From positions 451,501 to 515,500 of the forward strand of contig JACQJH010000001.1 in NCBI GenBank assembly GCA_016205145.1: 64,000 nt of DNA. The letters are read 5' to 3'. The stretch is from Candidatus Iainarchaeum sp. (GTDB lineage Archaea; Iainarchaeota; Iainarchaeia; Iainarchaeales; JACQJH01). Both the position numbers and the translations under genes were made by a program. The notes beneath the pieces were generated by a model. The model searched no databases. It saw only the letters and a program-made list of their open reading frames with translations, and was not told where the DNA came from. Below are positions 1-64,000 of the stretch, one piece after another (position 1 is the first letter of the stretch; each line of letters starts with the position of its first letter).

Positions 1-420
1 GAGGTTGGGTTGTATGGCAGCAGGACAAGCGCGTTCTCGGTCGACCCCGACATCGGCATAGCGGTTGACGTGACGAATTCGAATGACGTGCTTGAAGACC
101 GGCCGACAAAGATTCTGGGCAATGGCCCTGTGCTCATAGTCAAGGATTCGGACATGATTGCAAGCAAGTCCATCAATGACGCGCTTATCGCAATAGCAAA
201 GCGGAGGAAGGCATCATTGCAGCTTGCGGTGATGAGCGGCGGCACTACCGATGCGTTGAGCATTTCTCTTTCACGCGAGGGCGTTCCTGCAACCGTTGTC
301 GGCGTTCCGGTAAGGAACATGCACACTGTTTTCGGCATCGCTTCATTGCAGGACATCGAAGAGCTTGTTTTGCTGCTGGAGGATTTTTTGAAAAAGCCGC
401 CGAAAATCCGCCCGCAGTGA
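1..420 (+). CDS. M42-family peptidase/endoglucanase (FrvX-like), C-terminal fragment. The gene begins upstream of the window.
   Basis: The frame is open from base 1. Translation VDPDIGIAVDVT...VGVPVRNMHT...IEELVLLL resembles the C-terminal half of M42 aminopeptidases. Confidence 0.55.
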   Translation, partial: EVGLYGSRTSAFSVDPDIGIAVDVTNSNDVLEDRPTKILGNGPVLIVKDSDMIASKSINDALIAIAKRRKASLQLAVMSGGTTDALSISLSREGVPATVVGVPVRNMHTVFGIASLQDIEELVLLLEDFLKKPPKIRPQ

Positions 421-500
421 ACGGTTTTTTTCGGATTGGCGATTTGGGTAAAAGTTTTTATTGGCCGGCCGGAGTTTTATTCCGGCGGCGTGGGCTGCGC

Positions 501-531
501 TTGCCTTAATAATTGTGTTTGCCTTAATAAT
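501..531 (+). promoter_or_regulatory. Tandem direct repeat TTGCCTTAATAAT (501-513 and 519-531) upstream of the DsbA-like gene, followed by an AT-rich TATA-like stretch.
   Basis: Two exact 13-nt copies lie 18 nt apart, immediately 5' of an AT-rich box and an RBS. Confidence 0.35.
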
Positions 532-589
532 GTTTCTGCAAAAATATCTGTTAAAAACTTTAAAATAATTTTTGGAAAGGGGGAGTTTG

Positions 590-1420
590 ATGACAAAACT
601 TGGGGAAATGGACGCAAAATCTTCTGCGCAGATTCCAAACAGCTTGGTTCTCGCGGCAAGCATATTTATTTCGGCGCTGATTTTATCGGCATCTGTCCTG
701 ATGGTGGGCAATTCCATTACAACTGAAATTTCAAAGCTTTCAGGCCTGGCGCTTGCGCCGGCAAATGCAGGCGGAACAGGAACCCAAGAGCAAAACGTTC
801 CTTCGCCCGCGCAGGCTGCGCCTTCTCCTGAGCCGGCGGCGCCCGAAATTTCGCTGAAAACGGTTTCAGGCAATGCAGCCGGAGTCATGGGCGAGGACAA
901 TGCGCCGGTTACAATCGTGGAATATTCCGATTTCCAGTGCCCGTTCTGCAGGCGCCATTACACTGAAACGCACCAGCAGCTGATAGACAATTACGTGAAG
1001 ACCGGCAAGGCAAAGCTTGTTTTCAAGGATCTGCCTTTGGACTTCCATCCTTCGGCTTCAATGGCCGCGAACGCGGCAAGGTGCGGCGCGGAGCAGGGAA
1101 AGTTCTGGGAAGCGCATGACGCAATCTTTGACATGCAGCAGGCAAAGGATCCCAGCGGGGGAACCGTGCAGTTTTCTGCGCAGGACGTCAAGGATGCCGT
1201 CGCGAAGATTTCCGGAATCGACGCAACAAAGTTCAATTCGTGCGTTGACAGCAGCAAGTATGCAAGCGATGTGAAGGCAAGCTACACCGAAGGCTTTTCC
1301 ATCGGCATAAACGGCACGCCGAGCTTTGTCATCGGACCGACGGACGGCAAGGGCCAGATTGTCGTTGGGGCGCAGCCTTTCGCGACATTCAAGGCGGTCG
1401 TAGACGGGTATTTGGGCTGA
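590..1420 (+). CDS. DsbA-like thiol:disulfide oxidoreductase. It has an N-terminal TM anchor and a Pro/Ala-rich linker.
   Basis: The motif FQCPFCRRHY is a CxxC in DsbA/thioredoxin-fold context. A GGGGG RBS precedes the ATG at 590. The ORF-track start at 572 is an alternative. Confidence 0.75.
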   Translation: MTKLGEMDAKSSAQIPNSLVLAASIFISALILSASVLMVGNSITTEISKLSGLALAPANAGGTGTQEQNVPSPAQAAPSPEPAAPEISLKTVSGNAAGVMGEDNAPVTIVEYSDFQCPFCRRHYTETHQQLIDNYVKTGKAKLVFKDLPLDFHPSASMAANAARCGAEQGKFWEAHDAIFDMQQAKDPSGGTVQFSAQDVKDAVAKISGIDATKFNSCVDSSKYASDVKASYTEGFSIGINGTPSFVIGPTDGKGQIVVGAQPFATFKAVVDGYLG

Positions 1421-1465
1421 AACCCAAATACCCCACTTTCTTTCTTTTCATTTTTTTGCGGGCTG

Positions 1466-2017
1466 GTGCAATTGGATTTTTTTGATTCCATGAACGCGAA
1501 AACCGCGCATCTTTCCAGAGCTTTCCGCATTGTGTTTTCCCGGCCCAAATATTCGCTTCTTGCCATTTTTCTTGCCATGGCTCTTTTTTTGGGTGTAAAC
1601 TTTCTTGTCAACTGGCGCCTGCTTTCGGGTTTCGTGCTTGGAAACTTTCCGCTGTCAAACAAAATCACGGTCCTTTCCGGATTAGCGCAGGGAAGCCTGC
1701 TAAACAACACGACTGAAACTTTTTTTTCCTTCGCCGTCGTGTCATTGCTAATCGGCGTGAACGTTTCGCTTTTCGCCTATCGCATCAGGCATTCGGGCTT
1801 GGACAAAAAGGCGGGCGCGAGCGGCATTCTGGGCGGGTTTTTCGGGCTGTTTGCCGCGGGCTGCACGGCCTGCACGCTTTCGCTTGTGGCATTTTTCGGT
1901 TTCGCGGGATTGTTTGCGCTGCTGCCTTTCAGGGGCTTTGAAGTGTGGGCATTGGGAATCGCGGTCCTCATGTTGAGCATTTACTGGAATTCGAAAAGCA
2001 TCTGCGGAGTCTGCTAG
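1466..2017 (+). CDS. Small polytopic membrane protein with an intramembrane CxxC (AAGCTACTL) and a C-terminal CGVC. It may be a DsbB/VKOR-like partner of the adjacent DsbA-like protein. This is paralog 1 of 3.
   Basis: Several hydrophobic helices, with a CxxC inside a helix. Paralogs occur at 6747 and 9725. The start is GTG 1466 or ATG 1490. Confidence 0.45.
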   Translation: MQLDFFDSMNAKTAHLSRAFRIVFSRPKYSLLAIFLAMALFLGVNFLVNWRLLSGFVLGNFPLSNKITVLSGLAQGSLLNNTTETFFSFAVVSLLIGVNVSLFAYRIRHSGLDKKAGASGILGGFFGLFAAGCTACTLSLVAFFGFAGLFALLPFRGFEVWALGIAVLMLSIYWNSKSICGVC

Positions 2018-2029
2018 CAGTTCGGGGGA

Positions 2030-2596
2030 ATGCGCATGGGCCTGACAAAACACGAAAGGAAACAGCTGAAAAAAACGGAACGGCTTGAAAGCGAAAGGAC
2101 CCTTGGCGAAAAAAAGCGGAAGGAAAATTTCCTGAAAAACGCGGGCATGGCAATCCTTGCAATCGCGGTTGTCGCGGCAATCGCCTTTTTTGCGTTGCAG
2201 GCAAATGCCAACAGGCCCAAACTGGACACGCGCGGCATTTCCTTTCCGTTGGTGAACGTGCACTGGCACGCCACGCCCCGCATTTTTTTGTGCGGCGGGG
2301 AAAAGTTGATTCCGACGCCGCCTGAAACAAATCCTTTGCTGCACACGCATGAGGACAGGCTCATCCACATCGAAGGCAGCGTTTCCGGGCCGGAGCAGAT
2401 AACCCTGGAAAGGTTTTTTGACGGCATCGGCATAAAGTTTTCTTCAACCGGAATCTGGGGCAAAAGGAACGGCGACACCTGCGAAAACACGGGCAAGGCG
2501 GGAAAGGTTTCAATGAAGGTCAACGGTTCCGCAAACACTGAGTTCCAGAATTTTGTGCCAAAGGACGGCGACGTGATAGAAATTCGTTTTGAATAG
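2030..2596 (+). CDS. Membrane-anchored His-rich protein of unknown function (HWHATP...LLHTHED).
   Basis: One N-terminal TM helix. The extracytoplasmic domain carries clustered His residues. It sits inside the metal island. Confidence 0.4.
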   Translation: MRMGLTKHERKQLKKTERLESERTLGEKKRKENFLKNAGMAILAIAVVAAIAFFALQANANRPKLDTRGISFPLVNVHWHATPRIFLCGGEKLIPTPPETNPLLHTHEDRLIHIEGSVSGPEQITLERFFDGIGIKFSSTGIWGKRNGDTCENTGKAGKVSMKVNGSANTEFQNFVPKDGDVIEIRFE

Positions 2597-2606
2597 GCGT
2601 TGTGAC

Positions 2607-2801
2607 ATGAATAAAGTGAAACAAACCGCGTTGTTCACCTGCCCGGAATGCGGCGCAAAATCGGAAATAGCGGTTCCAACCGGCAGGTGCCTTGCCTTTC
2701 ACGAATGCGTGGCATGCCATAAAATCATCGCGGCAAAAAAATCCTGTTGCGTCATCTGCGACTACTCCGACAAGAAGTGCCCTGTTTCAGCAAAACACTG
2801 A
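2607..2801 (+). CDS. Small Cys-rich (about 10 Cys in 65 aa) zinc-ribbon-like metal-binding protein.
   Basis: The pattern is CPECG...CLAFHECVACH...CCVICDYSDKKCP. ATG is at 2607. The ORF-track TTG start at 2589 overlaps the upstream stop. Confidence 0.4.
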   Translation: MNKVKQTALFTCPECGAKSEIAVPTGRCLAFHECVACHKIIAAKKSCCVICDYSDKKCPVSAKH

Positions 2802-2864
2802 CTGGCCGCACTTTTGATTGTTTGGCTTTTTTTTGGCGCTCAGGGGCTGTTCCGCTTTTTCCAC

Positions 2865-2911
2865 ATGGTTTCAACAACGGTTATCTATGGTTTCAGCCGC
2901 ATTGTTTGCAT
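2865..2911 (+). promoter_or_regulatory. Conserved 47-nt promoter/operator motif, copy 1: GGTTTCA-n12-TATGGTTTCAGC-n7-TTTGCAT.
   Basis: It is nearly identical to 9181-9227. It contains a TATA-like TAT.TATGG and lies 42 nt upstream of the GGAGG-preceded ATG at 2953. Confidence 0.5.
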
Positions 2912-2952
2912 CAGAGCCTGATTCAGGCAATGTTTTTGCGGAGGAGACGGAA

Positions 2953-3630
2953 ATGCAGGGTTGTTGCGGGGAAGGGCACAAGTCCGGTTCCCATAAGTCT
3001 GGTTCGGCTGGCCAGCAAGCGGAATTCAAAACCAGTGCCGGCGGCAAAAAGCTGGGTTTTGGAAAAACCGCATTGACTGTGGTTTTGGCCTTGGCTGTTG
3101 TAGCAGGACTGCTGTTTTTCCTTCGCCCCGGCTCGACTGGACAGGTGTCCGCAACCGCGACGGGCAATACTGTCGGTGCTGTGGCGCCGGGTTTTGAGTT
3201 GAAGGACATTGCCGGAAACAGCGTGAAGCTGAGCGATTTCAAGGGCAGGGCTGTCATACTTTTTTTCAACGAGGGCGGAATGTGCTATCCTTCGTGCTGG
3301 AACCAGATAAAGGCTCTGGCAACGGATGAAAGGCTTAACAACGAAAACGTGGCGTCTTTCTCCGTGGTGGTTGACAACACTTCGGACTGGGAGAAAATCA
3401 CGGCTCACGTGCCCGGCTTTTCGCAGTCGGGCCTGCTCTTCGACACTTCAAAGGTTGTTTCGTCAAGTTACGGGGCGCTGAACATGCCGTCTTCGATGCA
3501 TGGCGGCATGATGCCGGGGCACACATATTATATCATCGGAAAGGACGGCAAAATAAAGTTCATTTTCGACGACCCGCAGATGGGCGTGAGGAACGACCTG
3601 CTTGCCGCTGAAATAGCAAAGCTGGTTTGA
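2953..3630 (+). CDS. Membrane-anchored thioredoxin-like (TlpA/redoxin family) protein with an N-terminal Cys/His-rich tail (MQGCCGEGHKSGSHKSGS).
   Basis: The active-site-like motif is GGMCYPSCW. There is a TM segment TALTVVLALAVVAGLLFF and a strong GGAGGAG RBS. The in-frame ATG at 2887 lies inside the conserved motif, so it was rejected as a start. Confidence 0.65.
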   Translation: MQGCCGEGHKSGSHKSGSAGQQAEFKTSAGGKKLGFGKTALTVVLALAVVAGLLFFLRPGSTGQVSATATGNTVGAVAPGFELKDIAGNSVKLSDFKGRAVILFFNEGGMCYPSCWNQIKALATDERLNNENVASFSVVVDNTSDWEKITAHVPGFSQSGLLFDTSKVVSSSYGALNMPSSMHGGMMPGHTYYIIGKDGKIKFIFDDPQMGVRNDLLAAEIAKLV

Positions 3631-3655
3631 CGGCTGGATTGTTTTTGGTGGTGGC

Positions 3656-4534
3656 GTGGGCGAACTGCTTTTAGGCGCGTCAATAATAACCGCTTTTGTG
3701 GCGGGAGTCGCGGCATTGTTCGCGCCGTGCTGCATTACCGTGCTCTTGCCCGCCTACCTCGGCTCGGTTTTCAGGCAGATGCGCACGGTTTTCCTCATGA
3801 CTTTCGTTTTCTTCCTGGGCCTGCTCGCGGTTTTCCTGCCGCTCGGCCTCGGCTTCGCGGCGCTCGGCGAAGCGTTCAGGCAGTTTCACGACGTCATTTT
3901 CGTCGGCGGAAGCGTTTTCCTCATAGTGCTTGGCGCCTCGATGCTTTTGGGAAAGCACTTTTCAATGCCATTTGCACCGCGCCCGTCTCCAAAAGTTACT
4001 GGTGCGGTTTCGGTTTTCGCGCTCGGCGTGTTCTCCGGCATAGCGACGCTTTGCTGTGCGCCCGTGCTTGCCGGAGTGCTGGCGCTTTCGATAATGCCGG
4101 GTTCGGTTTTCTGGGGCGGAGTCTACTCGCTGGCTTACGTGCTTGGCATGACGATTCCGTTGTTCGTAATTGCCTTCGCGCTTGACAAGTCGGATGCCCT
4201 TGAAAAAATCCGGCTGCTCAACAGGACCGTCGAATACGGCTTCGGCGGAGAAAAAATCAGCCTGCTTGCATCCGAAATGGTTGCAGCGTTGATGTTCATC
4301 GGAATGGGCTTGCTGACGATTTACTTTTTCATGACCGGGCAGCTTGCACAAAATTCCGGCTTCCAGGTTTCCACGAACGTGATGCTTGCAGGAGTGGCGG
4401 ATTTTGCCTCGAAGTATTTTTCGTGGGCACCGCCGGTTGCATTGGCGGGCGCGGTTGCGCTGATTTTGGCCGGCCTGGCGTTCATTGCCTTCAAAGAGAA
4501 GCATGGCCGGGGAAACGAAAAAAGGGAATCCTGA
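3656..4534 (+). CDS. ccdA: CcdA/DsbD-family transmembrane thiol-disulfide electron transporter.
   Basis: It has PCC and LCCAP motifs in TM helices (FAPCCITVLLPAYLG; IATLCCAPVLAG) and is polytopic. It has a GTG start. Confidence 0.8.
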   Translation: MGELLLGASIITAFVAGVAALFAPCCITVLLPAYLGSVFRQMRTVFLMTFVFFLGLLAVFLPLGLGFAALGEAFRQFHDVIFVGGSVFLIVLGASMLLGKHFSMPFAPRPSPKVTGAVSVFALGVFSGIATLCCAPVLAGVLALSIMPGSVFWGGVYSLAYVLGMTIPLFVIAFALDKSDALEKIRLLNRTVEYGFGGEKISLLASEMVAALMFIGMGLLTIYFFMTGQLAQNSGFQVSTNVMLAGVADFASKYFSWAPPVALAGAVALILAGLAFIAFKEKHGRGNEKRES

Positions 4535-4598
4535 TGGGAGGGATGAAAACGTGATTGCAAAAATAATCGAAAGCGCAAAGCGCAACCATCTCGCGCAG

Positions 4599-4760
4599 AT
4601 GGCAATCTGCTGCCTCTTGCCGGTGCTGCTGATAATCGCGTTGCAGCTTTTGGGTTACACGGGTTTCTGGGTTTATGCCCTGGCCCTCGCTTTGTGCATC
4701 GGCTCGCACATTGCAATGGCGGCTATTGGCGCGAAAAAAGAGGGGCAGTCATGCCATTAG
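4599..4760 (+). CDS. Small two-TM membrane protein with a CC pair (MAICCLLPVLL...).
   Basis: It is a short hydrophobic ORF in the island. The start is ambiguous between GTG 4551 and ATG 4599. Confidence 0.3.
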   Translation: MAICCLLPVLLIIALQLLGYTGFWVYALALALCIGSHIAMAAIGAKKEGQSCH

Positions 4761-4964
4761 ACTTAGGAAAGCACCGCGGCTGGCTGGAAAACGCCTTCTG
4801 GCTTCTCGTGCTCGCAGTCGCATACATTGCAATGCAAAAAGCAATGCATCCCGGCTGGACGGTTTTCGGAATCTGAATCCGCCGGGTGTATTTAGCCTGA
4901 TTTGGAAAAACTAATATAAATGCCGCTGCGCATCCATTAAAAACGCAGGAGGGCGGGATTAATC

Positions 4965-6689
4965 ATGGCGGGATTTGATGGCAGGACTGTCATTGGCTTG
5001 GCTTTGGTGGCCGTAATCGTGTTTGGGGCGGCGTTTTACATTGGCACATCCGGAAATTCCGGAATGCGTTCAGAGACGCGGCCGGCCGGAAGCGCGGCCG
5101 GGCAAACGGGCGCGGCATTCCCTTCCGGTGAATTGTCCGCCGGCGACAGGGCCATGATGGAGCACTGCAAGTCCATGCCGCAAATGCCGGGGTGCGAAAA
5201 ATTCGCCGGTCAGGAAGCCGCCGCAAATGGCGGTGCGGGTGCAAACGCCGGTTACTCTGATTCAGTTGCCGGGCTTTCCGCGGCAGGCGGAACCGCGGTT
5301 TATGATGCGAAAGACGGCGGAAAAATAACCCTGTCAGCGTCGGCCGTCAAAAAAACCGTTGCCGGCACGGAAGTCAGGATGCTTGCATACAACGGCCAGA
5401 TTCCGGGACCCACGATAAGAGTGAAACAGGGAAGCTCTCTGGAAGTGGAATTCATAAACGGCCTTGACTCCGAAACGACTGTGCACTGGCACGGCGTGAG
5501 AGTAAAAAACGATTTTGACGGCGTTCCGGGCGTGACGCAAAAGCCGGTCAAGCCCGGGGAAAAGTTTGTCTACCCGCTGGAGTTTCCGGACGAGGGCATA
5601 TACTGGTATCATCCGCACATGAGAGAGGACTACCAGCAGGAGCTCGGGCTTTACGGCAACATCATCGTCGAGCCGTCCGATGAAGGCTCTTACAACAAGG
5701 TCAACCGCGAAATGACGCTTGCGCTTGACGACATTCTGATGGAAGGCAATGGCATTGCCGCGTTCTCCGCCGATTTTGCGACGCATTCCCTGATGGGAAG
5801 GTTCGGGAACGTGATGCTGGTCAACGGCAGTGACAAATTTGAAATGGCCGCGCTGAAAGGCGAAACTGTGAGGTTTTTCGTCACGAATGCCGCGAACGCA
5901 AGGACATTCAACTTGGTTTTCGGGGGATTGAAGTTGAAGGTTGTCGGCGCGGACAGCGGAAAGTATGAAAAAGAATTTTTCGCGGACTCGGTTGTGGTGG
6001 CGCCGTCGGAAAGGTACGTTGTGGAAGTGCTGTTTGACGGGGAGGGAACATACAACATCCTCAATTCGACGCCTGAAGGAAAAACGGTTCTCGGCAAAAT
6101 AGCCGTGTCGGGCCGGCAGGCGGAAGAGGATTATTCCAAGGAGTTTTTTGAAACAATGGAAAATTCCCGGGTTGCTGACAGCATTTCCGGCATGAGGCGG
6201 TATTTTGACAAGCCCGCGGACCATGAAATAAGAATCGGCGTGGACCTGATGGGCATGAGTCATGGCAGCATGGCGATGGCTCAGGGAACCGGCGGCATCG
6301 AGTGGGAGGACGAAATGCCGCAAATGAACCTGGCCATGAACAGCAGGATAATGGAATGGCAGTTCATTGACGTGAAAACCGGGAAAAAGAACGAGGGCAT
6401 AAGCTATGAGTGGAAAAAAGGCGACAAAATCAAGTTGAGGATTTTCAACGACCCGGATTCCGCGCACCCCATGCAGCACCCGATCCATTTGCACGGCCAA
6501 AGGTTCCTGGCCATAAGCAGTGACGGGGTGGAAAGCGAAAACCTGGCGTGGAAGGACACGGTTCTGGTCCCGTCGGGTTCCACGGCGGACATTCTTGTGG
6601 ATGTCTCGAATCCCGGAAAATGGATGCTGCACTGCCATGTCCCGGAACACATGGAAAGCGGAATGCACACGACGGTAAACGTAATATGA
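4965..6689 (+). CDS. Multicopper oxidase (laccase/CueO-like), membrane-anchored or secreted.
   Basis: The copper-ligand motifs HWHG, HPIHLHG and HCHVPEHMESGMH are present. It has an N-terminal TM/signal and a GGAGGG RBS. Confidence 0.9.
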   Translation: MAGFDGRTVIGLALVAVIVFGAAFYIGTSGNSGMRSETRPAGSAAGQTGAAFPSGELSAGDRAMMEHCKSMPQMPGCEKFAGQEAAANGGAGANAGYSDSVAGLSAAGGTAVYDAKDGGKITLSASAVKKTVAGTEVRMLAYNGQIPGPTIRVKQGSSLEVEFINGLDSETTVHWHGVRVKNDFDGVPGVTQKPVKPGEKFVYPLEFPDEGIYWYHPHMREDYQQELGLYGNIIVEPSDEGSYNKVNREMTLALDDILMEGNGIAAFSADFATHSLMGRFGNVMLVNGSDKFEMAALKGETVRFFVTNAANARTFNLVFGGLKLKVVGADSGKYEKEFFADSVVVAPSERYVVEVLFDGEGTYNILNSTPEGKTVLGKIAVSGRQAEEDYSKEFFETMENSRVADSISGMRRYFDKPADHEIRIGVDLMGMSHGSMAMAQGTGGIEWEDEMPQMNLAMNSRIMEWQFIDVKTGKKNEGISYEWKKGDKIKLRIFNDPDSAHPMQHPIHLHGQRFLAISSDGVESENLAWKDTVLVPSGSTADILVDVSNPGKWMLHCHVPEHMESGMHTTVNVI

Positions 6690-6746
6690 GCGGCTGCCCG
6701 GAACCGGTTTTAATAACTGCGTTGCGGATTCATTCCGTGGCATAAA

Positions 6747-7217
6747 ATGCGAAAATGGTGGCAAGTGGACAAAAAAATAAAATTCCTGTTGGTTGGGGCG
6801 GGGCTTTCAATTCTGCTTTTCATAATCATGGGAACGCCCACGGCCCTCGTGCCCAACCCATTCATTCACTACAAGAGGATGGTTGCCGCGGCATGGTTGG
6901 ACTATTTTTTTCTCGCCTCAACCTCGATAATGCTTGCGGCATTGATTTCGCTGAAACTGTATTTCAGGTCGGGGCGCGGCCTCGGCGCAAAAGAAATCGG
7001 CGGGGGCGCGCTGGGCTTTCTTGCGTTCAGCTGCCCGATTTGCAATGCTCTTCTCGTGGCTTTGCTCGGCGGCGCGACGATAATGGCGTTCGTGGAGCCG
7101 TTGAGGCCGCTGTTTGGAGTCGTGTCGATTGCGATTTTGGGTTGGCTTATTTATGGCGCGCTGAAATGCGGGGGATGCAATGGCGCCGCAGGCCGGCACG
7201 GCATGAAAATTAATTAA
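6747..7217 (+). CDS. CxxC membrane protein, paralog 2 (FSCPICNALLVALLGG; C-terminal CGGCNG).
   Basis: Same architecture as 1466-2017. Confidence 0.45.
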   Translation: MRKWWQVDKKIKFLLVGAGLSILLFIIMGTPTALVPNPFIHYKRMVAAAWLDYFFLASTSIMLAALISLKLYFRSGRGLGAKEIGGGALGFLAFSCPICNALLVALLGGATIMAFVEPLRPLFGVVSIAILGWLIYGALKCGGCNGAAGRHGMKIN

Positions 7218-7247
7218 TCTGCTTGCATTTACATACAATCTGTTGCG

Positions 7248-7955
7248 GTGCTTGGAATGGCGTTTCCTTTGAACCCCTGGCTTTTCGGCTCGGCCGCCCT
7301 GCTGTTGTTGTGGCTGGCCATATGGCTTTTCAGGCCCGCTTTGCGCAGGGAAATGCTTTTGGTCAGCCTTTTCACCGCGCCTTTGGGTCTGACGGAACCG
7401 CTTTTTGTGCCCGAATACTGGACTCCGCCTTCGCTGTTCAACCTTGCCGCCACAACGGGCTTTGACATTGAAAGCATAGTCTTCTGCTTTGCCGCCGGGG
7501 GAATAGCGGCGGTCATCTACGAAATCCTGGTGAAATCGAGGCACAGTGAAATGTCCATGAATGAAATGCGTTCTAAACGGCACAGGTTCCACAAAATCGC
7601 GCTCGCCTCTCCCGCAATCGTTTTCGTGCCCCTGTACCTTTTTTCCGGCCTGAACCCGATATATGTTTCAATAATTGCGCTGTTTGCCGGCGCAATGGCG
7701 ACTGTCGTGTGCAGGCCGGATTTGAAGAAACCGGTCTTAACCGGAGGAACAGTATTTTTGCTCATCTATTTCTTTTTCTTCCTGTTTTTGAGCGTGGCAT
7801 TCCCGGATTTTGTGCCGAACGCGTGGAATTTTTCGGCCATCAGCGGCATTCTTGTTTTCGGCGTCCCTTTTGAGGAGCTGCTGTTCGCGCTTTCCTTTGG
7901 AATGGCGTGGGCGGGCCTTTACGAGCATTTTTTCTGGAAAAAACTGGTTCGTTAG
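7248..7955 (+). CDS. Polytopic membrane protein. It may be lycopene-cyclase-domain-like, based on PxEE-type motifs (GVPFEELLF).
   Basis: Seven or more hydrophobic helices and a PFEELLF motif. The family assignment is tentative. Confidence 0.35.
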   Translation: MLGMAFPLNPWLFGSAALLLLWLAIWLFRPALRREMLLVSLFTAPLGLTEPLFVPEYWTPPSLFNLAATTGFDIESIVFCFAAGGIAAVIYEILVKSRHSEMSMNEMRSKRHRFHKIALASPAIVFVPLYLFSGLNPIYVSIIALFAGAMATVVCRPDLKKPVLTGGTVFLLIYFFFFLFLSVAFPDFVPNAWNFSAISGILVFGVPFEELLFALSFGMAWAGLYEHFFWKKLVR

Positions 7956-7985
7956 GCCAATCAGGCAACCGGCAAAGGCTTCCGG

Positions 7986-8411
7986 TCAGTGCGCGCCGCC
8001 GCCCTTGAAAGTCCGCGCGCAGTGCCTGCAGCAGAATTTCAGGGTTTTTCCGTTTATTTTTTCCGTGTGGCCGCCTTCATAGACCATGCAGGCGCAGTGC
8101 GCGCACTGCGAAAGCTTCGGTTCCACGGCAAGGTCTATGAGGCCGCCGAACCTGTGCAGCATCGACTTGCAGAACGCCTTGCCTTCCGGCGTCAGAGCGT
8201 AAACCTTTTTTTCCCTCGCGCCCTCTGATTTGACCCGGATGTATTTTGCCTTTTCAAGTTTTGCGAGGAAAGGGTAGATCTGGCCGGGTGAAACCCTGCT
8301 TTCGAGCCTTTCGCTTATCTCCTTTATGAGCTCGTAGCCGTGCCTGGGGCCGTCGCACAGAAGAAGCATGCAATAGAATTTGGCCATGTTTGTGATCCTG
8401 ATTTCTTTCAT
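7986..8411 (-). CDS. PadR-family winged-helix regulator fused to a C-terminal TRASH metal-sensing domain. It is a candidate copper-responsive regulator.
   Basis: The N-terminus LCDGPRHGYELIKEI...GQIYPFLAKLE is a PadR signature. The C-terminus CAHC-x20-CCRHC fits the TRASH pattern C-x2-C-x19-22-C-x3-C. Confidence 0.7.
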   Translation of the reverse strand: MKEIRITNMAKFYCMLLLCDGPRHGYELIKEISERLESRVSPGQIYPFLAKLEKAKYIRVKSEGAREKKVYALTPEGKAFCKSMLHRFGGLIDLAVEPKLSQCAHCACMVYEGGHTEKINGKTLKFCCRHCARTFKGGGAH

Positions 8412-8453
8412 TGCGGTCAGGCGGATTTATCTGGGAAAACGTTTAAATATTTA

Positions 8454-8474
8454 TATATCTAAATTTGATATATC
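8454..8474. promoter_or_regulatory. Divergent promoter region with ATATATC-n7-GATATAT(C). It holds two copies of the self-complementary GATATATC-like element, between the PadR-TRASH gene and the Met-rich protein gene.
   Basis: Sequence TTATATATCTAAATTTGATATATC. These are TATA-like boxes for divergent transcription and/or an operator. Confidence 0.35.
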
Positions 8475-8542
8475 TGTTTTCTGGGCATCATTTTTCTGAG
8501 CGTCATTTGGGCTGGCAACAATTTTTTTTGGGGTGGTTTGCA

Positions 8543-9130
8543 ATGGTGGAAAAATCGGGTTTGCTGGCATTGGTTGTATTGGCGGGTTTAATCGCGTTGC
8601 CTGTTGCAATGGCGCAGGGTTCGGATGATTTTGCGCAGGCGAAGGCGCTGATCGACAGGAATGCGTCCTGCGGCAGCCTGAGCAGCGAACAGCTTGAACT
8701 GATCGGCGATTATGTGATGGAGCAGATCCATCCCGGCGAAGCCCACGAATATGTGGAATCGATGATGGGCGGCGAGGGCTCGGATAGCCTGAAACGGGCG
8801 CACATTGCCATGGCTTACAGGTTCTACTGTGCAGGCTTAGGTTCTGGGTTGAACGCAAACAGCCCGTATTATGGCGTAATGGGCGGCTATGGGATGATGG
8901 GTGGCATGATGTACGGCAACTATGGCGGGATGATGGGTTCTGGCAATGCCTATTCCACTTATGGGCTTATGGGATACGGCGGCGGAACCGCAAATTATCC
9001 TGGAATGATGGGCTATAATGCGTCAACCGGCGGCCTTGGCCTGCTTACGCAGGTCTTGTTTGTGGTGGCGCTTGGTCTCGCAGTTCTGTTCCTTGGCATT
9101 AAAGTCTTCGGGCAATTTCAAAAGCGGTGA
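8543..9130 (+). CDS. Secreted Met/Gly/Tyr-rich protein with a signal peptide and a C-terminal TM anchor. It is a putative periplasmic copper-binding protein.
   Basis: Signal peptide LLALVVLAGLIALPVAMAQG. The central region is MGGYGMMGGMMYGNYGGMMGSGNAYSTYGLMGYGG. The C-terminal TM is LFVVALGLAVLFLGI. Confidence 0.55.
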   Translation: MVEKSGLLALVVLAGLIALPVAMAQGSDDFAQAKALIDRNASCGSLSSEQLELIGDYVMEQIHPGEAHEYVESMMGGEGSDSLKRAHIAMAYRFYCAGLGSGLNANSPYYGVMGGYGMMGGMMYGNYGGMMGSGNAYSTYGLMGYGGGTANYPGMMGYNASTGGLGLLTQVLFVVALGLAVLFLGIKVFGQFQKR

Positions 9131-9180
9131 TTGAGGATTTGGGGTTGAATGTCCTGCGGGTTGTATGCCGGCCCGGAACA

Positions 9181-9227
9181 AAAGGTTTCAGCAATGCCTA
9201 TTTATGGTTTCAGCAGGAATATTTGCA
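9181..9227 (+). promoter_or_regulatory. Conserved 47-nt promoter/operator motif, copy 2, upstream of the cupredoxin-copZ-copA operon.
   Basis: AAGGTTTCAGCAATGCCTATTTATGGTTTCAGCAGGAATATTTGCAT aligns with 2865-2911. Confidence 0.5.
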
Positions 9228-9296
9228 TAGTTGTGTTTTTTTGCATCCGGTCTTTTTTATGAATTTTATGGGTGAAGGCTCTAAAGTGGTGGTCAG

Positions 9297-9728
9297 ATGA
9301 ATGAGGTTAAAGTCCAGCGTGTTTTCCTGTTGCTTGTGTTAGGCGCCCTGGTCGTGTTCGGCGGAATGGTTCTGTTTTGGTTTGGCGCTAATGCAGCGCC
9401 CGCCAGATCGGCATCGGTAAATAATCAGGGTATTGTTGCCGGAGGGAACGGCCAGGCACAGGACATTTACATCAGGGCGCTTTCAAGCGGAACCTATGAC
9501 AAAAGCGAGGTCACGGTAAAGAAAGGCGTGCCGGTCAGACTGCATTTTTCCGCTGACCCTGGCGCGGGCTGCGGAAGGTATCTGGTGCTATACGGCCTGA
9601 ACGTCAATGCGCTTTCCAAGAACGGCGAAGAAGCGGTTGTCGACTTCACGCCGCAACAGGAAGGCAGCTTTGAATACAATTGCGGTATGAGAATGTTCAA
9701 ACCCGGAACATTGAAGGTTTTGGCATGA
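9297..9728 (+). CDS. Cupredoxin-like copper-binding domain protein with an N-terminal TM anchor.
   Basis: The beta-rich domain has Cu-ligand-like residues HFSADPGAGCGRY...YNCGMRMFKPG in a Cys...Cys-x-Met arrangement. Confidence 0.55.
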   Translation: MNEVKVQRVFLLLVLGALVVFGGMVLFWFGANAAPARSASVNNQGIVAGGNGQAQDIYIRALSSGTYDKSEVTVKKGVPVRLHFSADPGAGCGRYLVLYGLNVNALSKNGEEAVVDFTPQQEGSFEYNCGMRMFKPGTLKVLA

Positions 9729-10201
9729 GCAGGCTTGAAGCTTTGGCCTTGGTGTTGTCGGAGCGCAGTCAGCTCGCAATATTTCTTGCGGCGTTTGCCG
9801 TGCTTTTGCCTTTGCTGGCAGTCAGCTCGGCAATAATTTCGCCGGTGGGTTTTGCGTTCAATCCTTTGGCTGAACCGCTTGGAATCGCTTTGACAATCGT
9901 CATTGCAATCCTGATGGGCCTGAACCTGACGGTCCTGTTGCATGCCCACGCACGCAATGCAAATGCAAAAAAGGGGACTGTCCTGTTCGGCGGCCTGGCG
10001 GCAACGTTTGCCACTGCCTGCCCTGTTTGCCCGCCGACATGGATTGTCCTGCTCGGCTTCGGCTCGGCCGCGGGCTTTCTTTCTGGAACCGGGATTTTCA
10101 TTGCAATTGGCAGCATAGTCTTGCTTTCATTGGCTCTTTACAATTCTTTGGGTTGCGCAGACGGAAACTGCGGGGTGGACAAGAATGGAAAAAATGATTA
10201 A
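9725..10201 (+). CDS. CxxC membrane protein, paralog 3 (ATACPVCPPTW; C-terminal CADGNCG).
   Basis: Its ATG overlaps the upstream stop (ATGA). Same architecture as 1466 and 6747. Confidence 0.45.
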   Translation: MSRLEALALVLSERSQLAIFLAAFAVLLPLLAVSSAIISPVGFAFNPLAEPLGIALTIVIAILMGLNLTVLLHAHARNANAKKGTVLFGGLAATFATACPVCPPTWIVLLGFGSAAGFLSGTGIFIAIGSIVLLSLALYNSLGCADGNCGVDKNGKND

Positions 10202-10388
10202 AGTGAAAGGCATGCATTGTAAGTCATGCGAAATCCTTGTCGCGGACTCCGTGTCTGAAATCAGCGGCGTGGAAAGCGTCAAGGCGGACAGCAGGAAGGG
10301 AACTGTTGTGGTGAATGTCCGGGATGCCGGGATTCTCGGCAGGGTGAAAGCCGCGATTGAAAAGGAAGGCTACAAGGTGGAAAACTGA
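10185..10388 (+). CDS. copZ: Copper chaperone CopZ (single HMA domain).
   Basis: The GMHCKSCE motif is the MxCxxC of an HMA domain. The protein is 67 aa. Confidence 0.8.
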   Translation: MEKMIKVKGMHCKSCEILVADSVSEISGVESVKADSRKGTVVVNVRDAGILGRVKAAIEKEGYKVEN

Positions 10389-11308
10389 TGGAATTCGAAC
10401 TTGAACTTGGCGGAATGTCCTGCGGCTCATGCGAGCGCATAATCGAAAAGGTTGCCGAGAAAGCCGGCGCGGAAGTCAAGGAAATCGACTCGCGCAAAGG
10501 CAGGGTCACAATCGTTTCCGAGGAATCCAAAATAGCCGGAATAAGGGAAGAGCTTGCCAAGCGCGGCTTTGCCGAAAAGGGCAGCAGGGAAGACGTGGGC
10601 AGGGGCGACCTGAAAAACGTTGTTGGCTACATTTTGGCAGTGCTGTCAATCCAGCCGCACGTCGAAGAGGAAGCCAGGCTCGTCAACCACGCCATTGCGT
10701 CCGCGATTATTTTGGCTGGGCTGAACATTCTGGCTTACCTGTTTTTTGTGCAGGGCCTGGAGAACGGCGAAAAGTACCTTCCATTCCTTGCATTGGCGAT
10801 TGTTGCGTCAATAACATCCGTTTTCGCGTACCTTCACGCCAAATGCTACCGTAAAATCATGTCCTGCCAGAACGGCATGATGGTCGGAATGACCATGGGC
10901 ATGGTTCCGGGCTTCATGGTCGGCGCAATCATTGCCGCGACAAACGGAATGTTTCTTGGCAGCGTGGCCGGAATTCTGACCGGCGCATGGCTTGGCCTGA
11001 AGAGCGGAAAATGCTGCGGCGTAATGGGCGCAATGGAAGGAGTCATGGCCGGCCTGATGTCCGGTTTGATGGGGCCGATGACAGTGATCATGACCCTCAA
11101 CGACAACATGCTCGTTCTGCTTTACCTGATTTTCGGAATCTCTGTTTTTTTGCTCGGCGGCCTGAGCTACATGCTGTACCGCGAGGAAGGCGAAACCCCG
11201 GTTGCGAACACAAAGCTGCCGGAATTCATTGTTCTCGGCATTGCGTTCAATCTTGTGCTGCTGGCGATAATGCTTTTTGCGGTTAAGGGGCCATTGAGGT
11301 TCGTGTGA
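10388..11308 (+). CDS. Fusion of an N-terminal HMA domain to a polytopic Met-rich membrane domain. It is a candidate Cu(I) channel or permease.
   Basis: The N-terminus carries GMSCGSCE. The membrane part is [19 protein letters not shown]...[24 protein letters not shown]. Confidence 0.55.
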
Positions 11309-11318
11309 GGGCGATGGC

Positions 11319-13775
11319 ATGAAAAAAATCACAGTCGGCATTAAAGGCATGCATTGCGCTTCCTGCGCCACGATAATCGAGCGTCGCCTCAAAAAAGTTG
11401 AAGGCGTGAAGGATGTCTCTGTCAGCGTCGCGGCAAACAGGGCGGCGATCGAATTTGATGAGGGCATTGCGGGCATTGAACAGTTTGGAAAGGCAGTGGA
11501 AAGTGCAGGGTACGAACTCGTCCAGCCGCAGGGGCAGGATTCCGGCGATGCGAAGATAACAATGCATGTAAAGGGCATGGATTCGCCGCATTGTGCGGGC
11601 ATTGTCGGGAATGCGCTCAAGGGAACCGCTGGAGTGAAAAAATTCGACCTCAGCTTCCAGAATGCCTCGGCAATGGTTGAATTCGATGCCTCCATCACCG
11701 GCTTTGATAAAATAAAGGCTTCGATTGCAAGGGCAGGCTATGATGCGGAACTGCTTGTCGGGGAGGAAACAGTGGACCAGGAGAAGGCCGCACGCGATAA
11801 AGAAATCGCGGAATTGAAGCGCAGGCTCGTTTTTTCGGCATTGCTGACCGTGCCGGTTGTCCTGCTTGCATTGCCGGAAATGCTGAAAACTGTTATGGCA
11901 TTCGAGTACCCGCAGTTCATAATGCAGAACATGGCTGCATTGCAATTGCTGTTTTCAACGCCGGTGATGTACCTTAACAGGGACATGTTTGTGAGGGGCT
12001 TCAGGGGGCTGTTGAATAACATGCCGGGCATGGACAGCCTTGTCGCTTTGGGCGTCGGGACAACCTATGCTTACAGCGCAATCGTGGCCCTGCGCATCAT
12101 TGGCGGAGTCATGTATTTTGAAACCGCTGCTTTGCTTCTCACGTTCATATTGCTTGGCAGGTACCTTGAGGCGATTGCCAAAGGAAAGACTTCCGAGGCA
12201 ATCAAGCGCCTTGTAGGGCTTGCGCCGAAAACCGCAATCGTGGTCAGGGCAGGAAAAGAGGTTGAAATTCCGATCAAGGAAGTTGTTGTCGGGGACATTG
12301 TCATTGTGAAGCCGGGCAGCAAGATTCCGGTTGACGGCGTCATAGTCGAAGGCGAAAGCAGCATTGACGAGAGCATGATTACAGGGGAGAGCATGCCCGT
12401 GCACAAGCGAAAAAATGACATTGTGATCGGCGGGACAATCAACGGCAATGGCTCTTTCAGGTTCAGGGCGACAAAAATCGGCAAGGACACAATGCTTGCG
12501 CAGATAATCCGTTTGGTGGAGGACGCGCAGGCAAGCAAGGCGCCGATCCAGAAGCTTGCAGACACTGTCGCAGGCTATTTTGTGCACGCAGTAATAGTGC
12601 TTGCATTGCTTGCCTTCGCTTACTGGTATTTCGTGGCAGGCCAGCCGTTTCTTTTCGCGCTCACAATCCTTGTTTCAACGCTTGTGATTTCCTGTCCTTG
12701 CGCAATGGGCCTTGCAACCCCGACAGCGGTCATGATTGGAACCGGCAAGGGCGCCGAGAACGGCGTGCTCATAAAAAACGCGGAGAGCCTTGAAATCCTG
12801 CATCAGGCCAAAACCTTTGTGTTCGACAAGACCGGCACAATCACCATGGGAAAGGCGTCGGTAACGGAAATCGTTCCGGTCGGAATCAAGGCAGCCGACC
12901 TTCTTTGCCTTGCGGCTTCCGCGGAAAAGAATTCCGAGCATCATTTAGCGCAGGCAATCGTGAAAAAGGCGAAGGAATCGAGGCTGAAAATTGCAGAACC
13001 GAAATCTTTCAAGGCGATTCCGGGGCATGGCGTCGAGGCAAAAGTCGGGGCGAAGAATGTTCTCATCGGAACTGTTGTCCTGATGAAAAAAAGCGGGGTC
13101 CGGATCGGAAACGATTTGGTTGGCAGGATGCAGTCGCTTGAAGAGCAGGGAAAAAGCGTTGTCCTTGTTTCGTCGGACGGAAAGCTTGTGGGAATGGTTG
13201 CGATTGCCGACACCATAAAAGAGCATGCTGCCGAGGCTGTAAGGCAATTGCAGGCAATGGGTTATGAAACCGTCATGATAACCGGCGACAATTCCCGCAC
13301 TGCAAACGCGATTGCAAAGCAGGCAGGCATTTCAAGGGTGCTGGCGCAGGTGCTTCCGTCGGACAAGGCCGCGGAAGTCAAGAAATTGCAGTTGAACGGA
13401 AGAAAGGTTGCCTTTGTCGGCGACGGCATAAACGATGCCCCGGCCTTGGCGCAGGCCGACATTGGAATCGCGATTGGCAGCGGCACCGACGTTGCGATTG
13501 AAAGCGGCGGAATAGTTTTGGTGAAAAGCGATTTGCGCGACATTGTGACGGCGGTAAAGCTTAGCAAATACACTCTCGGCAAAATAAAGCAGAATCTGTT
13601 CTGGGCTTTCGGCTACAATGCGGTCGGCATTCCGCTCGCGGCAGGCGCATTCTATCCTTTCACCGGCTGGCTTTTGTCGCCGGTCATAGCCGGAGCGGCA
13701 ATGGCTTTCAGCTCGGTAAGCGTTGTTTCGAACAGCCTGCTCATGCGCGGATGGAAACCGGATAAAAAGGTTTGA
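11319..13775 (+). CDS. copA: Copper-translocating P1B-type ATPase CopA with two N-terminal HMA domains.
   Basis: It has GMHCASCA and GMDSPHCA motifs, an [14 protein letters not shown] motif, DKTGTIT, and GDGINDAP. Confidence 0.92.
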
Positions 13776-14741
13776 CTATTGTTTTCCCGCGCTGAGCGCC
13801 TGGTAGTTTACCGCGCCGTAAGTGTTGTTTTCTTTGAGCGCGCGGATGATCTGCTGTGCCGCTTCGACCCCGCACTTGTCCTGCGCTTCCTTTGTGGCTG
13901 AGGCGATGTGCGGCGTGAGAATGACGTTGCCCAACTGCGTCAGCTCCGAGTTTTCCAATGGTTCTTTTGCGAAAACGTCGAGTGCAGCGCCGCCAAGCTT
14001 TCCGCTTTTAAGCGCTTGAACCAGGTCGGCTTCGTTTATTGCCCCGCCGCGCGCAGTGTTCACGATTTTTGCGCCGTCCTTCATTTTTGAAATAGTGTCC
14101 GCGTTAATCATTCCTTTTGTCTGCTCTGTCAGGGGAACGTGCAATGAAATCATGTCCGCCTGTGCCAGCAGTTCGTCCAACTGCACCAGGCTTGCGTTCG
14201 CTTCCCTTACATGCTCTTCTTTCGCGAAAGGGTCCGCAACGACGATTTTCATTCCGAATGCGTTGCCGCGTTTGGCAACTTCCCTTCCGATGCGGCCGAA
14301 GCCGATCAGGCCGAGAGTTTTTCCCTGAAGCTCGTTGCCCTTGAACGCTTTCTTCTCCCATTCGCCGCGCTTCATGCTCGCGTCGGCCTTTGCGATGTGC
14401 CTGTTCAATGCGATCATCAAACCGATTGCGTGCTCGGCAACGGAAACGGTGTTGCCTTCCGGGGTGTTGAAGACGAAAATGCCTTTTGCGGTCGCGGCCT
14501 GGATGTCAACATTGTCGAGGCCAACCCCGGCCCTTGAAACCGCTTTCATCTTGTGCGCTGCGGCGATGATTGCGGGCGTGACTTTCGTGGCGCTTCTCAC
14601 TATCATTGCGTCGTATCCGGAAACCGATTGCACGAGCTGTTCTTCGCTGAGCCCCTCCCGTTCATCGGCTTCGAGGCCCGCCTCTCTTATCATTTGCACG
14701 CCTTTTTTTGCGATGTTGTCCATTACGAGAACTTTTGCCAT
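13776..14741 (-). CDS. serA: D-3-phosphoglycerate dehydrogenase (2-hydroxyacid dehydrogenase family).
   Basis: Motifs GLIGFGRIGREVAKR (NAD-binding) and the catalytic region HIASAT. It sits next to a class V aminotransferase. Confidence 0.8.
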   Translation of the reverse strand: MAKVLVMDNIAKKGVQMIREAGLEADEREGLSEEQLVQSVSGYDAMIVRSATKVTPAIIAAAHKMKAVSRAGVGLDNVDIQAATAKGIFVFNTPEGNTVSVAEHAIGLMIALNRHIAKADASMKRGEWEKKAFKGNELQGKTLGLIGFGRIGREVAKRGNAFGMKIVVADPFAKEEHVREANASLVQLDELLAQADMISLHVPLTEQTKGMINADTISKMKDGAKIVNTARGGAINEADLVQALKSGKLGGAALDVFAKEPLENSELTQLGNVILTPHIASATKEAQDKCGVEAAQQIIRALKENNTYGAVNYQALSAGKQ

Positions 14742-14781
14742 TTTGGTCCCCCGGTTTTTCCCGTGCGATTTTCGCGGATTT

Positions 14782-15924
14782 TCACGCTATTGCCTTCATT
14801 GTGGCGAGAATCGAGTCGATTGTGTCCAGCAGTTCTTTCAGTTGTTCTTCCGTGGTGTCGCCCATGTGCGCTATCCTGAAAGTCTGCTGCTTGAGCTTGC
14901 TGTAACCGTTTGAAATCACATAGCCTTTTTTGCCGAGCTCTTCGTTCAGCTTGTCGATGTCGTATCCTTTCGTGTTTTTGATGCAGCTTAATGCGATTGC
15001 CTCGAAGCCCTTTTCCGGGAACAGTTCAAAGCCCTGTTCCTTGACCCAGGAGTGGCAGATGTTCCTCAGCTTTTCGTGCCTTGCAAACCTCTGTTCGAGG
15101 CCTTCCGCGAGCATGTTGTCAAGCTGTTTGTCCAGGCCGAACAATTGCGGTATTGCGGGCGTGCTCGGCGTATTGTTTTTCTGGTGGTATTTGTCCATTT
15201 CAATAAGGTCAAAATAATAGCCCCTGTTTTTCACTTCTTTCGCCTTGTCCAGCGCCTTCTGGCTCACGGATGCGATTGCCAGGCCGGGCGGCAAGGCAAA
15301 TGCCTTCTGCACTCCGGCAAGGCAGATGTCGATGCCGAAAGCGTCTGTGTCAATCGGCATTGCCGTCAGGCTTGAAACAGTGTCGACGCAGAAAATTGTT
15401 TCAGGATAGTCTTTCATCACTTTTGCGATTTGTTCAAGCGGGTTCAATACGCCGGTGGATGTTTCGCTGTGCACCAGCATTACAGATTCGTATTTTCCGG
15501 TTTCAAGCTTTTCCTTCAATGGCTCGGCCTTGTTTGCGAGGCCCCATTCCACGCTTAAAGCGTCGGCCTGCTTTCCGTTTGCGAGGCTGAGCCTGTGCCA
15601 CAGTTCGGAGAAGTTTCCGCATGTCATGTGCAGGCATTTTTCGTTTGCCGTGTTGCGCGAACAGGCTTCGAATGCGCCTGTGGAGGAGGACGTGAACATG
15701 AAGACCCTGTTCTTGGTGAACATTGCCTTCTGGATTTTCGGCTGGATTGAAGCGTACAGGCTTGCGAATTCCCTGCTCCTGTGCCCGATCATGGGCCTGC
15801 CTATCTCATGCCTGATTTCCTCGCTGACTTCCGTCGGACCCGGAATGAAAAGCCTTTTGTGCACTTCAAAATCCCCCCTAATTTCTGTTATATGCCTGAT
15901 AAAAGACTGATATTTAGCCGACAA
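14782..15924 (-). CDS. Class V aminotransferase (serine-pyruvate/phosphoserine aminotransferase-like).
   Basis: It starts with PGPTEV and has the length and motif pattern of PLP fold-type I. It is adjacent to serA. Confidence 0.75.
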   Translation of the reverse strand: MSAKYQSFIRHITEIRGDFEVHKRLFIPGPTEVSEEIRHEIGRPMIGHRSREFASLYASIQPKIQKAMFTKNRVFMFTSSSTGAFEACSRNTANEKCLHMTCGNFSELWHRLSLANGKQADALSVEWGLANKAEPLKEKLETGKYESVMLVHSETSTGVLNPLEQIAKVMKDYPETIFCVDTVSSLTAMPIDTDAFGIDICLAGVQKAFALPPGLAIASVSQKALDKAKEVKNRGYYFDLIEMDKYHQKNNTPSTPAIPQLFGLDKQLDNMLAEGLEQRFARHEKLRNICHSWVKEQGFELFPEKGFEAIALSCIKNTKGYDIDKLNEELGKKGYVISNGYSKLKQQTFRIAHMGDTTEEQLKELLDTIDSILATMKAIA

Positions 15925-16048
15925 CTTTTTTTAAAGCGTGCGTTCGGAGCCGGTTTCGTCCGGCTGGTTCGATGACGGGTATCTCGCGTTGCTCGATACC
16001 CATCTGCACTCAGCATTAAATGTTTCGGAGGCGTGCGACGGAGCCAGG

Positions 16049-17023
16049 TTATTCCTTGATTTCAGCGGCATCGATCTGCCCGTCGCCGTCCAAATCCAGG
16101 CCTTCGACAACTTTTGCGTGAATCCTTTCATTGAAAAGATTTGGCTTGGCAATCTTTTCAACGCTTTTTGCCATTGCGACAACCGCGGCCTTGGTGCCAG
16201 CATTGCGGTTTCCGGCTATGAGCAGAATGCGCTTGTCGCCGAAGAAAGGGTGTGGCGCCTTGACGATTATGCCTGTTGCGTCCTCGGTGTAGGTTTTTTC
16301 CGAAGCCGAGCTTTCAATGCCCCATGGGCCATTGCTTTGCACGAATTTTACGGGCAGCCTGTCGTTTATTTCCTGGCAGATCTTGTTTGTGATCGGCCCG
16401 CCGACAATGATTGCGTTGCTGTCAAGCTTTTCCAGTGACTCGACCATTGTGTCCAATAGCACGAAAGGGTATTTTATTTTGGAGGCATAACTGCCGAGGA
16501 TTGCTGCCAGTTCGACTGCCAGGTGGGAGTCCCTTGCCCTCGCCTTGAGCGGGCCGTGCGGATCGGGCGAGCCGATGATGATTTTGGCTGAAAAAACGCC
16601 CTTATGTATAAACGGTTCGAGGAATTCTGCAATCTCTTTAGGCACTTCCTTTTCCCTGCCTTCGATGGCCTGCTTTTCCCCGCCGGCATCCGGTGTAACG
16701 ATTGACACCGCGCCGAAGTCCGCGGAAAAGAATTTTGCCAGGGCGCCCTGTTTTTCCTGCGTCTTCTGCACCGACACAAGTCCGGATTTTTTCAGCTGGT
16801 TGATGTAATAGTATGCTTTCTGCTCCGGCATGCCCAGCTTTTTCGCCAGCTCGGCAGGATAAGCCGGCTTTTTCACCAGCTCAGAGTAAATTTTCCATGC
16901 GCTATCGCTGGCAAGCGGCCTTATTTCGCTTGCCTTGTGGGCAATTTTTGTGGCGATTCGCCTCCGGACCGCGTTCCTTTCAAATTCGACAAAATCCGCC
17001 AAAAACACCACCACTTTTAACAT
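16049..17023 (-). CDS. Winged-HTH transcriptional regulator with a central domain of unknown function and a C-terminal canonical EF-hand Ca2+-binding loop.
   Basis: The wHTH is AWKIYSELVKKPAYPAELAKKLGMPEQKAYYYINQLKKSGLV. The C-terminal DLDGDGQIDAAE matches D-x-D-x-D-G-x-I-x3-E. Confidence 0.5.
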   Translation of the reverse strand: MLKVVVFLADFVEFERNAVRRRIATKIAHKASEIRPLASDSAWKIYSELVKKPAYPAELAKKLGMPEQKAYYYINQLKKSGLVSVQKTQEKQGALAKFFSADFGAVSIVTPDAGGEKQAIEGREKEVPKEIAEFLEPFIHKGVFSAKIIIGSPDPHGPLKARARDSHLAVELAAILGSYASKIKYPFVLLDTMVESLEKLDSNAIIVGGPITNKICQEINDRLPVKFVQSNGPWGIESSASEKTYTEDATGIIVKAPHPFFGDKRILLIAGNRNAGTKAAVVAMAKSVEKIAKPNLFNERIHAKVVEGLDLDGDGQIDAAEIKE

Positions 17024-17187
17024 TTTAATAATGGTATAGCTTTTTTAATAATAATGGTTGAATTTTTATTTAAATGCTTGCCCCTGCGTTCTGAATTTTT
17101 TCTTAATGCTTCCGCGATTTTCGGGTTGGGTTTTAAATACCTGCGGAAAGCAATTGTCTTATTCGCAACTGTTTTTTGTGGTTTGTA

Positions 17188-18957
17188 ATGTGTGGAATCA
17201 TCGGCGTGAAAGGCCTGAACGGCTTCAATGAGGCGCAGCCTGCCATACTGTCGGGCCTGAAAAGCCTGGAATACAGGGGCTATGATTCCTGGGGAATTGC
17301 GCTGGAGCAGGCCGGCGGGTTTTTCGTTGAAAAGAAGGCCGGCAGGATTTCCGATGAAAAAGGCGTTTCCGAGATCCGGGCAGGCACGGGCATCGGCCAC
17401 ACTCGCTGGGCAACGCATGGAAAAGTCTGCGAGGCAAACGCGCATCCGCACCTTTCAAGGAACGGCAAAATTGCCGTGGTGCACAACGGCATAATCGAGA
17501 ACTATTCGGAGCTCAGGGAAACGCTTTCAGGCAACGGTTTCACTTTCGCATCGGAAACCGACACCGAAGTCGTTCCGCATCTGATTGAATCTTTCATGGC
17601 TGAACCCGGCAATGATTTTTTCGGCGCTGTGAGAAAGGCGCTGCTGCAGCTCGAAGGCAGCTTTGCAATCGTTGCAATGCACGCCGATTCCGATTCATTG
17701 GTTTGCGCGCGCAACGGCTCGCCCCTGCTTCTTGGAGTTTCGGATGACGCGCTTTTTGCGGCATCGGACATCACGGCTTTCCTTGGCCACACCAAAAACG
17801 CGGTTTACCTTGCCGACGGGGAAATGGCCCTGCTCTCTGACAGGCCGGAGGTTTTTTCCATTGCAACCGGCGAAGGCGTTCCGTTCAAGGTTGAAACCGT
17901 TGACTGGAACGTCGAGCAGGCGAAGAAGGGCAATTTCGCGCATTTCATGCTGAAAGAAATTTGCGAGCAGCCGCAGACAATCAGGCTTGCCATCGAGCAG
18001 GACAAGGCACTGCTTGACAAGGCAACCGGAATGCTGCGCGATGCTTTCGGCATCTTTTTTGTGGGCTGCGGCACAAGCTACCATGCCTGCGTTTCGGCGT
18101 CATACATGTTTTCCGGCATTGCGGGAAAGCACGTGAATGCCTGCCTTGCCTCGGAGTTTTCCAATTACACGGATTTCATCGGGCCGGGCGCGCTTGTCGT
18201 CGCGGTCTCGCAGTCCGGCGAAACCGCGGATTTGATTGACGCCGTGAAAACCGCAAAGCAAAAAGGCGCGAAGGTTTTGTGCATCGTGAACGTCATGGGC
18301 TCTTCGCTTTCAAGGCTCGGCGACGAAACCCTGATGATGAATGCCGGCCCTGAAATCTGCGTGCTGTCGACGAAAAGCTACACTTCACAGCTTGCAATCC
18401 TTCTGCTTCTGGCGTTTTCGCTTGCGGGCAAAGCACGGGAAGGCAGGGCGCTCATTCTGGATGCCGCGTCAAAAGTCAAAAAAGTCATTTCCGGAAACGA
18501 AAATGAAATCAAAAGGATTGCCGCCGCAACGAAAAACGCGAAAGACTATTTTGTCATTGGCAGGGACCTCGCATTCCCTTCCGCGCTTGAAGGCGCGCTC
18601 AAGATAAAGGAAGTCTCCTACATCCATGCCGAAGGCTTTGCCGGAGGGGAGTTGAAGCACGGCACAATCGCATTGGTCGAGCAGGGCGTTCCGGCAATAG
18701 TGTTTTCAACCGAAAAGACAAGGCCGCTCATCCTGGGCAATGCAATGGAAATAAAGTCGCGCGGCGGCATGATAATAGGCTTGGACTCGAAGCCGAACCC
18801 GCTTTTCGACCATTTCATTGAAGTGCCAGAAGTTTCGGAGGCAAACCCGATTTTAATGATTGTCCCAATTCAACTGCTTGCATATCATCTCGCATTGGAG
18901 CGCAATTGCGATCCGGACAAGCCGCGCAATCTCGCAAAATCTGTAACGGTGAAATGA
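17188..18957 (+). CDS. glmS: Glutamine--fructose-6-phosphate aminotransferase.
   Basis: MCGIIG N-terminal nucleophile, two SIS domains, and the conserved C-terminal VTVK. Confidence 0.92.
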   Translation: MCGIIGVKGLNGFNEAQPAILSGLKSLEYRGYDSWGIALEQAGGFFVEKKAGRISDEKGVSEIRAGTGIGHTRWATHGKVCEANAHPHLSRNGKIAVVHNGIIENYSELRETLSGNGFTFASETDTEVVPHLIESFMAEPGNDFFGAVRKALLQLEGSFAIVAMHADSDSLVCARNGSPLLLGVSDDALFAASDITAFLGHTKNAVYLADGEMALLSDRPEVFSIATGEGVPFKVETVDWNVEQAKKGNFAHFMLKEICEQPQTIRLAIEQDKALLDKATGMLRDAFGIFFVGCGTSYHACVSASYMFSGIAGKHVNACLASEFSNYTDFIGPGALVVAVSQSGETADLIDAVKTAKQKGAKVLCIVNVMGSSLSRLGDETLMMNAGPEICVLSTKSYTSQLAILLLLAFSLAGKAREGRALILDAASKVKKVISGNENEIKRIAAATKNAKDYFVIGRDLAFPSALEGALKIKEVSYIHAEGFAGGELKHGTIALVEQGVPAIVFSTEKTRPLILGNAMEIKSRGGMIIGLDSKPNPLFDHFIEVPEVSEANPILMIVPIQLLAYHLALERNCDPDKPRNLAKSVTVK

Positions 18958-18958
18958 G

Positions 18959-20347
18959 ATGGCGGAAGAAACTGCAATGAACGCAGGCACGCGGAAAAGG
19001 CGGCTGTTTGAAACCGACGGCATCCGCGGAAAGGCCAATGCCTATCCGATGACGCCTGAAATAGCGTTGCGCGTGGGCAAGGCTGTCGCAAAATATTTCC
19101 TTGAACGCAACGGAAAAACGAGCCACCGCATTGTCATAGGCAAGGATACGAGGCGTTCAGGTTACATGCTTGAAAACGCGCTTGTCTCAGGAATAGTTTC
19201 AATGGGCGCGAACGCCCTGCTTGTCGGGCCCATTCCGACCCCGGCGATAGCGCACCTGGCAAAGTCCCTGAACTGCGACGCCGGAATAATGCTTTCCGCT
19301 TCACACAATCCTGCCGAGGACAACGGCATAAAGATTTTTTCGGGGGAAGGCTTCAAGCTTGACGACAAAGTCGAGCTTGAAATCGAAAGGCTCATTTTTT
19401 CCGACATCGACGCCTCGCACATAACCGGAAACCTGGTCGGCGGGGCGAAAAGGATTGACGATGCCGCGGGCAGGTACATTGAATTCGTAAAGAATTCCAT
19501 TAACAACCAGCCCTTGGACGGCCTGAAAATCGTGCTTGACGTGGCGAACGGCTCGGCTTACAGGATTGCGCCGTGGGTTTTCTCGGAACTCGGCGCGGAA
19601 GTCATTGTCATGAACGATTCGCCTGACGGCATGAACATCAATGCAGACTGCGGTGCACTGCACGTGCAGGGCATGCTGGAAAAAGTAAAGGAAACCGGCG
19701 CAGGCATAGGCATTGCTTTCGACGGCGACGCCGACAGGATAGCGGTCTGCGACGAAACCGGAAAGGAAGTTGACGGCAACGCTTTGCTCGCCATTTTCGC
19801 GCTTGACCTTTCGGACAAGGGAAAGCTGAAAAACAATTGCGTCGTCTCGACGGTCATGGCAAACTCCGCCCTGACGGAACTGCTCGGCGGGCACGGCATC
19901 AGGACAGTCCATACGCCGGTCGGCGACAGGTATGTGATAGGCGAAATGCGCAGGGGAACATCAAATTTCGGCGGCGAGCCGAACGGCCACACTGTCTTTT
20001 TCGATTACAACACCACGGACGACGCAATGGTCGCGGCATTGCAGCTGCTTGCGATAATGAAACGGTCCGGCAAAAAGGTTTCCGAGCTTGCTTCGGTGCT
20101 CAGGCCTTTTCCGCAGGCGCTTGTCAATGTGAAGGTCCGCGAAAAAAAGCCTTTTGAAACCCTGCCCCGCGTGAAACAAAAAATCGCGGAAGCGGAAAAA
20201 TCTTTGGCAGGCAACGGCAAGGTTTTGGTGCGCTATTCGGGCACGGAAATGCTTGCCAGGGTTCTGGTTGAAAGCGGTTCCATGGAAAAATCCGAATCGC
20301 TCGCTGCTGGCATCGCAAACGTGATAAAAAATGAAATCGGCGCGTGA
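18959..20347 (+). CDS. glmM: Phosphoglucosamine mutase/phosphohexomutase.
   Basis: SASHNPAEDNGIK active-site serine loop and FDGDADR metal-binding loop. Confidence 0.88.
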   Translation: MAEETAMNAGTRKRRLFETDGIRGKANAYPMTPEIALRVGKAVAKYFLERNGKTSHRIVIGKDTRRSGYMLENALVSGIVSMGANALLVGPIPTPAIAHLAKSLNCDAGIMLSASHNPAEDNGIKIFSGEGFKLDDKVELEIERLIFSDIDASHITGNLVGGAKRIDDAAGRYIEFVKNSINNQPLDGLKIVLDVANGSAYRIAPWVFSELGAEVIVMNDSPDGMNINADCGALHVQGMLEKVKETGAGIGIAFDGDADRIAVCDETGKEVDGNALLAIFALDLSDKGKLKNNCVVSTVMANSALTELLGGHGIRTVHTPVGDRYVIGEMRRGTSNFGGEPNGHTVFFDYNTTDDAMVAALQLLAIMKRSGKKVSELASVLRPFPQALVNVKVREKKPFETLPRVKQKIAEAEKSLAGNGKVLVRYSGTEMLARVLVESGSMEKSESLAAGIANVIKNEIGA

Positions 20348-21014
20348 AAAACCGGTGATTTGGATGGCTGAACTGGCTGGGCAAAAAATCCGCGGGTTTT
20401 TGCGGCGGGTTGAAAAGGAAATCGCAAATGCAAAGAACGCCGAACTCGAATTCTGGAAACTCCTCGACGAGGCGGAAAAGCTTTGTGAAGGCATTCAGAA
20501 TGCAAGCGAAGGCGCGGTTGAGCAGAATGTTGTCGTGGAAGGATTGCTGTCCGTCGGAAAAGGCTCGGTTGTCAAGGCCGGCTCGCGCATCGAAGGCGAT
20601 GTTTTCATTGGCGGGAACTGCGTGATCGGGCCGAACGCGTACCTGCGCAAGTCTGTCGTAATCGGCGACAACTGCCATGTCGCAAACTCTGAAATAAAAA
20701 ATTCTGTCATACTGCATGATTCGAACGTCCCGCATTACTCTTACGTCGGCGACTCCGTAATTGGCGCGAACGTGAATCTCGGAGCGGGAACAAAGATTGC
20801 GAATCTGCGCTTTGACGACAAGAACATTTTCGTTGCGGTTGCCGGCAAAAAAACCGATTCCGGCAGGCGCAAGCTCGGCTGCCTCATAGGCAACAATTCG
20901 AAGCTTGGCATAAATTCCAGCGTCAACTGCGGCGTCATAATCGGCAACGGCTGTTTTGTCCGGCCGGGGAAAGTTGTGGAAAAGAACCTTGAAGATGGGG
21001 CAAAACTTGATTGA
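20331..21014 (+). CDS. Left-handed beta-helix (hexapeptide repeat) acetyltransferase. It is GlmU C-terminal-domain-like and has no nucleotidyltransferase domain.
   Basis: It carries repeated [LIV]GxxxxI hexapeptides (IGGNCVIGPNAYL..., IGANVNLGAGT...). Its start overlaps the glmM stop. Confidence 0.65.
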   Translation: MKSAREKPVIWMAELAGQKIRGFLRRVEKEIANAKNAELEFWKLLDEAEKLCEGIQNASEGAVEQNVVVEGLLSVGKGSVVKAGSRIEGDVFIGGNCVIGPNAYLRKSVVIGDNCHVANSEIKNSVILHDSNVPHYSYVGDSVIGANVNLGAGTKIANLRFDDKNIFVAVAGKKTDSGRRKLGCLIGNNSKLGINSSVNCGVIIGNGCFVRPGKVVEKNLEDGAKLD

Positions 21015-21026
21015 TTTTTTCGCGCC

Positions 21027-21371
21027 TCATCTTGTCTTGTATCCGAATTTCCGGCTGTATTTTTTGTGGTCGTACCACTCCAAAATGATGCTTACAACAA
21101 TTATTTCGTCCCTTGCCACTGAATAAATCAGCTGCCATCCTTTCGGCAGATTGTATTTCCAGCAGTTGTCTATTCCGTATTTCCTGAAATATTCCTTCGG
21201 AACCTGTTTTTTCGGCACCTGTATTCCTGAAAACGCGTTTTCCCGGATGTTTTCAAATGCCTTTTCCAAAAATCCGCTGAGCGCAAGGTCTTCAGTTGTC
21301 GAATGCCCCAATTCTTGGAATGCTATTTTTATTTTTTCATCCGCAAACCTGATTTTTGACGCAAGTTTCAT
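21027..21371 (-). CDS. RelE/ParE-superfamily toxin-like protein.
   Basis: The C-terminal WQLIYSVARDEIIVVSIILEWYDHKKY resembles the RelE beta-core. It overlaps the upstream gene by 4 nt. Confidence 0.45.
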   Translation of the reverse strand: MKLASKIRFADEKIKIAFQELGHSTTEDLALSGFLEKAFENIRENAFSGIQVPKKQVPKEYFRKYGIDNCWKYNLPKGWQLIYSVARDEIIVVSIILEWYDHKKYSRKFGYKTR

Positions 21372-21664
21372 TTTTTGTTTCCCCAGCCAAGGCTTTCCAT
21401 GGCGAGGTATTTTCTGGCAAGCGCCGGATTATAAATCCAGGCTATTTTTCGTTCCTTGTCGAGGGCAATCTTTCCCGAGTCCAGAAGATAGCCGATGGTG
21501 GTGCAGTATGTCTGGTACATCATTTTTTTCGGCAGTTTTTCCCACAGCATTCTTTTCCTGAATTCGCCTGAATGCGCTTTTATGACTTTTTCGACCATTA
21601 AGACCGTGTCCAATCGGGGATAGCGCGTGATTTGAACGGTTTCCGAAGCCACAAAAAGCACCAA
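21368..21664 (-). CDS. Small protein upstream of, and translationally coupled to, the RelE-like gene. It is a putative antitoxin or DNA-binding partner.
   Basis: Operon position and 4-nt overlap. No recognised motif. Confidence 0.3.
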   Translation of the reverse strand: MVLFVASETVQITRYPRLDTVLMVEKVIKAHSGEFRKRMLWEKLPKKMMYQTYCTTIGYLLDSGKIALDKERKIAWIYNPALARKYLAMESLGWGNKK

Positions 21665-21670
21665 TCCTTG

Positions 21671-21688
21671 TTATATCAGTTGATATAA
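21671..21688. promoter_or_regulatory. Perfect inverted repeat TTATATCA-GT-TGATATAA immediately upstream of the putative toxin/antitoxin operon. It is a candidate autoregulatory operator.
   Basis: 8-bp arms with a 2-nt spacer, located 7 nt 5' of the start codon complement. Confidence 0.35.
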
Positions 21689-21778
21689 TAAGTATTTTAA
21701 ACCGTTTCTCCTGGCGCCCGTGTGTAAGTGGGCGGAATGCGATGCGTTTGCGAAGGTGCCTGCAAACGGCTGTTCCGG

Positions 21779-24700
21779 TCAGTAGATTATTTCCTTGCCT
21801 TTCATCGCGTCCAGGAAAATCGTGCGGTTCTTTCCGTCATAGCTTTTCAGCCTTCCCTCGTATGCCGGCATGTAAACGGTTTCGATTTTTTTGACGACGA
21901 TCTTGCTCCACAGCCTTTTCAACGATTCCGCCGCCTGTTCCTTTGAAACGCGCGGGGCCTCGATTGCCACGGATTCCTGCTGTTTCAATGGCAGGCCGTG
22001 CAGCGAATTCATTATGGGGTGCAGCGGGTTTGCGGGCAAATCAACGCTCTCGTTTAGCCTGAAGGAAGTTTCATTGTTCGCGGTTTCAATTTTGATTATG
22101 TTCTTGTCCGCGAGGCTTTTCAGCAGCCTCCTGAGCCTGGCCTCGTCCATGCCGGTTTTCTGCATCAATGCTTCCAGGCCGGCCTTATCCTTTTTGAGAG
22201 CGTTGAAGAGAATCGCCTCGTTTTCGTTCAGCTGCGAAAATTCCTTGAATCCGCGTGACTCCAAAAACTCGTTTCCGGCATAGTGCAGGAATTCGCCGCT
22301 CAGGGAATTGACGTATGCCTCGCCGACATTGAAAATTTCCTTGGAGCCGAAATAGTTGAATTTGAACGCGAAAACGGGAATGAATTTGAGGTAAACGCTT
22401 TCCAGCATCTCCTCCTTTCCGAAAAATCCCAAAAACTTTTTTTGCCGCATGGCATTGAACGCTTTTCTCGCGGCTTCCTCATTGACCTGCACCGGAAACG
22501 CGAGCAGTTCCGGCGGTTCCTGCACTCCGGCTGCGGTTTCAGGTTTCGGCGCCTCTTCCTTCAAAACCTTCTTTTCGATTTCCTCCGCCTTTCTTGTCGC
22601 CTCTTCGAGCTTTTTCTCCATTTCCTCTTCGTAGCCGGGCACGCTCACGGTCTGCTTTTCGGAGTCAAATTCTATTCCCTTGCGGTCGAGCTGTTCCATT
22701 ATGTCCGATGGTTCAATGTTCGCCTTGAACTTGTTGTTGACAGTGTTTATGATCTGGCGGATTTTTTCAAGCTCAATCACGCCTTCCTTTTCAATTTTGG
22801 CGAGGCACATTTCCAATGCAAGCTTTTTCGCCTTCTCCGGATCCAGGTCCTTCGACAGTTCTGCGGTTTCAGCTTCCCTGCCTTCGTGCTGTGACATTCT
22901 CGGCCTGACCCTCATTACGAACGCCCTGCTTGTCTCCTCGCGCCTGTCGCCGGTAAGCGCGGTTCCAACGGGAAGCGTTTTGATGAACGTGGGCTTCCTG
23001 AATTTTTTTGGAATCAGGGTGGGAGTCCTCTTGAAAACGGATTTTATGTCGTCGTCGAAGACAAGCTTGTGCGTCATTATTATGTCAAGCTGTGACAGCA
23101 CGTGCGAGTCGATTGCAGACGGCTGTTGTGTTGCGAAGACAAGCGAGCAGCCGGGCTGGCGGCCCTGCTTCACATATTCTATGAGCGAAGTTGTCGCAGG
23201 CGTCTTGACGTTTCCGCTCGGAATGAGCGTATGCGCCTCGTCTATGAACAGCCATGTCGGCGGAATCTCAAGCTCCATCATTTCATCCGCATCAACAGTC
23301 TTGTGCCTGCTAGCCGCCTCACGCCTTGTGGTTTTTTTGCGCGCTGCAAGAATGCGCCTGCCAAGAATGCCTATGACCAGCGCGGAAACATTGTCCTCAA
23401 GGAAAGAGGTGTCGATGATTGTGAGCTGGTTTTCCATGCTCAGTTCGCCCAGAGGTGTGCCCTTATCGGAGAAAACGCCCCAGTTTTTTGCGGCGTCAAA
23501 CCTTGAAACCAGCGCCCTGATAGAATCGGGCTTGTAGCCCTTGTCCGAGGAATGCAGTTCCTTGTCGTTTTCAAGGCAGTTTATCAGGTCGTCAAGCGTG
23601 TAATTGCCTTTTTTTCCCGCAATTTTCGGTCCTTCCTTCTGCTCGTAGCCGCTTCTCACCTTTGAAATGACCTTTTCTATGAGCAGGCCGCTCGGCGAAA
23701 ACCTTTCAATGCCGAATGTGAGGCACCAGTCGTCGGTTGAAAGCAATGAGGCGTGCATGGAAAACGTCGCGTCAAACGTTCCGCCCGGCACCTGGTCCTT
23801 GACTCCCGCAGGAATGAATACCTTGAGGTTGTCCAAACCCTGCGGTGTCAGATCCCATTTTGCAAGCATGCCAATTTCCCTTTCATCCTTGTTCGGGAAC
23901 CTCATCGACCAGAACACGCCGATGGGGTCTATCACGATTATGCCGACGTTCTTGTTTTTGTGCGCCAGCTCTTCCGCGAGAACGCCCAAAACGTAAGACT
24001 TTCCGGATCCGCGGGCACCGTTCACGAAAATGACGTGCGGGTTGAGGCTGTCCACCAATACATTGAAATCGTTGAGTTCGGAGTCCTGCACTTTTCCGAC
24101 AAACAGGCCGGCTTCCTCGCCGTACTTTTCAAACAACGACTTTTTCCTGCCGATGAACGCAATCTTTTTTTTCTCGTCAGACAATAAGCTGAGTTCGAAC
24201 CTGCCGCCTTCCTCGTCTCTCTCCTTCTCTTTCTCGGTTTTCGCCTCGACCGGGTTTGGCTTGTGCTGGTCGGAATAAATGTCCGCTTCGCGGATGCCGA
24301 CTTCCTTGTCGAACGGCAGGAGTTCATCCTTCTGCGCGTAAATGGATGCCTTCTCCAGAATGACGTCCTTTATCTGCTGCTTGTCCTCTTCCTCCAAGGC
24401 GATTTGTTCAAGCTCGTCGTTCATTTCAAGGTCGTCAGCTGCCTGCTTTTTGGCCTTGACTCCCGCCGCATCTAAATCCGTTTCCGCGCCTTTTCCCGCC
24501 CTGCCTTCGCCGGCAATGCCATTCCCGCTTTCCTTTGCCGCGGCGTTTTGGGCGGGTTTTTGTTTCGCCTGCCTTTTCCTTTTCACGCGCTTTTCATCGG
24601 GCGCCGCGCTTTCAATAACGGTTTCGTTTTCGAACCCGGCTTTTTCGGCCGGAACGCCTTTTCCTTTTTCCGCTGTTTCCGGCGCGTTTTCTTCTGTTAT

Positions 24701-24904
24701 GTTTTCGCCTTCTTCGCCCGCGCTTTTCGCCTTTTTTTCGGCTTTTTCCTTCAGTTCAATGGTCTTTTTCTTCCTTGCCTCGCGCGCCGCCTTGCGCTCG
24801 TTGCTTTCGCCCAAGACCTCGTCGAAAATGTCCTTGTCGTCCTCGACAAAAGAGGTCTCAATGACCTTCTCGTCATCGCTTTCGCTGGCTTCGGCTTCAG
24901 GCAT
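21779..24904 (-). CDS. Large (1041 aa) HerA/DUF87-type P-loop ATPase. It has a roughly 260-aa acidic/Lys-rich disordered N-terminus and a roughly 400-aa C-terminal extension containing wHTH-like segments.
   Basis: Walker A FVNGARGSGKS. Walker B with DEAH (LFIDEAHTL). A VFATQQPS sensor-like motif. The rest is low-complexity E/K-rich. Confidence 0.65.
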   Translation of the reverse strand: MPEAEASESDDEKVIETSFVEDDKDIFDEVLGESNERKAAREARKKKTIELKEKAEKKAKSAGEEGENITEENAPETAEKGKGVPAEKAGFENETVIESAAPDEKRVKRKRQAKQKPAQNAAAKESGNGIAGEGRAGKGAETDLDAAGVKAKKQAADDLEMNDELEQIALEEEDKQQIKDVILEKASIYAQKDELLPFDKEVGIREADIYSDQHKPNPVEAKTEKEKERDEEGGRFELSLLSDEKKKIAFIGRKKSLFEKYGEEAGLFVGKVQDSELNDFNVLVDSLNPHVIFVNGARGSGKSYVLGVLAEELAHKNKNVGIIVIDPIGVFWSMRFPNKDEREIGMLAKWDLTPQGLDNLKVFIPAGVKDQVPGGTFDATFSMHASLLSTDDWCLTFGIERFSPSGLLIEKVISKVRSGYEQKEGPKIAGKKGNYTLDDLINCLENDKELHSSDKGYKPDSIRALVSRFDAAKNWGVFSDKGTPLGELSMENQLTIIDTSFLEDNVSALVIGILGRRILAARKKTTRREAASRHKTVDADEMMELEIPPTWLFIDEAHTLIPSGNVKTPATTSLIEYVKQGRQPGCSLVFATQQPSAIDSHVLSQLDIIMTHKLVFDDDIKSVFKRTPTLIPKKFRKPTFIKTLPVGTALTGDRREETSRAFVMRVRPRMSQHEGREAETAELSKDLDPEKAKKLALEMCLAKIEKEGVIELEKIRQIINTVNNKFKANIEPSDIMEQLDRKGIEFDSEKQTVSVPGYEEEMEKKLEEATRKAEEIEKKVLKEEAPKPETAAGVQEPPELLAFPVQVNEEAARKAFNAMRQKKFLGFFGKEEMLESVYLKFIPVFAFKFNYFGSKEIFNVGEAYVNSLSGEFLHYAGNEFLESRGFKEFSQLNENEAILFNALKKDKAGLEALMQKTGMDEARLRRLLKSLADKNIIKIETANNETSFRLNESVDLPANPLHPIMNSLHGLPLKQQESVAIEAPRVSKEQAAESLKRLWSKIVVKKIETVYMPAYEGRLKSYDGKNRTIFLDAMKGKEIIY

Positions 24905-25016
24905 GGAAAAACCAAGCTATATTGTGTGTTTTCATATATTTATGTTTTCTCTGCCGCGGCAAGAATTCTTAAATATTAGTTAAGGTTTTAGTAGGTGGGG
25001 TTGTCAAGGTAATTGA

Positions 25017-26894
25017 ATGTCCGCGTTTTCTTCTGATGAAACGGGCCAAGTCCCGGTAGCCTTGAAATTGCTCGCCGTGCTTGCCATCATCGCGTTCGTG
25101 CTTGCCCTTGTTTCATTGGGCCGGAACGGGCAGGCAAACCTTGCGGGCCGGTTTGCCGGAGCGCAAGCCGATTTTGGCGGAACATGCCTGTTCGGGGATT
25201 TTTTCTGCTTTTCCGGATCAGGCGGGGCGCAGGATTCATTCGAAGGGGATTCGGCTGTTTCCGGTTCAGGTTTCGATTATGCAAATGAGCCGGGCATGCC
25301 GGAAGCCGGCGGCGGTTTTTATGGCGGCTATGATTCCGGCGCGGCGCCGGAAGATTTTGGCGCCGGCCCGGAAACGGGTTCGGACCCTGATTATGGCGGC
25401 CAAAGAGGCGCGCCTTCCGGAAGCGGACTGCCGGAAATTTACGGTTCGGTCCAGCCGGCCGGCAGTTTTGGTGGCGTGAACGCCGGAAAAAGCGTTCTTG
25501 ACAGGGAAAGGCCGCCCGTCAGGATGCCAAAAAACCTGCCCCAGTCATCCGAAAAATCCGGTCCGAAAGCTGTTGCGGCCTCTTTTGAAAAGTATTCCTC
25601 GGACTATCCGCCAGAATGCAAAGAGCATTGCCCGTCGGTCACGGTTTTCTGTTTGCCGGAAGGCCAACTTGCGGATGAATGCGGTGAAGGCGCCACTGCC
25701 TGTGCGGATGAGGCTTCCTGTGAAATCAGCCTGCTTGATTCGGCCTGCGGGTCTGCGGGAATAAGCTCTGGAACATATCCTGCCGGTGAAATCGAGGATA
25801 TTTTGAACGATGCCAAGGAAAAGTCCGCGCCAGGGCCAGATGAGGCGGAGGACATTTGCACGCTGGAACACGAATTCAGGCACATCTGCGACCCTGATGA
25901 CAGGCCGCCCGGTTCCCGCCAGCAATGCACCGAAGTTTATGCCGAAGTCTACGAGGACAAGTGCATGAACGACTTTGCCGAGGCGAACTGCGGCGAAAAC
26001 CAGAATTGGACCGATGAGCAGTGCGGCGACCTTTGCGGCAGAATAGAGTACGGCAATTATGTGCGCAAGTGGGATGACTGCATGTGCCAGAATGCGGTTT
26101 CGGCAGAGGGCAAGTACAGCACCGGTTCAACCGGCTCATCCGACTGCTGTTCTTGCATAAGCCAGTGCACGGCCTATGGCGATAATATGGCGATGCCGCA
26201 GGCATGCATTGACAAGGGCTTTGTCAACCAGAAGGACGCCCAAAGCGCGTGCGCCGGCATTTCAAAAGCGGGAAGCGGCCACGGCTGCGACTATTGGAGC
26301 AGTGACGAGCACGACGAAGCCCAGATTTTCGGCCAGTGCGGCGGCCCCGGCATCTTTCTCGGCTGCTGTTCCGGTTACCCTTCCGGGCAAAACCCGTGGC
26401 CGGGAAACAAATGCGAAAGCTGTGACGCGCTTTTGGCATTGCAGGTTCCTGTCGGCGACGACGGAAAAACAGACTATGCCCTGCTTAAAACGCAGAGGCT
26501 TGAGGCGGTTGCAAAAGCCTGCAATGGCGCTCCCGCCAATTTCGATTCCGAGTTCAAAGACGGTTCCGATGGGCAGATATTGGAAGTTTGCGTGGTCTGC
26601 AACGACCCGTGCCGGCCCTGCTATCAGCAGGCGGGCGGAACAACATCTTCATGTTTTCCGAAAGGGCCTGCAGGCACTTGCGCCCCTGAAAAGGATGATG
26701 CCGCGCTTTTGGGCTTGATCAAAAACATTGCAAAGGGCAGCGGAGTCTGCGCAAATCCTTTGACGGCTTATATGACAAGCATGCAGGCCGGCCCGTACTG
26801 CGGCCAGGCGTGCTGTGCCGACTATAGCTGCCCACTCCCAGAATATGGCAACACCACTCCAGGCATTGCCGGATGCGTGCTCTGCGATAGTTAA
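25017..26894 (+). CDS. Membrane-anchored, extracellular, extremely Cys-rich protein (about 60 Cys) with a Gly/Asp/Ser/Tyr-rich disordered linker.
   Basis: N-terminal TM LKLLAVLAIIAFVLALVSL. A GSG/GGY-rich region. Then a dense Cys domain ending GCVLCDS. It is divergent from the HerA-like ATPase gene. Confidence 0.5.
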   Translation: MSAFSSDETGQVPVALKLLAVLAIIAFVLALVSLGRNGQANLAGRFAGAQADFGGTCLFGDFFCFSGSGGAQDSFEGDSAVSGSGFDYANEPGMPEAGGGFYGGYDSGAAPEDFGAGPETGSDPDYGGQRGAPSGSGLPEIYGSVQPAGSFGGVNAGKSVLDRERPPVRMPKNLPQSSEKSGPKAVAASFEKYSSDYPPECKEHCPSVTVFCLPEGQLADECGEGATACADEASCEISLLDSACGSAGISSGTYPAGEIEDILNDAKEKSAPGPDEAEDICTLEHEFRHICDPDDRPPGSRQQCTEVYAEVYEDKCMNDFAEANCGENQNWTDEQCGDLCGRIEYGNYVRKWDDCMCQNAVSAEGKYSTGSTGSSDCCSCISQCTAYGDNMAMPQACIDKGFVNQKDAQSACAGISKAGSGHGCDYWSSDEHDEAQIFGQCGGPGIFLGCCSGYPSGQNPWPGNKCESCDALLALQVPVGDDGKTDYALLKTQRLEAVAKACNGAPANFDSEFKDGSDGQILEVCVVCNDPCRPCYQQAGGTTSSCFPKGPAGTCAPEKDDAALLGLIKNIAKGSGVCANPLTAYMTSMQAGPYCGQACCADYSCPLPEYGNTTPGIAGCVLCDS

Positions 26895-26959
26895 GAAACC
26901 TGGCTGTGCGGCTTTGGCTTTTGGCAAGTTATCTTTAAATACTTTCCCGAAACCAATAT

Positions 26960-28657
26960 TTGCGAGAGTTATGCCAAGTGATTCACTTTGGGTTCGCGAG
27001 TGATTCTTCTTCTGTAAACCTGCATAGCTTTCAGCACGCAAAAAAAGGCTCAATCTGCCCAACATTCAAGACCGTCCAGACATCAAACAGTTTTGATGCA
27101 ACCGGGTTTTTCGCAAAACTCTCCGATTACGGCAGGAAGGAAAACTGCATTTTGTTTGAAAGCGCGGACATAGTCAAAAAGTACGGCGAGCACAGCATCG
27201 GCTCCTCTTCGCCCTGCCTGAAAGTTTCCGGAAAAGGCGCGAAATTCGGGATTCTTGCCCTCAATGCGACCGGCGAAAGGTTCCTGAAATTCCTCCACAC
27301 CCGCCTGGGCTTCTGTGACAGTGTCAAATTCGCTAAAACGAAAATCTCCGGCTCGCTCAAGCCGAAAGCGCAGGGCGTTTCCGAGGAGGAAAGGCTGAAG
27401 CTGAAAACGCACGCCGACATTCTGCGGCAGATTGCTTTCGCATTGAAGCCAGCCGGCTTGGCCGTGCCATTCCCTGCTTATGCCGGCTTGTTCGGCGCGA
27501 TTTCCTATGACTTCATAGACCAGTTCGAGTTCCTGCCGAAAAACAGGGCAGACCCGCTCAAGGACCCGGATTACGAACTGTTCTTCCTTGACAATTTGTT
27601 CCACTGCAACCATGCAAAAAAAACTCTCACTTTCGTGGCAAATGCCCTGCTCTTTGACGGCACGAAAAAAGAAATGGAAAATGAAAAAACGCGCTGCCTT
27701 GCGAAAATCGCGGAAATGGAAGCCGCGCTCGCAATGCCCCTGCCAAAAAAACGCAGGTTCAAAACGCGCGCCGGCAATGCGCAAAAAATGTCAACCGACT
27801 GCGCAAAAAAAGATTTCATCAAAACCGTTGAAAAGTGCAGGGAAAACATCCTGGCGGGCGACGTTTTCCAGATAGTGCCCAGCCGCACAAGCATCGTTCC
27901 CTATTCCGCCGAGCCGCTGGACATTTATTCCGAACTCAAAAAACTCAATCCCTCGCCTTACATGTTTTTCGTGAATGCGAAAAGCGGCATCCTGCTAGGA
28001 AGCTCGCCGGAAACGTTTTTGCGCGTGCAGGCAAAGAATGGCAAAGGCGGAAAGTATGAAAAATCCGTTGAAATCCGGCCGATTGCTGGAACGAGGCCGC
28101 GGGGCAAAACCGAAGCAGAGGACGCGGCCTTTGAAAAAGAACTCCTCTCCGATGAAAAGGAACTGGCCGAGCACACGATGCTGATCGACCTGGCGCGCAA
28201 CGACGTGGCACGCGTTTCGATTCCCGGCACAAGGCGCGTTGAAACTCCGTATCATGTCGAAAAGTATTCGCACGTCCAGCACATTGTTTCAAACGTTCTT
28301 GGCACATTGAAGCCGGAGCTTGACTGCCTGCACGCTTATCTTGCAAGCATGAACATGGGCACTTTGACAGGCGCGCCCAAGGTGAAGGCAATGGAGTTGT
28401 TGCGCCGTTATGAGAAGACAAAGCGCGGCTTTTACGGGGGAAGCGTTGCCTATATCACTCCATCAGGAGAGCTTGACTCCGCAATCGTCATCAGGAGCGC
28501 GAGGCTGAAAAACGGCAAGGCGTTTGTGCGCGCCGGCGCAGGCATTGTCTTCGATTCGGTGCCGGAAAAGGAATTCGATGAAACCGGGCGCAAGGCGCAG
28601 GCCTGCCTGAATGCAATCGAAAGCGCGAACAAAAAAGCCGGGGCGGCGGGAAAATGA
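26960..28657 (+). CDS. trpE: Anthranilate synthase component I.
   Basis: Motifs LLESA..., IRPIAGTRPRG, LIDLARNDVARV and GAPKVKAMEL. The start codon is ambiguous (TTG 26960 or GTG 26978). Confidence 0.88.
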   Translation: MRELCQVIHFGFASDSSSVNLHSFQHAKKGSICPTFKTVQTSNSFDATGFFAKLSDYGRKENCILFESADIVKKYGEHSIGSSSPCLKVSGKGAKFGILALNATGERFLKFLHTRLGFCDSVKFAKTKISGSLKPKAQGVSEEERLKLKTHADILRQIAFALKPAGLAVPFPAYAGLFGAISYDFIDQFEFLPKNRADPLKDPDYELFFLDNLFHCNHAKKTLTFVANALLFDGTKKEMENEKTRCLAKIAEMEAALAMPLPKKRRFKTRAGNAQKMSTDCAKKDFIKTVEKCRENILAGDVFQIVPSRTSIVPYSAEPLDIYSELKKLNPSPYMFFVNAKSGILLGSSPETFLRVQAKNGKGGKYEKSVEIRPIAGTRPRGKTEAEDAAFEKELLSDEKELAEHTMLIDLARNDVARVSIPGTRRVETPYHVEKYSHVQHIVSNVLGTLKPELDCLHAYLASMNMGTLTGAPKVKAMELLRRYEKTKRGFYGGSVAYITPSGELDSAIVIRSARLKNGKAFVRAGAGIVFDSVPEKEFDETGRKAQACLNAIESANKKAGAAGK

Positions 28658-29034
28658 CTGCAATTATTAACCTGTCTTTTGATGAAGCTATGGCAGTTTA
28701 TGAGGAAGTCATGCTTGCAACGGATTCGAAACCGGCTGTCAGGATTTCCGGCACTTTGGAGCACATCCTGCTTTCATGCGAGAATTCGTTTAACGGCGAA
28801 AATGATGCCTTGTTTTTCAAGGCGGCTTTTTTGCTAAAGGAAATAATTTCAAAGCACCCTTTTATGGATGGAAACAAGCGCGGCGCTCTGGCCATAACCG
28901 ATGCTTTTCTGAGCCAAAACGGACAATTTTTGGAGTTTGAAAGGCAGGATGTGGCATTTTTGGAAGAAATAGACTTCAAAAAACTGCGGGTTGGCACGAT
29001 AAAAAAATTTTTGGAGAAAAAGGTGAAAGTCTAA
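28654..29034 (+). CDS. doc: Doc (death-on-curing)/Fic-fold toxin family protein.
   Basis: The KHPFMDGNKRGALA motif matches HPFx[DE]GNKR. The protein is 126 aa. Its ATG overlaps the trpE stop (ATGA). Confidence 0.7.
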   Translation: MTAIINLSFDEAMAVYEEVMLATDSKPAVRISGTLEHILLSCENSFNGENDALFFKAAFLLKEIISKHPFMDGNKRGALAITDAFLSQNGQFLEFERQDVAFLEEIDFKKLRVGTIKKFLEKKVKV

Positions 29035-29168
29035 TGGCTCGCCAAAACCTTGTAAATTTCAATGTTCCTTTTGACTACTTTGCGGGCAACTTTCCTGAAT
29101 TTTTCGTCAGCCATATTAATATCTCTGCGATAAGTGCATTTAAACATTTGCAGGCGGCGGGAAAATGA
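29034..29168 (+). CDS. 44-aa ORF bridging doc and the next gene, with overlapping stop/start codons at both ends.
   Basis: TAATG overlap with the doc stop and ATGA overlap with the downstream start. It is not in the ORF track because it is under 60 aa. The protein is MARQNLVNFNVPFDYFAGNFPEFFVSHINISAISAFKHLQAAGK. Confidence 0.3.
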   Translation: MARQNLVNFNVPFDYFAGNFPEFFVSHINISAISAFKHLQAAGK

Positions 29169-29965
29169 GCAGCAAACAAAGAACACCGGTTTCACCCACA
29201 AGCCGGCTGAGAAATTTGATAGCCGATTCTTATTTCAGGGCGTCTCCTCGTGCCAAAACGGATTTGCGCACGGGGCTGAGTGAAGGCCACGGAGGGAGTC
29301 ATCCGGATTATCCGAACAGGGGCGCAATGAATGTTTTTGAGGTAATTGATGATGGGAAACCGTTAAGGGGCATTAGGAAAAGTTTCCAATTGGCTCTGCG
29401 TCTTGTGGCTGATTTCCATGGCCGGCCGGCAACTGGCATTTTGAGAATGGGCAAAGCAGGAATAAGGCGCAAAGTTAGCGGCGAAGCGGCACATCTTCTT
29501 CCGGGGCACGGGCTTGCCGGGCCACAATTTGTTGAGCAGAAGATTTTTGAAAATGTTCCGCCCGACAAACTTGAGCTTTTCATTGATATTGCCAGAAAAA
29601 ATAAGGGCGAGCCGTTGGCGAGGTTTCTGGAACGTGAAACGGTTTCCGGAATATATTCTGATGAGGAACGGGCAGCCCTTTGCGAAGGGTTTCCGACCGT
29701 CGGCAGGCTTTTGGCGGCCGTAAGGGCCGGTTTGCTTGTAAAGCTGACCGAACAGGCGATAGTAGAACTTGCATATGCGCACAGAGTGCAACTTCCGAAA
29801 CCGTTTACTGGCAGGCCCCTAAAAACGCACGTGATTTTGGAATATCTTGCGCCAAAATATCCTTCGCGCGAGGCGATGATTGCCGACATTGAACGGGTTG
29901 TGCAAGAAATTCCCGGGTACCAGTTTGTTGCCGAACTGGAAAGAGTTGAAGGTGAAAAAAGATGA
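29165..29965 (+). CDS. Hypothetical 266-aa protein, translationally coupled upstream to the 44-aa ORF and downstream to trpG. It is not TrpF.
   Basis: ATGA overlaps at both ends. No recognised domain. Its composition is somewhat AT-shifted relative to the trp genes. Confidence 0.4.
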   Translation: MSSKQRTPVSPTSRLRNLIADSYFRASPRAKTDLRTGLSEGHGGSHPDYPNRGAMNVFEVIDDGKPLRGIRKSFQLALRLVADFHGRPATGILRMGKAGIRRKVSGEAAHLLPGHGLAGPQFVEQKIFENVPPDKLELFIDIARKNKGEPLARFLERETVSGIYSDEERAALCEGFPTVGRLLAAVRAGLLVKLTEQAIVELAYAHRVQLPKPFTGRPLKTHVILEYLAPKYPSREAMIADIERVVQEIPGYQFVAELERVEGEKR

Positions 29966-30600
29966 GCAAAGGCAAAAGAGGAAAAGGCGCGCGAGGCAAG
30001 GGCATCAACGTTTTGTTCATCGACAACTTCGATTCTTTTACATACAATCTTGTGGACGAGTTTGCGAAACGCGGTTGCCGCGTGAAGGTTTTCCGCAACA
30101 ACATCGCCATCGCAAAAATCAAAAGCGAGGCGAAAAAGTTCAAGGCTCGGCTGATTGTCATTTCGCCCGGCCCCTCGACGCCGGAGCGCGCGGGCAATTC
30201 TATTGCGGTCATAAAAGAGTTTGCCGGAAAAATCCCGGTTTTCGGCGTTTGCCTTGGCCTGCAGGCAATGGTTGTTGCCTTCGGCGGAAAGGTTGCAAGG
30301 GCGCCTGAAACCGTGCACGGCAAGCCGTCTGACGTGGTGCATGACGGCAGAACCATTTTTGAAGGAATTACAAATCCTTTTTCGGCGGGAAGGTATCATT
30401 CCCTTTGCGCTGTCAAAGTGCCATCCTGCCTGCAGGTTTCGGCTTTGTCGGAGTCGAAAGTCGTCATGGCTTTGCGGCACGAAAAATCGGGGAAGACTTT
30501 CTGTGAGGGCGTTCAGTTCCATCCCGAAAGCATTTTAACGCAGGAAGGCGGAAAGATTATTGAAAACATAATTAAAATGGCAGAACGTGATGGCAGATGA
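29962..30600 (+). CDS. trpG: Anthranilate synthase component II (glutamine amidotransferase).
   Basis: Nucleophile elbow GVCLGLQ and the HPES motif. Confidence 0.9.
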   Translation: MSKGKRGKGARGKGINVLFIDNFDSFTYNLVDEFAKRGCRVKVFRNNIAIAKIKSEAKKFKARLIVISPGPSTPERAGNSIAVIKEFAGKIPVFGVCLGLQAMVVAFGGKVARAPETVHGKPSDVVHDGRTIFEGITNPFSAGRYHSLCAVKVPSCLQVSALSESKVVMALRHEKSGKTFCEGVQFHPESILTQEGGKIIENIIKMAERDGR

Positions 30601-31613
30601 TCCGTGACAGCCTTTCAAAACTGGTTGAGCGCAAAAGCCTTTCCGATGCGGAAATGCAGGTATGCGTTTCGGAAATGATGATGGGTGAAGCCACGCCGGG
30701 CCAGATAGGCGCGTTCCTCGCGGCAATGCGCATGAAACCTGAAAGTGCCGGGGAAGTCGCTTCCGCAATGATGGCGATGCGCAAATTCATGGTTCCGGTG
30801 AAACCCAAAACAACCGAACCGCTTTTGGACATTGTGGGCACGGGCGGCGATGCCGTGAAGACTTTCAATGTTTCGACGTGCGCGGCAATCATTGCAAGCG
30901 CTGCAGGCTGCAGGGTTGCAAAGCACGGCAACCGCTCTTTCACAAGCAAATGCGGCTCCGCGGATGTTTTGGAAGCTTTGGGCGTCAAGGTCGGCCTCGA
31001 TGCGGAAAAGTGCGCGGAAATGATTGACAGGATCGGAATAGCGTTCATGTTTGCCCCGACGCATCATCCTGCAATGAAGTTTGCCGGCCCTGTGCGCAAG
31101 GAAATCGGTTTCAGGACAATCTTCAACCTGCTCGGCCCGCTCACAAACCCGGCAATGGCGCAGACAATGGTTGTCGGCGTGTACGAAAAGGAACTGGTTG
31201 AAAAGACAGCCAATGTTTTGAAAACTGTCGGAGTGGAGCACGCGCTTGTATTGCACGGCCTGGACGGATTGGACGAGTTTTCGACTGTCGGGCAGACTTT
31301 TGTCGCCGAGCTTTCAGGCAAAAAGATTTCAACCAAGACTTTTTCGCCTAAGGATTTCGGCTTCAAAAAGGCGAAAGCGCAGGACATTGCCGGCGGTTCG
31401 GCTGAAGAGAATGCCAAAATAATTCTCGCAACCCTGAGCAACGAGGAGAAGGGAGCGAAGCTTGACATTGTCTTGTTGAATGCGGGCGCCGGCATTTTCG
31501 TGAACGGAAAGGTGAAAAGCGTGAAGGAAGGCGTTGCGGTGGCAAGGCAGGCAGTCGAATCGGGTGCTGCGCTGAAAAAGCTGGGGCAATTAAAGGAGTT
31601 GTCGAACAGATGA
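30597..31613 (+). CDS. trpD: Anthranilate phosphoribosyltransferase.
   Basis: GTGGDAVKTFNVST and the KHGNRSFTSKCGSADVLEALG motif. Confidence 0.9.
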   Translation: MIRDSLSKLVERKSLSDAEMQVCVSEMMMGEATPGQIGAFLAAMRMKPESAGEVASAMMAMRKFMVPVKPKTTEPLLDIVGTGGDAVKTFNVSTCAAIIASAAGCRVAKHGNRSFTSKCGSADVLEALGVKVGLDAEKCAEMIDRIGIAFMFAPTHHPAMKFAGPVRKEIGFRTIFNLLGPLTNPAMAQTMVVGVYEKELVEKTANVLKTVGVEHALVLHGLDGLDEFSTVGQTFVAELSGKKISTKTFSPKDFGFKKAKAQDIAGGSAEENAKIILATLSNEEKGAKLDIVLLNAGAGIFVNGKVKSVKEGVAVARQAVESGAALKKLGQLKELSNR

Positions 31614-32389
31614 CTTCCGTCAATTTTTTGGAAGGCATTGTTTCGGCTAAAAAGCGCGAGCTTTGCCTGAAAAAGGAGAAGCTTCCGTTCGAGCGCATGA
31701 AGAAAGCCCTCAATCCTGCGGAAAAGGATTTTAAGGCCGCGATCGAGGGCAAGCAGAAAATCTCCCTTGTCGCGGAAATCAAGATGGCGTCACCTTCGGC
31801 GGGAACGCTTTTGCAGGGCGCATCCCCCGTAGAGATTGCGGCGCTTTACGCAAAATACGCCGACGCGGTTTCATTTGTTTCTGACAAATCTTATTTCAAG
31901 GGCAACATCGCGGATTTGCCGAAAGTCTCATCGGTTTCCGGCCTGCCAGTGCTGATGAAGGACTTCATAATAGACGAGTACCAGATTCTGGAAGCGCGCT
32001 TTTTCGAAGCGGATGCGGTTCTGCTGATTGCGTCCATGCTGAAAACCGAAACCCTTGCCGATTTCATTTCAACCGCTGAAAGGCTTTCAATGCATTGTGT
32101 TGTAGAGGTGCATTCGCGCTCCGAACTTGACAAGGCGCTTGAGGCCGGCGCGGAAATAATCGGCATCAACAACCGCAACCTCACGGACTTTTCAATCGAC
32201 ATGAACACGACAAAAAACCTTGCGCCGTTCGTGCCCAAGAAAAAGGTCGTCATTTCGGAATCCGGTTTTTCTTCAAGGCATGATGTTGAAAAGTTCCGCG
32301 GCGAAATCGACGCAATCCTTGCCGGAACCGCCATACTCAAGGCGCAGGACAGGGAAGCAATGCTGAAGGAGCTTTCAGGAAGGCAATGA
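31610..32389 (+). CDS. trpC: Indole-3-glycerol phosphate synthase.
   Basis: EIKMASPSAG and the TIM-barrel pattern. It overlaps the trpD stop. Confidence 0.87.
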   Translation: MTSVNFLEGIVSAKKRELCLKKEKLPFERMKKALNPAEKDFKAAIEGKQKISLVAEIKMASPSAGTLLQGASPVEIAALYAKYADAVSFVSDKSYFKGNIADLPKVSSVSGLPVLMKDFIIDEYQILEARFFEADAVLLIASMLKTETLADFISTAERLSMHCVVEVHSRSELDKALEAGAEIIGINNRNLTDFSIDMNTTKNLAPFVPKKKVVISESGFSSRHDVEKFRGEIDAILAGTAILKAQDREAMLKELSGRQ

Positions 32390-32440
32390 TTGGAGAATTC
32401 GCGGATGAAGAATTCGTGAATGAAGGATATTTGAAACTGG

Positions 32441-33637
32441 ATGTTGGTTTTGATGGCTGGGATCGGCAGGTTTGGAAAGTTCGGCGGCATTTTCGTGCCG
32501 GAAACCCTTATGCCGGCGTTGGAGGAATTGCAGGCGGCGTTTTCAAAGTATTCGAAGGACAAGGCTTTCAACCGCGAGCTTGATTATCTGCTTAAAGAAT
32601 ATGCTGGCAGGCCCACGCCGTTGACTTTCGCGGACAACCTTTCAAAAATCGTCGGGGCGAAAGTTTACCTGAAGCGCGAGGACCTGCTGCATACGGGCGC
32701 GCACAAGCTCAACAATGCTTTGGGGCAGGCCCTGCTTGCAAAGCGCATGAAAAAATCCAGGCTTATTGCGGAGACCGGCGCTGGCCAGCACGGCACGGCT
32801 GTCGCGACCGCGGGTGCAAAACTGAAATTCAAGACCGAAATTTTCATGGGCGAGGTTGACATTGAAAGGCAGAAGCCGAACGTTTTCCGGATGAAACTGC
32901 AGGGGGCAAAGGTTGTTCCGGTTTCAAGCGGGGGAAAAACCCTCAAGGACGCGATCAACGAGTGTTTGCGCGACTGGGTTGCAAGTTCCGGGTACACGCA
33001 TTACCTTCTCGGTTCGGCTTTGGGCCCGCATCCTTTTCCGGGCATGGTTGCGCATTTCCAGAGCGTCATTGGCAAGGAAGCCAGACGGCAGATTTTGAAA
33101 GCCGAGGGCAGGCTTCCGGATTCGGTTGTGGCGTGCGTGGGCGGCGGCTCGAACTCAATCGGCATTTTCAGGGAATTCCTGAAAGACAAAAAGGTCGGCC
33201 TGCTCGGAGTCGAGGCCGGCGGCCTGGGCATTGAAACCGGAAAGCATGCCGCGCGGTTTGCTGACAAAAAGCTGGGCAGGCCCGGCGTTATCCACGGCAC
33301 TTACACTTACGTTTTGCAGGACAAGTTCGGGCAGATTTACAACACGCATTCCGTGAGCGCGGGCCTGGATTACAGCGCTGTCGGCCCTGAACATTCGCTC
33401 TTGAAGGAAGCGGGCAGGGCAAAGTATTCTTACGCTACTGACCGGCAGGCATTGAATGCGTTCAAGGTCTTGTCGGAAGAAGAAGGAATCATTCCGGCTT
33501 TGGAAAGCGCGCACGCTGTCGCGTACCTGCTCAACCACAAAAACGAGTTCAAGGGCAAGACCGTTGTCTTGAATCTTTCCGGCCGCGGAGACAAGGACAT
33601 TTTCCACGCGGCAAAACAACTGGGTGAGGAAATTTGA
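32441..33637 (+). CDS. trpB: Tryptophan synthase beta chain.
   Basis: [13 protein letters not shown] and the PLP-Lys motif [13 protein letters not shown]. Confidence 0.92.
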
Positions 33638-34461
33638 AAAAAACAGGGGAAACGCGCGAAACGCGCTTTGAAAAAAGGTTTTCTGAATTGCGCTCGGCCG
33701 GGCGGCATGCCTTTGTGCCGTTCGTGGTTTTGGGCGACCCGGATTTTGAAACCTCGCTTGAAATAATCAGGACGCTGATTGCTTCCGGCGCTGATGCCCT
33801 TGAATTGGGATTTGCCTTCTCCGACCCGATTGCCGACGGCCCCGTGATTCAGGAAGCCGACCAGCGAGCGCTCGCATCCGGCATGGACACAGACAGGAAT
33901 TTCGAACTGTTGAAAAAAATCCGTTTGCTTGACGCGGAAATTCCAATCTCGCTGCTAATCTATTCAAATCTTATCCTGCAATTCGGCATTGACCGGTTTT
34001 ACAAAAATTGCGCGGAATGCGGCGTTGACGCGGTTCTCGCGTCAGACGTTCCAGTCGAGGAATCGAAGCCGTTCCTTGCCTGCGCGAAAAAATTCGGAGT
34101 GCACCAGATTTTTTTGGTCACGCCGAATGAAACCGAATCGAGGCTGAAAAAAATCCTCGCGGTCTCAAACGGTTATGTTTACGTTGTAGCGGTTCTTGGC
34201 GTTACCGGCGCGCGCGAAAACGTGCAGTCCGTGGCAAAGGGCCTGCTGCAAAAACTGGCAAAAAAAACAAGGCTGCCACTGCTCGTGGGATTCGGCATTT
34301 CGAAGCCGGAGCATGTGCGGGAAATCATTGCGTCCGGCGCGGACGGCGCGATTGTCGGCAGCGCAATCGTCAGGAAAATCGGCGAAAACCTTTCTGACAG
34401 GGAAATGCTTTTGCGTGAACTTAAGAAATTCGCCTCCAGTCTGAAAAGTGCTTCGCTCTGA
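33634..34461 (+). CDS. trpA: Tryptophan synthase alpha chain.
   Basis: The start overlaps the trpB stop. Motifs [11 protein letters not shown] and LVGFGIS. Confidence 0.87.
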
Positions 34462-34587
34462 CAAAAATTTGCTTTAAAAACCCTTGCCAGAAAAATTTTT
34501 CTAATCGGTTATCGCAGGCTGTCGCAGGCAGAGGGTTTGAGCGTAGCGAGAACCCTCAACGTCGCACCCGCCGGGCGATGACGGCGA

Positions 34588-34660
34588 GGGCCTGTAGCTC
34601 AGCTGGTAGAGCGCCGCATTCGCATTGCGGAGGCCACGGGTTCGAATCCCGTCGGGTCCA
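34588..34660 (+). tRNA. tRNA-Ala (anticodon CGC) with the G3:U70 identity pair. No CCA is encoded.
   Basis: Cloverleaf GGGCCUG/CGGGUCC acceptor, anticodon loop UUCGCAU, TUC loop TTCGAAT, discriminator A. Confidence 0.85.
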
Positions 34661-34662
34661 AA

Positions 34663-34790
34663 CACGCGCTTTCGATCGCGTGTGCCGAAACCAAGGCGTA
34701 TCACTGTCGTGATACGCCGGGTAAGCAAAAACGCGCTTTCAGCGGGACCGAAACCAAGGCGTACCGATGCTGCAGTTAACCGCGCGGGCT
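34663..34790 (+). repeat. Conserved tRNA-trailer structured module (copy A, with a degenerate second repeat): hairpin + GCCGAAACCAAGGCG + hairpin + CGCCGGGTAAGC.
   Basis: The same module with compensatory stem changes follows tRNA-Ser(UGA) and tRNA-Ser(GGA), and occurs at 51366. Confidence 0.5.
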
Positions 34791-34800
34791 TGATTGTGAA

Positions 34801-36048
34801 TCAGGTTTTTGCAATCGCGTTTTCAAGTTCCGCAATCAAATCGTCCGCATTTTCTATTCCCACGCTCAGCCTCAGCAGGCCGTCGGTGATTCCTTTCCTT
34901 TTGCGCTCTTCCGGCGGCAGGGAACTGTGCGACATTGTCGCGGGGTGGCTGACCAGGCTTTCGACTCCGCCCAGGCTTTCGCCGTAGGTCCAGATGTGCA
35001 GATGTTCAACGAGTTTTTCCGCTGCCTTCAGCCCGCCTTTGAGCTCGAATGAAACCATTCCGCCGGATCCGGTCTGCTGTTTTTTTGCAAGGCCGTGCTG
35101 TGGATGCCCTGCCAGGCCTGGGTAATGCACTTTTTCCACTTTCGCGTTGCCTTCGAGGAATTCCGCGACTTTTTGCGCGTTCTTGTTGTGCTGTTCCATT
35201 CTCAGGTGCAGGGTTTTCAGGCCCCTCAATGCAAGGAAGCATTCCATCGAAGCCATTATGCCGCCGGTCGCGCGCGCATTGAACCGCAGGTTTTCTATGA
35301 GCTCCAAATCATCCGAGCTGATGCTGCCGCCGACCACGTCATTGTGCCCGGCATAGTATTTTGTGAGGCTGTTCAAGACAATGTCTGCGCCGAATTTTTT
35401 TGGCTTCTGGAAATGCGCGGTCAGGAAAGTGTTGTCCACAAGCAATGGAATGCCGCGGCGTTCACAGGTTTCCTTCATCGCCTTGATGTCGACAAGCTTC
35501 AGCATTGGGTTTGTGGGTGTTTCGACAAAAACAAGCTTTGTGTTCGGCTTGAGGCTTTTTTCAAGATTTTCGGGTTTTGTCAAATCAACGAAGTCGGCCT
35601 GCGCCCCGAACTTGTCCAGGACGCGCTTTGTCAGCCTGTAGAACCCGCCGTAGCAGTCGTCGTTGAAAATGATGTGGTCCTTGTTCGAGAGCGTGTGGAT
35701 CAGTGCCAATGACGCGGCAATGCCCGAGCCGAAGCAGACGCTTTGCCCGTAGCCTTCAAGATGCGACATCGCCTTTTCAAGAACCTCGCGCGTCGGCGTT
35801 GACATCCTGCCGTATTCGAAGCCGTGCGGCCTGCCGATGCCGGCCTGCCTGTAAGTTACGGCCTGGTGGATGGGCGTGCAAATTGCCCCCGTTGCGGCGT
35901 CCTGCTGGTTGCCGCCATGCACGCACAAGGTCTCGAAGCCCAGCTTCTTTTCCTCGCCCTTCCCAATCACGTCAAGTGTGTACGCCATCGAAGAAAACCC
36001 TCTGCTTACAGAAACCCCCTTTATTCTTTTTATAATAATTGTTGACAT
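34801..36048 (-). CDS. Cys/Met-metabolism PLP-dependent enzyme (cystathionine gamma-synthase/beta-lyase/O-acetylhomoserine sulfhydrylase family).
   Basis: The PLP-lysine motif is NSLTKYYAGHNDVVGG. The likely true start is the internal MAYTLDVIGK. Confidence 0.82.
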   Translation of the reverse strand: MSTIIIKRIKGVSVSRGFSSMAYTLDVIGKGEEKKLGFETLCVHGGNQQDAATGAICTPIHQAVTYRQAGIGRPHGFEYGRMSTPTREVLEKAMSHLEGYGQSVCFGSGIAASLALIHTLSNKDHIIFNDDCYGGFYRLTKRVLDKFGAQADFVDLTKPENLEKSLKPNTKLVFVETPTNPMLKLVDIKAMKETCERRGIPLLVDNTFLTAHFQKPKKFGADIVLNSLTKYYAGHNDVVGGSISSDDLELIENLRFNARATGGIMASMECFLALRGLKTLHLRMEQHNKNAQKVAEFLEGNAKVEKVHYPGLAGHPQHGLAKKQQTGSGGMVSFELKGGLKAAEKLVEHLHIWTYGESLGGVESLVSHPATMSHSSLPPEERKRKGITDGLLRLSVGIENADDLIAELENAIAKT

Positions 36049-36168
36049 GATTATTCAAATGTGAATTTAGGCTTTTGAATCCGCTTTGCCGGAGCCCCGC
36101 GCCGGGGAAAAAGCTTTTTATTACCTTTAACCCTTATTCTGTCAAAATTTTTTTAGTTTGGTGGTGGT

Positions 36169-36783
36169 TTGTTGAAAAAATCGTTTATTGCAGTTTCAAT
36201 TTTCTTCCTGATTTTCCTTTTGGGCTGTGCGCAGCAGGGCACCGGCATTGGCGGAGTTTCCCTGAAGGACTGCGGCAATGACGCGACCTGCTTCGACGCG
36301 GCTTCGCAGAAATGCGAGGCGGCGAAAGCAACGCTTTCACAGTCAACCGAACAGGGCTCCGTTCAAACCTATGCGGAGAGCAGGGGCAAGTCCGGCGGAA
36401 ACTGCGAATTTTATTCCAAGATAATCAAGTTTGACATTGCCACGGATGCCCCCGGGGTTTCGCCCGAATTTTCGGCCAAGGTGAATGCTCTTGTCAAGGG
36501 CCTTGAAGGCAAGGACATGGTATGCAGGGTTCCGGAGGACAAGGCAAAATCCCAGGTGCTGGACTTTGCCGAAAGCCAGGACCTTTTTGAAAAGTACTGC
36601 TCCGGTGCGCTGAAAGACGAGCTTTCAGCACTGCAGTCCAAGCTTGCGGATTTGGTGCAGCAGGAACTGCAGGCGCAGATTGCGGCAGCAGGCCCACAGT
36701 CCGGAACCGCTGACCCAACGGCTGAACAGCCCGCATATCCTGACTATGCTCCGCCGGTTGATGAAACGGGAAGCGCGCAATAA
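36169..36783 (+). CDS. Putative lipoprotein or secreted protein of unknown function.
   Basis: Signal peptide with lipobox-like LLGCAQQ. It is Cys-containing and has a Pro/acidic C-terminus. Confidence 0.45.
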   Translation: MLKKSFIAVSIFFLIFLLGCAQQGTGIGGVSLKDCGNDATCFDAASQKCEAAKATLSQSTEQGSVQTYAESRGKSGGNCEFYSKIIKFDIATDAPGVSPEFSAKVNALVKGLEGKDMVCRVPEDKAKSQVLDFAESQDLFEKYCSGALKDELSALQSKLADLVQQELQAQIAAAGPQSGTADPTAEQPAYPDYAPPVDETGSAQ

Positions 36784-36817
36784 GCGCTTCTCCCCTTTTC
36801 TTTTTTTTTTAATTTTT

Positions 36818-37441
36818 TCATTTGCCGAGAATTTCGGTCCTGCCGGAATAAAGCTTTTTGAATTTCTCGGCGTCCGCAGCCGAGCCCACAATGCTCGCGT
36901 AATGCATGGGCACGGCAATTTTCGGCCTGATTGTTTCAGCCGCCTTTGCTGCTTCTTCCGCGGTCATCACATAGGTTCCTGAAACGGGCAAAAACGCGAC
37001 GTCGATGTTTTCGAGCCCTGACATTTCCGGAATGAAATCCGTGTCGCCGGCGTGGTAAACGCGAATTCCGTCCATTTCAATTACAACGCCGATGCCCAGT
37101 CCCTTCGGATGGAATTTCTTGTTTGTGTTGTACGCCTCCACCGCGGAAATTCTGGCCCCGGCAATTTCAATGCTTTCGCCTGCGGACAAGCCGCTTGCGT
37201 TTTTGCCGATTTTTGCGGCACAGCTTTTGGCGCAGACGATTTTTGTCTTTTCGGACGAAATTTTTGCGATATCCTGCAGGCTCAGGTGATCGAAATGTTC
37301 GTGCGTTACAACGATTATGTCCGCCTTGAAACCGGCGGCAATCCTGAACGGGTCGATGCACACTGTTTTCGAGCCGGAAATCTTGGCCGAATCATGGCCC
37401 AGAAGCTCAAATGAAACATTCCTGAATTCAAGTTTTCCCAA
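36818..37441 (-). CDS. Metallo-beta-lactamase-fold hydrolase.
   Basis: VVTHEHFDH (HxHxDH) and a downstream HAGD. Confidence 0.75.
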   Translation of the reverse strand: MGKLEFRNVSFELLGHDSAKISGSKTVCIDPFRIAAGFKADIIVVTHEHFDHLSLQDIAKISSEKTKIVCAKSCAAKIGKNASGLSAGESIEIAGARISAVEAYNTNKKFHPKGLGIGVVIEMDGIRVYHAGDTDFIPEMSGLENIDVAFLPVSGTYVMTAEEAAKAAETIRPKIAVPMHYASIVGSAADAEKFKKLYSGRTEILGK

Positions 37442-37480
37442 TCAAACACCGCCAGCATGTTTTGGTGCATTCCGGCTTTT

Positions 37481-38635
37481 TTATTTTTTGCCCGCATTGA
37501 GCACGACGATTGCGGTTGCGCTTGCCAGGGCGCTGAATGCGAATGCCGCCTGCGCCCCGAAAGCGCCCCACAGCACTCCTGCGATAATGCTTGCAGGCAA
37601 CAGCAGCAGTCCCGTTATGCCCTGGTACGTGGCAATGGCACCAGTCCTTTTTTCCTTCGGGACAAGCTCCGAGGCAATCGTGCGCTGAATGGTTTCAGTG
37701 CCGGCTGTGGCAATGCCATAAAGCAAAAGAAGCACGACTGCAATCCAGATTTCATTGGAGATTGCGAGCAGGGCGAAGGAAACCGCGAACAACGCAAATG
37801 AGACTGACAATCCATTTTTCCTTCCAAACCTGTCGGCAAGCCTGCCCAATGGAACCGTGAACAGCGCATACGCAATGTTGAATGCAAGGTATGCAAGCGG
37901 CACGAAAGCTATCGGCATTCCAAGCTCCTGGATTCTTATAAGGAGAAACGCAAGGCTCATGTTTCCGGCGGCAAAAACGCATGATGCCAGAAAGAACCGC
38001 CTGTAGCCAGTGCCTTCGCCGGCTAAAACCTTTTCCTCGGACGCCTTTGCATTTTTTGCCGCCGGTTCCCTTACAAGCACGAATATTGCCACCAGTGCCA
38101 CAACTGCCGGAATGAACGAGAGCAGGAAAACGAGCCTGAAATTGCCGGAAAAAACCGCGAGAATTGCGAACGCCAATAGTGGGCCGATTATCGCTCCAAG
38201 CGTGTCCATTGCGCGGTGCACGCCGAAAGAAAACCCGCGCGAACTCTTATCGGAAGAATCGGCTATGAGCGCGTCCCTCGGCGGCCCCCTGAGGCCTTTT
38301 CCGGCGCGGTCAACGAACCTGACTGCAAGGACATGCCACCACACGGTTGAAAGCGCAAAAAACGGTTTTGCTATCGCCGACAAACCGTAACCGAAAATCA
38401 TCGCGCTCTTTTTTTTGCCGAAAAACTTTTCCAGTTTGGGCGCGAGGAGGCTGAATACGCTGGCGGTCGATCCGGCAATGCCCTCGATCATGCCTATGGC
38501 CGCCTTGTCAAGCAGGAGCACGCCTGACATGAATGCCGGCAGAATGGAAAAAATCATTTCGCTTGAAATGTCGGTAAGCAGGCTGACAATGCCCAGAACA
38601 AAGACATTCGGCTTGATTTTGTCAAAAAACCCCAT
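37481..38635 (-). CDS. MFS transporter.
   Basis: 12 predicted TM helices. MFS loop motifs RFVDRAGKGLRGPPRDA and LADRFGRK. Confidence 0.8.
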   Translation of the reverse strand: MGFFDKIKPNVFVLGIVSLLTDISSEMIFSILPAFMSGVLLLDKAAIGMIEGIAGSTASVFSLLAPKLEKFFGKKKSAMIFGYGLSAIAKPFFALSTVWWHVLAVRFVDRAGKGLRGPPRDALIADSSDKSSRGFSFGVHRAMDTLGAIIGPLLAFAILAVFSGNFRLVFLLSFIPAVVALVAIFVLVREPAAKNAKASEEKVLAGEGTGYRRFFLASCVFAAGNMSLAFLLIRIQELGMPIAFVPLAYLAFNIAYALFTVPLGRLADRFGRKNGLSVSFALFAVSFALLAISNEIWIAVVLLLLYGIATAGTETIQRTIASELVPKEKRTGAIATYQGITGLLLLPASIIAGVLWGAFGAQAAFAFSALASATAIVVLNAGKK

Positions 38636-38659
38636 CCTGCACCGCCGCGCCCAAAACCT

Positions 38660-39778
38660 TCAGGTGTTTCCGACCGCGCTTTTTTTGATTTCGTGGACCG
38701 CCAGCACGAACAATCCAGCAGTCCACGCGAAAGGCTTTTCGCATTTGAGCATGAATGAGTTTGCCGGAACGCCTTTTTCGTCGAGTATTTCAGGCGAGGC
38801 ATTGGCCATGTTTATGATGCCTGCGATTGCCCTGAGCTGCTGTTCCGCTTCCTTTGACAACCCCATCTGTTTCATTGCAACCGCGTTCAGGCAGCCGATC
38901 CACGGCCAGCTGAAGCCGTTATGGTAATGGTATGCCCTGAACGGCAGGAGCAGGAGCGCAATGCGCCATGGCGGATAAGGCGGAAAATTGGTTTTCATGG
39001 GCACTTTCGCAAGCTGCCTCTGCTTCACGTAATTCTGCACCATCTGCGCCTGCACACCATCGGCTATTCCCCAAAGGCACGCCAAAACGTTTCCGTCCGA
39101 GGAGAAAAAATCCTGTTCCCAGAAATCGAACCAGTCGTTGTAATAGCCGCCGTTCCAGAACCGCTGGTTCAATTTTTCCCTGACGCGTTCCGCAAGCCGT
39201 GCATGTTCTTCCGCAGGTTCCTTTTTCCCGGCAATGGCGCAAAGCTTTGAAAAATCCGACAACGCCCTGCAATAACAGCAGTTCGTGTAAAGCACGTTCC
39301 CGAATTTGAGGACAGTGTCCATCCAGTTGGCGAAAAGCCCTTCCTCGATGAGGAAATCACTGTTGCGGTCCCCCGCTTTCAGCCAGGCCATCGCCTTTTC
39401 TGCCTTTTCAAAATTGTCCAACAGGAATTTCCTGTCATTGCTTTTCTGCACATAGTCAAGGAATGCCATGAAAAAAAGCGCCTGGCTGTCGATGCAGGGC
39501 GAAAAAAGCATGGGCTTGTACGATGGCCTGAGCTTCCTTGAAACCCTGCCCGGCAGCAAGCCGTCCTTTCTCTGCAGGGAAAGGAACAGCGACAGGTTCT
39601 TTTTGGAAATTTCAAAGTCCCCGAGGCAGTTCGCGCCCAAAGAGGCGAAAAAGGAATCCCGCGCCCAGTACTCGTTGAAATTCCTCAGGCCTGCTACAAT
39701 CCCGTCCTTTGAATAGCATCTGCGCAGGTCGCCGGCCGCGGTTTCATACGCGAGCGCAATCTCGGTTTTTTCGGGCAT
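38660..39778 (-). CDS. Six-hairpin (alpha/alpha)6 glycoside hydrolase, GH63/glycogen-debranching C-terminal-like.
   Basis: Trp/Tyr-rich pattern (NFNEYWARDSFF, LYTNCCYCRAL, WNGGYYNDW) typical of GDE_C/GH63-like enzymes. Assignment is by resemblance. Confidence 0.5.
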   Translation of the reverse strand: MPEKTEIALAYETAAGDLRRCYSKDGIVAGLRNFNEYWARDSFFASLGANCLGDFEISKKNLSLFLSLQRKDGLLPGRVSRKLRPSYKPMLFSPCIDSQALFFMAFLDYVQKSNDRKFLLDNFEKAEKAMAWLKAGDRNSDFLIEEGLFANWMDTVLKFGNVLYTNCCYCRALSDFSKLCAIAGKKEPAEEHARLAERVREKLNQRFWNGGYYNDWFDFWEQDFFSSDGNVLACLWGIADGVQAQMVQNYVKQRQLAKVPMKTNFPPYPPWRIALLLLPFRAYHYHNGFSWPWIGCLNAVAMKQMGLSKEAEQQLRAIAGIINMANASPEILDEKGVPANSFMLKCEKPFAWTAGLFVLAVHEIKKSAVGNT

Positions 39779-39915
39779 GCCGCAAAGAATAGGAGCAAAA
39801 AAGCTTTAATGCTTTCAATTTGGCTGGCTTTTCTTCCGCCTTACCGGAAAAGCTTTTTAACCCCTTTACCTTTAATTAGTTCAGGTTTTTTTTGAGTCGC
39901 GGGGGAGAGAAAAAA

Positions 39916-42441
39916 GTGCAACGCTGGCATGCGGCTTTTCTTGCACTTCTCGCCGTATTGGTCCTTCCCGCAGGCGCATTCGCCGCGGTTTCACTCTCAA
40001 TCGCAGGCGGCGCGGCATACACCAACACCGCGACGCCGCAACTCGCCATAACCGCAGATAACACGACCGACGCCAACATGTTCTTTTCCTGCACTGGCGC
40101 GGTATGGTCAGCATCACAGCCATTCCAGGCAACTTATTCGTCTTTCAACATCACTTCCGGCGAAGGCTGTTCGTCTGGCGACGGCCTGAAACCGGTTCAC
40201 GTCAAAGTCCAAAAGCAAACCGGCGAAGAAACCGACAACAAAACGATAACCCTTGACACGTCGGTTCCGACAATTTCCGGCCGGACTCCGGCAAACAACA
40301 CTTACACTTCCAACACACTGCCGGCAATAATTTTCGATGCCAACGATTCCGGCTCAGGCATCAACGATTCAAACACGGTTTTGAAAATCGGCGGCTCCGC
40401 TGTCGACCTGACCGGCAAGAAAACCGCCACAAGCACGGGTTACAGGATTTCATACGCGATTTCCTCTGCCTTGTCGCATGCCCAGACCGTGAGCCTTGAG
40501 GCAAGCGCGGCCGACAATGCAGGAAACACTGTTTCCTCGTCCTGGTCTTTCACAGCGGATTTGCAGGGTCCATCAACCGCAAGCGTTTCATCTTCAAGCG
40601 ACACAAACAATGCGAATGTCAAGTTTTCCATAAGCAATGTTTCGGATTCCGGCATCGGCGTGACCCAAGGCAATGGAAAGGTTGCGTTTTCATGCACGAA
40701 TTCTCTGCCTTCAACAAGCGTTGCGTTCGCATCAGACGTAAACTTTGACATCACTTCGTCAAGCCACGGCTGTTCTTCTGGCGAGGGCGCAAAAGCCCTC
40801 TATTTCTGGGTTGCCGATGACTTGGGCAACTGGATGCAAACCGCTGCGCAGAAAACTGTAAACTATGATATAACAAAGCCGTCCACGCCTTCAACGCCCC
40901 GCATCACAGTCGGCGACAGCAAGATTGACCTTGCATGGGATGCGGCGTCCGACAACCTGAGCGGCCTCAAGGAATACGTCATTTACCAGGACAACGCTCT
41001 TCTCACCACTACCACGTCGACAACTTACACTGTAACCGGCCTTTCAAACGGTTCGACTTATTCTTTCAGCCTGAGTTCGCGCGACAATGCCGGCAACCAA
41101 AGCGACAAGTCCGGCAGTTCCGCTGGCGTGCCGGTGTCGTCTTCCGGCAGTTCCGGAAATTCCGGCTCTTCCGATTCATCCGATGATTCTGACAGCCCCG
41201 CGCCAACTGTGCTTGTCGACTCCACCCTGCCTGATGTTTCGTTTGTCAATCCTTCCGCGGGCGACAATGTCAAGGGCATTTTTGAGGTTAAGGTGAAGGC
41301 GACGGATGCGCGCGCGATTTACAATGTGGGCCTTTACGTCGACTCCAAGGATGAAAAAAACCTTGTCGCGGCAAAGGACGTTTCGGAGAACGACGAGTTT
41401 GCCTTTTCGGTTGATTCCTCGAAATGGCCTGACGGCAGCCATGAACTGATTGCGGTTGCAACGGACTTTTCGCCTCAGCGCAACAAGAACGAGGCAAAGC
41501 TTGCGGTTGTTTTCGCCAACGCCGAAAAAAAGCCGGAGCAGGCAGTGCAAAAGAAGGCCAAAACCGAAGAGCAAAAGCCTGAAACGGTTTATTCAAAAGT
41601 TTACATTATGCCTTCCAGGGAAAGCGCGGCAAAGGCCCTGGCCTTGCTTGGATTGGGTGCCAATGCAAGCGCAGAGGCCGCGAACACTGTTTCCAATGGA
41701 ACGCTTGAAAGGAAAATCGAGATTTCGTCTGATGCGGACAGCAACGGCTTGTTCGGCTTGAAAGTGCGGATTTCATTCACGAACGTTTCCGGCGGCGGCA
41801 GCCTGAAGGTCCTGGAATTCGTGCCAAAGGAAATAGCAGAAAAGGCTTCTTTAATCCGGTCGGAACTCCCCTTCAATGTCATTGCCGACGACCCGGTAAT
41901 AGAGTTTGACGTGAACGCGGATGCAAACCAGAGCGTTTCAATCGACTACTGGCTTGAGGCGGATTTGAACAAGGCCGAAGCGGAAAAGCTTTCAAAGGCA
42001 AACCTTGCATCCAAATTCAGCGCGCCCCCCGTTGTTCTGCCCGCGGAGACCAAAATAGATTACGCTTCGATAAAGGCCGCGGTTGAACCAAAACCGGATG
42101 ACTTGCTTTCCGGTTTTTCCGGCCTGCTGAGCCTCGCCGACATGAAGCTTCCGTTCGGGCTGAACGCGGGCATGGCTGTCCTCGGCATAATTGCGGTTTC
42201 ATTGGTGTTTTTGTTCGGAGCGTCGTTTTTGAGGAAAGCGCATTCGCCGGCTGAACAAGGCGAGCCGGGGGAAGAGCTCGGCGAAAAGGTTTTCGTCGAA
42301 GCCGACGAGACAATTGCAACGGAGCCTGTCACGGCTCCAGGGCAGATAATAAAAAGGCCCGCCGATAAAAAGCGGAAAAAGGATTCCCTGGAAAAGATTG
42401 AGGACAAAATAAAGGGCCTGCGGTCGAAAGAAGATTTATAA
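39916..42441 (+). CDS. Large cell-surface protein. It has a signal peptide, repeated Ig-like modules with a GCSSG[DE]G motif, an FN3 domain, a Ser-rich linker, and a C-terminal TM anchor plus a charged tail.
   Basis: Signal FLALLAVLVLPAGAFA. Repeats ITSGEGCSSGDGLKPVHV and ITSSSHGCSSGEGAKALYF. FN3-like ...LAWDAASDNLSGLKEYVIYQ...TYTVTGLSNGSTYSFS. C-terminal TM GMAVLGIIAVSLVFLFG. GTG start. Confidence 0.6.
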   Translation: MQRWHAAFLALLAVLVLPAGAFAAVSLSIAGGAAYTNTATPQLAITADNTTDANMFFSCTGAVWSASQPFQATYSSFNITSGEGCSSGDGLKPVHVKVQKQTGEETDNKTITLDTSVPTISGRTPANNTYTSNTLPAIIFDANDSGSGINDSNTVLKIGGSAVDLTGKKTATSTGYRISYAISSALSHAQTVSLEASAADNAGNTVSSSWSFTADLQGPSTASVSSSSDTNNANVKFSISNVSDSGIGVTQGNGKVAFSCTNSLPSTSVAFASDVNFDITSSSHGCSSGEGAKALYFWVADDLGNWMQTAAQKTVNYDITKPSTPSTPRITVGDSKIDLAWDAASDNLSGLKEYVIYQDNALLTTTTSTTYTVTGLSNGSTYSFSLSSRDNAGNQSDKSGSSAGVPVSSSGSSGNSGSSDSSDDSDSPAPTVLVDSTLPDVSFVNPSAGDNVKGIFEVKVKATDARAIYNVGLYVDSKDEKNLVAAKDVSENDEFAFSVDSSKWPDGSHELIAVATDFSPQRNKNEAKLAVVFANAEKKPEQAVQKKAKTEEQKPETVYSKVYIMPSRESAAKALALLGLGANASAEAANTVSNGTLERKIEISSDADSNGLFGLKVRISFTNVSGGGSLKVLEFVPKEIAEKASLIRSELPFNVIADDPVIEFDVNADANQSVSIDYWLEADLNKAEAEKLSKANLASKFSAPPVVLPAETKIDYASIKAAVEPKPDDLLSGFSGLLSLADMKLPFGLNAGMAVLGIIAVSLVFLFGASFLRKAHSPAEQGEPGEELGEKVFVEADETIATEPVTAPGQIIKRPADKKRKKDSLEKIEDKIKGLRSKEDL

Positions 42442-42477
42442 TCAATAATGGTGCAATAAAATCGGGGTTGAAATTTT

Positions 42478-43254
42478 TTGGGCGAAAGCTTTCTTTTTTG
42501 TTCGGGGAAAGGCGGAGTCGGGAAGACTTCTTCCGCGATAAACCTTTCCTTCGCTTTGGCCGAGCTTGGCAGGCGTGTCGCGCTCGTCGACGTCAATGTC
42601 CCGAATCCGAACATCGCGTTCCATTTGAAGATTCCGGATTACGTTGAAACCCTGAATGAATTGATGCTGGGGAAAAAGCAGCAGCACAAGATTCCCGGCT
42701 ATTACAACTGGCGCCTTCGCATTGTTCCCGCGGCGTTTTCCGTGAGGGCAATGGAGAGCTTTGACCTCCGCTCTTTCAGCGCAGCGCTCAAAGGCATCTG
42801 CTCTGAAACCGATGTCATGATGCTTGACTCCGCACCAGGCCTCGGCGCGGAAGTCGTGGCGTCGCTTGAGGTTTCCGACAAGGTTGTCATAGTCACAAAC
42901 CCTGAAATTCCGGCCCTGGCGGATGCGGCAAAGACAATCCACATAGCAAATGACCGCGGCATAGAGGTTTCCGGCGTAATAGTGAACAGGGTGGGAAGGT
43001 TCAGGCACGAGCTGAAGCGCAGTGAAATCCTGAACGTGATCGACAATGTTCCGATTCTGGGCGAGATTCCCGAAGACCCGTTTGTTTCAAGCGCCGTGCG
43101 TTCCGGACAGCCGGTCGTGCTCAAATATCCTGCGAGCAAGGCGGCGCGCGAATACAAGCGCATTGCATCCAAGCTCATAGGCGAAAAGTTCGTCGACAGG
43201 ACCGGCGTTGTGGACCGCCTGCAATTGTTCCTTGAAAAATTCAAGCCGGTCTGA
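42478..43254 (+). CDS. MinD/ParA-family ATPase.
   Basis: Deviant Walker A SGKGGVGKTS. TTG start. Confidence 0.8.
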   Translation: MGESFLFCSGKGGVGKTSSAINLSFALAELGRRVALVDVNVPNPNIAFHLKIPDYVETLNELMLGKKQQHKIPGYYNWRLRIVPAAFSVRAMESFDLRSFSAALKGICSETDVMMLDSAPGLGAEVVASLEVSDKVVIVTNPEIPALADAAKTIHIANDRGIEVSGVIVNRVGRFRHELKRSEILNVIDNVPILGEIPEDPFVSSAVRSGQPVVLKYPASKAAREYKRIASKLIGEKFVDRTGVVDRLQLFLEKFKPV

Positions 43255-43304
43255 GGCAATTGTTTTAATTCCGTCATTGCATTGGTCTTTCAGGTGGTTG
43301 TCTT

Positions 43305-43949
43305 TTGAAAATTGCCGCATCAGTCCTGTCAGCCGATTTTTCGCGCCTTGGCGAGGAAATACGCGCTGTTGATGGCGCGGGCGTTGACTGGCTCCAGTTT
43401 GACGTCATGGACGGCATTTACGTTCCGAACATTTCTTTCGGCGCGCCAATAATCGCGTCGGCGCGCAAAGCTTCAAAGCTTTTTTTCGATTCGCATTTGA
43501 TGATTGCCAAACCGGAGCGGTTCATAAGCCAGTTCGCGGAAGCCGGCAGCGACAACATCACTTTTCACGTCGAAGCAACAAGGAATCCTGCGAAAACAAT
43601 AAAGATTATCCACGACAACGGCTGCAAGGCGGGGGTTGCGGCAAACGCAAAGGTTCCGGTCAAAAAACTTCTGCCATTCCTTTCAGAAGCCGACCTGGCG
43701 CTCATAATGACGGTCAACGCCGGTTTTTCAGGCCAGTCATTCATTTCCGGGTGCCTGAAAAAGGTCGAGGCCGTGGCAAAAACCAATGAAAGGGAAAAGC
43801 TCGGCCTTGAAATACAGGTCGACGGCGGAATAAACGCAAAAACCGCGCCATTGTGCCTTGCCGCGGGGGCAAACAACCTGGTTTCGGCTTCGCACATTTT
43901 CAAATCCGCCGATTATGCGAAGGCAGTGCTTTCGCTCCGGGGCCGGTAA
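43305..43949 (+). CDS. rpe: Ribulose-phosphate 3-epimerase.
   Basis: SVLSADFSRLGEE, DVMDG and the HLM motif. TTG start. Confidence 0.87.
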   Translation: MKIAASVLSADFSRLGEEIRAVDGAGVDWLQFDVMDGIYVPNISFGAPIIASARKASKLFFDSHLMIAKPERFISQFAEAGSDNITFHVEATRNPAKTIKIIHDNGCKAGVAANAKVPVKKLLPFLSEADLALIMTVNAGFSGQSFISGCLKKVEAVAKTNEREKLGLEIQVDGGINAKTAPLCLAAGANNLVSASHIFKSADYAKAVLSLRGR

Positions 43950-43950
43950 A

Positions 43951-45306
43951 ATGGACGCCGCGGAAAAAATGCGCATTCTCGATGCAAACCTCGCATATTA
44001 CGGCATTTCGGTTGCGGATGCAATGGAAAACGCCGGCAAAGGCGTTGCCTCGGAAATCGAAAAGCGCTTCTGCCGGGGCAAGCGCAAAAAAATAGCTGTT
44101 TTCTGCGGCCTTGGCAATAACGGCGGCGACGGCCTGGTTTGCGCGCGTTATCTTGCAAAAAAAAACTCCGTTCACGTTTTCCTTGCCGGCAGGCCTGAAT
44201 TGATAAAAACCCCGGAAGCAAAGCTGAATTGGCAGAGGCTCAAAAAAACCAATGCCAAAGTGAAATGCATTTCTTCTGCATCGGAAATTTCCGCCGGCAA
44301 ATTCGACATTGTAGTCGAAGCCTTGGTGGGTTTGGGCGTTGAAGGCAGGCTGAAAGAGCCATTGCATTCCATTGTCGCAAAACTGAACGCCTTGCATGCA
44401 GGCAAGGTTGCAGTGGATGTTCCCGCGCCGGGCTTCAAGGCTGATCTGACCGTCTCCCTTCACAACGCAAAAGTGAATGGCGCCGTCGTGGTCGGCATCG
44501 GCATTCCAAAAGAGCTGGAAAACTTCACCGGCCCGGGCAATGTGAAAATCCTGAAACGGCCGGCCAAAAACAGCCACAAGGGCGAGAACGGAGTCGTTTT
44601 GCTTGTAGCAGGTTCAAGGAAATGGCATGGCGCCCCGGTTTTTGCCGGCCTCACGGCTTCAAGGCTCTGCGACCTGGTTTTGTTTGCCACTGCCCGGGAA
44701 AACATTCCAATAGCAAAGAAGGCTTCGCCGGAATTCATTGTCTTTCCCCTCCAATCTGCCTTGAAGGAAATAAACAAGGCTGACTGCGTGCTCATCGGCC
44801 CGGGCCTTGAGCCGAGCGCTTCAAACAAGGCGCTGATCAAAAAGCTTCTTTCGCACAAGGACAAGAAGTTCGTGCTCGACGCAACCGCGCTCCGGCTTGC
44901 GAACCCGTACTGGCTGAACGCAAATTGTGTTGTGACGCCGCACCGCGCCGAATTCAAGGCACTGTTCAAAGCCGGGCCGAACGAAAAAAACGTGAAGGCA
45001 ATGGCGAAAAAGTTCAACTGCATTGTCGTCCTGAAAGGTTCCGTCGACCTCATTTCCGACGGCCGGGCGGTTTACAAGAATTTTTCCGGCAACCAGGGCA
45101 TGACCAAAGGCGGCACTGGAGACGTGCTTGCCGGCCTGATTGCGGGCTTTGCGGCAACAAACGATTTGCTTTTGTCGTGCCTTGCCGCAGCTTTCCTGAA
45201 CGGCTTTGCCGGCGACTTGCTGAAAGAAGAGCGCGGATTCATGTTCAATGCCCAGGATTTAATGGAAATGATTCCCCGCGCAAAAAAACTTTTGGATGAA
45301 TTGTGA
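43951..45306 (+). CDS. nnr: Bifunctional NAD(P)H-hydrate repair enzyme (YjeF-N epimerase + ADP-dependent dehydratase).
   Basis: FCGLGNNGGDGLVCARYL (YjeF_N) and the C-terminal carbohydrate-kinase-like GGTGDVLAG. The ORF-track start at 43858 overlaps rpe, so ATG 43951 is preferred. Confidence 0.82.
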   Translation: MDAAEKMRILDANLAYYGISVADAMENAGKGVASEIEKRFCRGKRKKIAVFCGLGNNGGDGLVCARYLAKKNSVHVFLAGRPELIKTPEAKLNWQRLKKTNAKVKCISSASEISAGKFDIVVEALVGLGVEGRLKEPLHSIVAKLNALHAGKVAVDVPAPGFKADLTVSLHNAKVNGAVVVGIGIPKELENFTGPGNVKILKRPAKNSHKGENGVVLLVAGSRKWHGAPVFAGLTASRLCDLVLFATARENIPIAKKASPEFIVFPLQSALKEINKADCVLIGPGLEPSASNKALIKKLLSHKDKKFVLDATALRLANPYWLNANCVVTPHRAEFKALFKAGPNEKNVKAMAKKFNCIVVLKGSVDLISDGRAVYKNFSGNQGMTKGGTGDVLAGLIAGFAATNDLLLSCLAAAFLNGFAGDLLKEERGFMFNAQDLMEMIPRAKKLLDEL

Positions 45307-45313
45307 ACGGGCT

Positions 45314-46189
45314 TTATTCGGAGTCGACGCCTTTCACGCCCTTATCCGTTTCATGGCCCGGCTTTTCCCGGTTTTTCCTTAAGCGAAGGTATGCCGCATA
45401 GACTATTCCGAGATACGCAAAGTATCCGAGCACCTGCGACAGGGATGGCGCGGTGTCATATCCGACAATGCCTTTCAGGATTCCGCCGACTGCGCCTTTC
45501 TCGTGCATCAATGCGTAGCTGCCGTCGGCATTCATCGGCGGCGTGATGTCGTAAACGTGTTCCACTATGACGGGGAGCGCACCGGCTTCCTCCAATTCAT
45601 GGATTCCCTGTGAAAACAGGCCGGCCGCCAGCAGAACGAGAATTATGCTTGTGAATTTGAAGAACCTGCTCAATCTGACGTGCACGATGTGCCTGAAAAT
45701 AAGGTATGCCGCCACAACCGCCAAGGCAAACCCGATTGCAACCGCAGCAATGCTCACGGCTCCGGAGGAAATCCTGATGCCGTTAAGGAAAAGCACTATT
45801 TCAATGCCCTCGCGGAATATGTTCACGAATGACAGCATTGCAATGCCGATGCCGCTGCCAAGCATTGCCTGCCTGCCCACGCCCCGCTCTACTTCCTGCG
45901 CGATTTTCCTGTGCTTTAACATCCAGAGTATGAGCCATGTCACGAGAGCAGCCGCAACAATGAGCGTGACTCCTTCAAAAAGCGCTTCGACCGGCTCGAA
46001 GGCTTCCTCTGCAAACCCGAACAATGCCGCGGCAAGAACGCTCGCGATTCCCGCAAAAGCCGCGCCAATCCACACGTTTCCGGCAAACCTGCCGTTGCCG
46101 GTCTTGTAAAGGTACGCGAGCATTATGCCCACAAGCAATGAAATCTCGAAAAATTCCCTGAACGCAACAATGAATTCCGCAAGAGCCAT
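45314..46189 (-). CDS. FTR1/EfeU-family high-affinity iron permease.
   Basis: Two RExxE motifs in TM helices (FREFFE, FREGIE). The upstream part of the 452-aa track ORF is non-protein-like, so the start was taken at MALAEF. Confidence 0.7.
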   Translation of the reverse strand: MALAEFIVAFREFFEISLLVGIMLAYLYKTGNGRFAGNVWIGAAFAGIASVLAAALFGFAEEAFEPVEALFEGVTLIVAAALVTWLILWMLKHRKIAQEVERGVGRQAMLGSGIGIAMLSFVNIFREGIEIVLFLNGIRISSGAVSIAAVAIGFALAVVAAYLIFRHIVHVRLSRFFKFTSIILVLLAAGLFSQGIHELEEAGALPVIVEHVYDITPPMNADGSYALMHEKGAVGGILKGIVGYDTAPSLSQVLGYFAYLGIVYAAYLRLRKNREKPGHETDKGVKGVDSE

Positions 46190-46266
46190 TTGCACCAGTT
46201 TTGCAGTTTTTTTCCCATTTATTTTTTGAAGCCGCCAAGTCACGCCGGCCCAAAAAGCCAGTTCTA

Positions 46267-46290
46267 TTGTGGAACATTGTTGTGGAACAT
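46267..46290. promoter_or_regulatory. Tandem direct repeat TTGTGGAACAT x2 in the divergent FTR1/PAS-regulator intergenic region.
   Basis: Exact 11-mers at 46267-46277 and 46280-46290. Confidence 0.4.
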
Positions 46291-46358
46291 ATTTTAAACC
46301 TTTCCCGTTCCTTCCGCCGGCGCAAGCCTTTAAATTCCTGAGCCGCCTATTCTTTTGC

Positions 46359-46943
46359 ATGGTTTCCGAAGCGGAAATAATCAGGGCGCTCGATTCATCC
46401 GGACGCGGCCAGTCGATTTCCGAGCTTTCCGGCAGGCTCAAGGCCGACAGGCGCACTACCGCCAAACTGCTTGAAGTGCTCAAGGCGAAAGGCATTGTAG
46501 AGTTCGAGCGCGTGGGCATGGTCAAATTGTGGTCGGTTTCCAAGTCGCCGATAATTTCACTGCTTTTGAAGGACGACGAGCAGAGCGTCGTGCTGAAAAA
46601 CATCCTCAACTCGCTTGACGAGGGAATAAGCATTCTCGACAAGGACCTGAAAATCATCTGGGTAAACGACACCGTAAAAAAAATGGCGAAGCGCCTGACG
46701 CACCTGCAGGGCAGGCGCTGCTATGAAACCTACCTGAACCGCAAGGACATCTGTGCAAAGTGTCCTGCAATGAAAACCTTCAGCTCCGACAAAATGCAGA
46801 AATCCGTAGAGCGCGGAAAGGACAAGAACAACAACTCCTACCACTACCAGTTCATCACCGCGCCGATCAGGGGCAGGGACGGAAAGGCAATCGCGATAAT
46901 CGAAACGATCCGGGATTTGTCCGACTTGACAGGCAAAGCCTGA
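46359..46943 (+). CDS. Winged-HTH + PAS-domain sensor/regulator.
   Basis: N-terminal wHTH (ISELSGRL...TAKLLEVLKAKGIVEF) followed by a PAS-like fold with Cys residues (CYETY...CAKCPAM). Confidence 0.5.
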   Translation: MVSEAEIIRALDSSGRGQSISELSGRLKADRRTTAKLLEVLKAKGIVEFERVGMVKLWSVSKSPIISLLLKDDEQSVVLKNILNSLDEGISILDKDLKIIWVNDTVKKMAKRLTHLQGRRCYETYLNRKDICAKCPAMKTFSSDKMQKSVERGKDKNNNSYHYQFITAPIRGRDGKAIAIIETIRDLSDLTGKA

Positions 46944-47039
46944 ATTTTTTTTGATTGCCTGCGCAATTCAAATCACCGGCAACCCGCCTGTGTTCGCTTA
47001 AAAAACCCTGGGCAGTTCAATTTTTCCAAGCTGATTCAA

Positions 47040-48335
47040 ATGGCCGAACCTGTCGATATGAACCATGCGTTTTCAAAGGCGCTTGAACTGATGGAAGGGA
47101 CGCGCAAAAACGTTTTCATTACGGGAAGGGCGGGCACGGGCAAATCGACCCTGCTGGGCCATTTCAAAAGCGTTTCAAAAAAACGGCTTGCTGTAATCGC
47201 CCCGACCGGTGTTGCGGCTGTCAACGTCGGCGGCCAGACAATCCACTCGTTTTTCGGCTTCAAGCCGAACATCACGGTCGGCAAGGTGAAGGTTTCAAAA
47301 AAGCGCAGGATATTCGAGGCCCTAGACGCAATCATCATCGACGAAATTTCGATGGTGCGTGCCGACATCCTGGACTGCATCGACCGTTTCCTGAGAGTCA
47401 ACCGCGGCAATCTTGGCGAGCCGTTCGGCGGCGTGCAGATGATTTTGTTCGGCGACCTCTATCAGCTTCCGCCGATTGTGTCTGGTGCTGAGCGCGCGCA
47501 CTTTTCGACTTTTTACCGAAGCCCATACTTTTTCGACTCGGATGCCTTTGAAGGCCTCGGGCTTGAAATAATCGAGCTTGACGAGGTTTACAGGCAGAAG
47601 GACAGGGAATTCGTAAGCTTGCTTGACGGGGTAAGGCATAACAGGATTTCCGACGAGCACCTGAAGCGCCTGAATGCACGGGTCATGCCGTCCTTTGAGC
47701 CGAAAGAAAACGAATTTTACGTGCGCCTGTGCACGCTGAACAGCATGGCGGATGAAATCAACGCGGCGGAACTCGAAAAAATCAAAGCCTATGAATACCG
47801 CTTCCGCGCGGCATCGGAAGGCGATTTCGGAAACGAGTACATGCCATGCGAACAGGAACTCAAACTCAAACTGGGCGCGCAGGTGATGTTTTTGAACAAC
47901 GATTCGGAAAAGCGCTGGGTGAACGGCTCGATGGGAAAAGTCATAGGCTTCCGCAGGGAAAATGAAAACTATGCAATCCAGGTCGAACTGCCCACAAAGG
48001 AAAAGGTTGCCGTAAACCCGCACACCTGGGAACTGTTCAGGCCGAAACTCGACCCGCTCCGGAACGCGCTCGCATATGAAACGATCGGCTCTTTCACGCA
48101 GTATCCTTTGCGCCTGGCCTGGGCCATCACAATCCACAAAAGCCAGGGAAAAACGTTCGAAAAGGCGATAATCGATTTCGGCCATGGAACATTTGCGCCG
48201 GGACAGGCTTACGTCGCCTTGAGCCGGTGCACGACGCTTGAAGGCATGGTCCTCAAAAGGCCGCTTGAAAAAAGGCACGTGATGGTCGACAAAAAAATCG
48301 CGGACTTCATGGAAAAAGCGAAAAAGCCGGGATGA
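47040..48335 (+). CDS. Pif1/RecD-family 5'-3' DNA helicase.
   Basis: Walker A GRAGTGKST and DEISMV. The C-terminus AITIHKSQGKTF...AYVALSRC is the Pif1/UvrD_C_2 signature. Confidence 0.8.
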   Translation: MAEPVDMNHAFSKALELMEGTRKNVFITGRAGTGKSTLLGHFKSVSKKRLAVIAPTGVAAVNVGGQTIHSFFGFKPNITVGKVKVSKKRRIFEALDAIIIDEISMVRADILDCIDRFLRVNRGNLGEPFGGVQMILFGDLYQLPPIVSGAERAHFSTFYRSPYFFDSDAFEGLGLEIIELDEVYRQKDREFVSLLDGVRHNRISDEHLKRLNARVMPSFEPKENEFYVRLCTLNSMADEINAAELEKIKAYEYRFRAASEGDFGNEYMPCEQELKLKLGAQVMFLNNDSEKRWVNGSMGKVIGFRRENENYAIQVELPTKEKVAVNPHTWELFRPKLDPLRNALAYETIGSFTQYPLRLAWAITIHKSQGKTFEKAIIDFGHGTFAPGQAYVALSRCTTLEGMVLKRPLEKRHVMVDKKIADFMEKAKKPG

Positions 48336-48439
48336 TGGCTAGAACCTAGGGCGCCCAAAGAAATGACTGGTCAAGTGGATAATTGTATGGGTAGATAATT
48401 AATAACATTCATTCAATAAATTAAATTATTTTTTGAAGT

Positions 48440-49150
48440 TTGCGTGTCTGGGTGATTAATATAGGAAACCCAATAAATTTTGTCAAAACAAGTTTTAACA
48501 AAATAATAATCAGCACAAAAATTCAAAAAATCAATTATGTGCAACGAATTCTCCTGCTCGTAGTGTCTTGGACGCTTATTGGCTCGATTATAGGAATAAA
48601 TCTAGTAAAATTTAATCTCATTGAAGTTTCAAATTCGTCAATTATTGGTTTGTGTATTTTTAATTGTAATAATATTCAAAATGTCCAAGACAACAAAATA
48701 ACCGAAGAACAAAGGCAAATTGAATATAATAAACATCTGAGGCTTGTGGATTCAACTATTGCAGAGCTAAAAAACAATAGGGGTATTGCTAATCAGTATT
48801 TTGATGATAACAAATCGTATCTAGTTTATCACTACCTATTTTCAAAACGATTTAAAACGACCCAGCTTGAAACGCTAATAAACTCTTCAGATTTTAGAAA
48901 CAATAGCATTATGGGACTTCTAGGTATAGTTGAAACAAACACCAAAAGTGCAAATAAATATCTTGACAATTTAGAACAAATGTTAAAACAAATTGAAACT
49001 GAAGGGCAGTATGATCAATATGGTAAATATGAAGAAACATTTCAAAATATTTTTGAAAAAATTATTAAACCGCTGAACCAAGCGCAAGAAACATTAATTC
49101 AGTTATTAACAAAATACAAGGTTTCTGTGGGCATTAATTCTTTTCCGTGA
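48440..49150 (+). CDS. Orphan ORF within an approximately 0.85 kb AT-rich islet. It is a membrane-anchored, Asn/Ile/Lys-rich protein, and its start is uncertain.
   Basis: The island has strikingly low GC relative to its flanks. There is one TM segment and no recognised motif. Confidence 0.3.
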   Translation: MRVWVINIGNPINFVKTSFNKIIISTKIQKINYVQRILLLVVSWTLIGSIIGINLVKFNLIEVSNSSIIGLCIFNCNNIQNVQDNKITEEQRQIEYNKHLRLVDSTIAELKNNRGIANQYFDDNKSYLVYHYLFSKRFKTTQLETLINSSDFRNNSIMGLLGIVETNTKSANKYLDNLEQMLKQIETEGQYDQYGKYEETFQNIFEKIIKPLNQAQETLIQLLTKYKVSVGINSFP

Positions 49151-49198
49151 GCAAATAAAATTTTGTGTGGCGGTTATTGAATCTTGGTCCTTTTGTTA

Positions 49199-51031
49199 TT
49201 ATTCCCACTCGATCGTCGCGGGCGGCTTGTGCGTTATGTCGACGTACACTCCGCTGATCTTTGTCTTCGGCACTTTTTCCAAAAGCTTTTTCACGAACTT
49301 TTCGGGCAGGGGGAAAAATTTTGCGGTCATTGCCTCGCGGCTCTGCACCGGCCTCAAGACAATCGATTCGCGGCGCCTGCAGTCCGTTCCAACTGGAATC
49401 AAAACTGTCGGGAACTGCCATATTTCATTCATCAGGCCCTGCTTTTCGACCAGCTTCATCACAATCTCATCCATTTCCTGCAGCAATTCAATCCTTTTAG
49501 CGTTCAAATCCTTTGCGAACAGGTTGATGCTTTCCGCCTTTTCCCGGTTAACGCAATAGACAACCCTGTTGACTTCCGGCACTTCGTTTGTGATGCGCGT
49601 TGAAACGAATTCAAGGGCCTTCCAGCCGCTTTTGCCGAACAATGCCATGACATGCTTGTACGAGCGCGAATCGCCCTGGACGCCGACGCTTTTCAATGGC
49701 AAAACCTTTGGCCGCAAACCGGATTCGGCGCAGATTCCGGAAGCCTTTTTTTCGATTGCGGCAATCTCCTTTGCGCTGGAATCACTTTTGCCATTTGAGC
49801 ACAATGCCCTGATTGCAAGTCCCGGCCCGGGAAACGGGTGCCTCAAAACCATTTCATTGGGCAAACCGATGCTTTCGCCCAGCGCCCTGACTTCATCCTT
49901 GTACAACTGCTTCAACGGCTCTATGACAATGCCTTTCGCAATCATTTCCTCTATGACCGGAACGCGGTTGTGGTGCGTCTTGATTTTAGAGGCAAACTTT
50001 GTTCCGGCAGTCTCAATCGTGTCAGGATAAATAGTTCCCTGGCACAAAACCCACTGCTCATGGTTCAATCCGAGCTTTTCAATTTCCGCCTGCATTATTT
50101 CAACAAACAGGTTGCCTATGATTTTTCGCTTTTCCTCCGGGTCGAAAACGCCCTTAAGCGCCGCGAAAAACCTTTTCGACGCGTCAACGGTTGTAACATC
50201 GCACAATCCGAGCTTTTTGAACGCCTTTTTCACGCTTTTCGATTCATTCCTGCGCATGAAGCCCGTGTCAACGTGCAAGGCAAAAACCCTGTCACGCGGC
50301 AGGGCCTTACTCACCAAAGCCAATGCAACAGTGCTGTCGACTCCGCCGGAAACAAGGCTGAAAACCTTCCTGTCGCCGACAGCCCTGACAATCTCGATTA
50401 TCTCCCTTGAAAGATAATTTTCCATTGTCCAGTTTGCATCGCAGCCGCACACGTCAAAAACAAAATTCTTGAGAATCTGCATGCCGTTCTCAGTATGCGT
50501 GACTTCAGGATGAAACTGCAAACCGAAAAATTTCCTGCCTGCATCAGCAACCGCCGCGGCTTCACAGTCGTCGGTGCTGCCAATCACTTCAAACCCTTCC
50601 GGCAGTTTCTCGACAGTGTCGCCGTGCGACATCCACACCTTTTCATTGCCCTGCAACAAGTGGAACAGCCCTTCGGATTTTTTGACGTGCAGGAAAGCCG
50701 AGCCGTACTCCTTTGTCTTTCCGGCAGAAACCGTTCCGCCAAGCGCCTGTGCCATTAATTGGTGGCCATAACAAATGCCCAGCACCGGCTTGCCCAGTCC
50801 GAGAATCTTCCTGTTGAACGGCGGAGCATTCCTGTCGTAAACCGAGTTCGGCCCGCCGGACAAAATTATCCCGCAGCAGTTTTCAAGCTCTTTTTCGGAA
50901 ACAGTCGGCTCCTTTATCTCCGAAAAAACGTTCATTTCGCGGACGCGCCTTGCAATCAGATGCGCGTACTGCGCGCCGAAGTCGATTACAACTATGCCCT
51001 TCTGTTCCTGCATAAACTCAGATAACATCAA
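49199..51031 (-). CDS. guaA: GMP synthase (glutamine-hydrolysing).
   Basis: GATase GICYGHQ, PP-loop SGGVDSTV, and C-terminal IEWE. Confidence 0.92.
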   Translation of the reverse strand: MMLSEFMQEQKGIVVIDFGAQYAHLIARRVREMNVFSEIKEPTVSEKELENCCGIILSGGPNSVYDRNAPPFNRKILGLGKPVLGICYGHQLMAQALGGTVSAGKTKEYGSAFLHVKKSEGLFHLLQGNEKVWMSHGDTVEKLPEGFEVIGSTDDCEAAAVADAGRKFFGLQFHPEVTHTENGMQILKNFVFDVCGCDANWTMENYLSREIIEIVRAVGDRKVFSLVSGGVDSTVALALVSKALPRDRVFALHVDTGFMRRNESKSVKKAFKKLGLCDVTTVDASKRFFAALKGVFDPEEKRKIIGNLFVEIMQAEIEKLGLNHEQWVLCQGTIYPDTIETAGTKFASKIKTHHNRVPVIEEMIAKGIVIEPLKQLYKDEVRALGESIGLPNEMVLRHPFPGPGLAIRALCSNGKSDSSAKEIAAIEKKASGICAESGLRPKVLPLKSVGVQGDSRSYKHVMALFGKSGWKALEFVSTRITNEVPEVNRVVYCVNREKAESINLFAKDLNAKRIELLQEMDEIVMKLVEKQGLMNEIWQFPTVLIPVGTDCRRRESIVLRPVQSREAMTAKFFPLPEKFVKKLLEKVPKTKISGVYVDITHKPPATIEWE

Positions 51032-51189
51032 AAACCTTTAAACACGAACACAACACCAAAAACCGCACGAACGCCTTGAATGCAAAAGAGAAAAAGAGTG
51101 TTTCCCGAAACCGCGGAAATTATGTCCAATCCCAAAACATATTTAAAAAGTTGCAGGCAAAAACCTTGAAAGTGTTGGGAGTTGAAGGG

Positions 51190-51365
51190 GCGAGTCATAC
51201 CGCTTGCGGTTCCCTGGCTTGCCCTCTCATTTTTATCCTGAGCCGCTTTCGTCCGGCTCGCCGTCTCGTCCGGCGGGTACGTTTTGTGGTGTTCGCGCCG
51301 TTGCGGAACACCACGCATGCTTTGCGGGGTTTGCAAGGGGTGCAACCCCTGCGTTTTATCCGGCT
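51190..51365 (+). ncRNA. Candidate structured ncRNA of unknown identity, made of multiple GC-rich hairpins. The strand is uncertain.
   Basis: Nested inverted repeats (GAGCCG..CGGCTC, GTGGTGTTC..GAACACCAC, GGGG-TGCAA-CCCC). No ORF. It is directly followed by a copy of the tRNA-trailer module. Confidence 0.2.
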
Positions 51366-51411
51366 GGTTCGAAACCAAGGCGGCCTGCTGTTGCAAGCCG
51401 CCGAGTGAGTC
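51366..51411 (+). repeat. tRNA-trailer-like module copy B (GGTTCGAAACCAAGGCG + hairpin + CGCCGAGTGAGT), not preceded by a recognisable tRNA.
   Basis: Core GAAACCAAGGCG and CGCCGAGT, with a distinct stem sequence. Confidence 0.4.
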
Positions 51412-51531
51412 AGTACTCCTGACCCTCCCCCGAAATTCCTGATTTTTTCCCACAAAAACCATTAAAAAACTCCCTGACCAAGAATAGTTCAAGGCACCGG
51501 AATCAAAGTGCCAAAAAGCCACCATCAAATT

Positions 51532-51735
51532 GCGGGGGTGGCGGAGCGGTCTAACGCGCCAGCCTTGAGAAACCTTTTTCTTTCTTGAGAAGAAAGAAAA
51601 AGCTTCAATGCAAAATCAAAGATTTTGCATGCATCAAAAATTTGATTTTTGATGTACCAAAAAGAAAGAACCGTTCTTTGTTTCAGGCAAGCTGGTATCC
51701 GAAAGGATGCGCGAGTTCGAATCTCGTCCCCCGCG
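51532..51735 (+). tRNA. tRNA-Ser (anticodon UGA), class II, with an approximately 120-nt intron in the anticodon loop.
   Basis: Exons give a GCGGGGG/CCCCCGC acceptor, a 3-bp D-stem with an 11-nt loop, anticodon stem CCAGC/GCTGG, loop CUUGAG|A, a long variable arm, TTCGAAT, and G73. The intron is 51570-51689. Confidence 0.75.
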
Positions 51736-51736
51736 A

Positions 51737-51800
51737 GCACGCAGTTTCGGCTGCGTGGAGCGAAACTAAGGCGGTTCACACTGTGAACCGCCGAGTAAGC
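51737..51800 (+). repeat. tRNA-trailer module copy C.
   Basis: Hairpin CACGCAG-TTTCGG-CTGCGTG, then GAGCGAAACTAAGGCG, a hairpin, and CGCCGAGTAAGC. Confidence 0.5.
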
Positions 51801-51887
51801 AAAAAAATCACATCGCGTTTTTCGCCTTGCAAAACCGGTTTCGTTTTTAAACATTTTCCACCCAATCTTGGACAAGGTGAGTTGTGG

Positions 51888-52442
51888 ATGAAAAGGCTTG
51901 CAATCGCTTTAATCGCAATCTTATTGCTTTTCGGCTGCACCGTGCCGAAAAAGCCGTCAGGCAATGACAATAATGCGGCTGTAAATCCCCCAGTTGGAGT
52001 TGATTTGATGAAAAACGTTGTGGAAAAAGGCGACACTGTCAAAGCCGACTACATTGGCACGTTTGTCGACGGCAACAAGTTTGATTCTTCGATTGACCGG
52101 AAAGAGCCGCTGGAATTCGTGGCCGGCGCCGGACAGATGATAAAAGGCTTTGACGCCGCAGTCATTGGCATGAAATTGAACGATGAGAAGAACATAACTC
52201 TCCAGCCCAAGGACGCGTACGGCGAAAAGGACCAAAGCCTGGTCAAGCAGGTTCCGAAATCCAATCTTACCGACCAGAACATTTCACCCGAAGTCGGCAT
52301 GACCTTGTTCGCGAACGGCCAGCAGATTGAAGTCACGGCAGTCGACGAGAACACAGTCACTTTGGACTTCAACAGCAGGATGGCGGGCAAAACCCTGAAC
52401 TTCTGGCTCAAAGTGGTCGGAATAACCAAAAAGCGGGCTTAA
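51888..52442 (+). CDS. FKBP-type peptidyl-prolyl cis-trans isomerase, lipoprotein-like.
   Basis: Lipobox LLFGC. FKBP core YIGTFVDGNKFDSS...FVAGAGQMIKGFDAAVIGM. Confidence 0.75.
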   Translation: MKRLAIALIAILLLFGCTVPKKPSGNDNNAAVNPPVGVDLMKNVVEKGDTVKADYIGTFVDGNKFDSSIDRKEPLEFVAGAGQMIKGFDAAVIGMKLNDEKNITLQPKDAYGEKDQSLVKQVPKSNLTDQNISPEVGMTLFANGQQIEVTAVDENTVTLDFNSRMAGKTLNFWLKVVGITKKRA

Positions 52443-52640
52443 ACCAAGCCTGCCCCTCTTTTTTTATTCTTTATTTAACAGCTTTTGGTATGTTAGGATA
52501 AGCCGCCGGGCGGCAGAGGCATTGAGCTTTTGCGAAATGCCTCAACATCGCACGTTGGCGACGAAAACGCGCTGAAAGCGCGTAGGGCTATGCGAGTGAA
52601 ACGAGCATAGTGCGTCGCACCAGACGGGCGATGACGTCTT

Positions 52641-52824
52641 GCGGGGGTGGCGGAGTGGTCTAACGCGCCAGCCTGGAACTGCCCTTTCTTTTCTTTGAAA
52701 AAGAAAAGAAAGTGCAAGGTGCCCAAAGAAAAGAAAACGGGCCATTGCCCGGAAAAGGCGCTTTGCAAGGCACCAACAAGCTGGTTTCCGCAAGGAAGCG
52801 CGAGTTCGAATCTCGTCCCCCGCG
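52641..52824 (+). tRNA. tRNA-Ser (anticodon GGA), class II, with an approximately 100-nt intron.
   Basis: The exons are near-identical to the tRNA-Ser(UGA) exons. The anticodon loop is CUGGAA|A. The intron is 52679-52778. Confidence 0.75.
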
Positions 52825-52888
52825 TGCCGCTTTCGGGCGGCAGTGCCGAAACCAAGGCGTATTGCTAATCGCAATACGCCGAGTAGGC
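52825..52888 (+). repeat. tRNA-trailer module copy D.
   Basis: Hairpin TGCCGC-TTTCGG-GCGGCA, then GTGCCGAAACCAAGGCG, a hairpin, and CGCCGAGTAGGC. Confidence 0.5.
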
Positions 52889-52943
52889 TCAATCAGGCAA
52901 AAAGGCTATTAAGCTTTAGCAGAAAGAATTAATCTTACTCAAA

Positions 52944-53026
52944 GCGGGGTTACCCAAGCGGTTAACGGGAGCGGGTTGAGGGCCCGTAGCTTAGTGCTTA
53001 CAGCGGTTCGAATCCGCTACCCCGCA
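52944..53026 (+). tRNA. tRNA-Leu (anticodon GAG), class II, with no intron.
   Basis: Acceptor GCGGGGT/ACCCCGC, anticodon loop UUGAGGG, long variable arm, A73. An integrase gene lies immediately downstream. Confidence 0.8.
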
Positions 53027-53087
53027 AAAGAAAATTGCGTTCTGTTTTGACCCCCTGCTTTTATTTGAAAAAGGCAGGAGGGTTTGT

Positions 53088-54209
53088 ATGATTAAGACAG
53101 AATCGCAGCTTTCAAACTACTTTTCTGGGTTCGAGGAACAGATAGGCAAGCACAACGCCCAGTTAATAATTGCTTTTGCCGAAAAGCACAGGGCGACCGT
53201 TACAGAGCCGAGCCTTCAACGAATTAGCACGGTTTGCATTCGTTTGAAGTCTATTGCCAAGTGGCTGAACAAGCCTCTGGACAGGCTAACCGAAGCCGAC
53301 CTAATCAGGCTTAACACGGCAATGCGCGACAAGGGCATGAAGTCAAGCGCGGACTACCGGCAATGCCTAAAGCACTTTTTCAAGCTGACCGACAAAAAGC
53401 GTTTCTATGACCTCATTGAATCAGAATACCTGCGAAACGTCAAGAAAAAGGGCACAGACCAGCTTGTGGACGCGGAAGAATTTTGGAGTCAAAGCCAATG
53501 CAACGATTATCTCATGGAAAGCCTTAACCGTTCCAAAAGGCACGGTGCGTTTGCTGCAATTTGGTTGTCGTGTGGCATGAGGCCGCATGAAATAATGGGT
53601 TTGCATAAGGCAGACCTTGAATTGGATGGACAAAGCCTTGTAGTCAAGGTTCGGAGCGGCAAAACCGGCAAAAGAACAATCGTGTTAAACGGCAACGAAG
53701 GAACAGGGGTTTTTCGATATGTTGAGCCTTACCTTGACACTTTGAAAGACAACGAAAAGCTATTTTCCCTGACTTACAAGGCCGTTGAAAAATGCCACCA
53801 CAACATTTGTGAAAAAATAGGCTTGCCGGAAGGCAAAAGCCGAAAGCTTTACATGAGCAGAAAACGGACTTTGACACGCTGGTATAACGAGTTTGGGCTT
53901 GTCAAGGCCGCCAAAATGTGCGGCCACGTGCAAGGCGGTCGGGCAATGAAACACTATTTGGACATGACCGACGAGGAATTGAAGGAAAACAAGCGGCCGG
54001 AACGCCTTGAAAACAAGGTTTGCCCCAATCCAAATTGCAAGCAAGTCAACGAACCGCTTAGCGGCCTATGCTCCAAATGCAGCAGCCCGCTGGACAGGGA
54101 ACGCTTTGACGAGCTGATAAAAAGCAGCTTGGACGAACTGGTTGAAACAAAAATTGCGCTGGCAATCGTCAAACTCCAAAATGAAGCCCTGAAACTCAAA
54201 ACCCAATAG
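53088..54209 (+). CDS. int: Tyrosine recombinase/integrase with a C-terminal zinc ribbon.
   Basis: Catalytic region RPHEI...GHVQGGRAMKHY. C-terminal CPNPNC...CSKC. Confidence 0.85.
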   Translation: MIKTESQLSNYFSGFEEQIGKHNAQLIIAFAEKHRATVTEPSLQRISTVCIRLKSIAKWLNKPLDRLTEADLIRLNTAMRDKGMKSSADYRQCLKHFFKLTDKKRFYDLIESEYLRNVKKKGTDQLVDAEEFWSQSQCNDYLMESLNRSKRHGAFAAIWLSCGMRPHEIMGLHKADLELDGQSLVVKVRSGKTGKRTIVLNGNEGTGVFRYVEPYLDTLKDNEKLFSLTYKAVEKCHHNICEKIGLPEGKSRKLYMSRKRTLTRWYNEFGLVKAAKMCGHVQGGRAMKHYLDMTDEELKENKRPERLENKVCPNPNCKQVNEPLSGLCSKCSSPLDRERFDELIKSSLDELVETKIALAIVKLQNEALKLKTQ

Positions 54210-54759
54210 GCTGCCCTTCATGTGCCAACAAAAAGGTTATAAATGCCAGACGATTTATTTACTGTATGAATAGTGCCGGAGCAGGCAATGTTGATGCAAT
54301 AGCTGTTTTTGGTGTTGCCGGAGCGATTTTAGGCGCAATTTTTCCCATTTTTGGAACCAACACCGTCATAGTTGGGCTGTTTGCCGGCATAATAATAGGG
54401 TTCCTTATACAACGGGGGTGATTTTCTGGACACCCCAACATATATAGCAATTTTTGGGCTGTTTGCAGTTCTCCTTCTAATATACCGAAAATTCGTTCTG
54501 AAAAAAGAACTGTCATACAGAATTTATTTTGTGGTTATTCTCGGAACGTTATCTGTTGCAGAAGCCACGTCCGCAATCATTTTGTATTTTTTTAATTTGG
54601 ATTTGGGGATTATAAGCAAAGATTTGCTGTTTGTCGTTGCGGGTGGCTTAATGCTTTTGTTTTCTTTGGGTTTTGTTTTTCGGGAAATTCGCGAGACCGA
54701 AAAATAAGGTTAAGAGCGCTGGAAAAAGGAAAGAAAGGCACATTAGCGGTAGACTAAAA

Positions 54760-55236
54760 CTAATTCTTGCGTTTTCTATTTGAAGTCCTTCTTTTTGCTT
54801 TTGTCTTATAAACTTCGTTTACCAACTTGTTAGAGTAATAACCCCTAATATCTATGCCCAATTCTTCACATGCTTTTTTTCTGGATTTGCCTTGCCGCTT
54901 TTTATTTAAAAGCCTTTTTTTCAAATATTCTCGGTTGTGTTCTGGGCGAATGCCAGAAACCAAAATTTTTTGCACCTTGTTAAACTGTCTTTTCTTAATT
55001 ATCGACTTTTTCGACTCACAATAAAACCCATTTCTAAGAATATAACTGATTGAGCTAACTGGCATTTTCATTATTTCCGCTGTTTTTCTGATTTCAAATT
55101 CTTCCAAAAAGACCTCAAAAATATGTCTAACCTTGTTGGCTGCTTTCTTATCAATAGTCAAAACCTGTATTACCTTCTTTTCTAGTTTATAGCCTAGCGG
55201 GGCACGCCACAAAATTTTATTGCTCATACTAATCAC
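54760..55236 (-). CDS. Basic HTH DNA-binding protein in the element cargo.
   Basis: HTH-like TAEIMKMPVSSISYILRN and a Lys/Arg-rich C-terminus. Confidence 0.35.
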   Translation of the reverse strand: MISMSNKILWRAPLGYKLEKKVIQVLTIDKKAANKVRHIFEVFLEEFEIRKTAEIMKMPVSSISYILRNGFYCESKKSIIKKRQFNKVQKILVSGIRPEHNREYLKKRLLNKKRQGKSRKKACEELGIDIRGYYSNKLVNEVYKTKAKRRTSNRKRKN

Positions 55237-55344
55237 ACTAGTTCTAACTGGGTTTTAAACCAATATGTGGGGTGGCTTCTTGAACAGTATTCGTCAAACT
55301 TTTTTAGAAATGTTTTTCTTGGTCAAAGGGGGTATACTATGGGG

Positions 55345-55503
55345 ATGATTATGCCATCACAAAAACGATTCGGGAAAAAAATGAAACTTTGCGTTAGCGA
55401 GGCAATGTTTGCCCGTTTGCAAAAACTCGCCAAAAAAGAGGAGACGACAATTGCGGAAATCGTTCGCGCCACCCTGAAAAGGGAAGTAGGGGCGGAATTA
55501 TGA
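55345..55503 (+). CDS. Ribbon-helix-helix (CopG/Arc-like) protein.
   Basis: KLCVSEAMFARLQKLAKKEETTIAEIVRATL has the beta-strand plus two helices pattern. It is preceded by a GGGGG RBS. Confidence 0.45.
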   Translation: MIMPSQKRFGKKMKLCVSEAMFARLQKLAKKEETTIAEIVRATLKREVGAEL

Positions 55504-55651
55504 CCTTGTTCGCTGGAATTCCTGTGGAGAAAATTCGAAAAAGTGCGGAACTCCGCGAGGCGTTCCTTGAACTCAAAAAGGCTTTCGAGCCGGGGCGCAT
55601 TGAAAAATAAAAAAAGGCGAGGCCCTGCAAGACCTCGGCCAAAAAGAAGGT

Positions 55652-55915
55652 ATGCCAATGCAGATTACGATTTCTAGAAATAAAAGCACGGGGCTGGCGC
55701 TTTACGACGGCAAAGCCTGCGCGGTTTGCGGGGCAACGAAAGGAGGGGCAAAACGTTGGGTGTTTGTGTTTTCATACTGTCAAAAAGCCAAGGTTTGCGG
55801 CCCGTGCGTTTTTCAAATAGGCCCAGCAAATGTTTCCGAGTGGCTTGAAAAAAAAGCTGTTTTTGACAAAAAAGGCTATTTGACCGGCTTTCGGCCGGGG
55901 GTGGTCGTCCCGTGA
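55652..55915 (+). CDS. Small Cys-cluster (zinc-finger-like) protein.
   Basis: CAVCG...YCQKAKVCGPC. Confidence 0.35.
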   Translation: MPMQITISRNKSTGLALYDGKACAVCGATKGGAKRWVFVFSYCQKAKVCGPCVFQIGPANVSEWLEKKAVFDKKGYLTGFRPGVVVP

Positions 55916-56514
55916 CCTCTACACCGGATGAAACAACAACGCTTGAAGAGAGCAGGCGAGTTTCGGAATTGAAGCACCTGAGCAAGGAAGCTTTTTTGAT
56001 ACAGATTACCGCAACGGAAAAGAAGATTCAGGAAGCTTTAGTAGCTGTGAAAAAACTCCATGCCAATGCCGAAATTATTTTGCAGGGAACCGCACTTGGC
56101 AAATTTGGAAAACTCGCAGACAAAGCTTTTACAGTTCTTCAAAAAAATGGCCAATTTTCAACAAACGATGCTAGCAAATTTGGCGTATTTGGTTCAAGAG
56201 ACCTGGACAAACTCTTCACTGAAATCTCAAAACGTTATCCTGAAGTGCGAACACAAAAAACCACGTTGTACGGCTCCAACCAGAAAATTCGGGTCGCAGT
56301 AATTGACGTACACGAGTTCGAAAAGGCAAAATCTGGGCCTTACAATGACATTCGCAATTTTGTCGTTGAGAAAAATCCGACACGTGACCAACTCATTGAA
56401 AAGTTTGGCTGGGGCGAAAAAGTCGCTAATGATACAATCGCATTGCTTGCGCGGAAGGGAATGCTTTGCTGGTCAGATGGCAGATATTCCTGGGAGGACG
56501 CTCAACTAGTCTGA
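55912..56514 (+). CDS. Hypothetical element protein of 200 aa.
   Basis: It is translationally coupled to the upstream ORF. No motif was recognised. Confidence 0.3.
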   Translation: MTSTPDETTTLEESRRVSELKHLSKEAFLIQITATEKKIQEALVAVKKLHANAEIILQGTALGKFGKLADKAFTVLQKNGQFSTNDASKFGVFGSRDLDKLFTEISKRYPEVRTQKTTLYGSNQKIRVAVIDVHEFEKAKSGPYNDIRNFVVEKNPTRDQLIEKFGWGEKVANDTIALLARKGMLCWSDGRYSWEDAQLV

Positions 56515-57178
56515 GGGAGTTGGGTTGTTGTAGAGTAGTATAGTAGAGTTGAAAACATATATCTCAACTAACTCCCCCCTACTTAGTTGGGTACGTTATA
56601 GGTCTATGAAAAATTATGAGAGAAAAGGAATGTTCCCAACTGGTTAAGGGGAGTTGGGTATTTTGTAAGGTGTTTTTGTGAAAAAGTCTGAAACTCAGCT
56701 TGTCCGAACAAACCTTTTGTTGCCTGAGTCTTGCCGGGCTGTGTTGAGGTTAGTTGGCTCTGGTAGCTTGTCAAAAGGTTGCAGAATTTTGGCACAGCAG
56801 GCGATTAAAACAGAGTTTGCGGCTGGCAGGCCGCGAAAATTTGACGGCGGGAAAGGCAAGGAAAATGTTGCGCATTACCACACTGGTTTTCAGAGTGCTT
56901 TCGATATACTTGAACAGCAAAAGAAGGTGGTTGGTTGAATAAAAAGAAGCGGCAAAGGCGTGTGCAGGAGTTTCTGTTTTTGGACGAGCCAACGCCCACA
57001 GCCTTGTTCCTGAAGCTGAACCGGCTTTCAAGGCAAGGCTGGCGAACCGAAATTACTGACGTCCACCATACCGAGTTTTTCCGTTCCTGCACGGCTGTTG
57101 TTTCGTGGCGTCGTGTCATGCCGCGTTTTAGCATTTCCTACACGGGAAAGGGAAACTGAAGTCAAAGGAGGACTGACT

Positions 57179-57544
57179 ATGAAAAATGCAGAAATTAAGA
57201 AAACAAAAGAAGAAACGCCATCAACCCTTGGGAACGAAACGTCTGATGAGGAAGCCGAACCAGGGCCGAAACCCAAAGGCAGGCCGCCGAAATCTTCCAT
57301 AAAAATCGAAGGCGAACCGCAGCAGGACGCGTGCGAAAAAATGCAGCAGTTGGCAATTTGTTTGACCTCGATTGACATGAGCAAGCTTTCATGGCTGAAG
57401 AGGAAAGGCCATTTTTCATACCTGTCCGAAACGATGCGGGAACTCGTGCGTGCCGAGTTTTTGCGGCTGCACCCCGAACCACCATTGTGGCCGGATGATA
57501 GTGTTTGGAAGAAACAGGGGAAGGACAAGACGACGGTTGGTTGA
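57179..57544 (+). CDS. Hypothetical protein with an AT-hook-like GRP motif (PKPKGRPPKSS).
   Basis: A GGAGG RBS precedes the ATG at 57179. Confidence 0.3.
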   Translation: MKNAEIKKTKEETPSTLGNETSDEEAEPGPKPKGRPPKSSIKIEGEPQQDACEKMQQLAICLTSIDMSKLSWLKRKGHFSYLSETMRELVRAEFLRLHPEPPLWPDDSVWKKQGKDKTTVG

Positions 57545-59097
57545 GGCAAGAAGGTGGTTTGTTTGGTGAAATCGAGGCGAAAGCTGCTCAACGAACTCGG
57601 CGGCTTGAGGCGCAGCAATAACGCTTTGAAAAGCGAGCTTGACGCATTAAGATTGCCGGAAGGCGAGCTTTGGCGCAAGGCGCATACATTGTTTCAAGAA
57701 AACCTGCGGCTTCGTGCAGAATTGGAACAGATACGAAAACAGAGGGCTAGTTTCCCATGAAACCCGCAGCAATCGCACAGGATTCACACAACTTCTGACA
57801 GGATTGCAACCAAAACAGACCTTTTTGGGCGTTTTTCAGTCATTTTAAGCCCATTTTGGGCTTGTTTTGAAGCCTTTTCCGGCTGCTTTCTCGGCCGGTG
57901 AGGGGTGTGTGTGAGATGCTTTTTGCTGGGCTACTTTTATCTGTAAACCCCATTAAATGATTCGCAAAGTAATTTGACGATTACCAAAAAAATTTTTTTC
58001 GATGGCAACTGCTGCCGCAATAGCATTTGTTTAGGGTGGTTGGATGGCTCGGAAAATCATTGGGCGATACCTATTATCGAGAGGTGTCTCTATTATTGGC
58101 CGGTCAAAAATCAAAAACAAAGCCAATTTTCCAAAAAATTTTCAGAAAACCGAGTATCGACTCGACGAAAAGAAAAGCGTTTACTTGCAATGGGCTGAAA
58201 TCAGGGATGCGTGGGTTAACTTCCAAAGCCTCGATGACCTGACCACTTGGCTGGAAGACATTTTGCCTAACGCTTCCGGCAAATATTATATCAGATGCTT
58301 CGCTGAATGGCACGCGTTCATTCCCCAGCCAACCACAAAGAAACGGTTGAAAAGAAAACGCGGCCGACCGTTCAGCAAAAAGGAAAGAAAGTTTAGAATT
58401 GGTTGGGACATCATTTGTGCCTTTGCCATAGAATCCGGCACGGTAATGAGAGTCTTCGCGCACAAGCGAGGCAAAACCGATTATTCGCCGAAGCGGCGGA
58501 ATGCTTACTGGCTTTTGGGTGCAATCCAAGACCAGAAGGAAGGCAAGCATGTCTTCGACCAGATTTAAAGGCGGGCAAAGCCTACATGCTTTTTTCGCAA
58601 ACCATTTGCCTTCAACCCGCAACGCCCTGCCCCGCAAACGGTTAAGGCATTGCCAGCAAGGGAGTTTAGTAGAAAAGCCCCGCATTTGCCTTCAAGCCAA
58701 GCAGGAGCGCGGGCGCAAAAGCCTTGCAGTTGAAATTAAGCCATGCCAACAAAAGATTAACCATGCTGGCTGCGCGTCCATAAAATCATTTGCGAAAATC
58801 GCAAGCCAAAAGGGCAGGAGTTGTGAGGCCATTTCTCATTAAGGCCTTAACACTTTTGAAAAGCGTTGACGAATACAAGCCCTTTCCCGAAAACCCTTTC
58901 GACTATTCCAGCCAGCCCCTTGTGCAGAAAAGCCCCACAGAAGGCTTCAAGGCTTTCCACTTCACCGGCGAAAAATGCCTAAAGAATAGTTCAACATATG
59001 CAGCAAAAACATTGCGCTTTTGAAAAGTGTTTGCCTTTCAATCAAAAGCCTTCAACGCTTCTCTAAAGGGTCAATTGTTTTTCATTCATTTCTCGTT

Positions 59098-59946
59098 TTA
59101 TTGGAGTTGCACTTCAATTGGAATTGCTATTTCTGGAGTGCCACAAATAATAGAATATGGCGTCACTGAGTTGTCAACTTGTCCAACACAAATGGTAACT
59201 GAGCCTGCTTCATTCTGGCTTGTAGAGCCATAACTCGAATAAGCTATTTTTAGTACAGTGCTTTGTTTTGGTCTTAAATTATATAACTCATCTTCGAACC
59301 CTATAATACCAACGTTATGCGATGTGCTATTAATTGACGTTCTAATGCCCTGCACCTCAAAATCAGAATCGTTTGTTATTGTAAGTGTTTTTTCATCCTT
59401 ATAGACCGTTTCTTTGATACTTGGTTCGTTTGGATAAACCGGCATGCTTTTCGGAGTCAAATCAATTTTTTTCGGGGCGACTTCCAGTTTTATTTCTGGC
59501 GGTGGAATTTGGAATGTTTTGCAGTCGGATGAATTAGACACGCAATAACGGATAGGGGAAATTTCTAGAGACTCTGATTGCAACAGTATGCCAATGAGAG
59601 AAGCTGAACAAACACTTTGTGGTTCACAAGAAATAGTGGTTGGCAAAGAGTCCACCGCGCTAATGCTATCATAATATATATTTAGCTCAATAGCTTTACC
59701 TTCATTTGACTTATTTTCAAATTTTACCTCTGCTGTTCCAATGGGTCTTATATCTTGTTTTGCGCCTATCGCCGCCATATCAATTGGATAGATAGATTTC
59801 CAGTTTGCCCCTTTAAATTCAATCGAGTCTATTTTAGGTTGGGCTTGTTGGATACAGCCGGTTAAAAAAATTCCTGTCAAAAAGACTGCAATCAAGATTA
59901 GCAAAATATTCCGGCCAGGTCCTAATTTTTCCCAATTATTGTTCAT
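59098..59946 (-). CDS. Secreted or lipoprotein-like element protein.
   Basis: N-terminal TM/signal with LTGC. The domain is beta-rich and Ser/Thr-rich. Confidence 0.35.
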   Translation of the reverse strand: MNNNWEKLGPGRNILLILIAVFLTGIFLTGCIQQAQPKIDSIEFKGANWKSIYPIDMAAIGAKQDIRPIGTAEVKFENKSNEGKAIELNIYYDSISAVDSLPTTISCEPQSVCSASLIGILLQSESLEISPIRYCVSNSSDCKTFQIPPPEIKLEVAPKKIDLTPKSMPVYPNEPSIKETVYKDEKTLTITNDSDFEVQGIRTSINSTSHNVGIIGFEDELYNLRPKQSTVLKIAYSSYGSTSQNEAGSVTICVGQVDNSVTPYSIICGTPEIAIPIEVQLQ

Positions 59947-60035
59947 TATACCACACTCTTATTGTCAAAACCCAGTATAAATATGTTACGTTACTGTTAC
60001 TCTGGCTTTAATTTAGGGGTTCAGTCACTAATTCT

Positions 60036-60284
60036 ATGTCTGAGTATGACCTGTTGGCGCAGATTAGGCGCGGCAAGATTAAACCCCAAATCCTTAAGCT
60101 TTTACAAGAACCAAAAACGCCAACAGACTTGAAAAAGATTATCGGAGCCCATAGAGAAACAATCAGCAGAGCAATACTCGAAATGGAAGAAAAAGGCCTA
60201 GTAACTTGTCTGAACCCAAAACAACCAAACTTTAGGTACTATCAAATTACAAACAAAGGAAAAAACCTATTGAAGAAAGTATGA
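60036..60284 (+). CDS. Small winged-HTH (ArsR/MarR-like) regulator.
   Basis: ILKLLQEPKTPTDLKKIIGAHRETISRAILEMEEKGLV. Confidence 0.45.
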   Translation: MSEYDLLAQIRRGKIKPQILKLLQEPKTPTDLKKIIGAHRETISRAILEMEEKGLVTCLNPKQPNFRYYQITNKGKNLLKKV

Positions 60285-60302
60285 GAATTTCTTATTTGCA
60301 CC

Positions 60303-61265
60303 CTAGTTAAGTAATTTTTCGCATTCTGCACTTGATTCACGCCATATACAAAATGTTACTTCTTTTTCTAGGGGGTATGACTGTTCTGTGCAATTTTCAC
60401 AATAGAGGGATACATTTAATTTGTGTAAGCCCACGGGGACGTTTTCTGGGTTACACTTTTGTTTATGTGCCCCGTCTGGCCTCTCGCTGCAGGCATTGAA
60501 TGAAATTTTCATATCTCTTTTTGTGCTTTCTAATCCGCTTAGGTTTTGGATAGTACTTTCTAGTATTTGTGGCCAGAAAATGCTATTTACGCCATTGCTG
60601 TCCTTCTCATTTGCAAGCATAGTAATTATTCCGGTATCTGTAATACCAAGATTTTGCAGTTTAAGTTTTAACCAACCGCCCGAGATTTGTTTATAATTCC
60701 CATTTTCATCAGTTTCAAATTTTGCTATTTCGCTGGCACTAAAAAATAAATCTGTTTTTTCGTCACCAAAACTTGTTTGCAAGTATGGAATGATATGTGG
60801 CGTTCTATCTAAAGTTGTGGCTAAAAGCCGTGTTTGATTCGACATCTCTTCAACTGTTTTCTTGTTTTCATTTAAAAAAGAGGCATTGAAGTATGCGCCC
60901 ACGAGAAGCGCGGCTAGAGTTATTACTGCAACTACTTTTGAAATATTTAAAGAAAAATTCGCAATCTTTGAATTTTCTTCTGCTTTGTCAGCTAGTTTTT
61001 TTGCCGATTCTGCAATTTGTTTTGTTTCTTCCACCATACTTTTTGTTGCAGCTATATTTCTATCTTGTCTTTCTAGTGAGTGCCAAAATTTTCTTTTATT
61101 ATCTTCGGCTTTGAAAGGCTCAGCCCTGCTATCTGTGAGTTTGTAGGCAAAACGAACAACTAATTCGACTTCTTCGTCTGTGCAATCGGACATGTTTCTT
61201 TTGCCAGTCACTACACTGTTAGCAATCTCAATAGCTCTGTTTTCGTCACTGAGCATAAAAATCAA
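60303..61265 (-). CDS. Membrane/coiled-coil protein with a C-terminal Cys-rich module.
   Basis: A TM helix, a long alpha-helical region, and a C-terminus CSERPDG...CNPEN...CENC...FCIW...C. Confidence 0.35.
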   Translation of the reverse strand: MIFMLSDENRAIEIANSVVTGKRNMSDCTDEEVELVVRFAYKLTDSRAEPFKAEDNKRKFWHSLERQDRNIAATKSMVEETKQIAESAKKLADKAEENSKIANFSLNISKVVAVITLAALLVGAYFNASFLNENKKTVEEMSNQTRLLATTLDRTPHIIPYLQTSFGDEKTDLFFSASEIAKFETDENGNYKQISGGWLKLKLQNLGITDTGIITMLANEKDSNGVNSIFWPQILESTIQNLSGLESTKRDMKISFNACSERPDGAHKQKCNPENVPVGLHKLNVSLYCENCTEQSYPLEKEVTFCIWRESSAECEKLLN

Positions 61266-61270
61266 TTAAA

Positions 61271-61831
61271 CTATGTTAAATCAAGTAAGTCCGTTTTGTT
61301 AGCAAGGTTGAGTAGGCCAGTGGAAAAAACCCAAGACGCAATCGCTAATGTGCCAAGTCCTGCCACTGCCAATATAACTTTGGCGATAAAAATTACTTGT
61401 GCTACAATAACCTGATTACTAAACAGCAACATTAATTTTACTAGAGGACTTTGATTAAACTCAGTTGTCGATAAATAAATTGTAGCATTAAAAAAAATTA
61501 ATCCGAAAATAAAAAGAATGGTGGAAGTAAAAAAGTTTTTTCCAGATTCTGTCGCAATTGTCTTTTGTTTTTTTTCATTCACTGCTCTGCTAAATTCAAA
61601 ACTTAGGAGGCTAAATGTTGTTGAAACAACAATTGCTGCTTCCCATAGCACGAAATATTCGGCAAATTCGTTCAATCTATTTATGTCTGGAATTAATCTA
61701 AGGATAAACGCAAATATTGCCAACGTAACTAAGCCGGCAATCATAACTGCCGACAATTTAATGGCAATTTTTATAATTTTGTTTATTTTTTTCTTAATAT
61801 TGGACTTGTCGAACTTTTTCAATAAAAACAC
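61271..61831 (-). CDS. Polytopic membrane protein (AT-rich cargo).
   Basis: Multiple hydrophobic helices. Confidence 0.35.
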   Translation of the reverse strand: MFLLKKFDKSNIKKKINKIIKIAIKLSAVMIAGLVTLAIFAFILRLIPDINRLNEFAEYFVLWEAAIVVSTTFSLLSFEFSRAVNEKKQKTIATESGKNFFTSTILFIFGLIFFNATIYLSTTEFNQSPLVKLMLLFSNQVIVAQVIFIAKVILAVAGLGTLAIASWVFSTGLLNLANKTDLLDLT

Positions 61832-61877
61832 CTATTAATTTGGTTGAAATTTACGATTCAAATACGAAAATCAACAA

Positions 61878-62615
61878 TTATACTTTCAAAATGTATTGTT
61901 TATCCTTCTTTGTCCAGCGGCCTTTTAGGATTATTGGGTGCGCTCCTTTTTCGACATATTTGCCAGAATAATAGTTTAAATCTGCGCTTTCTCCAACGTC
62001 TAAAATTGCTACAATCAAGTCAGGATAAAAGTTTGTATATTCTTCTATTTGTGCCATTAGATTTCGCAAAACATTGTTGTTTTTTGCTATTTTGACTTCA
62101 ATGCCAATTCTTCTGTTTATGACCATGTCTATTTTTTCGCCATGCTCTAATGGCACTTCAGGTTCAACCTGCCAATGCGGTTTGCTTGCTTTTAACAATG
62201 TTTCCAAAACAAATGACAATTCCCGTTCATTTTGAAAAATTCTATCAGACTCAAATTTTTTTAATATCCCAAGTATTTCTAACACTTCTGAATCAATTGG
62301 TGTTTTTCTTTTGTAAACCCACAAATTAGCCCATTTATCAATACGCTCCATATCGGCCATAAGTCCTTTGAAAAAAGACACTGTTGGTATTGATAATAGG
62401 AATAATCCTAAAAGCAAGCTCAATAGGCTACTAACAAAATCTGTTTTGAACCCACCCCAACCAAAAATTCCAGCTAAACCCAAAAATACCGATATGACAC
62501 CAATAGCTAGTAAAACAACAAAAAGTTCTGTTTTGGTTATCTTTTTTTGTCGTTTTGAGGGTGTGTTATTCCATGTATTTTTAGGCCTGCGCGCAAATGA
62601 TTTGAACCTGCCCAT
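61878..62615 (-). CDS. Membrane-anchored protein with a PD-(D/E)xK nuclease-like C-terminal motif.
   Basis: N-terminal TMs. The C-terminal GEKIDMVINRRIGIEVK has the D...E.K arrangement. Confidence 0.35.
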   Translation of the reverse strand: MGRFKSFARRPKNTWNNTPSKRQKKITKTELFVVLLAIGVISVFLGLAGIFGWGGFKTDFVSSLLSLLLGLFLLSIPTVSFFKGLMADMERIDKWANLWVYKRKTPIDSEVLEILGILKKFESDRIFQNERELSFVLETLLKASKPHWQVEPEVPLEHGEKIDMVINRRIGIEVKIAKNNNVLRNLMAQIEEYTNFYPDLIVAILDVGESADLNYYSGKYVEKGAHPIILKGRWTKKDKQYILKV

Positions 62616-63045
62616 CTGCCAAAATTATGTCCTTCTAGTTAAAAAGTTTTTCGGCATTATTGGCTGTGGCTTTAAAGTTGTAGGTTGCATTTGAGCATTT
62701 AACAATTCAGTACAAGCAGAGTTAAAGTTCTCGCAATTCATAGTTTCCGGTCTTGTTTAAAACCCATTCTAGCTTTTGTCCGGCTTGCCAGCCTTTGGCC
62801 TTGACAAGCGGTGGCGCGATTGTGAGAACAAACGCCCCGCTTTGGTGTTGTTGGAGTTTTGGCATTTCGGTTCACCAAAAAAACTTTATATTAGTATTGA
62901 CATTATATAAGATATAAAAGCAGGGGTTATAACGTAGAATTGTAATCAATCAGAACGCATTTTTTTATTTCGGCTACCCCGCATCATAATCTGATTCGTC
63001 ACTTGTGCATGGTCGTATTTTCTCTGGTTAATTTTTTTGGCGGCC

Positions 63046-63069
63046 AAAAGTTCTACGCGTAGAACTTTT
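63046..63069. promoter_or_regulatory. Perfect 24-bp palindrome AAAAGTTCTACGCGTAGAACTTTT upstream of the DtxR/MntR-family gene. It is a candidate metalloregulator operator.
   Basis: Exact self-complementarity, 28 nt upstream of the start codon. Confidence 0.45.
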
Positions 63070-63096
63070 TAAGCTTATCTGTGTTCATAGTGCTTT

Positions 63097-63495
63097 ATGG
63101 TTAACCAATCCAGGCTGGATTATGTCCGGGCGATTTTCATTTTGTCCGGCAGGCTGGGCGAGGTTCGCGGCAAGGGCCTGTCGGAATACCTTGGCGTGAG
63201 CAAGAACACTGTTTCGACAATGCTGAAGCGCTTGAGGGCGCAGAAGCTTGTTTTGTATGAAGAGTATGGCGCGGTTTCATTGACAAAGAAGGGCGAGCGG
63301 CTGGCGAAAGACCTTACCGCAAGGCACAGGCTCATAGAGCTTTTTCTTACCAGGGTTCTCAAGCGCAATCCCAAGACAGTGCATGGCGAGGCCGACCTTT
63401 TGGAGCACGCTTTTTCCGAGCAGAGTTTGAAGTCGATGCGAAAGCTTTTGGGCAATCCCAAGTTTGACCCTCACGGGAAAACAATTTTCGTTTGA
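63097..63495 (+). CDS. mntR: DtxR/MntR-family metal-dependent transcriptional repressor.
   Basis: N-terminal HTH (SEYLGVSKNTVSTMLKRL) and the metal-binding region (HRLIELFL...HGEADLLEH). Confidence 0.8.
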   Translation: MVNQSRLDYVRAIFILSGRLGEVRGKGLSEYLGVSKNTVSTMLKRLRAQKLVLYEEYGAVSLTKKGERLAKDLTARHRLIELFLTRVLKRNPKTVHGEADLLEHAFSEQSLKSMRKLLGNPKFDPHGKTIFV

Positions 63496-63507
63496 GGCTG
63501 ATTTTGG

Positions 63508-64000
63508 ATGGTTTTACAACGCCTAAACAGGTTTACAGAGGCCTTGGGCAGGGTTTTGTCGAAGTTTCGCGTGTTCTCGGATCCGAAATTTTGGGCGTTT
63601 TTCGGCACCGGCCTGATTGTCAGCGTCGCGTACATGGATCCGGGCAATTGGGGAACCTCGATTGCGGCCGGCTCGGTTTACAATTACAGCCTGCTTTGGG
63701 CTATCTGGCTTGCAAGTGGAATGGCAATGCTTTTCCAGTATTTGTCCGGAAAAATGGGGATTGCAGGCTATTCTCTTGCCGAAGTCATTCATCTGCGCTG
63801 GAAAAACAGGTCGCTTGTGCTTGTTTATTGGCTGCTTGCAGAAGCCGCCATTCTTGCAACCGATCTTGCTGAGTTTTTGGGAATCGTCGTTGCACTAAAC
63901 CTTCTGTTCGGCGTGCCCTTGCTTTTAGGCGCGTTCATAGCAATGCTTGACGTCCTGTTGCTTTTGTTCCTTGCCTCCAAGAGCTTTCGCGCAATCGAAT
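63508..64000 (+). CDS. mntH: Nramp-family divalent metal (Mn2+/Fe2+) transporter MntH. The N-terminal part runs off the window end.
   Basis: GTGLIVSVAYMDPGNWGTSIAAGSVYNYSLLW is the Nramp DPGN signature. There is no stop codon before 64000. Confidence 0.85.
   Translation, partial: MVLQRLNRFTEALGRVLSKFRVFSDPKFWAFFGTGLIVSVAYMDPGNWGTSIAAGSVYNYSLLWAIWLASGMAMLFQYLSGKMGIAGYSLAEVIHLRWKNRSLVLVYWLLAEAAILATDLAEFLGIVVALNLLFGVPLLLGAFIAMLDVLLLLFLASKSFRAIE

Follow-up and report, generated by a model that had tools for sequence, protein, structure and literature searches.

Two tRNA-Ser genes of a DPANN archaeon related to Candidatus Iainarchaeum, an organism with a small genome, carry introns that open with a palindrome. 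We show by sequence comparison that this palindrome is two thirds of a conserved three-tract module: a pyrimidine arm (Y1) and its complementary purine arm (R1) form a hairpin, and a second purine tract (R2) further downstream repeats R1 in reverse. The module is very probably under selection, and we put it forward as a candidate for intramolecular triplex formation, in either the pre-tRNA or the excised RNA, an assignment that we regard as a realistic possibility held with some reserve. The introns themselves are ordinary archaeal biology and the inner module is what is new; in the literature searched, we found no description of a natural triplex-like module in tRNA introns. Throughout, "the window" denotes the whole 64,000-nucleotide (64-kb) stretch of DNA that we analysed.

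Two tRNA-Ser genes with related introns

Both genes lie on the plus strand: tRNA-Ser(UGA) at 51532-51735 (exon 1, 51532-51569; exon 2, 51690-51735) and tRNA-Ser(GGA) at 52641-52824 (exon 1, 52641-52678; exon 2, 52779-52824). A gene for an FKBP-type prolyl isomerase is located between them, and an integrase gene adjoins a neighbouring intronless tRNA-Leu, for which no attachment-site repeat was found in the window. ARAGORN in default mode found neither tRNA-Ser gene and recovered both once introns were permitted, a caution that default tRNA finders overlook genes of this kind. The Rfam tRNA model spans both inserts at 39.1 bits (UGA) and 43 bits (GGA), against a gathering score of 29. For the unspliced Ser(UGA) gene, intron-permitting ARAGORN mis-set the splice site and labelled the gene Ala; the joined exons, cut at 37/38, were returned as tRNA-Ser(tga) and tRNA-Ser(gga), and splicing in silico restored tRNA-Ser for all 10 introns of the window and its relatives. 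The anticodon loops of intronless homologues are identical to the window's joined exons, CUUGAGA in locus L003 for the UGA gene and CUGGAAA in loci L005 and L006 for the GGA gene, which fixes the splice position at 37/38. These results show that both loci are real, ordinary archaeal tRNA-Ser genes with anticodons UGA and GGA. The near-identical exons reported in the preliminary description of this DNA agree at 78 of 85 positions.

The UGA intron (51570-51689, plus strand) is 120 nt long with 30% GC, and the GGA intron (52679-52778, plus strand) is 100 nt long with 46% GC. The two had been described as AT-rich introns of roughly 100-120 nt; the lengths stand, but the GGA intron is hardly AT-rich. 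Each is inserted at position 37/38. The UGA intron has a strict bulge-helix-bulge, with a central helix CUUG/CAGG pairing at 4/4 positions and bulges AG^A and CA^A. That of the GGA intron is relaxed, with a central helix CUGG/CCAA pairing at 3/4 positions (one C-A mismatch), bulges AA^C and CA^A, and an outer helix UGCC/GGCA. The preliminary description had let its intron call stand or fall with this motif, which is present at 37/38 in both genes. Among the introns of the window and its relatives, 10/10 have a bulge-helix-bulge, with 2-4 of 4 central pairs formed and both 3-nt bulges in register. Such relaxation is tolerated by DPANN splicing endonucleases that carry the L3 loop (PMC5829648). 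Unconstrained folding of the whole pre-tRNA misfolds the D and anticodon arms, and we therefore used constrained folding and explicit pair counting; the introns fold much more stably than shuffled sequence, at z = -5.9 and -5.1. Judged on sequence, the inserts are almost certainly genuine bulge-helix-bulge introns; the archaeal tRNA splicing endonuclease acts on this motif.

The two window introns share their position, 5′ flank, hairpin, linker motif and downstream purine tract, and the remainder has diverged. Their alignment holds over these shared parts, as expected from the kinship that had been proposed, and shows that the UGA and GGA introns descend from a single intron family. The family also occurs in tRNA-Ser UGA, GGA and CGA of relatives (Iainarchaeum MAGs and metagenomes), and the intron is missing from some relatives' tRNA-Ser copies. 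In Thermoproteales, intron families are shared or transposed among tRNA genes. As there, several tRNA genes per genome have recognisably related introns here; unlike there, the family described here occurs in serine isoacceptors only, without exception at 37/38. Descent of the paralogues from a common ancestor would account for the sharing as well as mobility would.

We found no support for the suggestion that the introns are relics of a mobile intron: they have no ORF and no group I/II match, and the window holds no further copy of the intron or of the 49-nt insertion described below. A group I/II or homing-endonuclease intron was rejected, since 100-120 nt leaves no room for an ORF and Rfam gives no match. 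The suggested intron-encoded guide RNA fared no better. The introns contain no C/D boxes (C, RUGAUGA; D, CUGA) or H/ACA boxes, and by eye neither contains CUGA. Apart from the tRNA model, no Rfam family matched the introns or flanks at gathering or permissive thresholds; the one C/D family to appear in the sub-threshold noise was sR4, on the opposite strand, which scored 15.7 bits against 50. The introns may yield a stable small RNA by processing. Long canonical archaeal introns at 37/38 include the haloarchaeal tRNA-Trp intron, about 100 nt long, with a C/D box guide. The tRNA-Ser introns resemble canonical bulge-helix-bulge introns in their 37/38 position, their two 3-nt bulges around a 4-bp helix and their precedented length near 100 nt, and likewise in that paralogous tRNAs carry related introns that may hold a functional RNA. 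They differ in having neither C/D boxes nor guide complementarity, and in their conserved content, a polypyrimidine/polypurine hairpin and a mirror purine tract that also occur in 3′ trailers.

A three-tract module in introns and 3′ trailers

The hairpin of the UGA intron (51574-51602, plus strand) consists of Y1 CTTTTTCTTTCTT (51574-51586), the loop GAG and R1 AAGAAAGAAAAAG (51590-51602); that of the GGA intron (52684-52712, plus strand) consists of Y1 CTTTCTTTTCTTT (52684-52696), the loop GAA and R1 AAAGAAAAGAAAG (52700-52712). Each forms 13 perfect base pairs. The palindromes noticed at the start of each intron are therefore real, but they are perfect rather than "almost" so, with 13-bp arms around a 3-nt loop, and the GAAAA loop given for the second was a mis-parse of GAA. 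In 60 dinucleotide-matched simulations of the window, the longest polypyrimidine/polypurine hairpin was 8 bp and none reached 9 bp.

What the preliminary description overlooked is a third, mirror-image purine tract behind each palindrome, along with copies of the module in 3′ trailers. R2 of the UGA intron (AAAAAGAAAGAA, 51659-51670, plus strand) is an exact mirror of R1 (12/12) and a parallel complement of Y1. It is followed on the same strand by a partial pyrimidine tract, Y2 (TTCTTTGTTT, 51674-51683), which can pair with R2 and which only some relatives have. R2 of the GGA intron (AAAGAAAAGAAAA, 52725-52737, plus strand) matches R1 at 12/13 positions and has TGCCC just before it, as does Y1; in this intron the R1/R2 pattern is itself mirror-symmetric. 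The order within the module is Y1 (the U/C arm), a loop of 3-4 nt, R1 (the A/G arm), a linker of 4-13 nt and R2. The linker of the window's UGA intron measures 55 nt and corresponds to a 6-nt linker plus a private 49-nt insertion (51606-51654, plus strand) made of two AT-rich 10-bp hairpins (51608-51630 and 51632-51654). Locus L018, from a close relative, has a 71-nt intron that is otherwise identical but lacks this insertion, and the 87-nt intron of L007 lacks it too; from these comparisons the insertion appears to be a recent gain. Neither hairpin has a second copy in the 64-kb window at up to 3 mismatches, and on the strength of that window-wide search we set aside a MITE-like element. By eye, the insertion contains one UGAUGU.

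We assembled 11 modules with 10 distinct sequence patterns. Few independent lineages contribute to this sample, several of the loci coming from close kin of the window. The hairpin is perfect in all 11, at 9-13 bp, with no G-U pair in any arm, and in 11/11 modules R2 is the reverse of R1 along 9-13 nt. The three tracts covary from gene to gene across relatives, and 119 of 128 three-way positions read U-A/A or C-G/G. The order of A-run lengths in R2 is that of R1 reversed. In none of 12 cases did the direct match exceed the mirror match in length, and for the six asymmetric patterns the mirror match was always the longer; all six are mirror repeats and none is a direct repeat. When R2 tracts were reshuffled among modules, 0 of 20000 permutations reached the observed fit. 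The tracts are about 80% A and differ in length by single A/T steps; opposite the closing C-G pair, R2 has C rather than G in 8/11 modules.

Single-step length changes are what replication slippage would leave behind, and the module could in principle be low-complexity debris of an old or mobile intron drifting without function, a reading also favoured by the recent insertion in the UGA intron and by the complete loss of the intron in some relatives. We consider this very improbable. Slippage and gene conversion yield direct or inverted repeats, not mirror repeats, and drift sits poorly with a hairpin that is perfect throughout and with three tracts that stay matched through 10 patterns more closely than any permutation. 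A DPANN genome, small as it is, has retained the module, which recurs in trailers.

The trailer copies lie in the 3′ trailers of tRNA-Ser(UGA) of L008 and tRNA-Ser(GCU) of L010, and their existence makes the module independent of the anticodon loop. In the loci examined, the module is confined to removable parts of tRNA-Ser transcripts, either introns or 3′ trailers. Its orientation relative to tRNA transcription is identical in every case, including the two trailer modules and a tandem pair. We found no module elsewhere in the 64-kb window or in the other loci, which include about 40 kb of unrelated DPANN-like loci. Searching the neighbourhoods of FKBP-type prolyl isomerase homologues yielded L010 and L018 as useful loci; the remaining ones were irrelevant or held intronless genes. 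No tRNA-Ser was found near homologues of purD, the purine synthesis gene that adjoins the tRNA-Ser pair in L008, and these loci serve as a negative control for the module. Viral contigs scanned for the exon plus a pyrimidine run gave 0 matches.

A candidate purine-motif triplex in RNA

Mirror homopurine symmetry is a signature of triple helices, and we accordingly read the module as a candidate triplex. In the proposed mechanism, the Y1-R1 hairpin would form first in the transcript, and R2 would then fold back through the short linker to lie antiparallel to R1 in the major groove. The outcome would be an intramolecular "paperclip" triplex of the purine motif, with an unbroken series of 9-13 triples, A*A-U and G*G-C. 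Both the pre-tRNA and the intron or trailer cut from it would then contain a domain that is compact, rigid and probably resistant to nucleases; our guess is that it might stabilise or mark a by-product RNA of tRNA-Ser maturation, or hold a long insert away from the tRNA body. The geometry of the 4-13-nt linkers suits this fold-back, and the 55-nt UGA linker is compatible with it because the added hairpins are self-contained, as a loop would tolerate. RNA bearing the module is certainly transcribed. Of the mechanisms considered, base-triple formation alone would account for the three-way covariation seen in the sequences.

The chemistry of the proposed triples calls for more caution. Like-with-like purine recognition is the rule of the antiparallel purine motif (PMC7583470), and the module follows this sequence rule at 119/128 positions, although the folding of RNA in the purine motif is disputed (PMC7583470). 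Evidence for RNA strands in purine-motif triplexes is mixed, and the triplexes that the review documents inside folded RNAs belong to the pyrimidine (U*A-U) class (PMC7583470); we found no natural RNA example of a purine-motif triplex in the literature searched or in that review. In some introns competing helices would leave R2 within a loop or let it pair with the downstream Y2. The A content of the tracts, about 80%, favours U*A-U triplexes and suits the purine motif poorly. Read on its antisense strand, in the order mirror-Y, linker, Y, loop, R, the module would give a chemically better U*A-U triplex, so that either strand could be the functional one. We regard as tentative, and rather doubtful, the specific proposal of a natural all-RNA purine-motif (antiparallel R*R-Y) triplex of 9-13 consecutive triples, conserved in DPANN archaea and freed by splicing or 3′ processing. 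If the triplex does form in RNA, it bears on the old question of natural purine-motif triplexes with RNA strands, and would offer a small, readily synthesised model system and a new kind of structured tRNA-linked small RNA.

Triplexes of the ENE type (MALAT1, MEN-beta, PAN) use the U*A-U pyrimidine motif (PMC7583470), and a structure with 11 triples has been determined (PMC7102945). Like them, the module has its three homopurine/homopyrimidine tracts on a single strand, could form about 10 triples in succession with few G/C positions, and lies beside a tRNA or tRNA-like processing site. Its antisense reading has the MALAT1 tract order (Hoogsteen Y, linker, Watson-Crick Y, loop, R). Unlike ENE-type elements, the sense strand has one pyrimidine and two purine tracts, so that a triplex would be of the antiparallel purine motif, and the module is archaeal and does not cap a 3′ end but lies internally or where a trailer begins. 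We rejected membership in the pyrimidine-motif (ENE/MALAT1) class, since only one of the three tracts in the sense transcript is U/C, the other two being A/G, and Y2 occurs only in some introns; the class feature, two U-rich strands that clamp an A-rich one with the third strand parallel to the purine strand, would be found only in a hypothetical antisense transcript.

Readings in DNA and without a triplex

A triple helix could also form in the gene itself. DNA purine-motif triplexes are well established, unlike RNA ones, and this counts for a DNA-level reading. Homopurine/homopyrimidine mirror repeats define H-DNA, a polymerase staller (PMC11667243), and the module has the corresponding mirror homopurine tracts on one strand, with spacers of 4-13 nt, or 55 nt with the insertion. 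As in H-DNA and in designed purine-motif DNA triplexes, the symmetry is exact, A lies with A-T and G with G-C, and loops are short (PMC11667243). In DNA the module might adopt a non-B structure: supercoiling could drive it into H-DNA, or a single strand could fold into an intramolecular triplex, of the purine motif on the displaced non-template strand and of the mirror-Y*R-Y kind on the template strand. We think this unlikely, and similarly improbable its supposed effect, an alteration of RNA or DNA polymerase pausing or of recombination or integration at tRNA-Ser genes. Hairpin arms free of G-U pairs in 11/11 modules are what a DNA palindrome predicts, and the integrase beside tRNA-Leu points to tRNA genes as integration targets here. 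Against this, H-DNA requires R1 and R2 only, leaving over an always-perfect Y1 on the same strand with its 3-nt loop. The module departs from H-DNA in placing all three tracts, including the hairpin partner, on one strand in an orientation fixed to transcription, and the single strand most certainly present there is RNA. Its 4-13-nt spacers and adjacent hairpin are better suited to single-strand folding, and polymerase stalling in essential tRNA genes has no obvious benefit. Should the module nevertheless work at the DNA level, essential tRNA genes would contain a conserved H-DNA-like element; in RNA or DNA alike, it is a feature linked to tRNA-Ser and specific to a lineage of little-studied DPANN archaea.

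Returning to RNA, ordinary pairing offers another use for R2. Because the sequence is of low complexity, Y1 can also pair with R2; with wobbles counted, this duplex has 66-113% of the Y1:R1 energy (median about 80%) in 10/11 modules, the ten that were validly computed, the L004 entry having been calculated with a mismatched 14th base. In the symmetric GGA intron of the window, TTTCTTTTCTTTG and CAAAGAAAAGAAA are 13/13 complementary. The TGCC(C) that precedes both Y1 and R2 can, from either copy, pair with GGCA at the intron 3′ end. The module could accordingly be a switch in which Y1 pairs with R1 or with the distal R2 and so changes how the intron or trailer is presented, for instance through the outer helix of the bulge-helix-bulge or a processing site. 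Selection for such alternative Watson-Crick pairing predicts a direct-copy R2, whereas all six asymmetric patterns are mirrors, which weakens the pairing; the local 13-bp triloop hairpin should also prevail on kinetic as well as thermodynamic grounds. We consider the switch quite unlikely, and we rejected a direct-repeat Watson-Crick switch as the selected feature of R2, energetically possible as it is.

The confinement of the module to removed parts of tRNA-Ser precursors would fit a co-expressed small RNA, and the hairpin and single-stranded purine tract might bind a protein or a trans-acting RNA on a stable by-product (an excised, possibly circular intron, or a trailer) without any triplex. 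Archaeal introns are often stable circles, and some hold functional RNAs, the C/D box RNA of the haloarchaeal tRNA-Trp intron being one example. We judge a binding platform to be improbable: the tracts vary between paralogues and species yet match within each module, so that a sequence-specific partner would have to change along with them, and no known guide boxes are present. A symmetric protein dimer was set aside by reasoning, since two-fold symmetry implies direct rather than mirror repeats. We likewise rejected a kink-turn for the trailer motif GAAACYAAGGCG...CGCCGAGTRRG, in which inspection by hand found neither the G-A pair nor the 3-nt bulge. When leader and trailer were co-folded, each formed a separate hairpin of its own instead of a shared processing stem.

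Two interrupted tRNA-Ser genes and their splice sites

This region carries three tRNA genes on the plus strand: tRNA-Ser(UGA), tRNA-Ser(GGA) and tRNA-Leu(GAG). With default settings, ARAGORN detects tRNA-Leu(GAG) alone (52944-53026); with introns allowed, it reports two further, interrupted genes (51531-51736 and 52640-52825). Under sensitive filtering, the Rfam tRNA model covers both inserts with scores of 39.1 and 43.0 bits (gathering score 29). For unspliced tRNA-Ser(UGA), ARAGORN places the splice site a few bases off and calls Ala(tgc). We could fix the true splice position because the joined exons give the anticodon loops CUUGAGA and CUGGAAA of intronless homologues in related genomes. 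From sequence reading and in-silico splicing, tRNA-Ser(UGA) comprises exon 1 (51532-51569), a 120-nt intron with 30% GC (51570-51689) and exon 2 (51690-51735), and tRNA-Ser(GGA) comprises exon 1 (52641-52678), a 100-nt intron with 46% GC (52679-52778) and exon 2 (52779-52824). ARAGORN identifies the spliced products as tRNA-Ser(tga) and tRNA-Ser(gga), and their exons agree at 78 of 85 positions, bearing out the near-identity noted in the preliminary description.

We counted bulge-helix-bulge (BHB) pairs explicitly in the canonical register, setting positions 32-35 against the four intron bases preceding the 3′ bulge and taking each bulge as 3 nt (36-37^i1 and i(n-1)-i(n)^38). The UGA intron forms a strict BHB, with all four central pairs (CUUG/CAGG) and bulges AG^A and CA^A. 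The GGA intron forms three of four central pairs, with one C-A mismatch, bulges AA^C and CA^A, and a 4-bp outer helix (UGCC/GGCA). All ten related introns keep the same register, with 2-4 of the four central pairs. Relaxed substrates are associated with L3-loop-bearing DPANN splicing endonucleases (PMC5829648). The preliminary description had named BHB motifs at the predicted junctions as the test separating introns from mis-called tRNAs; both junctions show this geometry, and the test therefore favors real introns. Both belong to the canonical archaeal BHB class, each testable defining feature of which is present, and ribozyme introns are excluded as a class for both. The earlier suggestions of an encoded guide RNA or a mobile-intron relic fared less well: we class the two as not guide-RNA introns, and mobility is not demonstrable for either.

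We searched for relatives with one genome scan and one metagenome scan, both anchored on 5′ exon sequence. The genome scan (exact 5′ exon pattern, one genome per species) identified six loci, all in DPANN MAGs and three of them labelled Candidatus Iainarchaeum. Three loci carry 86-90-nt introns at 37/38 (L001 Ser(CGA), L002 Ser(UGA) and L004 Ser(GGA)), and the remaining three are intronless. The metagenome scan identified L007 and L009, in which Ser(UGA), a prolyl isomerase gene and Ser(GGA) follow one another as in the window, and L008, a contig of 533 kb on which Ser(UGA) and Ser(GGA) lie in tandem, each interrupted. The FKBP-type prolyl isomerase gene between the window’s two tRNA-Ser genes has homologues annotated Diapherotrites or “ainarchaeum”, and a 92%-identical copy led to a further locus, L018, whose Ser(UGA) intron equals that of the window less 49 nt. 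It follows that 49 of the 120 nt in the window’s intron (51606-51654) are a private insertion into a 71-nt intron. This insertion folds as two similar 10-bp A/T-rich palindromic hairpins with 3-nt loops; it is lacking in both L018 and L007, the closest relatives, and has no further copy within the window. L007, L009 and L018 are closely related to the window; L001, L002, L004, L008 (four modules) and L010 supply the independent evidence. The introns as such are ordinary, and the unexpected part is a covarying three-strand module within them.

A three-tract module in tRNA-Ser introns and trailers

The palindrome at the start of each intron is one part of a larger three-tract module. In every intron of the family, a pyrimidine arm (Y1) and a purine arm (R1) form a perfect polypyrimidine/polypurine hairpin of 9-13 bp with a 3-nt loop, followed by a short linker and a further purine tract (R2). 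On the plus strand, the sequence of the Ser(UGA) module reads Y1 CTTTTTCTTTCTT, R1 AAGAAAGAAAAAG and R2 AAAAAGAAAGAA (51659-51670), and that of the Ser(GGA) module reads Y1 CTTTCTTTTCTTT, R1 AAAGAAAAGAAAG and R2 AAAGAAAAGAAAA (52725-52737). R2 is R1 reversed, not copied, and is the base-by-base complement of Y1 in the same reading direction. Polypyrimidine/polypurine hairpins of at least 9 bp were absent from 60 simulated windows.

We aligned Y1, R1 and R2 in 11 modules representing 10 distinct patterns, and found U-A/A or C-G/G at 119 of 128 aligned positions. Only the closing C-G pair departs from this repeatedly: R2 carries C there in 8 of the 11 modules. In each module the mirror match extends over the full arm, and the direct match is never longer (12 of 12 cases). 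Six patterns are asymmetric (window UGA, L008 GGA, L001, L002, L008 UGA module A and the L010 trailer); in these, the A-run lengths of R2 equal those of R1 in exact reverse order, with non-A bases as bounds. When R2 tracts were reassigned among modules, the observed fit was reached in 0 of 20000 permutations.

Within the ~190 kb examined, polypyrimidine/polypurine hairpins with arms of at least 9 bp are confined to tRNA-Ser genes; a few 8-bp A/T-rich hairpins lie elsewhere, each without an R2 tract. Intronic modules occur in the UGA, GGA and CGA isoacceptors, with two in tandem in one L008 intron, and trailer modules lie directly behind L008 tRNA-Ser(UGA) and behind the intronless L010 tRNA-Ser(GCU). 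This occurrence in both introns and 3′ trailers ties the module to tRNA-Ser transcripts, not to the anticodon loop, and its position is always within the part cut away from the mature tRNA. It is absent from neighboring tRNA-Leu and tRNA-Ala genes, from the flanks of intronless tRNA-Ser genes of other relatives, and from ~40 kb of unrelated DPANN-like loci. Across this lineage, long introns are gained and lost, with the module restricted to serine tRNAs.

The L003 tRNA-Ala(CGC) gene (3243-3390) has a 76-nt intron at 37/38 that lacks a polypyrimidine/polypurine module, and the window’s tRNA-Ala(CGC) (34588-34660) is intronless. Past its trailer module, L010 (2891-3000) carries an extra hairpin and a third purine-tract copy, AAAAGAAAAAAG, which abut the upstream side of the start codon of the FKBP-type prolyl isomerase gene; in L010, a tRNA-mRNA co-transcript may include the module.

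A candidate intramolecular triple helix

The antiparallel purine motif has a third strand, also purine, that runs opposite to the purine strand of the duplex and matches it base for base, A with A and G with G, to give the triples A*A-U(T) and G*G-C (PMC7583470). Base-triple formation is the sole established reason for homopurine mirror symmetry. Slippage and gene conversion give direct or inverted repeats, whereas the module is a mirror repeat; two-fold symmetric protein binding would lead one to expect direct repeats. Such a triplex requires a “paperclip” layout, and the module has it: Y1, loop, R1, short linker, R2. A 4-13-nt linker suffices because R2 begins at the hairpin base, where R1 ends, and the one long linker (window UGA) is a short linker plus the self-folding insertion, which is what a loop tolerates. 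The genes, splice geometry, intron family and three-way covariation are shown; going further, this symmetry and order make the module a candidate for an intramolecular triple helix, which would form within the pre-tRNA and persist once the intron is excised or the trailer cleaved, a reading that we hold tentatively and rate as somewhat short of probable. Such a triplex would create a rigid, protected domain, and we can only guess at its purpose, which might be to stabilize or mark the by-product RNA or to hold the long insert clear of tRNA folding.

Our confidence goes no higher because the purine motif is disputed for RNA, the tracts are A-rich, the opposite strand has a MALAT1-type tract order, and alternative pairings exist. 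The tracts are ~80% A, a composition that suits a U*A-U triplex and is poor for the purine motif. RNA strands in purine-motif triplexes are disputed, and the folded-RNA triplexes in one review are U*A-U (PMC7583470). Read on the opposite strand, the module runs mirror-Y, linker, Y, loop, R, the tract order of MALAT1-type U*A-U triplexes, and for this reason a DNA-level structure or an antisense RNA may exist instead of a sense-RNA triplex. The module fits the sequence definition of a triplex-forming mirror repeat, whereas its transcribed strand departs from that of the ENE/MALAT1 class. The low complexity of the sequence also lets Y1 form ordinary and wobble pairs with R2; in the ten modules with a valid computation, this duplex reaches 66-113% of the Y1:R1 energy. 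Some introns contain helices that would compete for R2. In the literature searched, we found no description of such a module in tRNA introns; a covarying three-strand module is cheap to test.

Neighboring DNA and structured tRNA flanks

A tyrosine-recombinase gene (phage integrase family; 53088-54209, plus strand) begins 62 nt past the intronless tRNA-Leu(GAG), and 54000-63000 is ~9 kb of low-GC DNA (34-49% versus about 52%) with ORFs that have no Pfam match. Together these resemble a mobile element that has integrated at tRNA-Leu; within the window, no second copy of the tRNA-Leu 3′ end was found. A further small island of foreign DNA may lie directly upstream of the GMP synthase gene, in a 38% GC patch (47040-49150) where a PIF1-like helicase gene (47040-48335) precedes a 236-aa ORF that lacks a Pfam match. 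In L008, a purD-like gene (phosphoribosylamine-glycine ligase; 1032-2378, minus strand) adjoins the tRNA-Ser pair. Its homologues, 75-84% identical, are annotated as DPANN (Pacearchaeota, Nanoarchaeota) and Patescibacteria (CPR bacteria), which suggests recent transfer between DPANN archaea and Patescibacteria, both small-celled.

The same structured 3′ trailer lies behind tRNA-Ala, tRNA-Ser(UGA) and tRNA-Ser(GGA): a GC-rich hairpin with a TTTCG-type loop, GAAACYAAGGCG, a variable covarying hairpin and CGCCGRGTRRG. The motif occurs in the window at 34661-34726, 34750-34761, 51361-51409 (with no tRNA ahead of it), 51738-51800 and 52826-52888, and in related loci at L009 438-449, L018 431-442 and L019 17-28. 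The trailer 12-mer occurs five times in the window versus 0.97 expected. The motif has no match in Rfam, and hand inspection ruled out a kink-turn. A long structured 5′ leader is common to tRNA-Ala(CGC) (34531-34587) and tRNA-Ser(GGA) (52508-52640), with GGCAGAGG, a covarying hairpin, CCTCAAC and a hairpin formed from conserved GTCGCACC....GGGCGATGAC that stops 4-5 nt short of the tRNA. At roughly 60-130 nt, this leader is unusually long for archaeal tRNAs; that of tRNA-Ser(UGA) is different and shorter. Between the GMP synthase gene (minus strand, start 51031) and tRNA-Ser(UGA), a series of GC-rich hairpins capped by TTTCGT loops occupies 51200-51420, together with a trailer-type motif. No tRNA or Rfam family is detectable in this interval, which could encode an unrecognized small RNA or be what is left of a former tRNA gene.

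Follow-up and report, generated by a model that had tools for sequence, protein, structure and literature searches.

Positions 53027-62983 of the 64,000-nucleotide stretch of DNA analyzed here (the window) form a 9,957-bp inserted segment, very probably an integrated mobile element from a small family of integrase-bearing episomes, lodged in the chromosome of a DPANN archaeon of the Diapherotrites type. The original prediction of an approximately 10-kb element bounded by an 11-bp repeat is thereby borne out. We regard the insertion as real because a relative carries the empty site, the joined ends of the element are syntenic with circular relatives, and its GC content contrasts with that of the host. 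The mechanism is ordinary, and nearly all of the carried genes have no known function.

Boundaries and the empty site

52944-53026, plus strand: host tRNA-Leu(GAG), integration target, intact after insertion (ARAGORN; Rfam; 100% identity to the tRNA-Leu of contig L020)
53016-53026, unstranded: attL core GCTACCCCGCA, the final 11 nt of the tRNA (exact match search)
53022-53047, unstranded: inverted-repeat arm on the element side, abutting attL; presumed integrase binding site (inverted-repeat search)
62948-62973, unstranded: inverted-repeat arm on the element side, abutting attR (inverted-repeat search)
62973-62983, unstranded: attR core GCTACCCCGCA (exact match search)
62984-63041, unstranded: host flank, directly after tRNA-Leu in the relative L020 (blastn)

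A comparison with related genomes, as the original prediction had proposed, yielded a metagenome contig (L020) in which the tRNA-Leu site is empty and the 10 kb are absent. The contig comes from a close relative, as judged from the 81.8% nucleotide identity to the window of the NifU-IscS genes farther right. Its positions 1-291 match window positions 52540-52830 (97.9% identity), its tRNA-Leu is identical, and its positions 590-663 match 62970-63041 (79.7% identity by blastn). The break in the alignment falls exactly at the 11-bp repeat, which places the boundary there, and the absence of the element from L020 shows that the region is not a fixed feature of every relative. Past ∼60 bp, the L020 flank diverges and holds a 420-aa open reading frame (ORF) instead of DtxR-Nramp.

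That the empty site is known from a related organism, a strain other than the host, counts against our explanation. Among the Logan contigs from the organism's own three samples, we found neither an empty site nor the predicted circular junction, and every contig with the integrase, the nuclease, or the flanking DtxR gene had the integrated junction. The circular-junction pattern likewise had no match in the JGI metagenomes. As the source samples show integrated junctions only, the present-day mobility of the element is unproven.

The tRNA-Leu(GAG) gene scored 49.5 bits in the E-value mode of Rfam and was missed in gathering mode with fast filters. Its 3′ end recurs at 62973-62983 as predicted, and GCTACCCCGCA has exactly two copies in the 64 kb (0.04 expected), both at the ends of the element, with no internal att copy by exact match search. 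By our own arithmetic, a repeat ending exactly at the discriminator base of the tRNA has a chance expectation of ∼0.003 in 11 kb. Since 11-mers of the tRNA-Leu also match by chance at two non-tRNA sites within the 53 kb upstream, the repeat by itself is only moderately strong evidence. The two arms (26 nt, 81% complementary) lie on the element side of the core at each end and include perfect inverted 9-mers, TGCGTTCTG at 53036-53044 and CAGAACGCA at 62951-62959 (inverted-repeat scan). In the joined attR+attL site, these 9-mers are 33 nt apart, a spacing that exceeds a classical core site and counts against the arms being the presumed integrase binding sites.

The interior is lower in GC, as had been noted (41.5% versus 52.1% in the remainder of the window), and GC3 is 0.30 to 0.31 in the block at 59098-62615 versus 0.64 to 0.66 in host genes. 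One supporting argument did not survive. The trailer GAAACYAAGGCG is indeed absent after tRNA-Leu in the window, but it is also absent to the right of attR and after the tRNA-Leu of L020, so the insertion did not cause its absence.

The integrase and its element family

53088-54209, plus strand: tyrosine integrase of 373 aa, zinc ribbon at the C terminus and long terminal helix (PF00589, PHROG 1, alignment, AF2, Foldseek)

The intact, zinc ribbon-bearing integrase predicted to follow the tRNA starts 62 bp past the tRNA-Leu end. Across 12 homologues, which are all that a word-indexed search of 5.8 billion proteins returned and which all occur in uncultured archaea, the residues R165, K192, Y255xxR258, H280, and Y290 and the CPNPxC...CxxC zinc ribbon are conserved. 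The protein matches Pfam PF00589 (27.7 bits) and PHROG 1 (E value of 1e-14), and its AF2 model (pLDDT of 81.4) resembles XerA, XerH, Cre, and lambda Int in Foldseek. Against the XerA model, it scores 40.6 bits, far under the 220-bit cutoff. Because the gene stays intact and carries the R..YxxR..Y signature, we assign the integrase to the classical archaeal kind. Sequence searches turned up a single viral integrase, from Geoglobus acetivorans pleomorphic virus 1, also the sole match in a tblastn search of a phage collection that may lack SNJ2 (E value of up to 1e-3). The top structural match in BFVD was the integrase of an uncultured archaeal virus, and in IMG/VR, the integrase family has no relatives.

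Three relatives (L007, L004, and L002; 6.8 to 12 kb) have contig terminal overlaps of 59, 30, and 27 bp, which indicate circular molecules. Joining attR to attL creates a 185-nt divergent region between the AbrB-like and integrase genes, with inverted repeats around the core. This region is collinear with the AbrB-integrase intergenic regions of the three relatives, which have inverted repeats at the same position; the AbrB-like gene (right end here) and the integrase gene (left end) are neighbors in the circular relatives. L001 is a second integrated member, located 59 bp downstream of a tRNA. What the element has in common with its relatives is the integrase, the AbrB-like protein, a zinc-finger protein, and a small ORF; the relatives encode replication ATPases as well. 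Judging by these sequences, the element family that had been raised as a possibility is a small one of 7 to 12 kb, with three apparently circular members and one more integrated at a tRNA. We found no description of it in the libraries and papers within search reach.

In our explanation, the element's own classical pNOB8-like (R..YxxR..Y) integrase recombined a circular form of it with the chromosome, and we infer that strand exchange took place within the 11 bp of GCTACCCCGCA common to the element attP and the tRNA-Leu(GAG) 3′ end. These 11 bp are also brought in by the element, which leaves the tRNA complete at attL, and the integrase gene is likewise whole, 62 bp inside the left end. In the circular form, attP would lie within the ∼185-nt divergent control region between the AbrB/MazE-like gene and the integrase gene, its core flanked by imperfect inverted repeats to which the integrase presumably binds.

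Gene content and lifestyle

54266-54421, plus strand: 51-aa protein with two hydrophobic helices (hydropathy scan; gene call of 51 aa on Logan contig L012)
54531-54707, plus strand: 58-aa protein with two transmembrane helices (hydropathy scan)
54760-55236, minus strand: 158-aa basic protein, pI 10.4 (PHROG 7701)
55339-55503, plus strand: ribbon-helix-helix (RHH)-like small regulator (PF01402)
55500-55610, plus strand: 36-aa ORF of the family backbone (tblastn)
55652-55915, plus strand: 87-aa zinc-finger protein, CxxC...CxxC and then an EWLEK helix (homologues, alignment)
55912-56514, plus strand: 200-aa orphan protein (ORF)
56678-57760, plus strand: four small basic ORFs, 56678-56938, 56935-57159, 57179-57544 (GRP AT-hook), and 57554-57760 (coiled coil) (ORF list; L011 gene calls)
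58044-58568, plus strand: 174-aa basic orphan with a KRKRGRP AT-hook-like motif (translation)
59098-59946, minus strand: 282-aa acidic protein with 7 Cys and an N-terminal helix, either anchor or signal (hydropathy scan)
60036-60284, plus strand: 82-aa winged-helix regulator (PF25213)
60303-61265, minus strand: 320-aa protein, one transmembrane helix at its center and a C-terminal domain containing Cys (hydropathy scan)
61271-61831, minus strand: 186-aa polytopic membrane protein, 4 to 5 segments (hydropathy scan)
61878-62615, minus strand: 245-aa protein, membrane anchor at the N terminus and PD-(D/E)xK-type nuclease domain at the C terminus (PHROG 28707; hydropathy scan)
62722-62862, minus strand: 46-aa AbrB/MazE-like protein, directed away from the att site (tblastn; translation)

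As far as can be read from sequence, the cargo is made up of regulators, a nuclease anchored in the membrane, and orphan proteins that are membrane bound or secreted. The previously suggested winged-helix protein matches PF25213 (E value of 6e-7) and also MarR, PadR, and TrmB-type families, all under cutoffs; the suggested RHH protein does match PF01402, but weakly (E value of 0.0015, under the curated cutoff). The latter gene encodes 54 aa as called on L011, the longest ORF starting at 55267. The predicted zinc-finger protein is conserved in the alignment of relatives and is the hallmark of the family, being present in 5/5 relatives with flanking sequence (E values of 1e-7 to 1e-14). The 36-aa ORF matches L007_588-737 (E value of 5e-6) and L002_5650-5799 (E value of 9e-5) by tblastn. 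It may be truncated, as its counterparts have ∼49 aa and the similarity runs beyond the stop codon here. The AbrB/MazE-like ORF, divergent from the integrase gene once the element is circular, has no direct Pfam match; it matches L007_1584-1724 (E value of 5e-7 by tblastn), and its homologues in L002, L007, and L004 match PF04014.

The 158-aa protein is probably DNA binding; it matches PHROG 7701, "DNA invertase," over residues 12 to 97 (E value of 1e-6) and has no Pfam match. The 200-aa orphan occupies the position of a 440- to 550-aa P-loop protein in the relatives. It shows no similarity to that protein (hhalign probability of <1%) and no family match in Pfam, PHROGs, NCBIfam, or PADLOC, and its AF2 model is unusable (pLDDT of 49.7). 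The expected AT-hook-like proteins are seen as GRP motifs in 57179-57544 and 58044-58568. The four small ORFs have only a weak bZIP-like coiled-coil match in Pfam, and the 174-aa protein has no match in Pfam or PHROGs and no IMG/VR relative. Hydropathy also revealed the membrane and Cys-containing proteins that had been anticipated. The 51-aa protein has no match in PHROGs or Pfam (an 85-aa minus-strand ORF at 54259-54516 is an alternative call), and the 58-aa protein has only a weak DUF2721 match (E value of 0.0024). The 282-aa protein is a true orphan, matching only itself among 5.8 billion proteins, the 320-aa protein has nine weak matches among 1.84 billion representatives (best E value of 4e-7), and the 186-aa protein has no family match. 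The nuclease matches PHROG 28707, "nuclease" (E value of 2e-13), and the RecB-family nuclease of Thermococcus prieurii virus 1 (30% identity; E value of 3e-7).

In agreement with the original prediction, Pfam, PHROGs, NCBIfam, and PADLOC revealed no capsid or replication family in the element, nor did they reveal plasmid or defense families. A P-loop motif is absent from every element ORF, and the AAA_25 helicase, DnaA-like AAA+ ATPase, and large P-loop protein of the relatives have no match in it. The viral and plasmid relatives sought for the cargo did not materialize: three cargo proteins have none in IMG/VR, and PLSDB gave no match. Because it has no replication ATPase or helicase genes of the relatives' type and no recognizable virion or packaging gene, we lean toward a cryptic integrative element of plasmid-like or satellite-like character, as opposed to an autonomous virus, a reading to which we give about an even chance. 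Such an element would be replicated passively within the chromosome, and its low-GC block, with the membrane or secreted proteins and the membrane-anchored nuclease, would act at the cell envelope as accessory cargo.

The case for a plasmid-like element is built on genes that were not found, which counts against it, and archaeal virion proteins are often unrecognizable by sequence. The two-helix hydrophobic proteins beside the integrase and the envelope-protein block would fit a small virus, enveloped or spindle shaped, as well. In that reading, which is possible although doubtful, the element would be a provirus of such an archaeal virus (pleomorphic if enveloped), with the two-helix and secreted or membrane proteins as virion components and the regulators controlling lysogeny. 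Two small two-hydrophobic-helix proteins directly follow the integrase, and the circular L007 has, adjoining its integrase, two paralogs of 107 and 111 aa with hydrophobic helices at both termini, a pattern typical of spindle-virus capsid proteins. The family size fits pleolipovirus-like genomes, the G. acetivorans virus integrase has the same recombinase and zinc-ribbon layout, and the best BFVD match and the nuclease domain both point to archaeal viruses, in the latter case to the spindle-shaped T. prieurii virus 1. However, integrases and nucleases are generally known to swap freely between viruses and plasmids, and beyond the integrase no protein is common with the pleomorphic virus (no VP4-like fusion protein, VP3-like protein, or NTPase). 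The small hydrophobic proteins have nothing significant in PHROGs or Pfam, the integrase family and three cargo proteins lack IMG/VR relatives, and the membrane proteins are unconserved among family members, as core virion proteins would not be expected to be.

The GC profile bears on a different and rather improbable reading, in which a backbone (integrase, regulators, and zinc finger; 43 to 52% GC) was joined by a separately acquired cargo block (∼58750-62700; 32 to 38% GC) that may be the remnant of a second element. The relatives share only the backbone genes, and composition splits sharply inside the element, with a GC3 of 0.42 to 0.61 for genes from 55339 to 59023 and of 0.30 to 0.31 for the minus-strand genes at 59098-62615. 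However, the core is confined to the two ends, another low-GC patch (54250-55250) lies inside the backbone part, and the AbrB-like backbone gene sits at the far right, past the block, which therefore lies inside one element and is not a tandem neighbor. That no insertion occurred, the repeat being fortuitous and the region old and fixed, is extremely improbable. The two chance 11-mer matches and the exclusively integrated junctions would suit it, but the empty site broken exactly at the repeat, the inverted arms at both ends, the joined-end synteny, the foreign composition, and the intact integrase directly at the tRNA contradict it.

Comparison with known archaeal elements

Like SSV-type elements (type I, "suicidal"; fuselloviruses, pTN3, and pT26-2), the integrated element is archaeal and occupies a tRNA gene, and the likeness of its two-helix hydrophobic proteins to fusellovirus capsid proteins is one of pattern only. 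Unlike in those elements, its attP is upstream of the integrase gene, which is not split on integration. The G. acetivorans pleomorphic virus 1 integrase (374 aa) is alike in length and layout, both proteins having a core-binding domain, a catalytic domain, a CPxC...CxxC zinc ribbon, and terminal helices, and its gene is likewise at the provirus left end. Identity is only 22.5%, that integrase has HxLR where the family here has YxxR, and no other gene is common, with VP3, VP4, and the rolling-circle Rep absent here. SNJ2-type pleolipoviruses measure 10 to 17 kb, integrate through a 13-bp core at the 3′ end of a tRNA, and have an intact integrase at one terminus (PMC8371274). The element resembles these temperate viruses of haloarchaea in its short core at the tRNA 3′ end and intact terminal integrase and differs in having no pleolipovirus core genes; as no Pfam family was found in the cargo, no Rep-Arvir domain (DUF7845) was detected.

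The pNOB8-type signature is R..YxxR..Y, and archaeal att sites measure 8 to 13 bp (review PMC8371274), a range that includes the 11-bp repeat. As in classical type II pNOB8-type elements, the integrase gene here has this signature and is intact after integration, and a tRNA 3′ end is targeted and regenerated. The integrase differs from the classical ones in falling far under the XerA cutoff, in its C-terminal zinc ribbon and helix, and in having only 12 detected homologues and a DPANN host, and at 10 kb the element is far too small for a conjugative plasmid such as pNOB8. In carrying cargo mainly of unknown function, it resembles both classical elements and the "cryptic integrated elements" catalogued in Thaumarchaeota (Krupovic et al. 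2019, as presented in PMC8371274).

Boundaries of the element and its empty counterpart

The final 11 nt of tRNA-Leu(GAG), GCTACCCCGCA, occur in exactly two copies in the window, one at the tRNA 3′ end and one at the far boundary, where the original prediction had placed it. The two copies delimit an insertion of 9,957 bp (53027-62983).

Main features of the element
52944-53026, plus strand: tRNA-Leu(GAG), called by ARAGORN
53016-53026: core of attL
53088-54209: integrase gene (373 aa)
55652-55915: zinc-finger protein gene
62722-62862, minus strand: AbrB/MazE-like protein gene (46 aa), the outermost gene at the right end
62973-62983: core of attR

In Rfam searches, the tRNA scored 49.5 bits in E-value mode and was overlooked by the default gathering mode with fast filters. 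Shuffled sequence gave an expectation of 0.04 matches for the 11-bp repeat. As a control, every tRNA 11-mer was compared with the 53 kb upstream, yielding two chance matches outside tRNAs, so that finding some 11-mer of the tRNA elsewhere is not unusual; for a match ending exactly at the discriminator base, our own arithmetic gives an expectation of ∼0.003 per 11 kb. The lower GC content originally noted for the interior was borne out (41.5% between the repeats versus 52.1% for the rest of the window), with GC3 values of 0.30 to 0.31 in the minus-strand genes of 59098-62615 compared with 0.64 to 0.66 in neighboring host genes.

A search for an empty site in a related genome, proposed as a check on the insertion, was successful. 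Scanning JGI metagenomes with the 22-nt 3′ half of tRNA-Leu returned two contigs, one of which (Ga0066639_10033987, 3,775 bp; here L020) is, judging by its sequence, from a close relative of the host. Positions 1-291 of L020 correspond to window positions 52540-52830, the tRNA-Ser(GGA) region, at 97.9% identity, its tRNA-Leu is identical to that of the window, positions 590-663 run on into window positions 62970-63041 (79.7% identity), and its NifU-IscS genes share 81.8% nucleotide identity with those to the right of the window. The tRNA-Leu of L020 thus directly adjoins the sequence that the window has beyond its second repeat copy: L020 lacks the 9,957 bp, with a break located precisely at the repeat. 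The direct repeat of the tRNA 3′ end, the empty site, and the deviating composition, all present here, are among the features by which tRNA-targeted genomic islands are recognized. The flanking DtxR gene led to no close relative among the proteins searched (best homologues, ≤66% identical), and the Micrarchaeota contig with the best homologue (66%) was rejected as an empty-site source for not being syntenic.

Beyond the 58-bp flank shared on the right (63042-64000, continued by a Logan contig), the window's genome carries DtxR, Nramp, and a 260-aa open reading frame (ORF). In L020, these three genes are replaced by a 420-aa ORF on the opposite strand (664-2036), and synteny returns at NifU-IscS. 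We rejected the DtxR-Nramp block as a tandem second element: its GC content is host-like and a further core copy is absent, and the difference is therefore ordinary flank variation. Since the flanks differ beyond the 58 bp, the neighborhood of tRNA-Leu is variable independently of the element.

One argument for insertion did not survive. The sequence GAAACYAAGGCG occurs after tRNA-Ala and after each of the tRNA-Ser genes but not after tRNA-Leu, and this missing trailer had been read as consistent with insertion. The trailer is also missing to the right of attR and after the tRNA-Leu of L020; this tRNA thus never had one, and its absence is no evidence for insertion. The trailer consists of GAAACYAAGGCG, a hairpin, and then CGCCGRGTAAGC, and several tRNA genes lie within conserved flank modules, which may serve as signals for processing or represent a small RNA.

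Flank modules of tRNA genes
34560-34770: flank module
51360-51410: flank module
51736-51800: flank module
52612-52640: flank module
52825-52900: flank module

There are five trailer copies, all on the plus strand: two after tRNA-Ala(CGC), one after each tRNA-Ser, and one at 51371 with no called tRNA upstream. A 5′ leader ending in CGGGCGATGACG precedes tRNA-Ala and tRNA-Ser(GGA). The tRNA-Leu has neither leader nor trailer, and L020 has an extra trailer copy. The tRNA-Ser genes (51532-51735 and 52641-52824; anticodons UGA and GGA, read by eye) were found by Rfam, overlooked by ARAGORN, and contain unusually long introns of 123 and 102 nt. The GC-rich, hairpin-rich stretch at 51200-51410 ends in a trailer module and gave neither a tRNA nor an Rfam family; a tRNA that escaped detection and is perhaps heavily interrupted, or some other small RNA, could lie there. 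A second low-GC island (48250-49250; GC, 0.29 to 0.33), with a Pif1/RecD-like helicase gene (47040-48335) on one side and guaA on the other, holds a single Asn/Ile/Lys-rich ORF of 236 aa (48440-49150) with an N-terminal hydrophobic segment. It looks foreign, and no integrase or repeat was seen with it within the window.

The integrase and its attachment sites

The intact tyrosine integrase with a zinc ribbon first noted just after the tRNA is indeed present, as an uninterrupted ORF that begins 62 bp inside attL. In an alignment of 12 family members, residues R165, K192, Y255-x-x-R258, H280, and Y290 are conserved, as is the C-terminal zinc ribbon, CPNPxC...CxxC, after which comes a long helix. 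The protein matches PF00589 at 27.7 bits (cutoff, 27.1), and its AF2 model (pLDDT 81.4) has two domains, core binding and catalytic, for which Foldseek returned, at a probability of 1.00, the archaeal XerA (5hxy) as the best match and then XerH, Tn1549 Int, Cre, and lambda Int. On these sequence and model matches, we assign it to the tyrosine recombinase superfamily. A word-indexed search of 5.8 billion proteins found only 11 relatives, with 40 to 51% identity, all from uncultured archaea.

The integrase is not XerA itself, as it scores 40.6 bits against a cutoff of 220 with the XerA model; its structure-based identity to XerA is 18 to 19%, and the published criterion for clustering with the XerA/XerC/pNOB8 family is at least 30% identity over 60% of the protein (PMC8371274). 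In classical integrases the gene stays intact, in SSV-type integrases it is split, R..YxxR..Y is the signature of pNOB8-type integrases, and archaeal att sites can be as short as 8 to 13 bp (PMC8371274). With its intact gene, R..YxxR..Y residues, and short att site, the protein fits the classical (type II) integrases in all three respects. An SSV-type (type I, suicidal) integrase was rejected, as nothing interrupts the ORF and the start codon comes after the core.

Among 50,697 phage and virus records, the only integrase match was that of Geoglobus acetivorans pleomorphic virus 1 (GacPV1), a member of the Thalassapleoviridae (PMC12451623). The GacPV1 integrase has the same length and the same zinc ribbon, which is therefore not unique to the present protein, at 22.5% identity; a blastp comparison of GacPV1 proteins with the element found nothing in common beyond the integrase.

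The core is adjoined by 26-nt element-side arms (53022-53047 and 62948-62973) that are 81% complementary and contain a perfect 9-mer pair, CAGAACGCA and TGCGTTCTG. Joining the ends gives the following predictions.

Predicted junction sequences
attP, on the circular element: TTTATTTCGGCTACCCCGCAAAAGAAAATTGCG
attB, at the empty chromosomal site: GAATCCGCTACCCCGCATCATAATCTGATTCG

When 62863-62983 is joined to 53027-53090, the resulting 185-nt region is collinear with 180- to 185-nt stretches directly upstream of the integrase start in three contigs carrying integrase relatives, L007, L004, and L002. Features common to the joined region and the relatives include TATA-like boxes on either side and identically placed inverted repeats, whose spacings are 33, 39, and 45 nt. 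The AbrB-like gene lies directly upstream of the integrase gene in opposite orientation in L007 and L002; in L004 its orientation is the same as in those two, but a 325-aa gene stands between it and the integrase gene. Circularizing at the 11-bp repeat thus restores the conserved layout of the family. We regard the insertion and its mechanism as well supported: a classical integrase recombined attP with the tRNA 3′ end, presumably inside the 11-bp identity, and tRNA-Leu was regenerated.

Relatives, cargo, and the nature of the element

Terminal overlaps of 59, 30, and 27 bp indicate that L002 (11,956 bp), L004 (9,065 bp), and L007 (6,768 bp), respectively, are circular molecules, and in the gene table a large gene of L007 spans the contig junction, in agreement with a circle. 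L001, on the other hand, is integrated: like the two tRNA-Ser genes of the window, the tRNA at its att site contains an intron, and it ends 59 bp before the integrase gene, with host ribosomal-protein genes upstream. Beyond the integrase, three genes are common to the window element and its relatives, namely the zinc-finger gene (in every relative for which flanking sequence exists), the small ORF that immediately precedes it, and the AbrB-like gene. In the window, the small ORF (55500-55655) stops after 36 codons, and its resemblance to the relatives' 49-aa counterparts runs on past the stop; this copy may have been truncated recently.

The relatives also encode putative replication proteins. 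L001 has an AAA_25 RepA/DnaB-like helicase, and L002, L003, and L004 have DnaA-like AAA+ proteins. L002, L003, L004, and L007 encode, on the downstream side of the zinc-finger gene, a 440- to 550-aa protein with an SGxGKD P-loop-like motif; in L003 and L007 its gene comes immediately next. The protein gave no sequence match in Pfam, PHROGs, or PDB and is probably an undescribed replication helicase of the element family. No trace of these ATPases or of the SGxGKD protein was found in the window element, and a P-loop motif is absent from all of its ORFs. Two cargo proteins (55912-56514 and 58044-58568) were rejected as remnants of the large P-loop protein (hhalign probability, <1%); the single-sequence AF2 model of the former was unusable (pLDDT 49.7).

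The cargo was largely as first described, with a winged-helix regulator, the zinc-finger protein, two proteins bearing AT-hooks, and, by a weak match only, an RHH-like protein. Pfam and PHROGs returned almost nothing else, save a weak "DNA invertase" PHROG match to a basic protein and a nuclease with a PD-(D/E)xK-type domain in the C-terminal half, after two membrane helices (PHROG 28707; E = 2e-13), this domain being 30% identical to a Thermococcus prieurii virus 1 nuclease. PADLOC and NCBIfam matched no cargo protein. The remaining cargo proteins are orphans. No homologue at all was found for 59098-59946, and only marginal ones, among 1.84 billion representatives, for 60303-61265. The comparison with viral and plasmid databases proposed at the outset yielded only the nuclease match when the whole cargo was run by tblastn against the phage and virus records, no match in PLSDB (tblastn, concatenated cargo), and no relatives in IMG/VR for 55912-56514, 58044-58568, or 61878-62615; an IMG/VR scan with the integrase alignment was also negative. 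Capsid and replication genes are thus as unrecognizable in these searches as they had seemed at first, and the autonomous-plasmid hallmarks (replication initiator, helicase, and primase) were not found in this copy.

Since both the relatives' replication genes and recognizable virion or packaging genes are absent, we lean toward a cryptic plasmid-like or satellite-like integrative element, a reading to which we give about an even chance. The main rival, a small enveloped or spindle-type provirus, seems rather unlikely to us. It draws on viral matches of both the integrase and the nuclease, on a block of envelope proteins in the element, and on two-helix hydrophobic proteins that adjoin the integrase, an arrangement still more striking in L007 than here, whereas blastp with GacPV1, tblastn against the 50,697 records, and a P-loop scan found no VP4-like fusion protein, VP3-like membrane protein, or NTPase of a pleolipovirus or the Thalassapleoviridae. 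For a major capsid protein of the spindle-virus VP1 family, which has two hydrophobic helices, the element offers two small two-helix hydrophobic proteins as candidates, with no sequence-family match. We judge it quite improbable that the backbone defines an undescribed family of 7- to 12-kb temperate viruses of Diapherotrites- or Micrarchaeota-like DPANN archaea, with entirely new virion proteins and the window copy as a lysogen; the candidate virion proteins would then be the two-helix hydrophobic proteins adjoining the integrase and the orphan envelope proteins. The L007 proteins (3109-3444 and 3455-3778, minus strand) are paralogues of 111 and 107 aa with a hydrophobic helix at each end and no significant Pfam or PHROGs match, and their helix pattern, as a pattern of sequence only, recalls the capsid protein pairs of spindle viruses.

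Whether plasmid-like or viral, the copy appears recent and possibly still mobile because its repeats are perfect and its integrase and ORFs intact, with the 36-aa ORF as a possible exception. In SRR12113383-85, all Logan contigs with the exact integrase, nuclease, or DtxR gene show attL or attR, 100% identical to the window, and neither an excised circle nor attB was found among these assembled contigs. A degenerate pattern covering attB, attP, attL, and attR had no match in JGI metagenomes.

Host assignment and comparison with known elements

Few DPANN mobile elements have been tied to a host. A large survey detected not a single provirus in 1,356 genomes of Micrarchaeota (PMC13573593). The integrase and the flanking genes of the present element are 100% identical to proteins of an NCBI metagenome-assembled genome designated Candidatus Diapherotrites archaeon. 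The element has a definite host, exact ends, a defined att site, an empty-site control, and circular relatives, and it can therefore anchor the host assignment of the family's 7- to 12-kb circular contigs. The integrase and its att site form a compact pair that could become a genetic tool in organisms still lacking one. Mechanistically the case is textbook, and the gain lies in cataloguing and practical use rather than in concept. Integrative elements that target tRNA genes by means of a classical tyrosine integrase are a well-known kind; the integrase/AbrB-like/zinc-finger backbone of the family and its DPANN host appear undescribed within the literature and databases searched.
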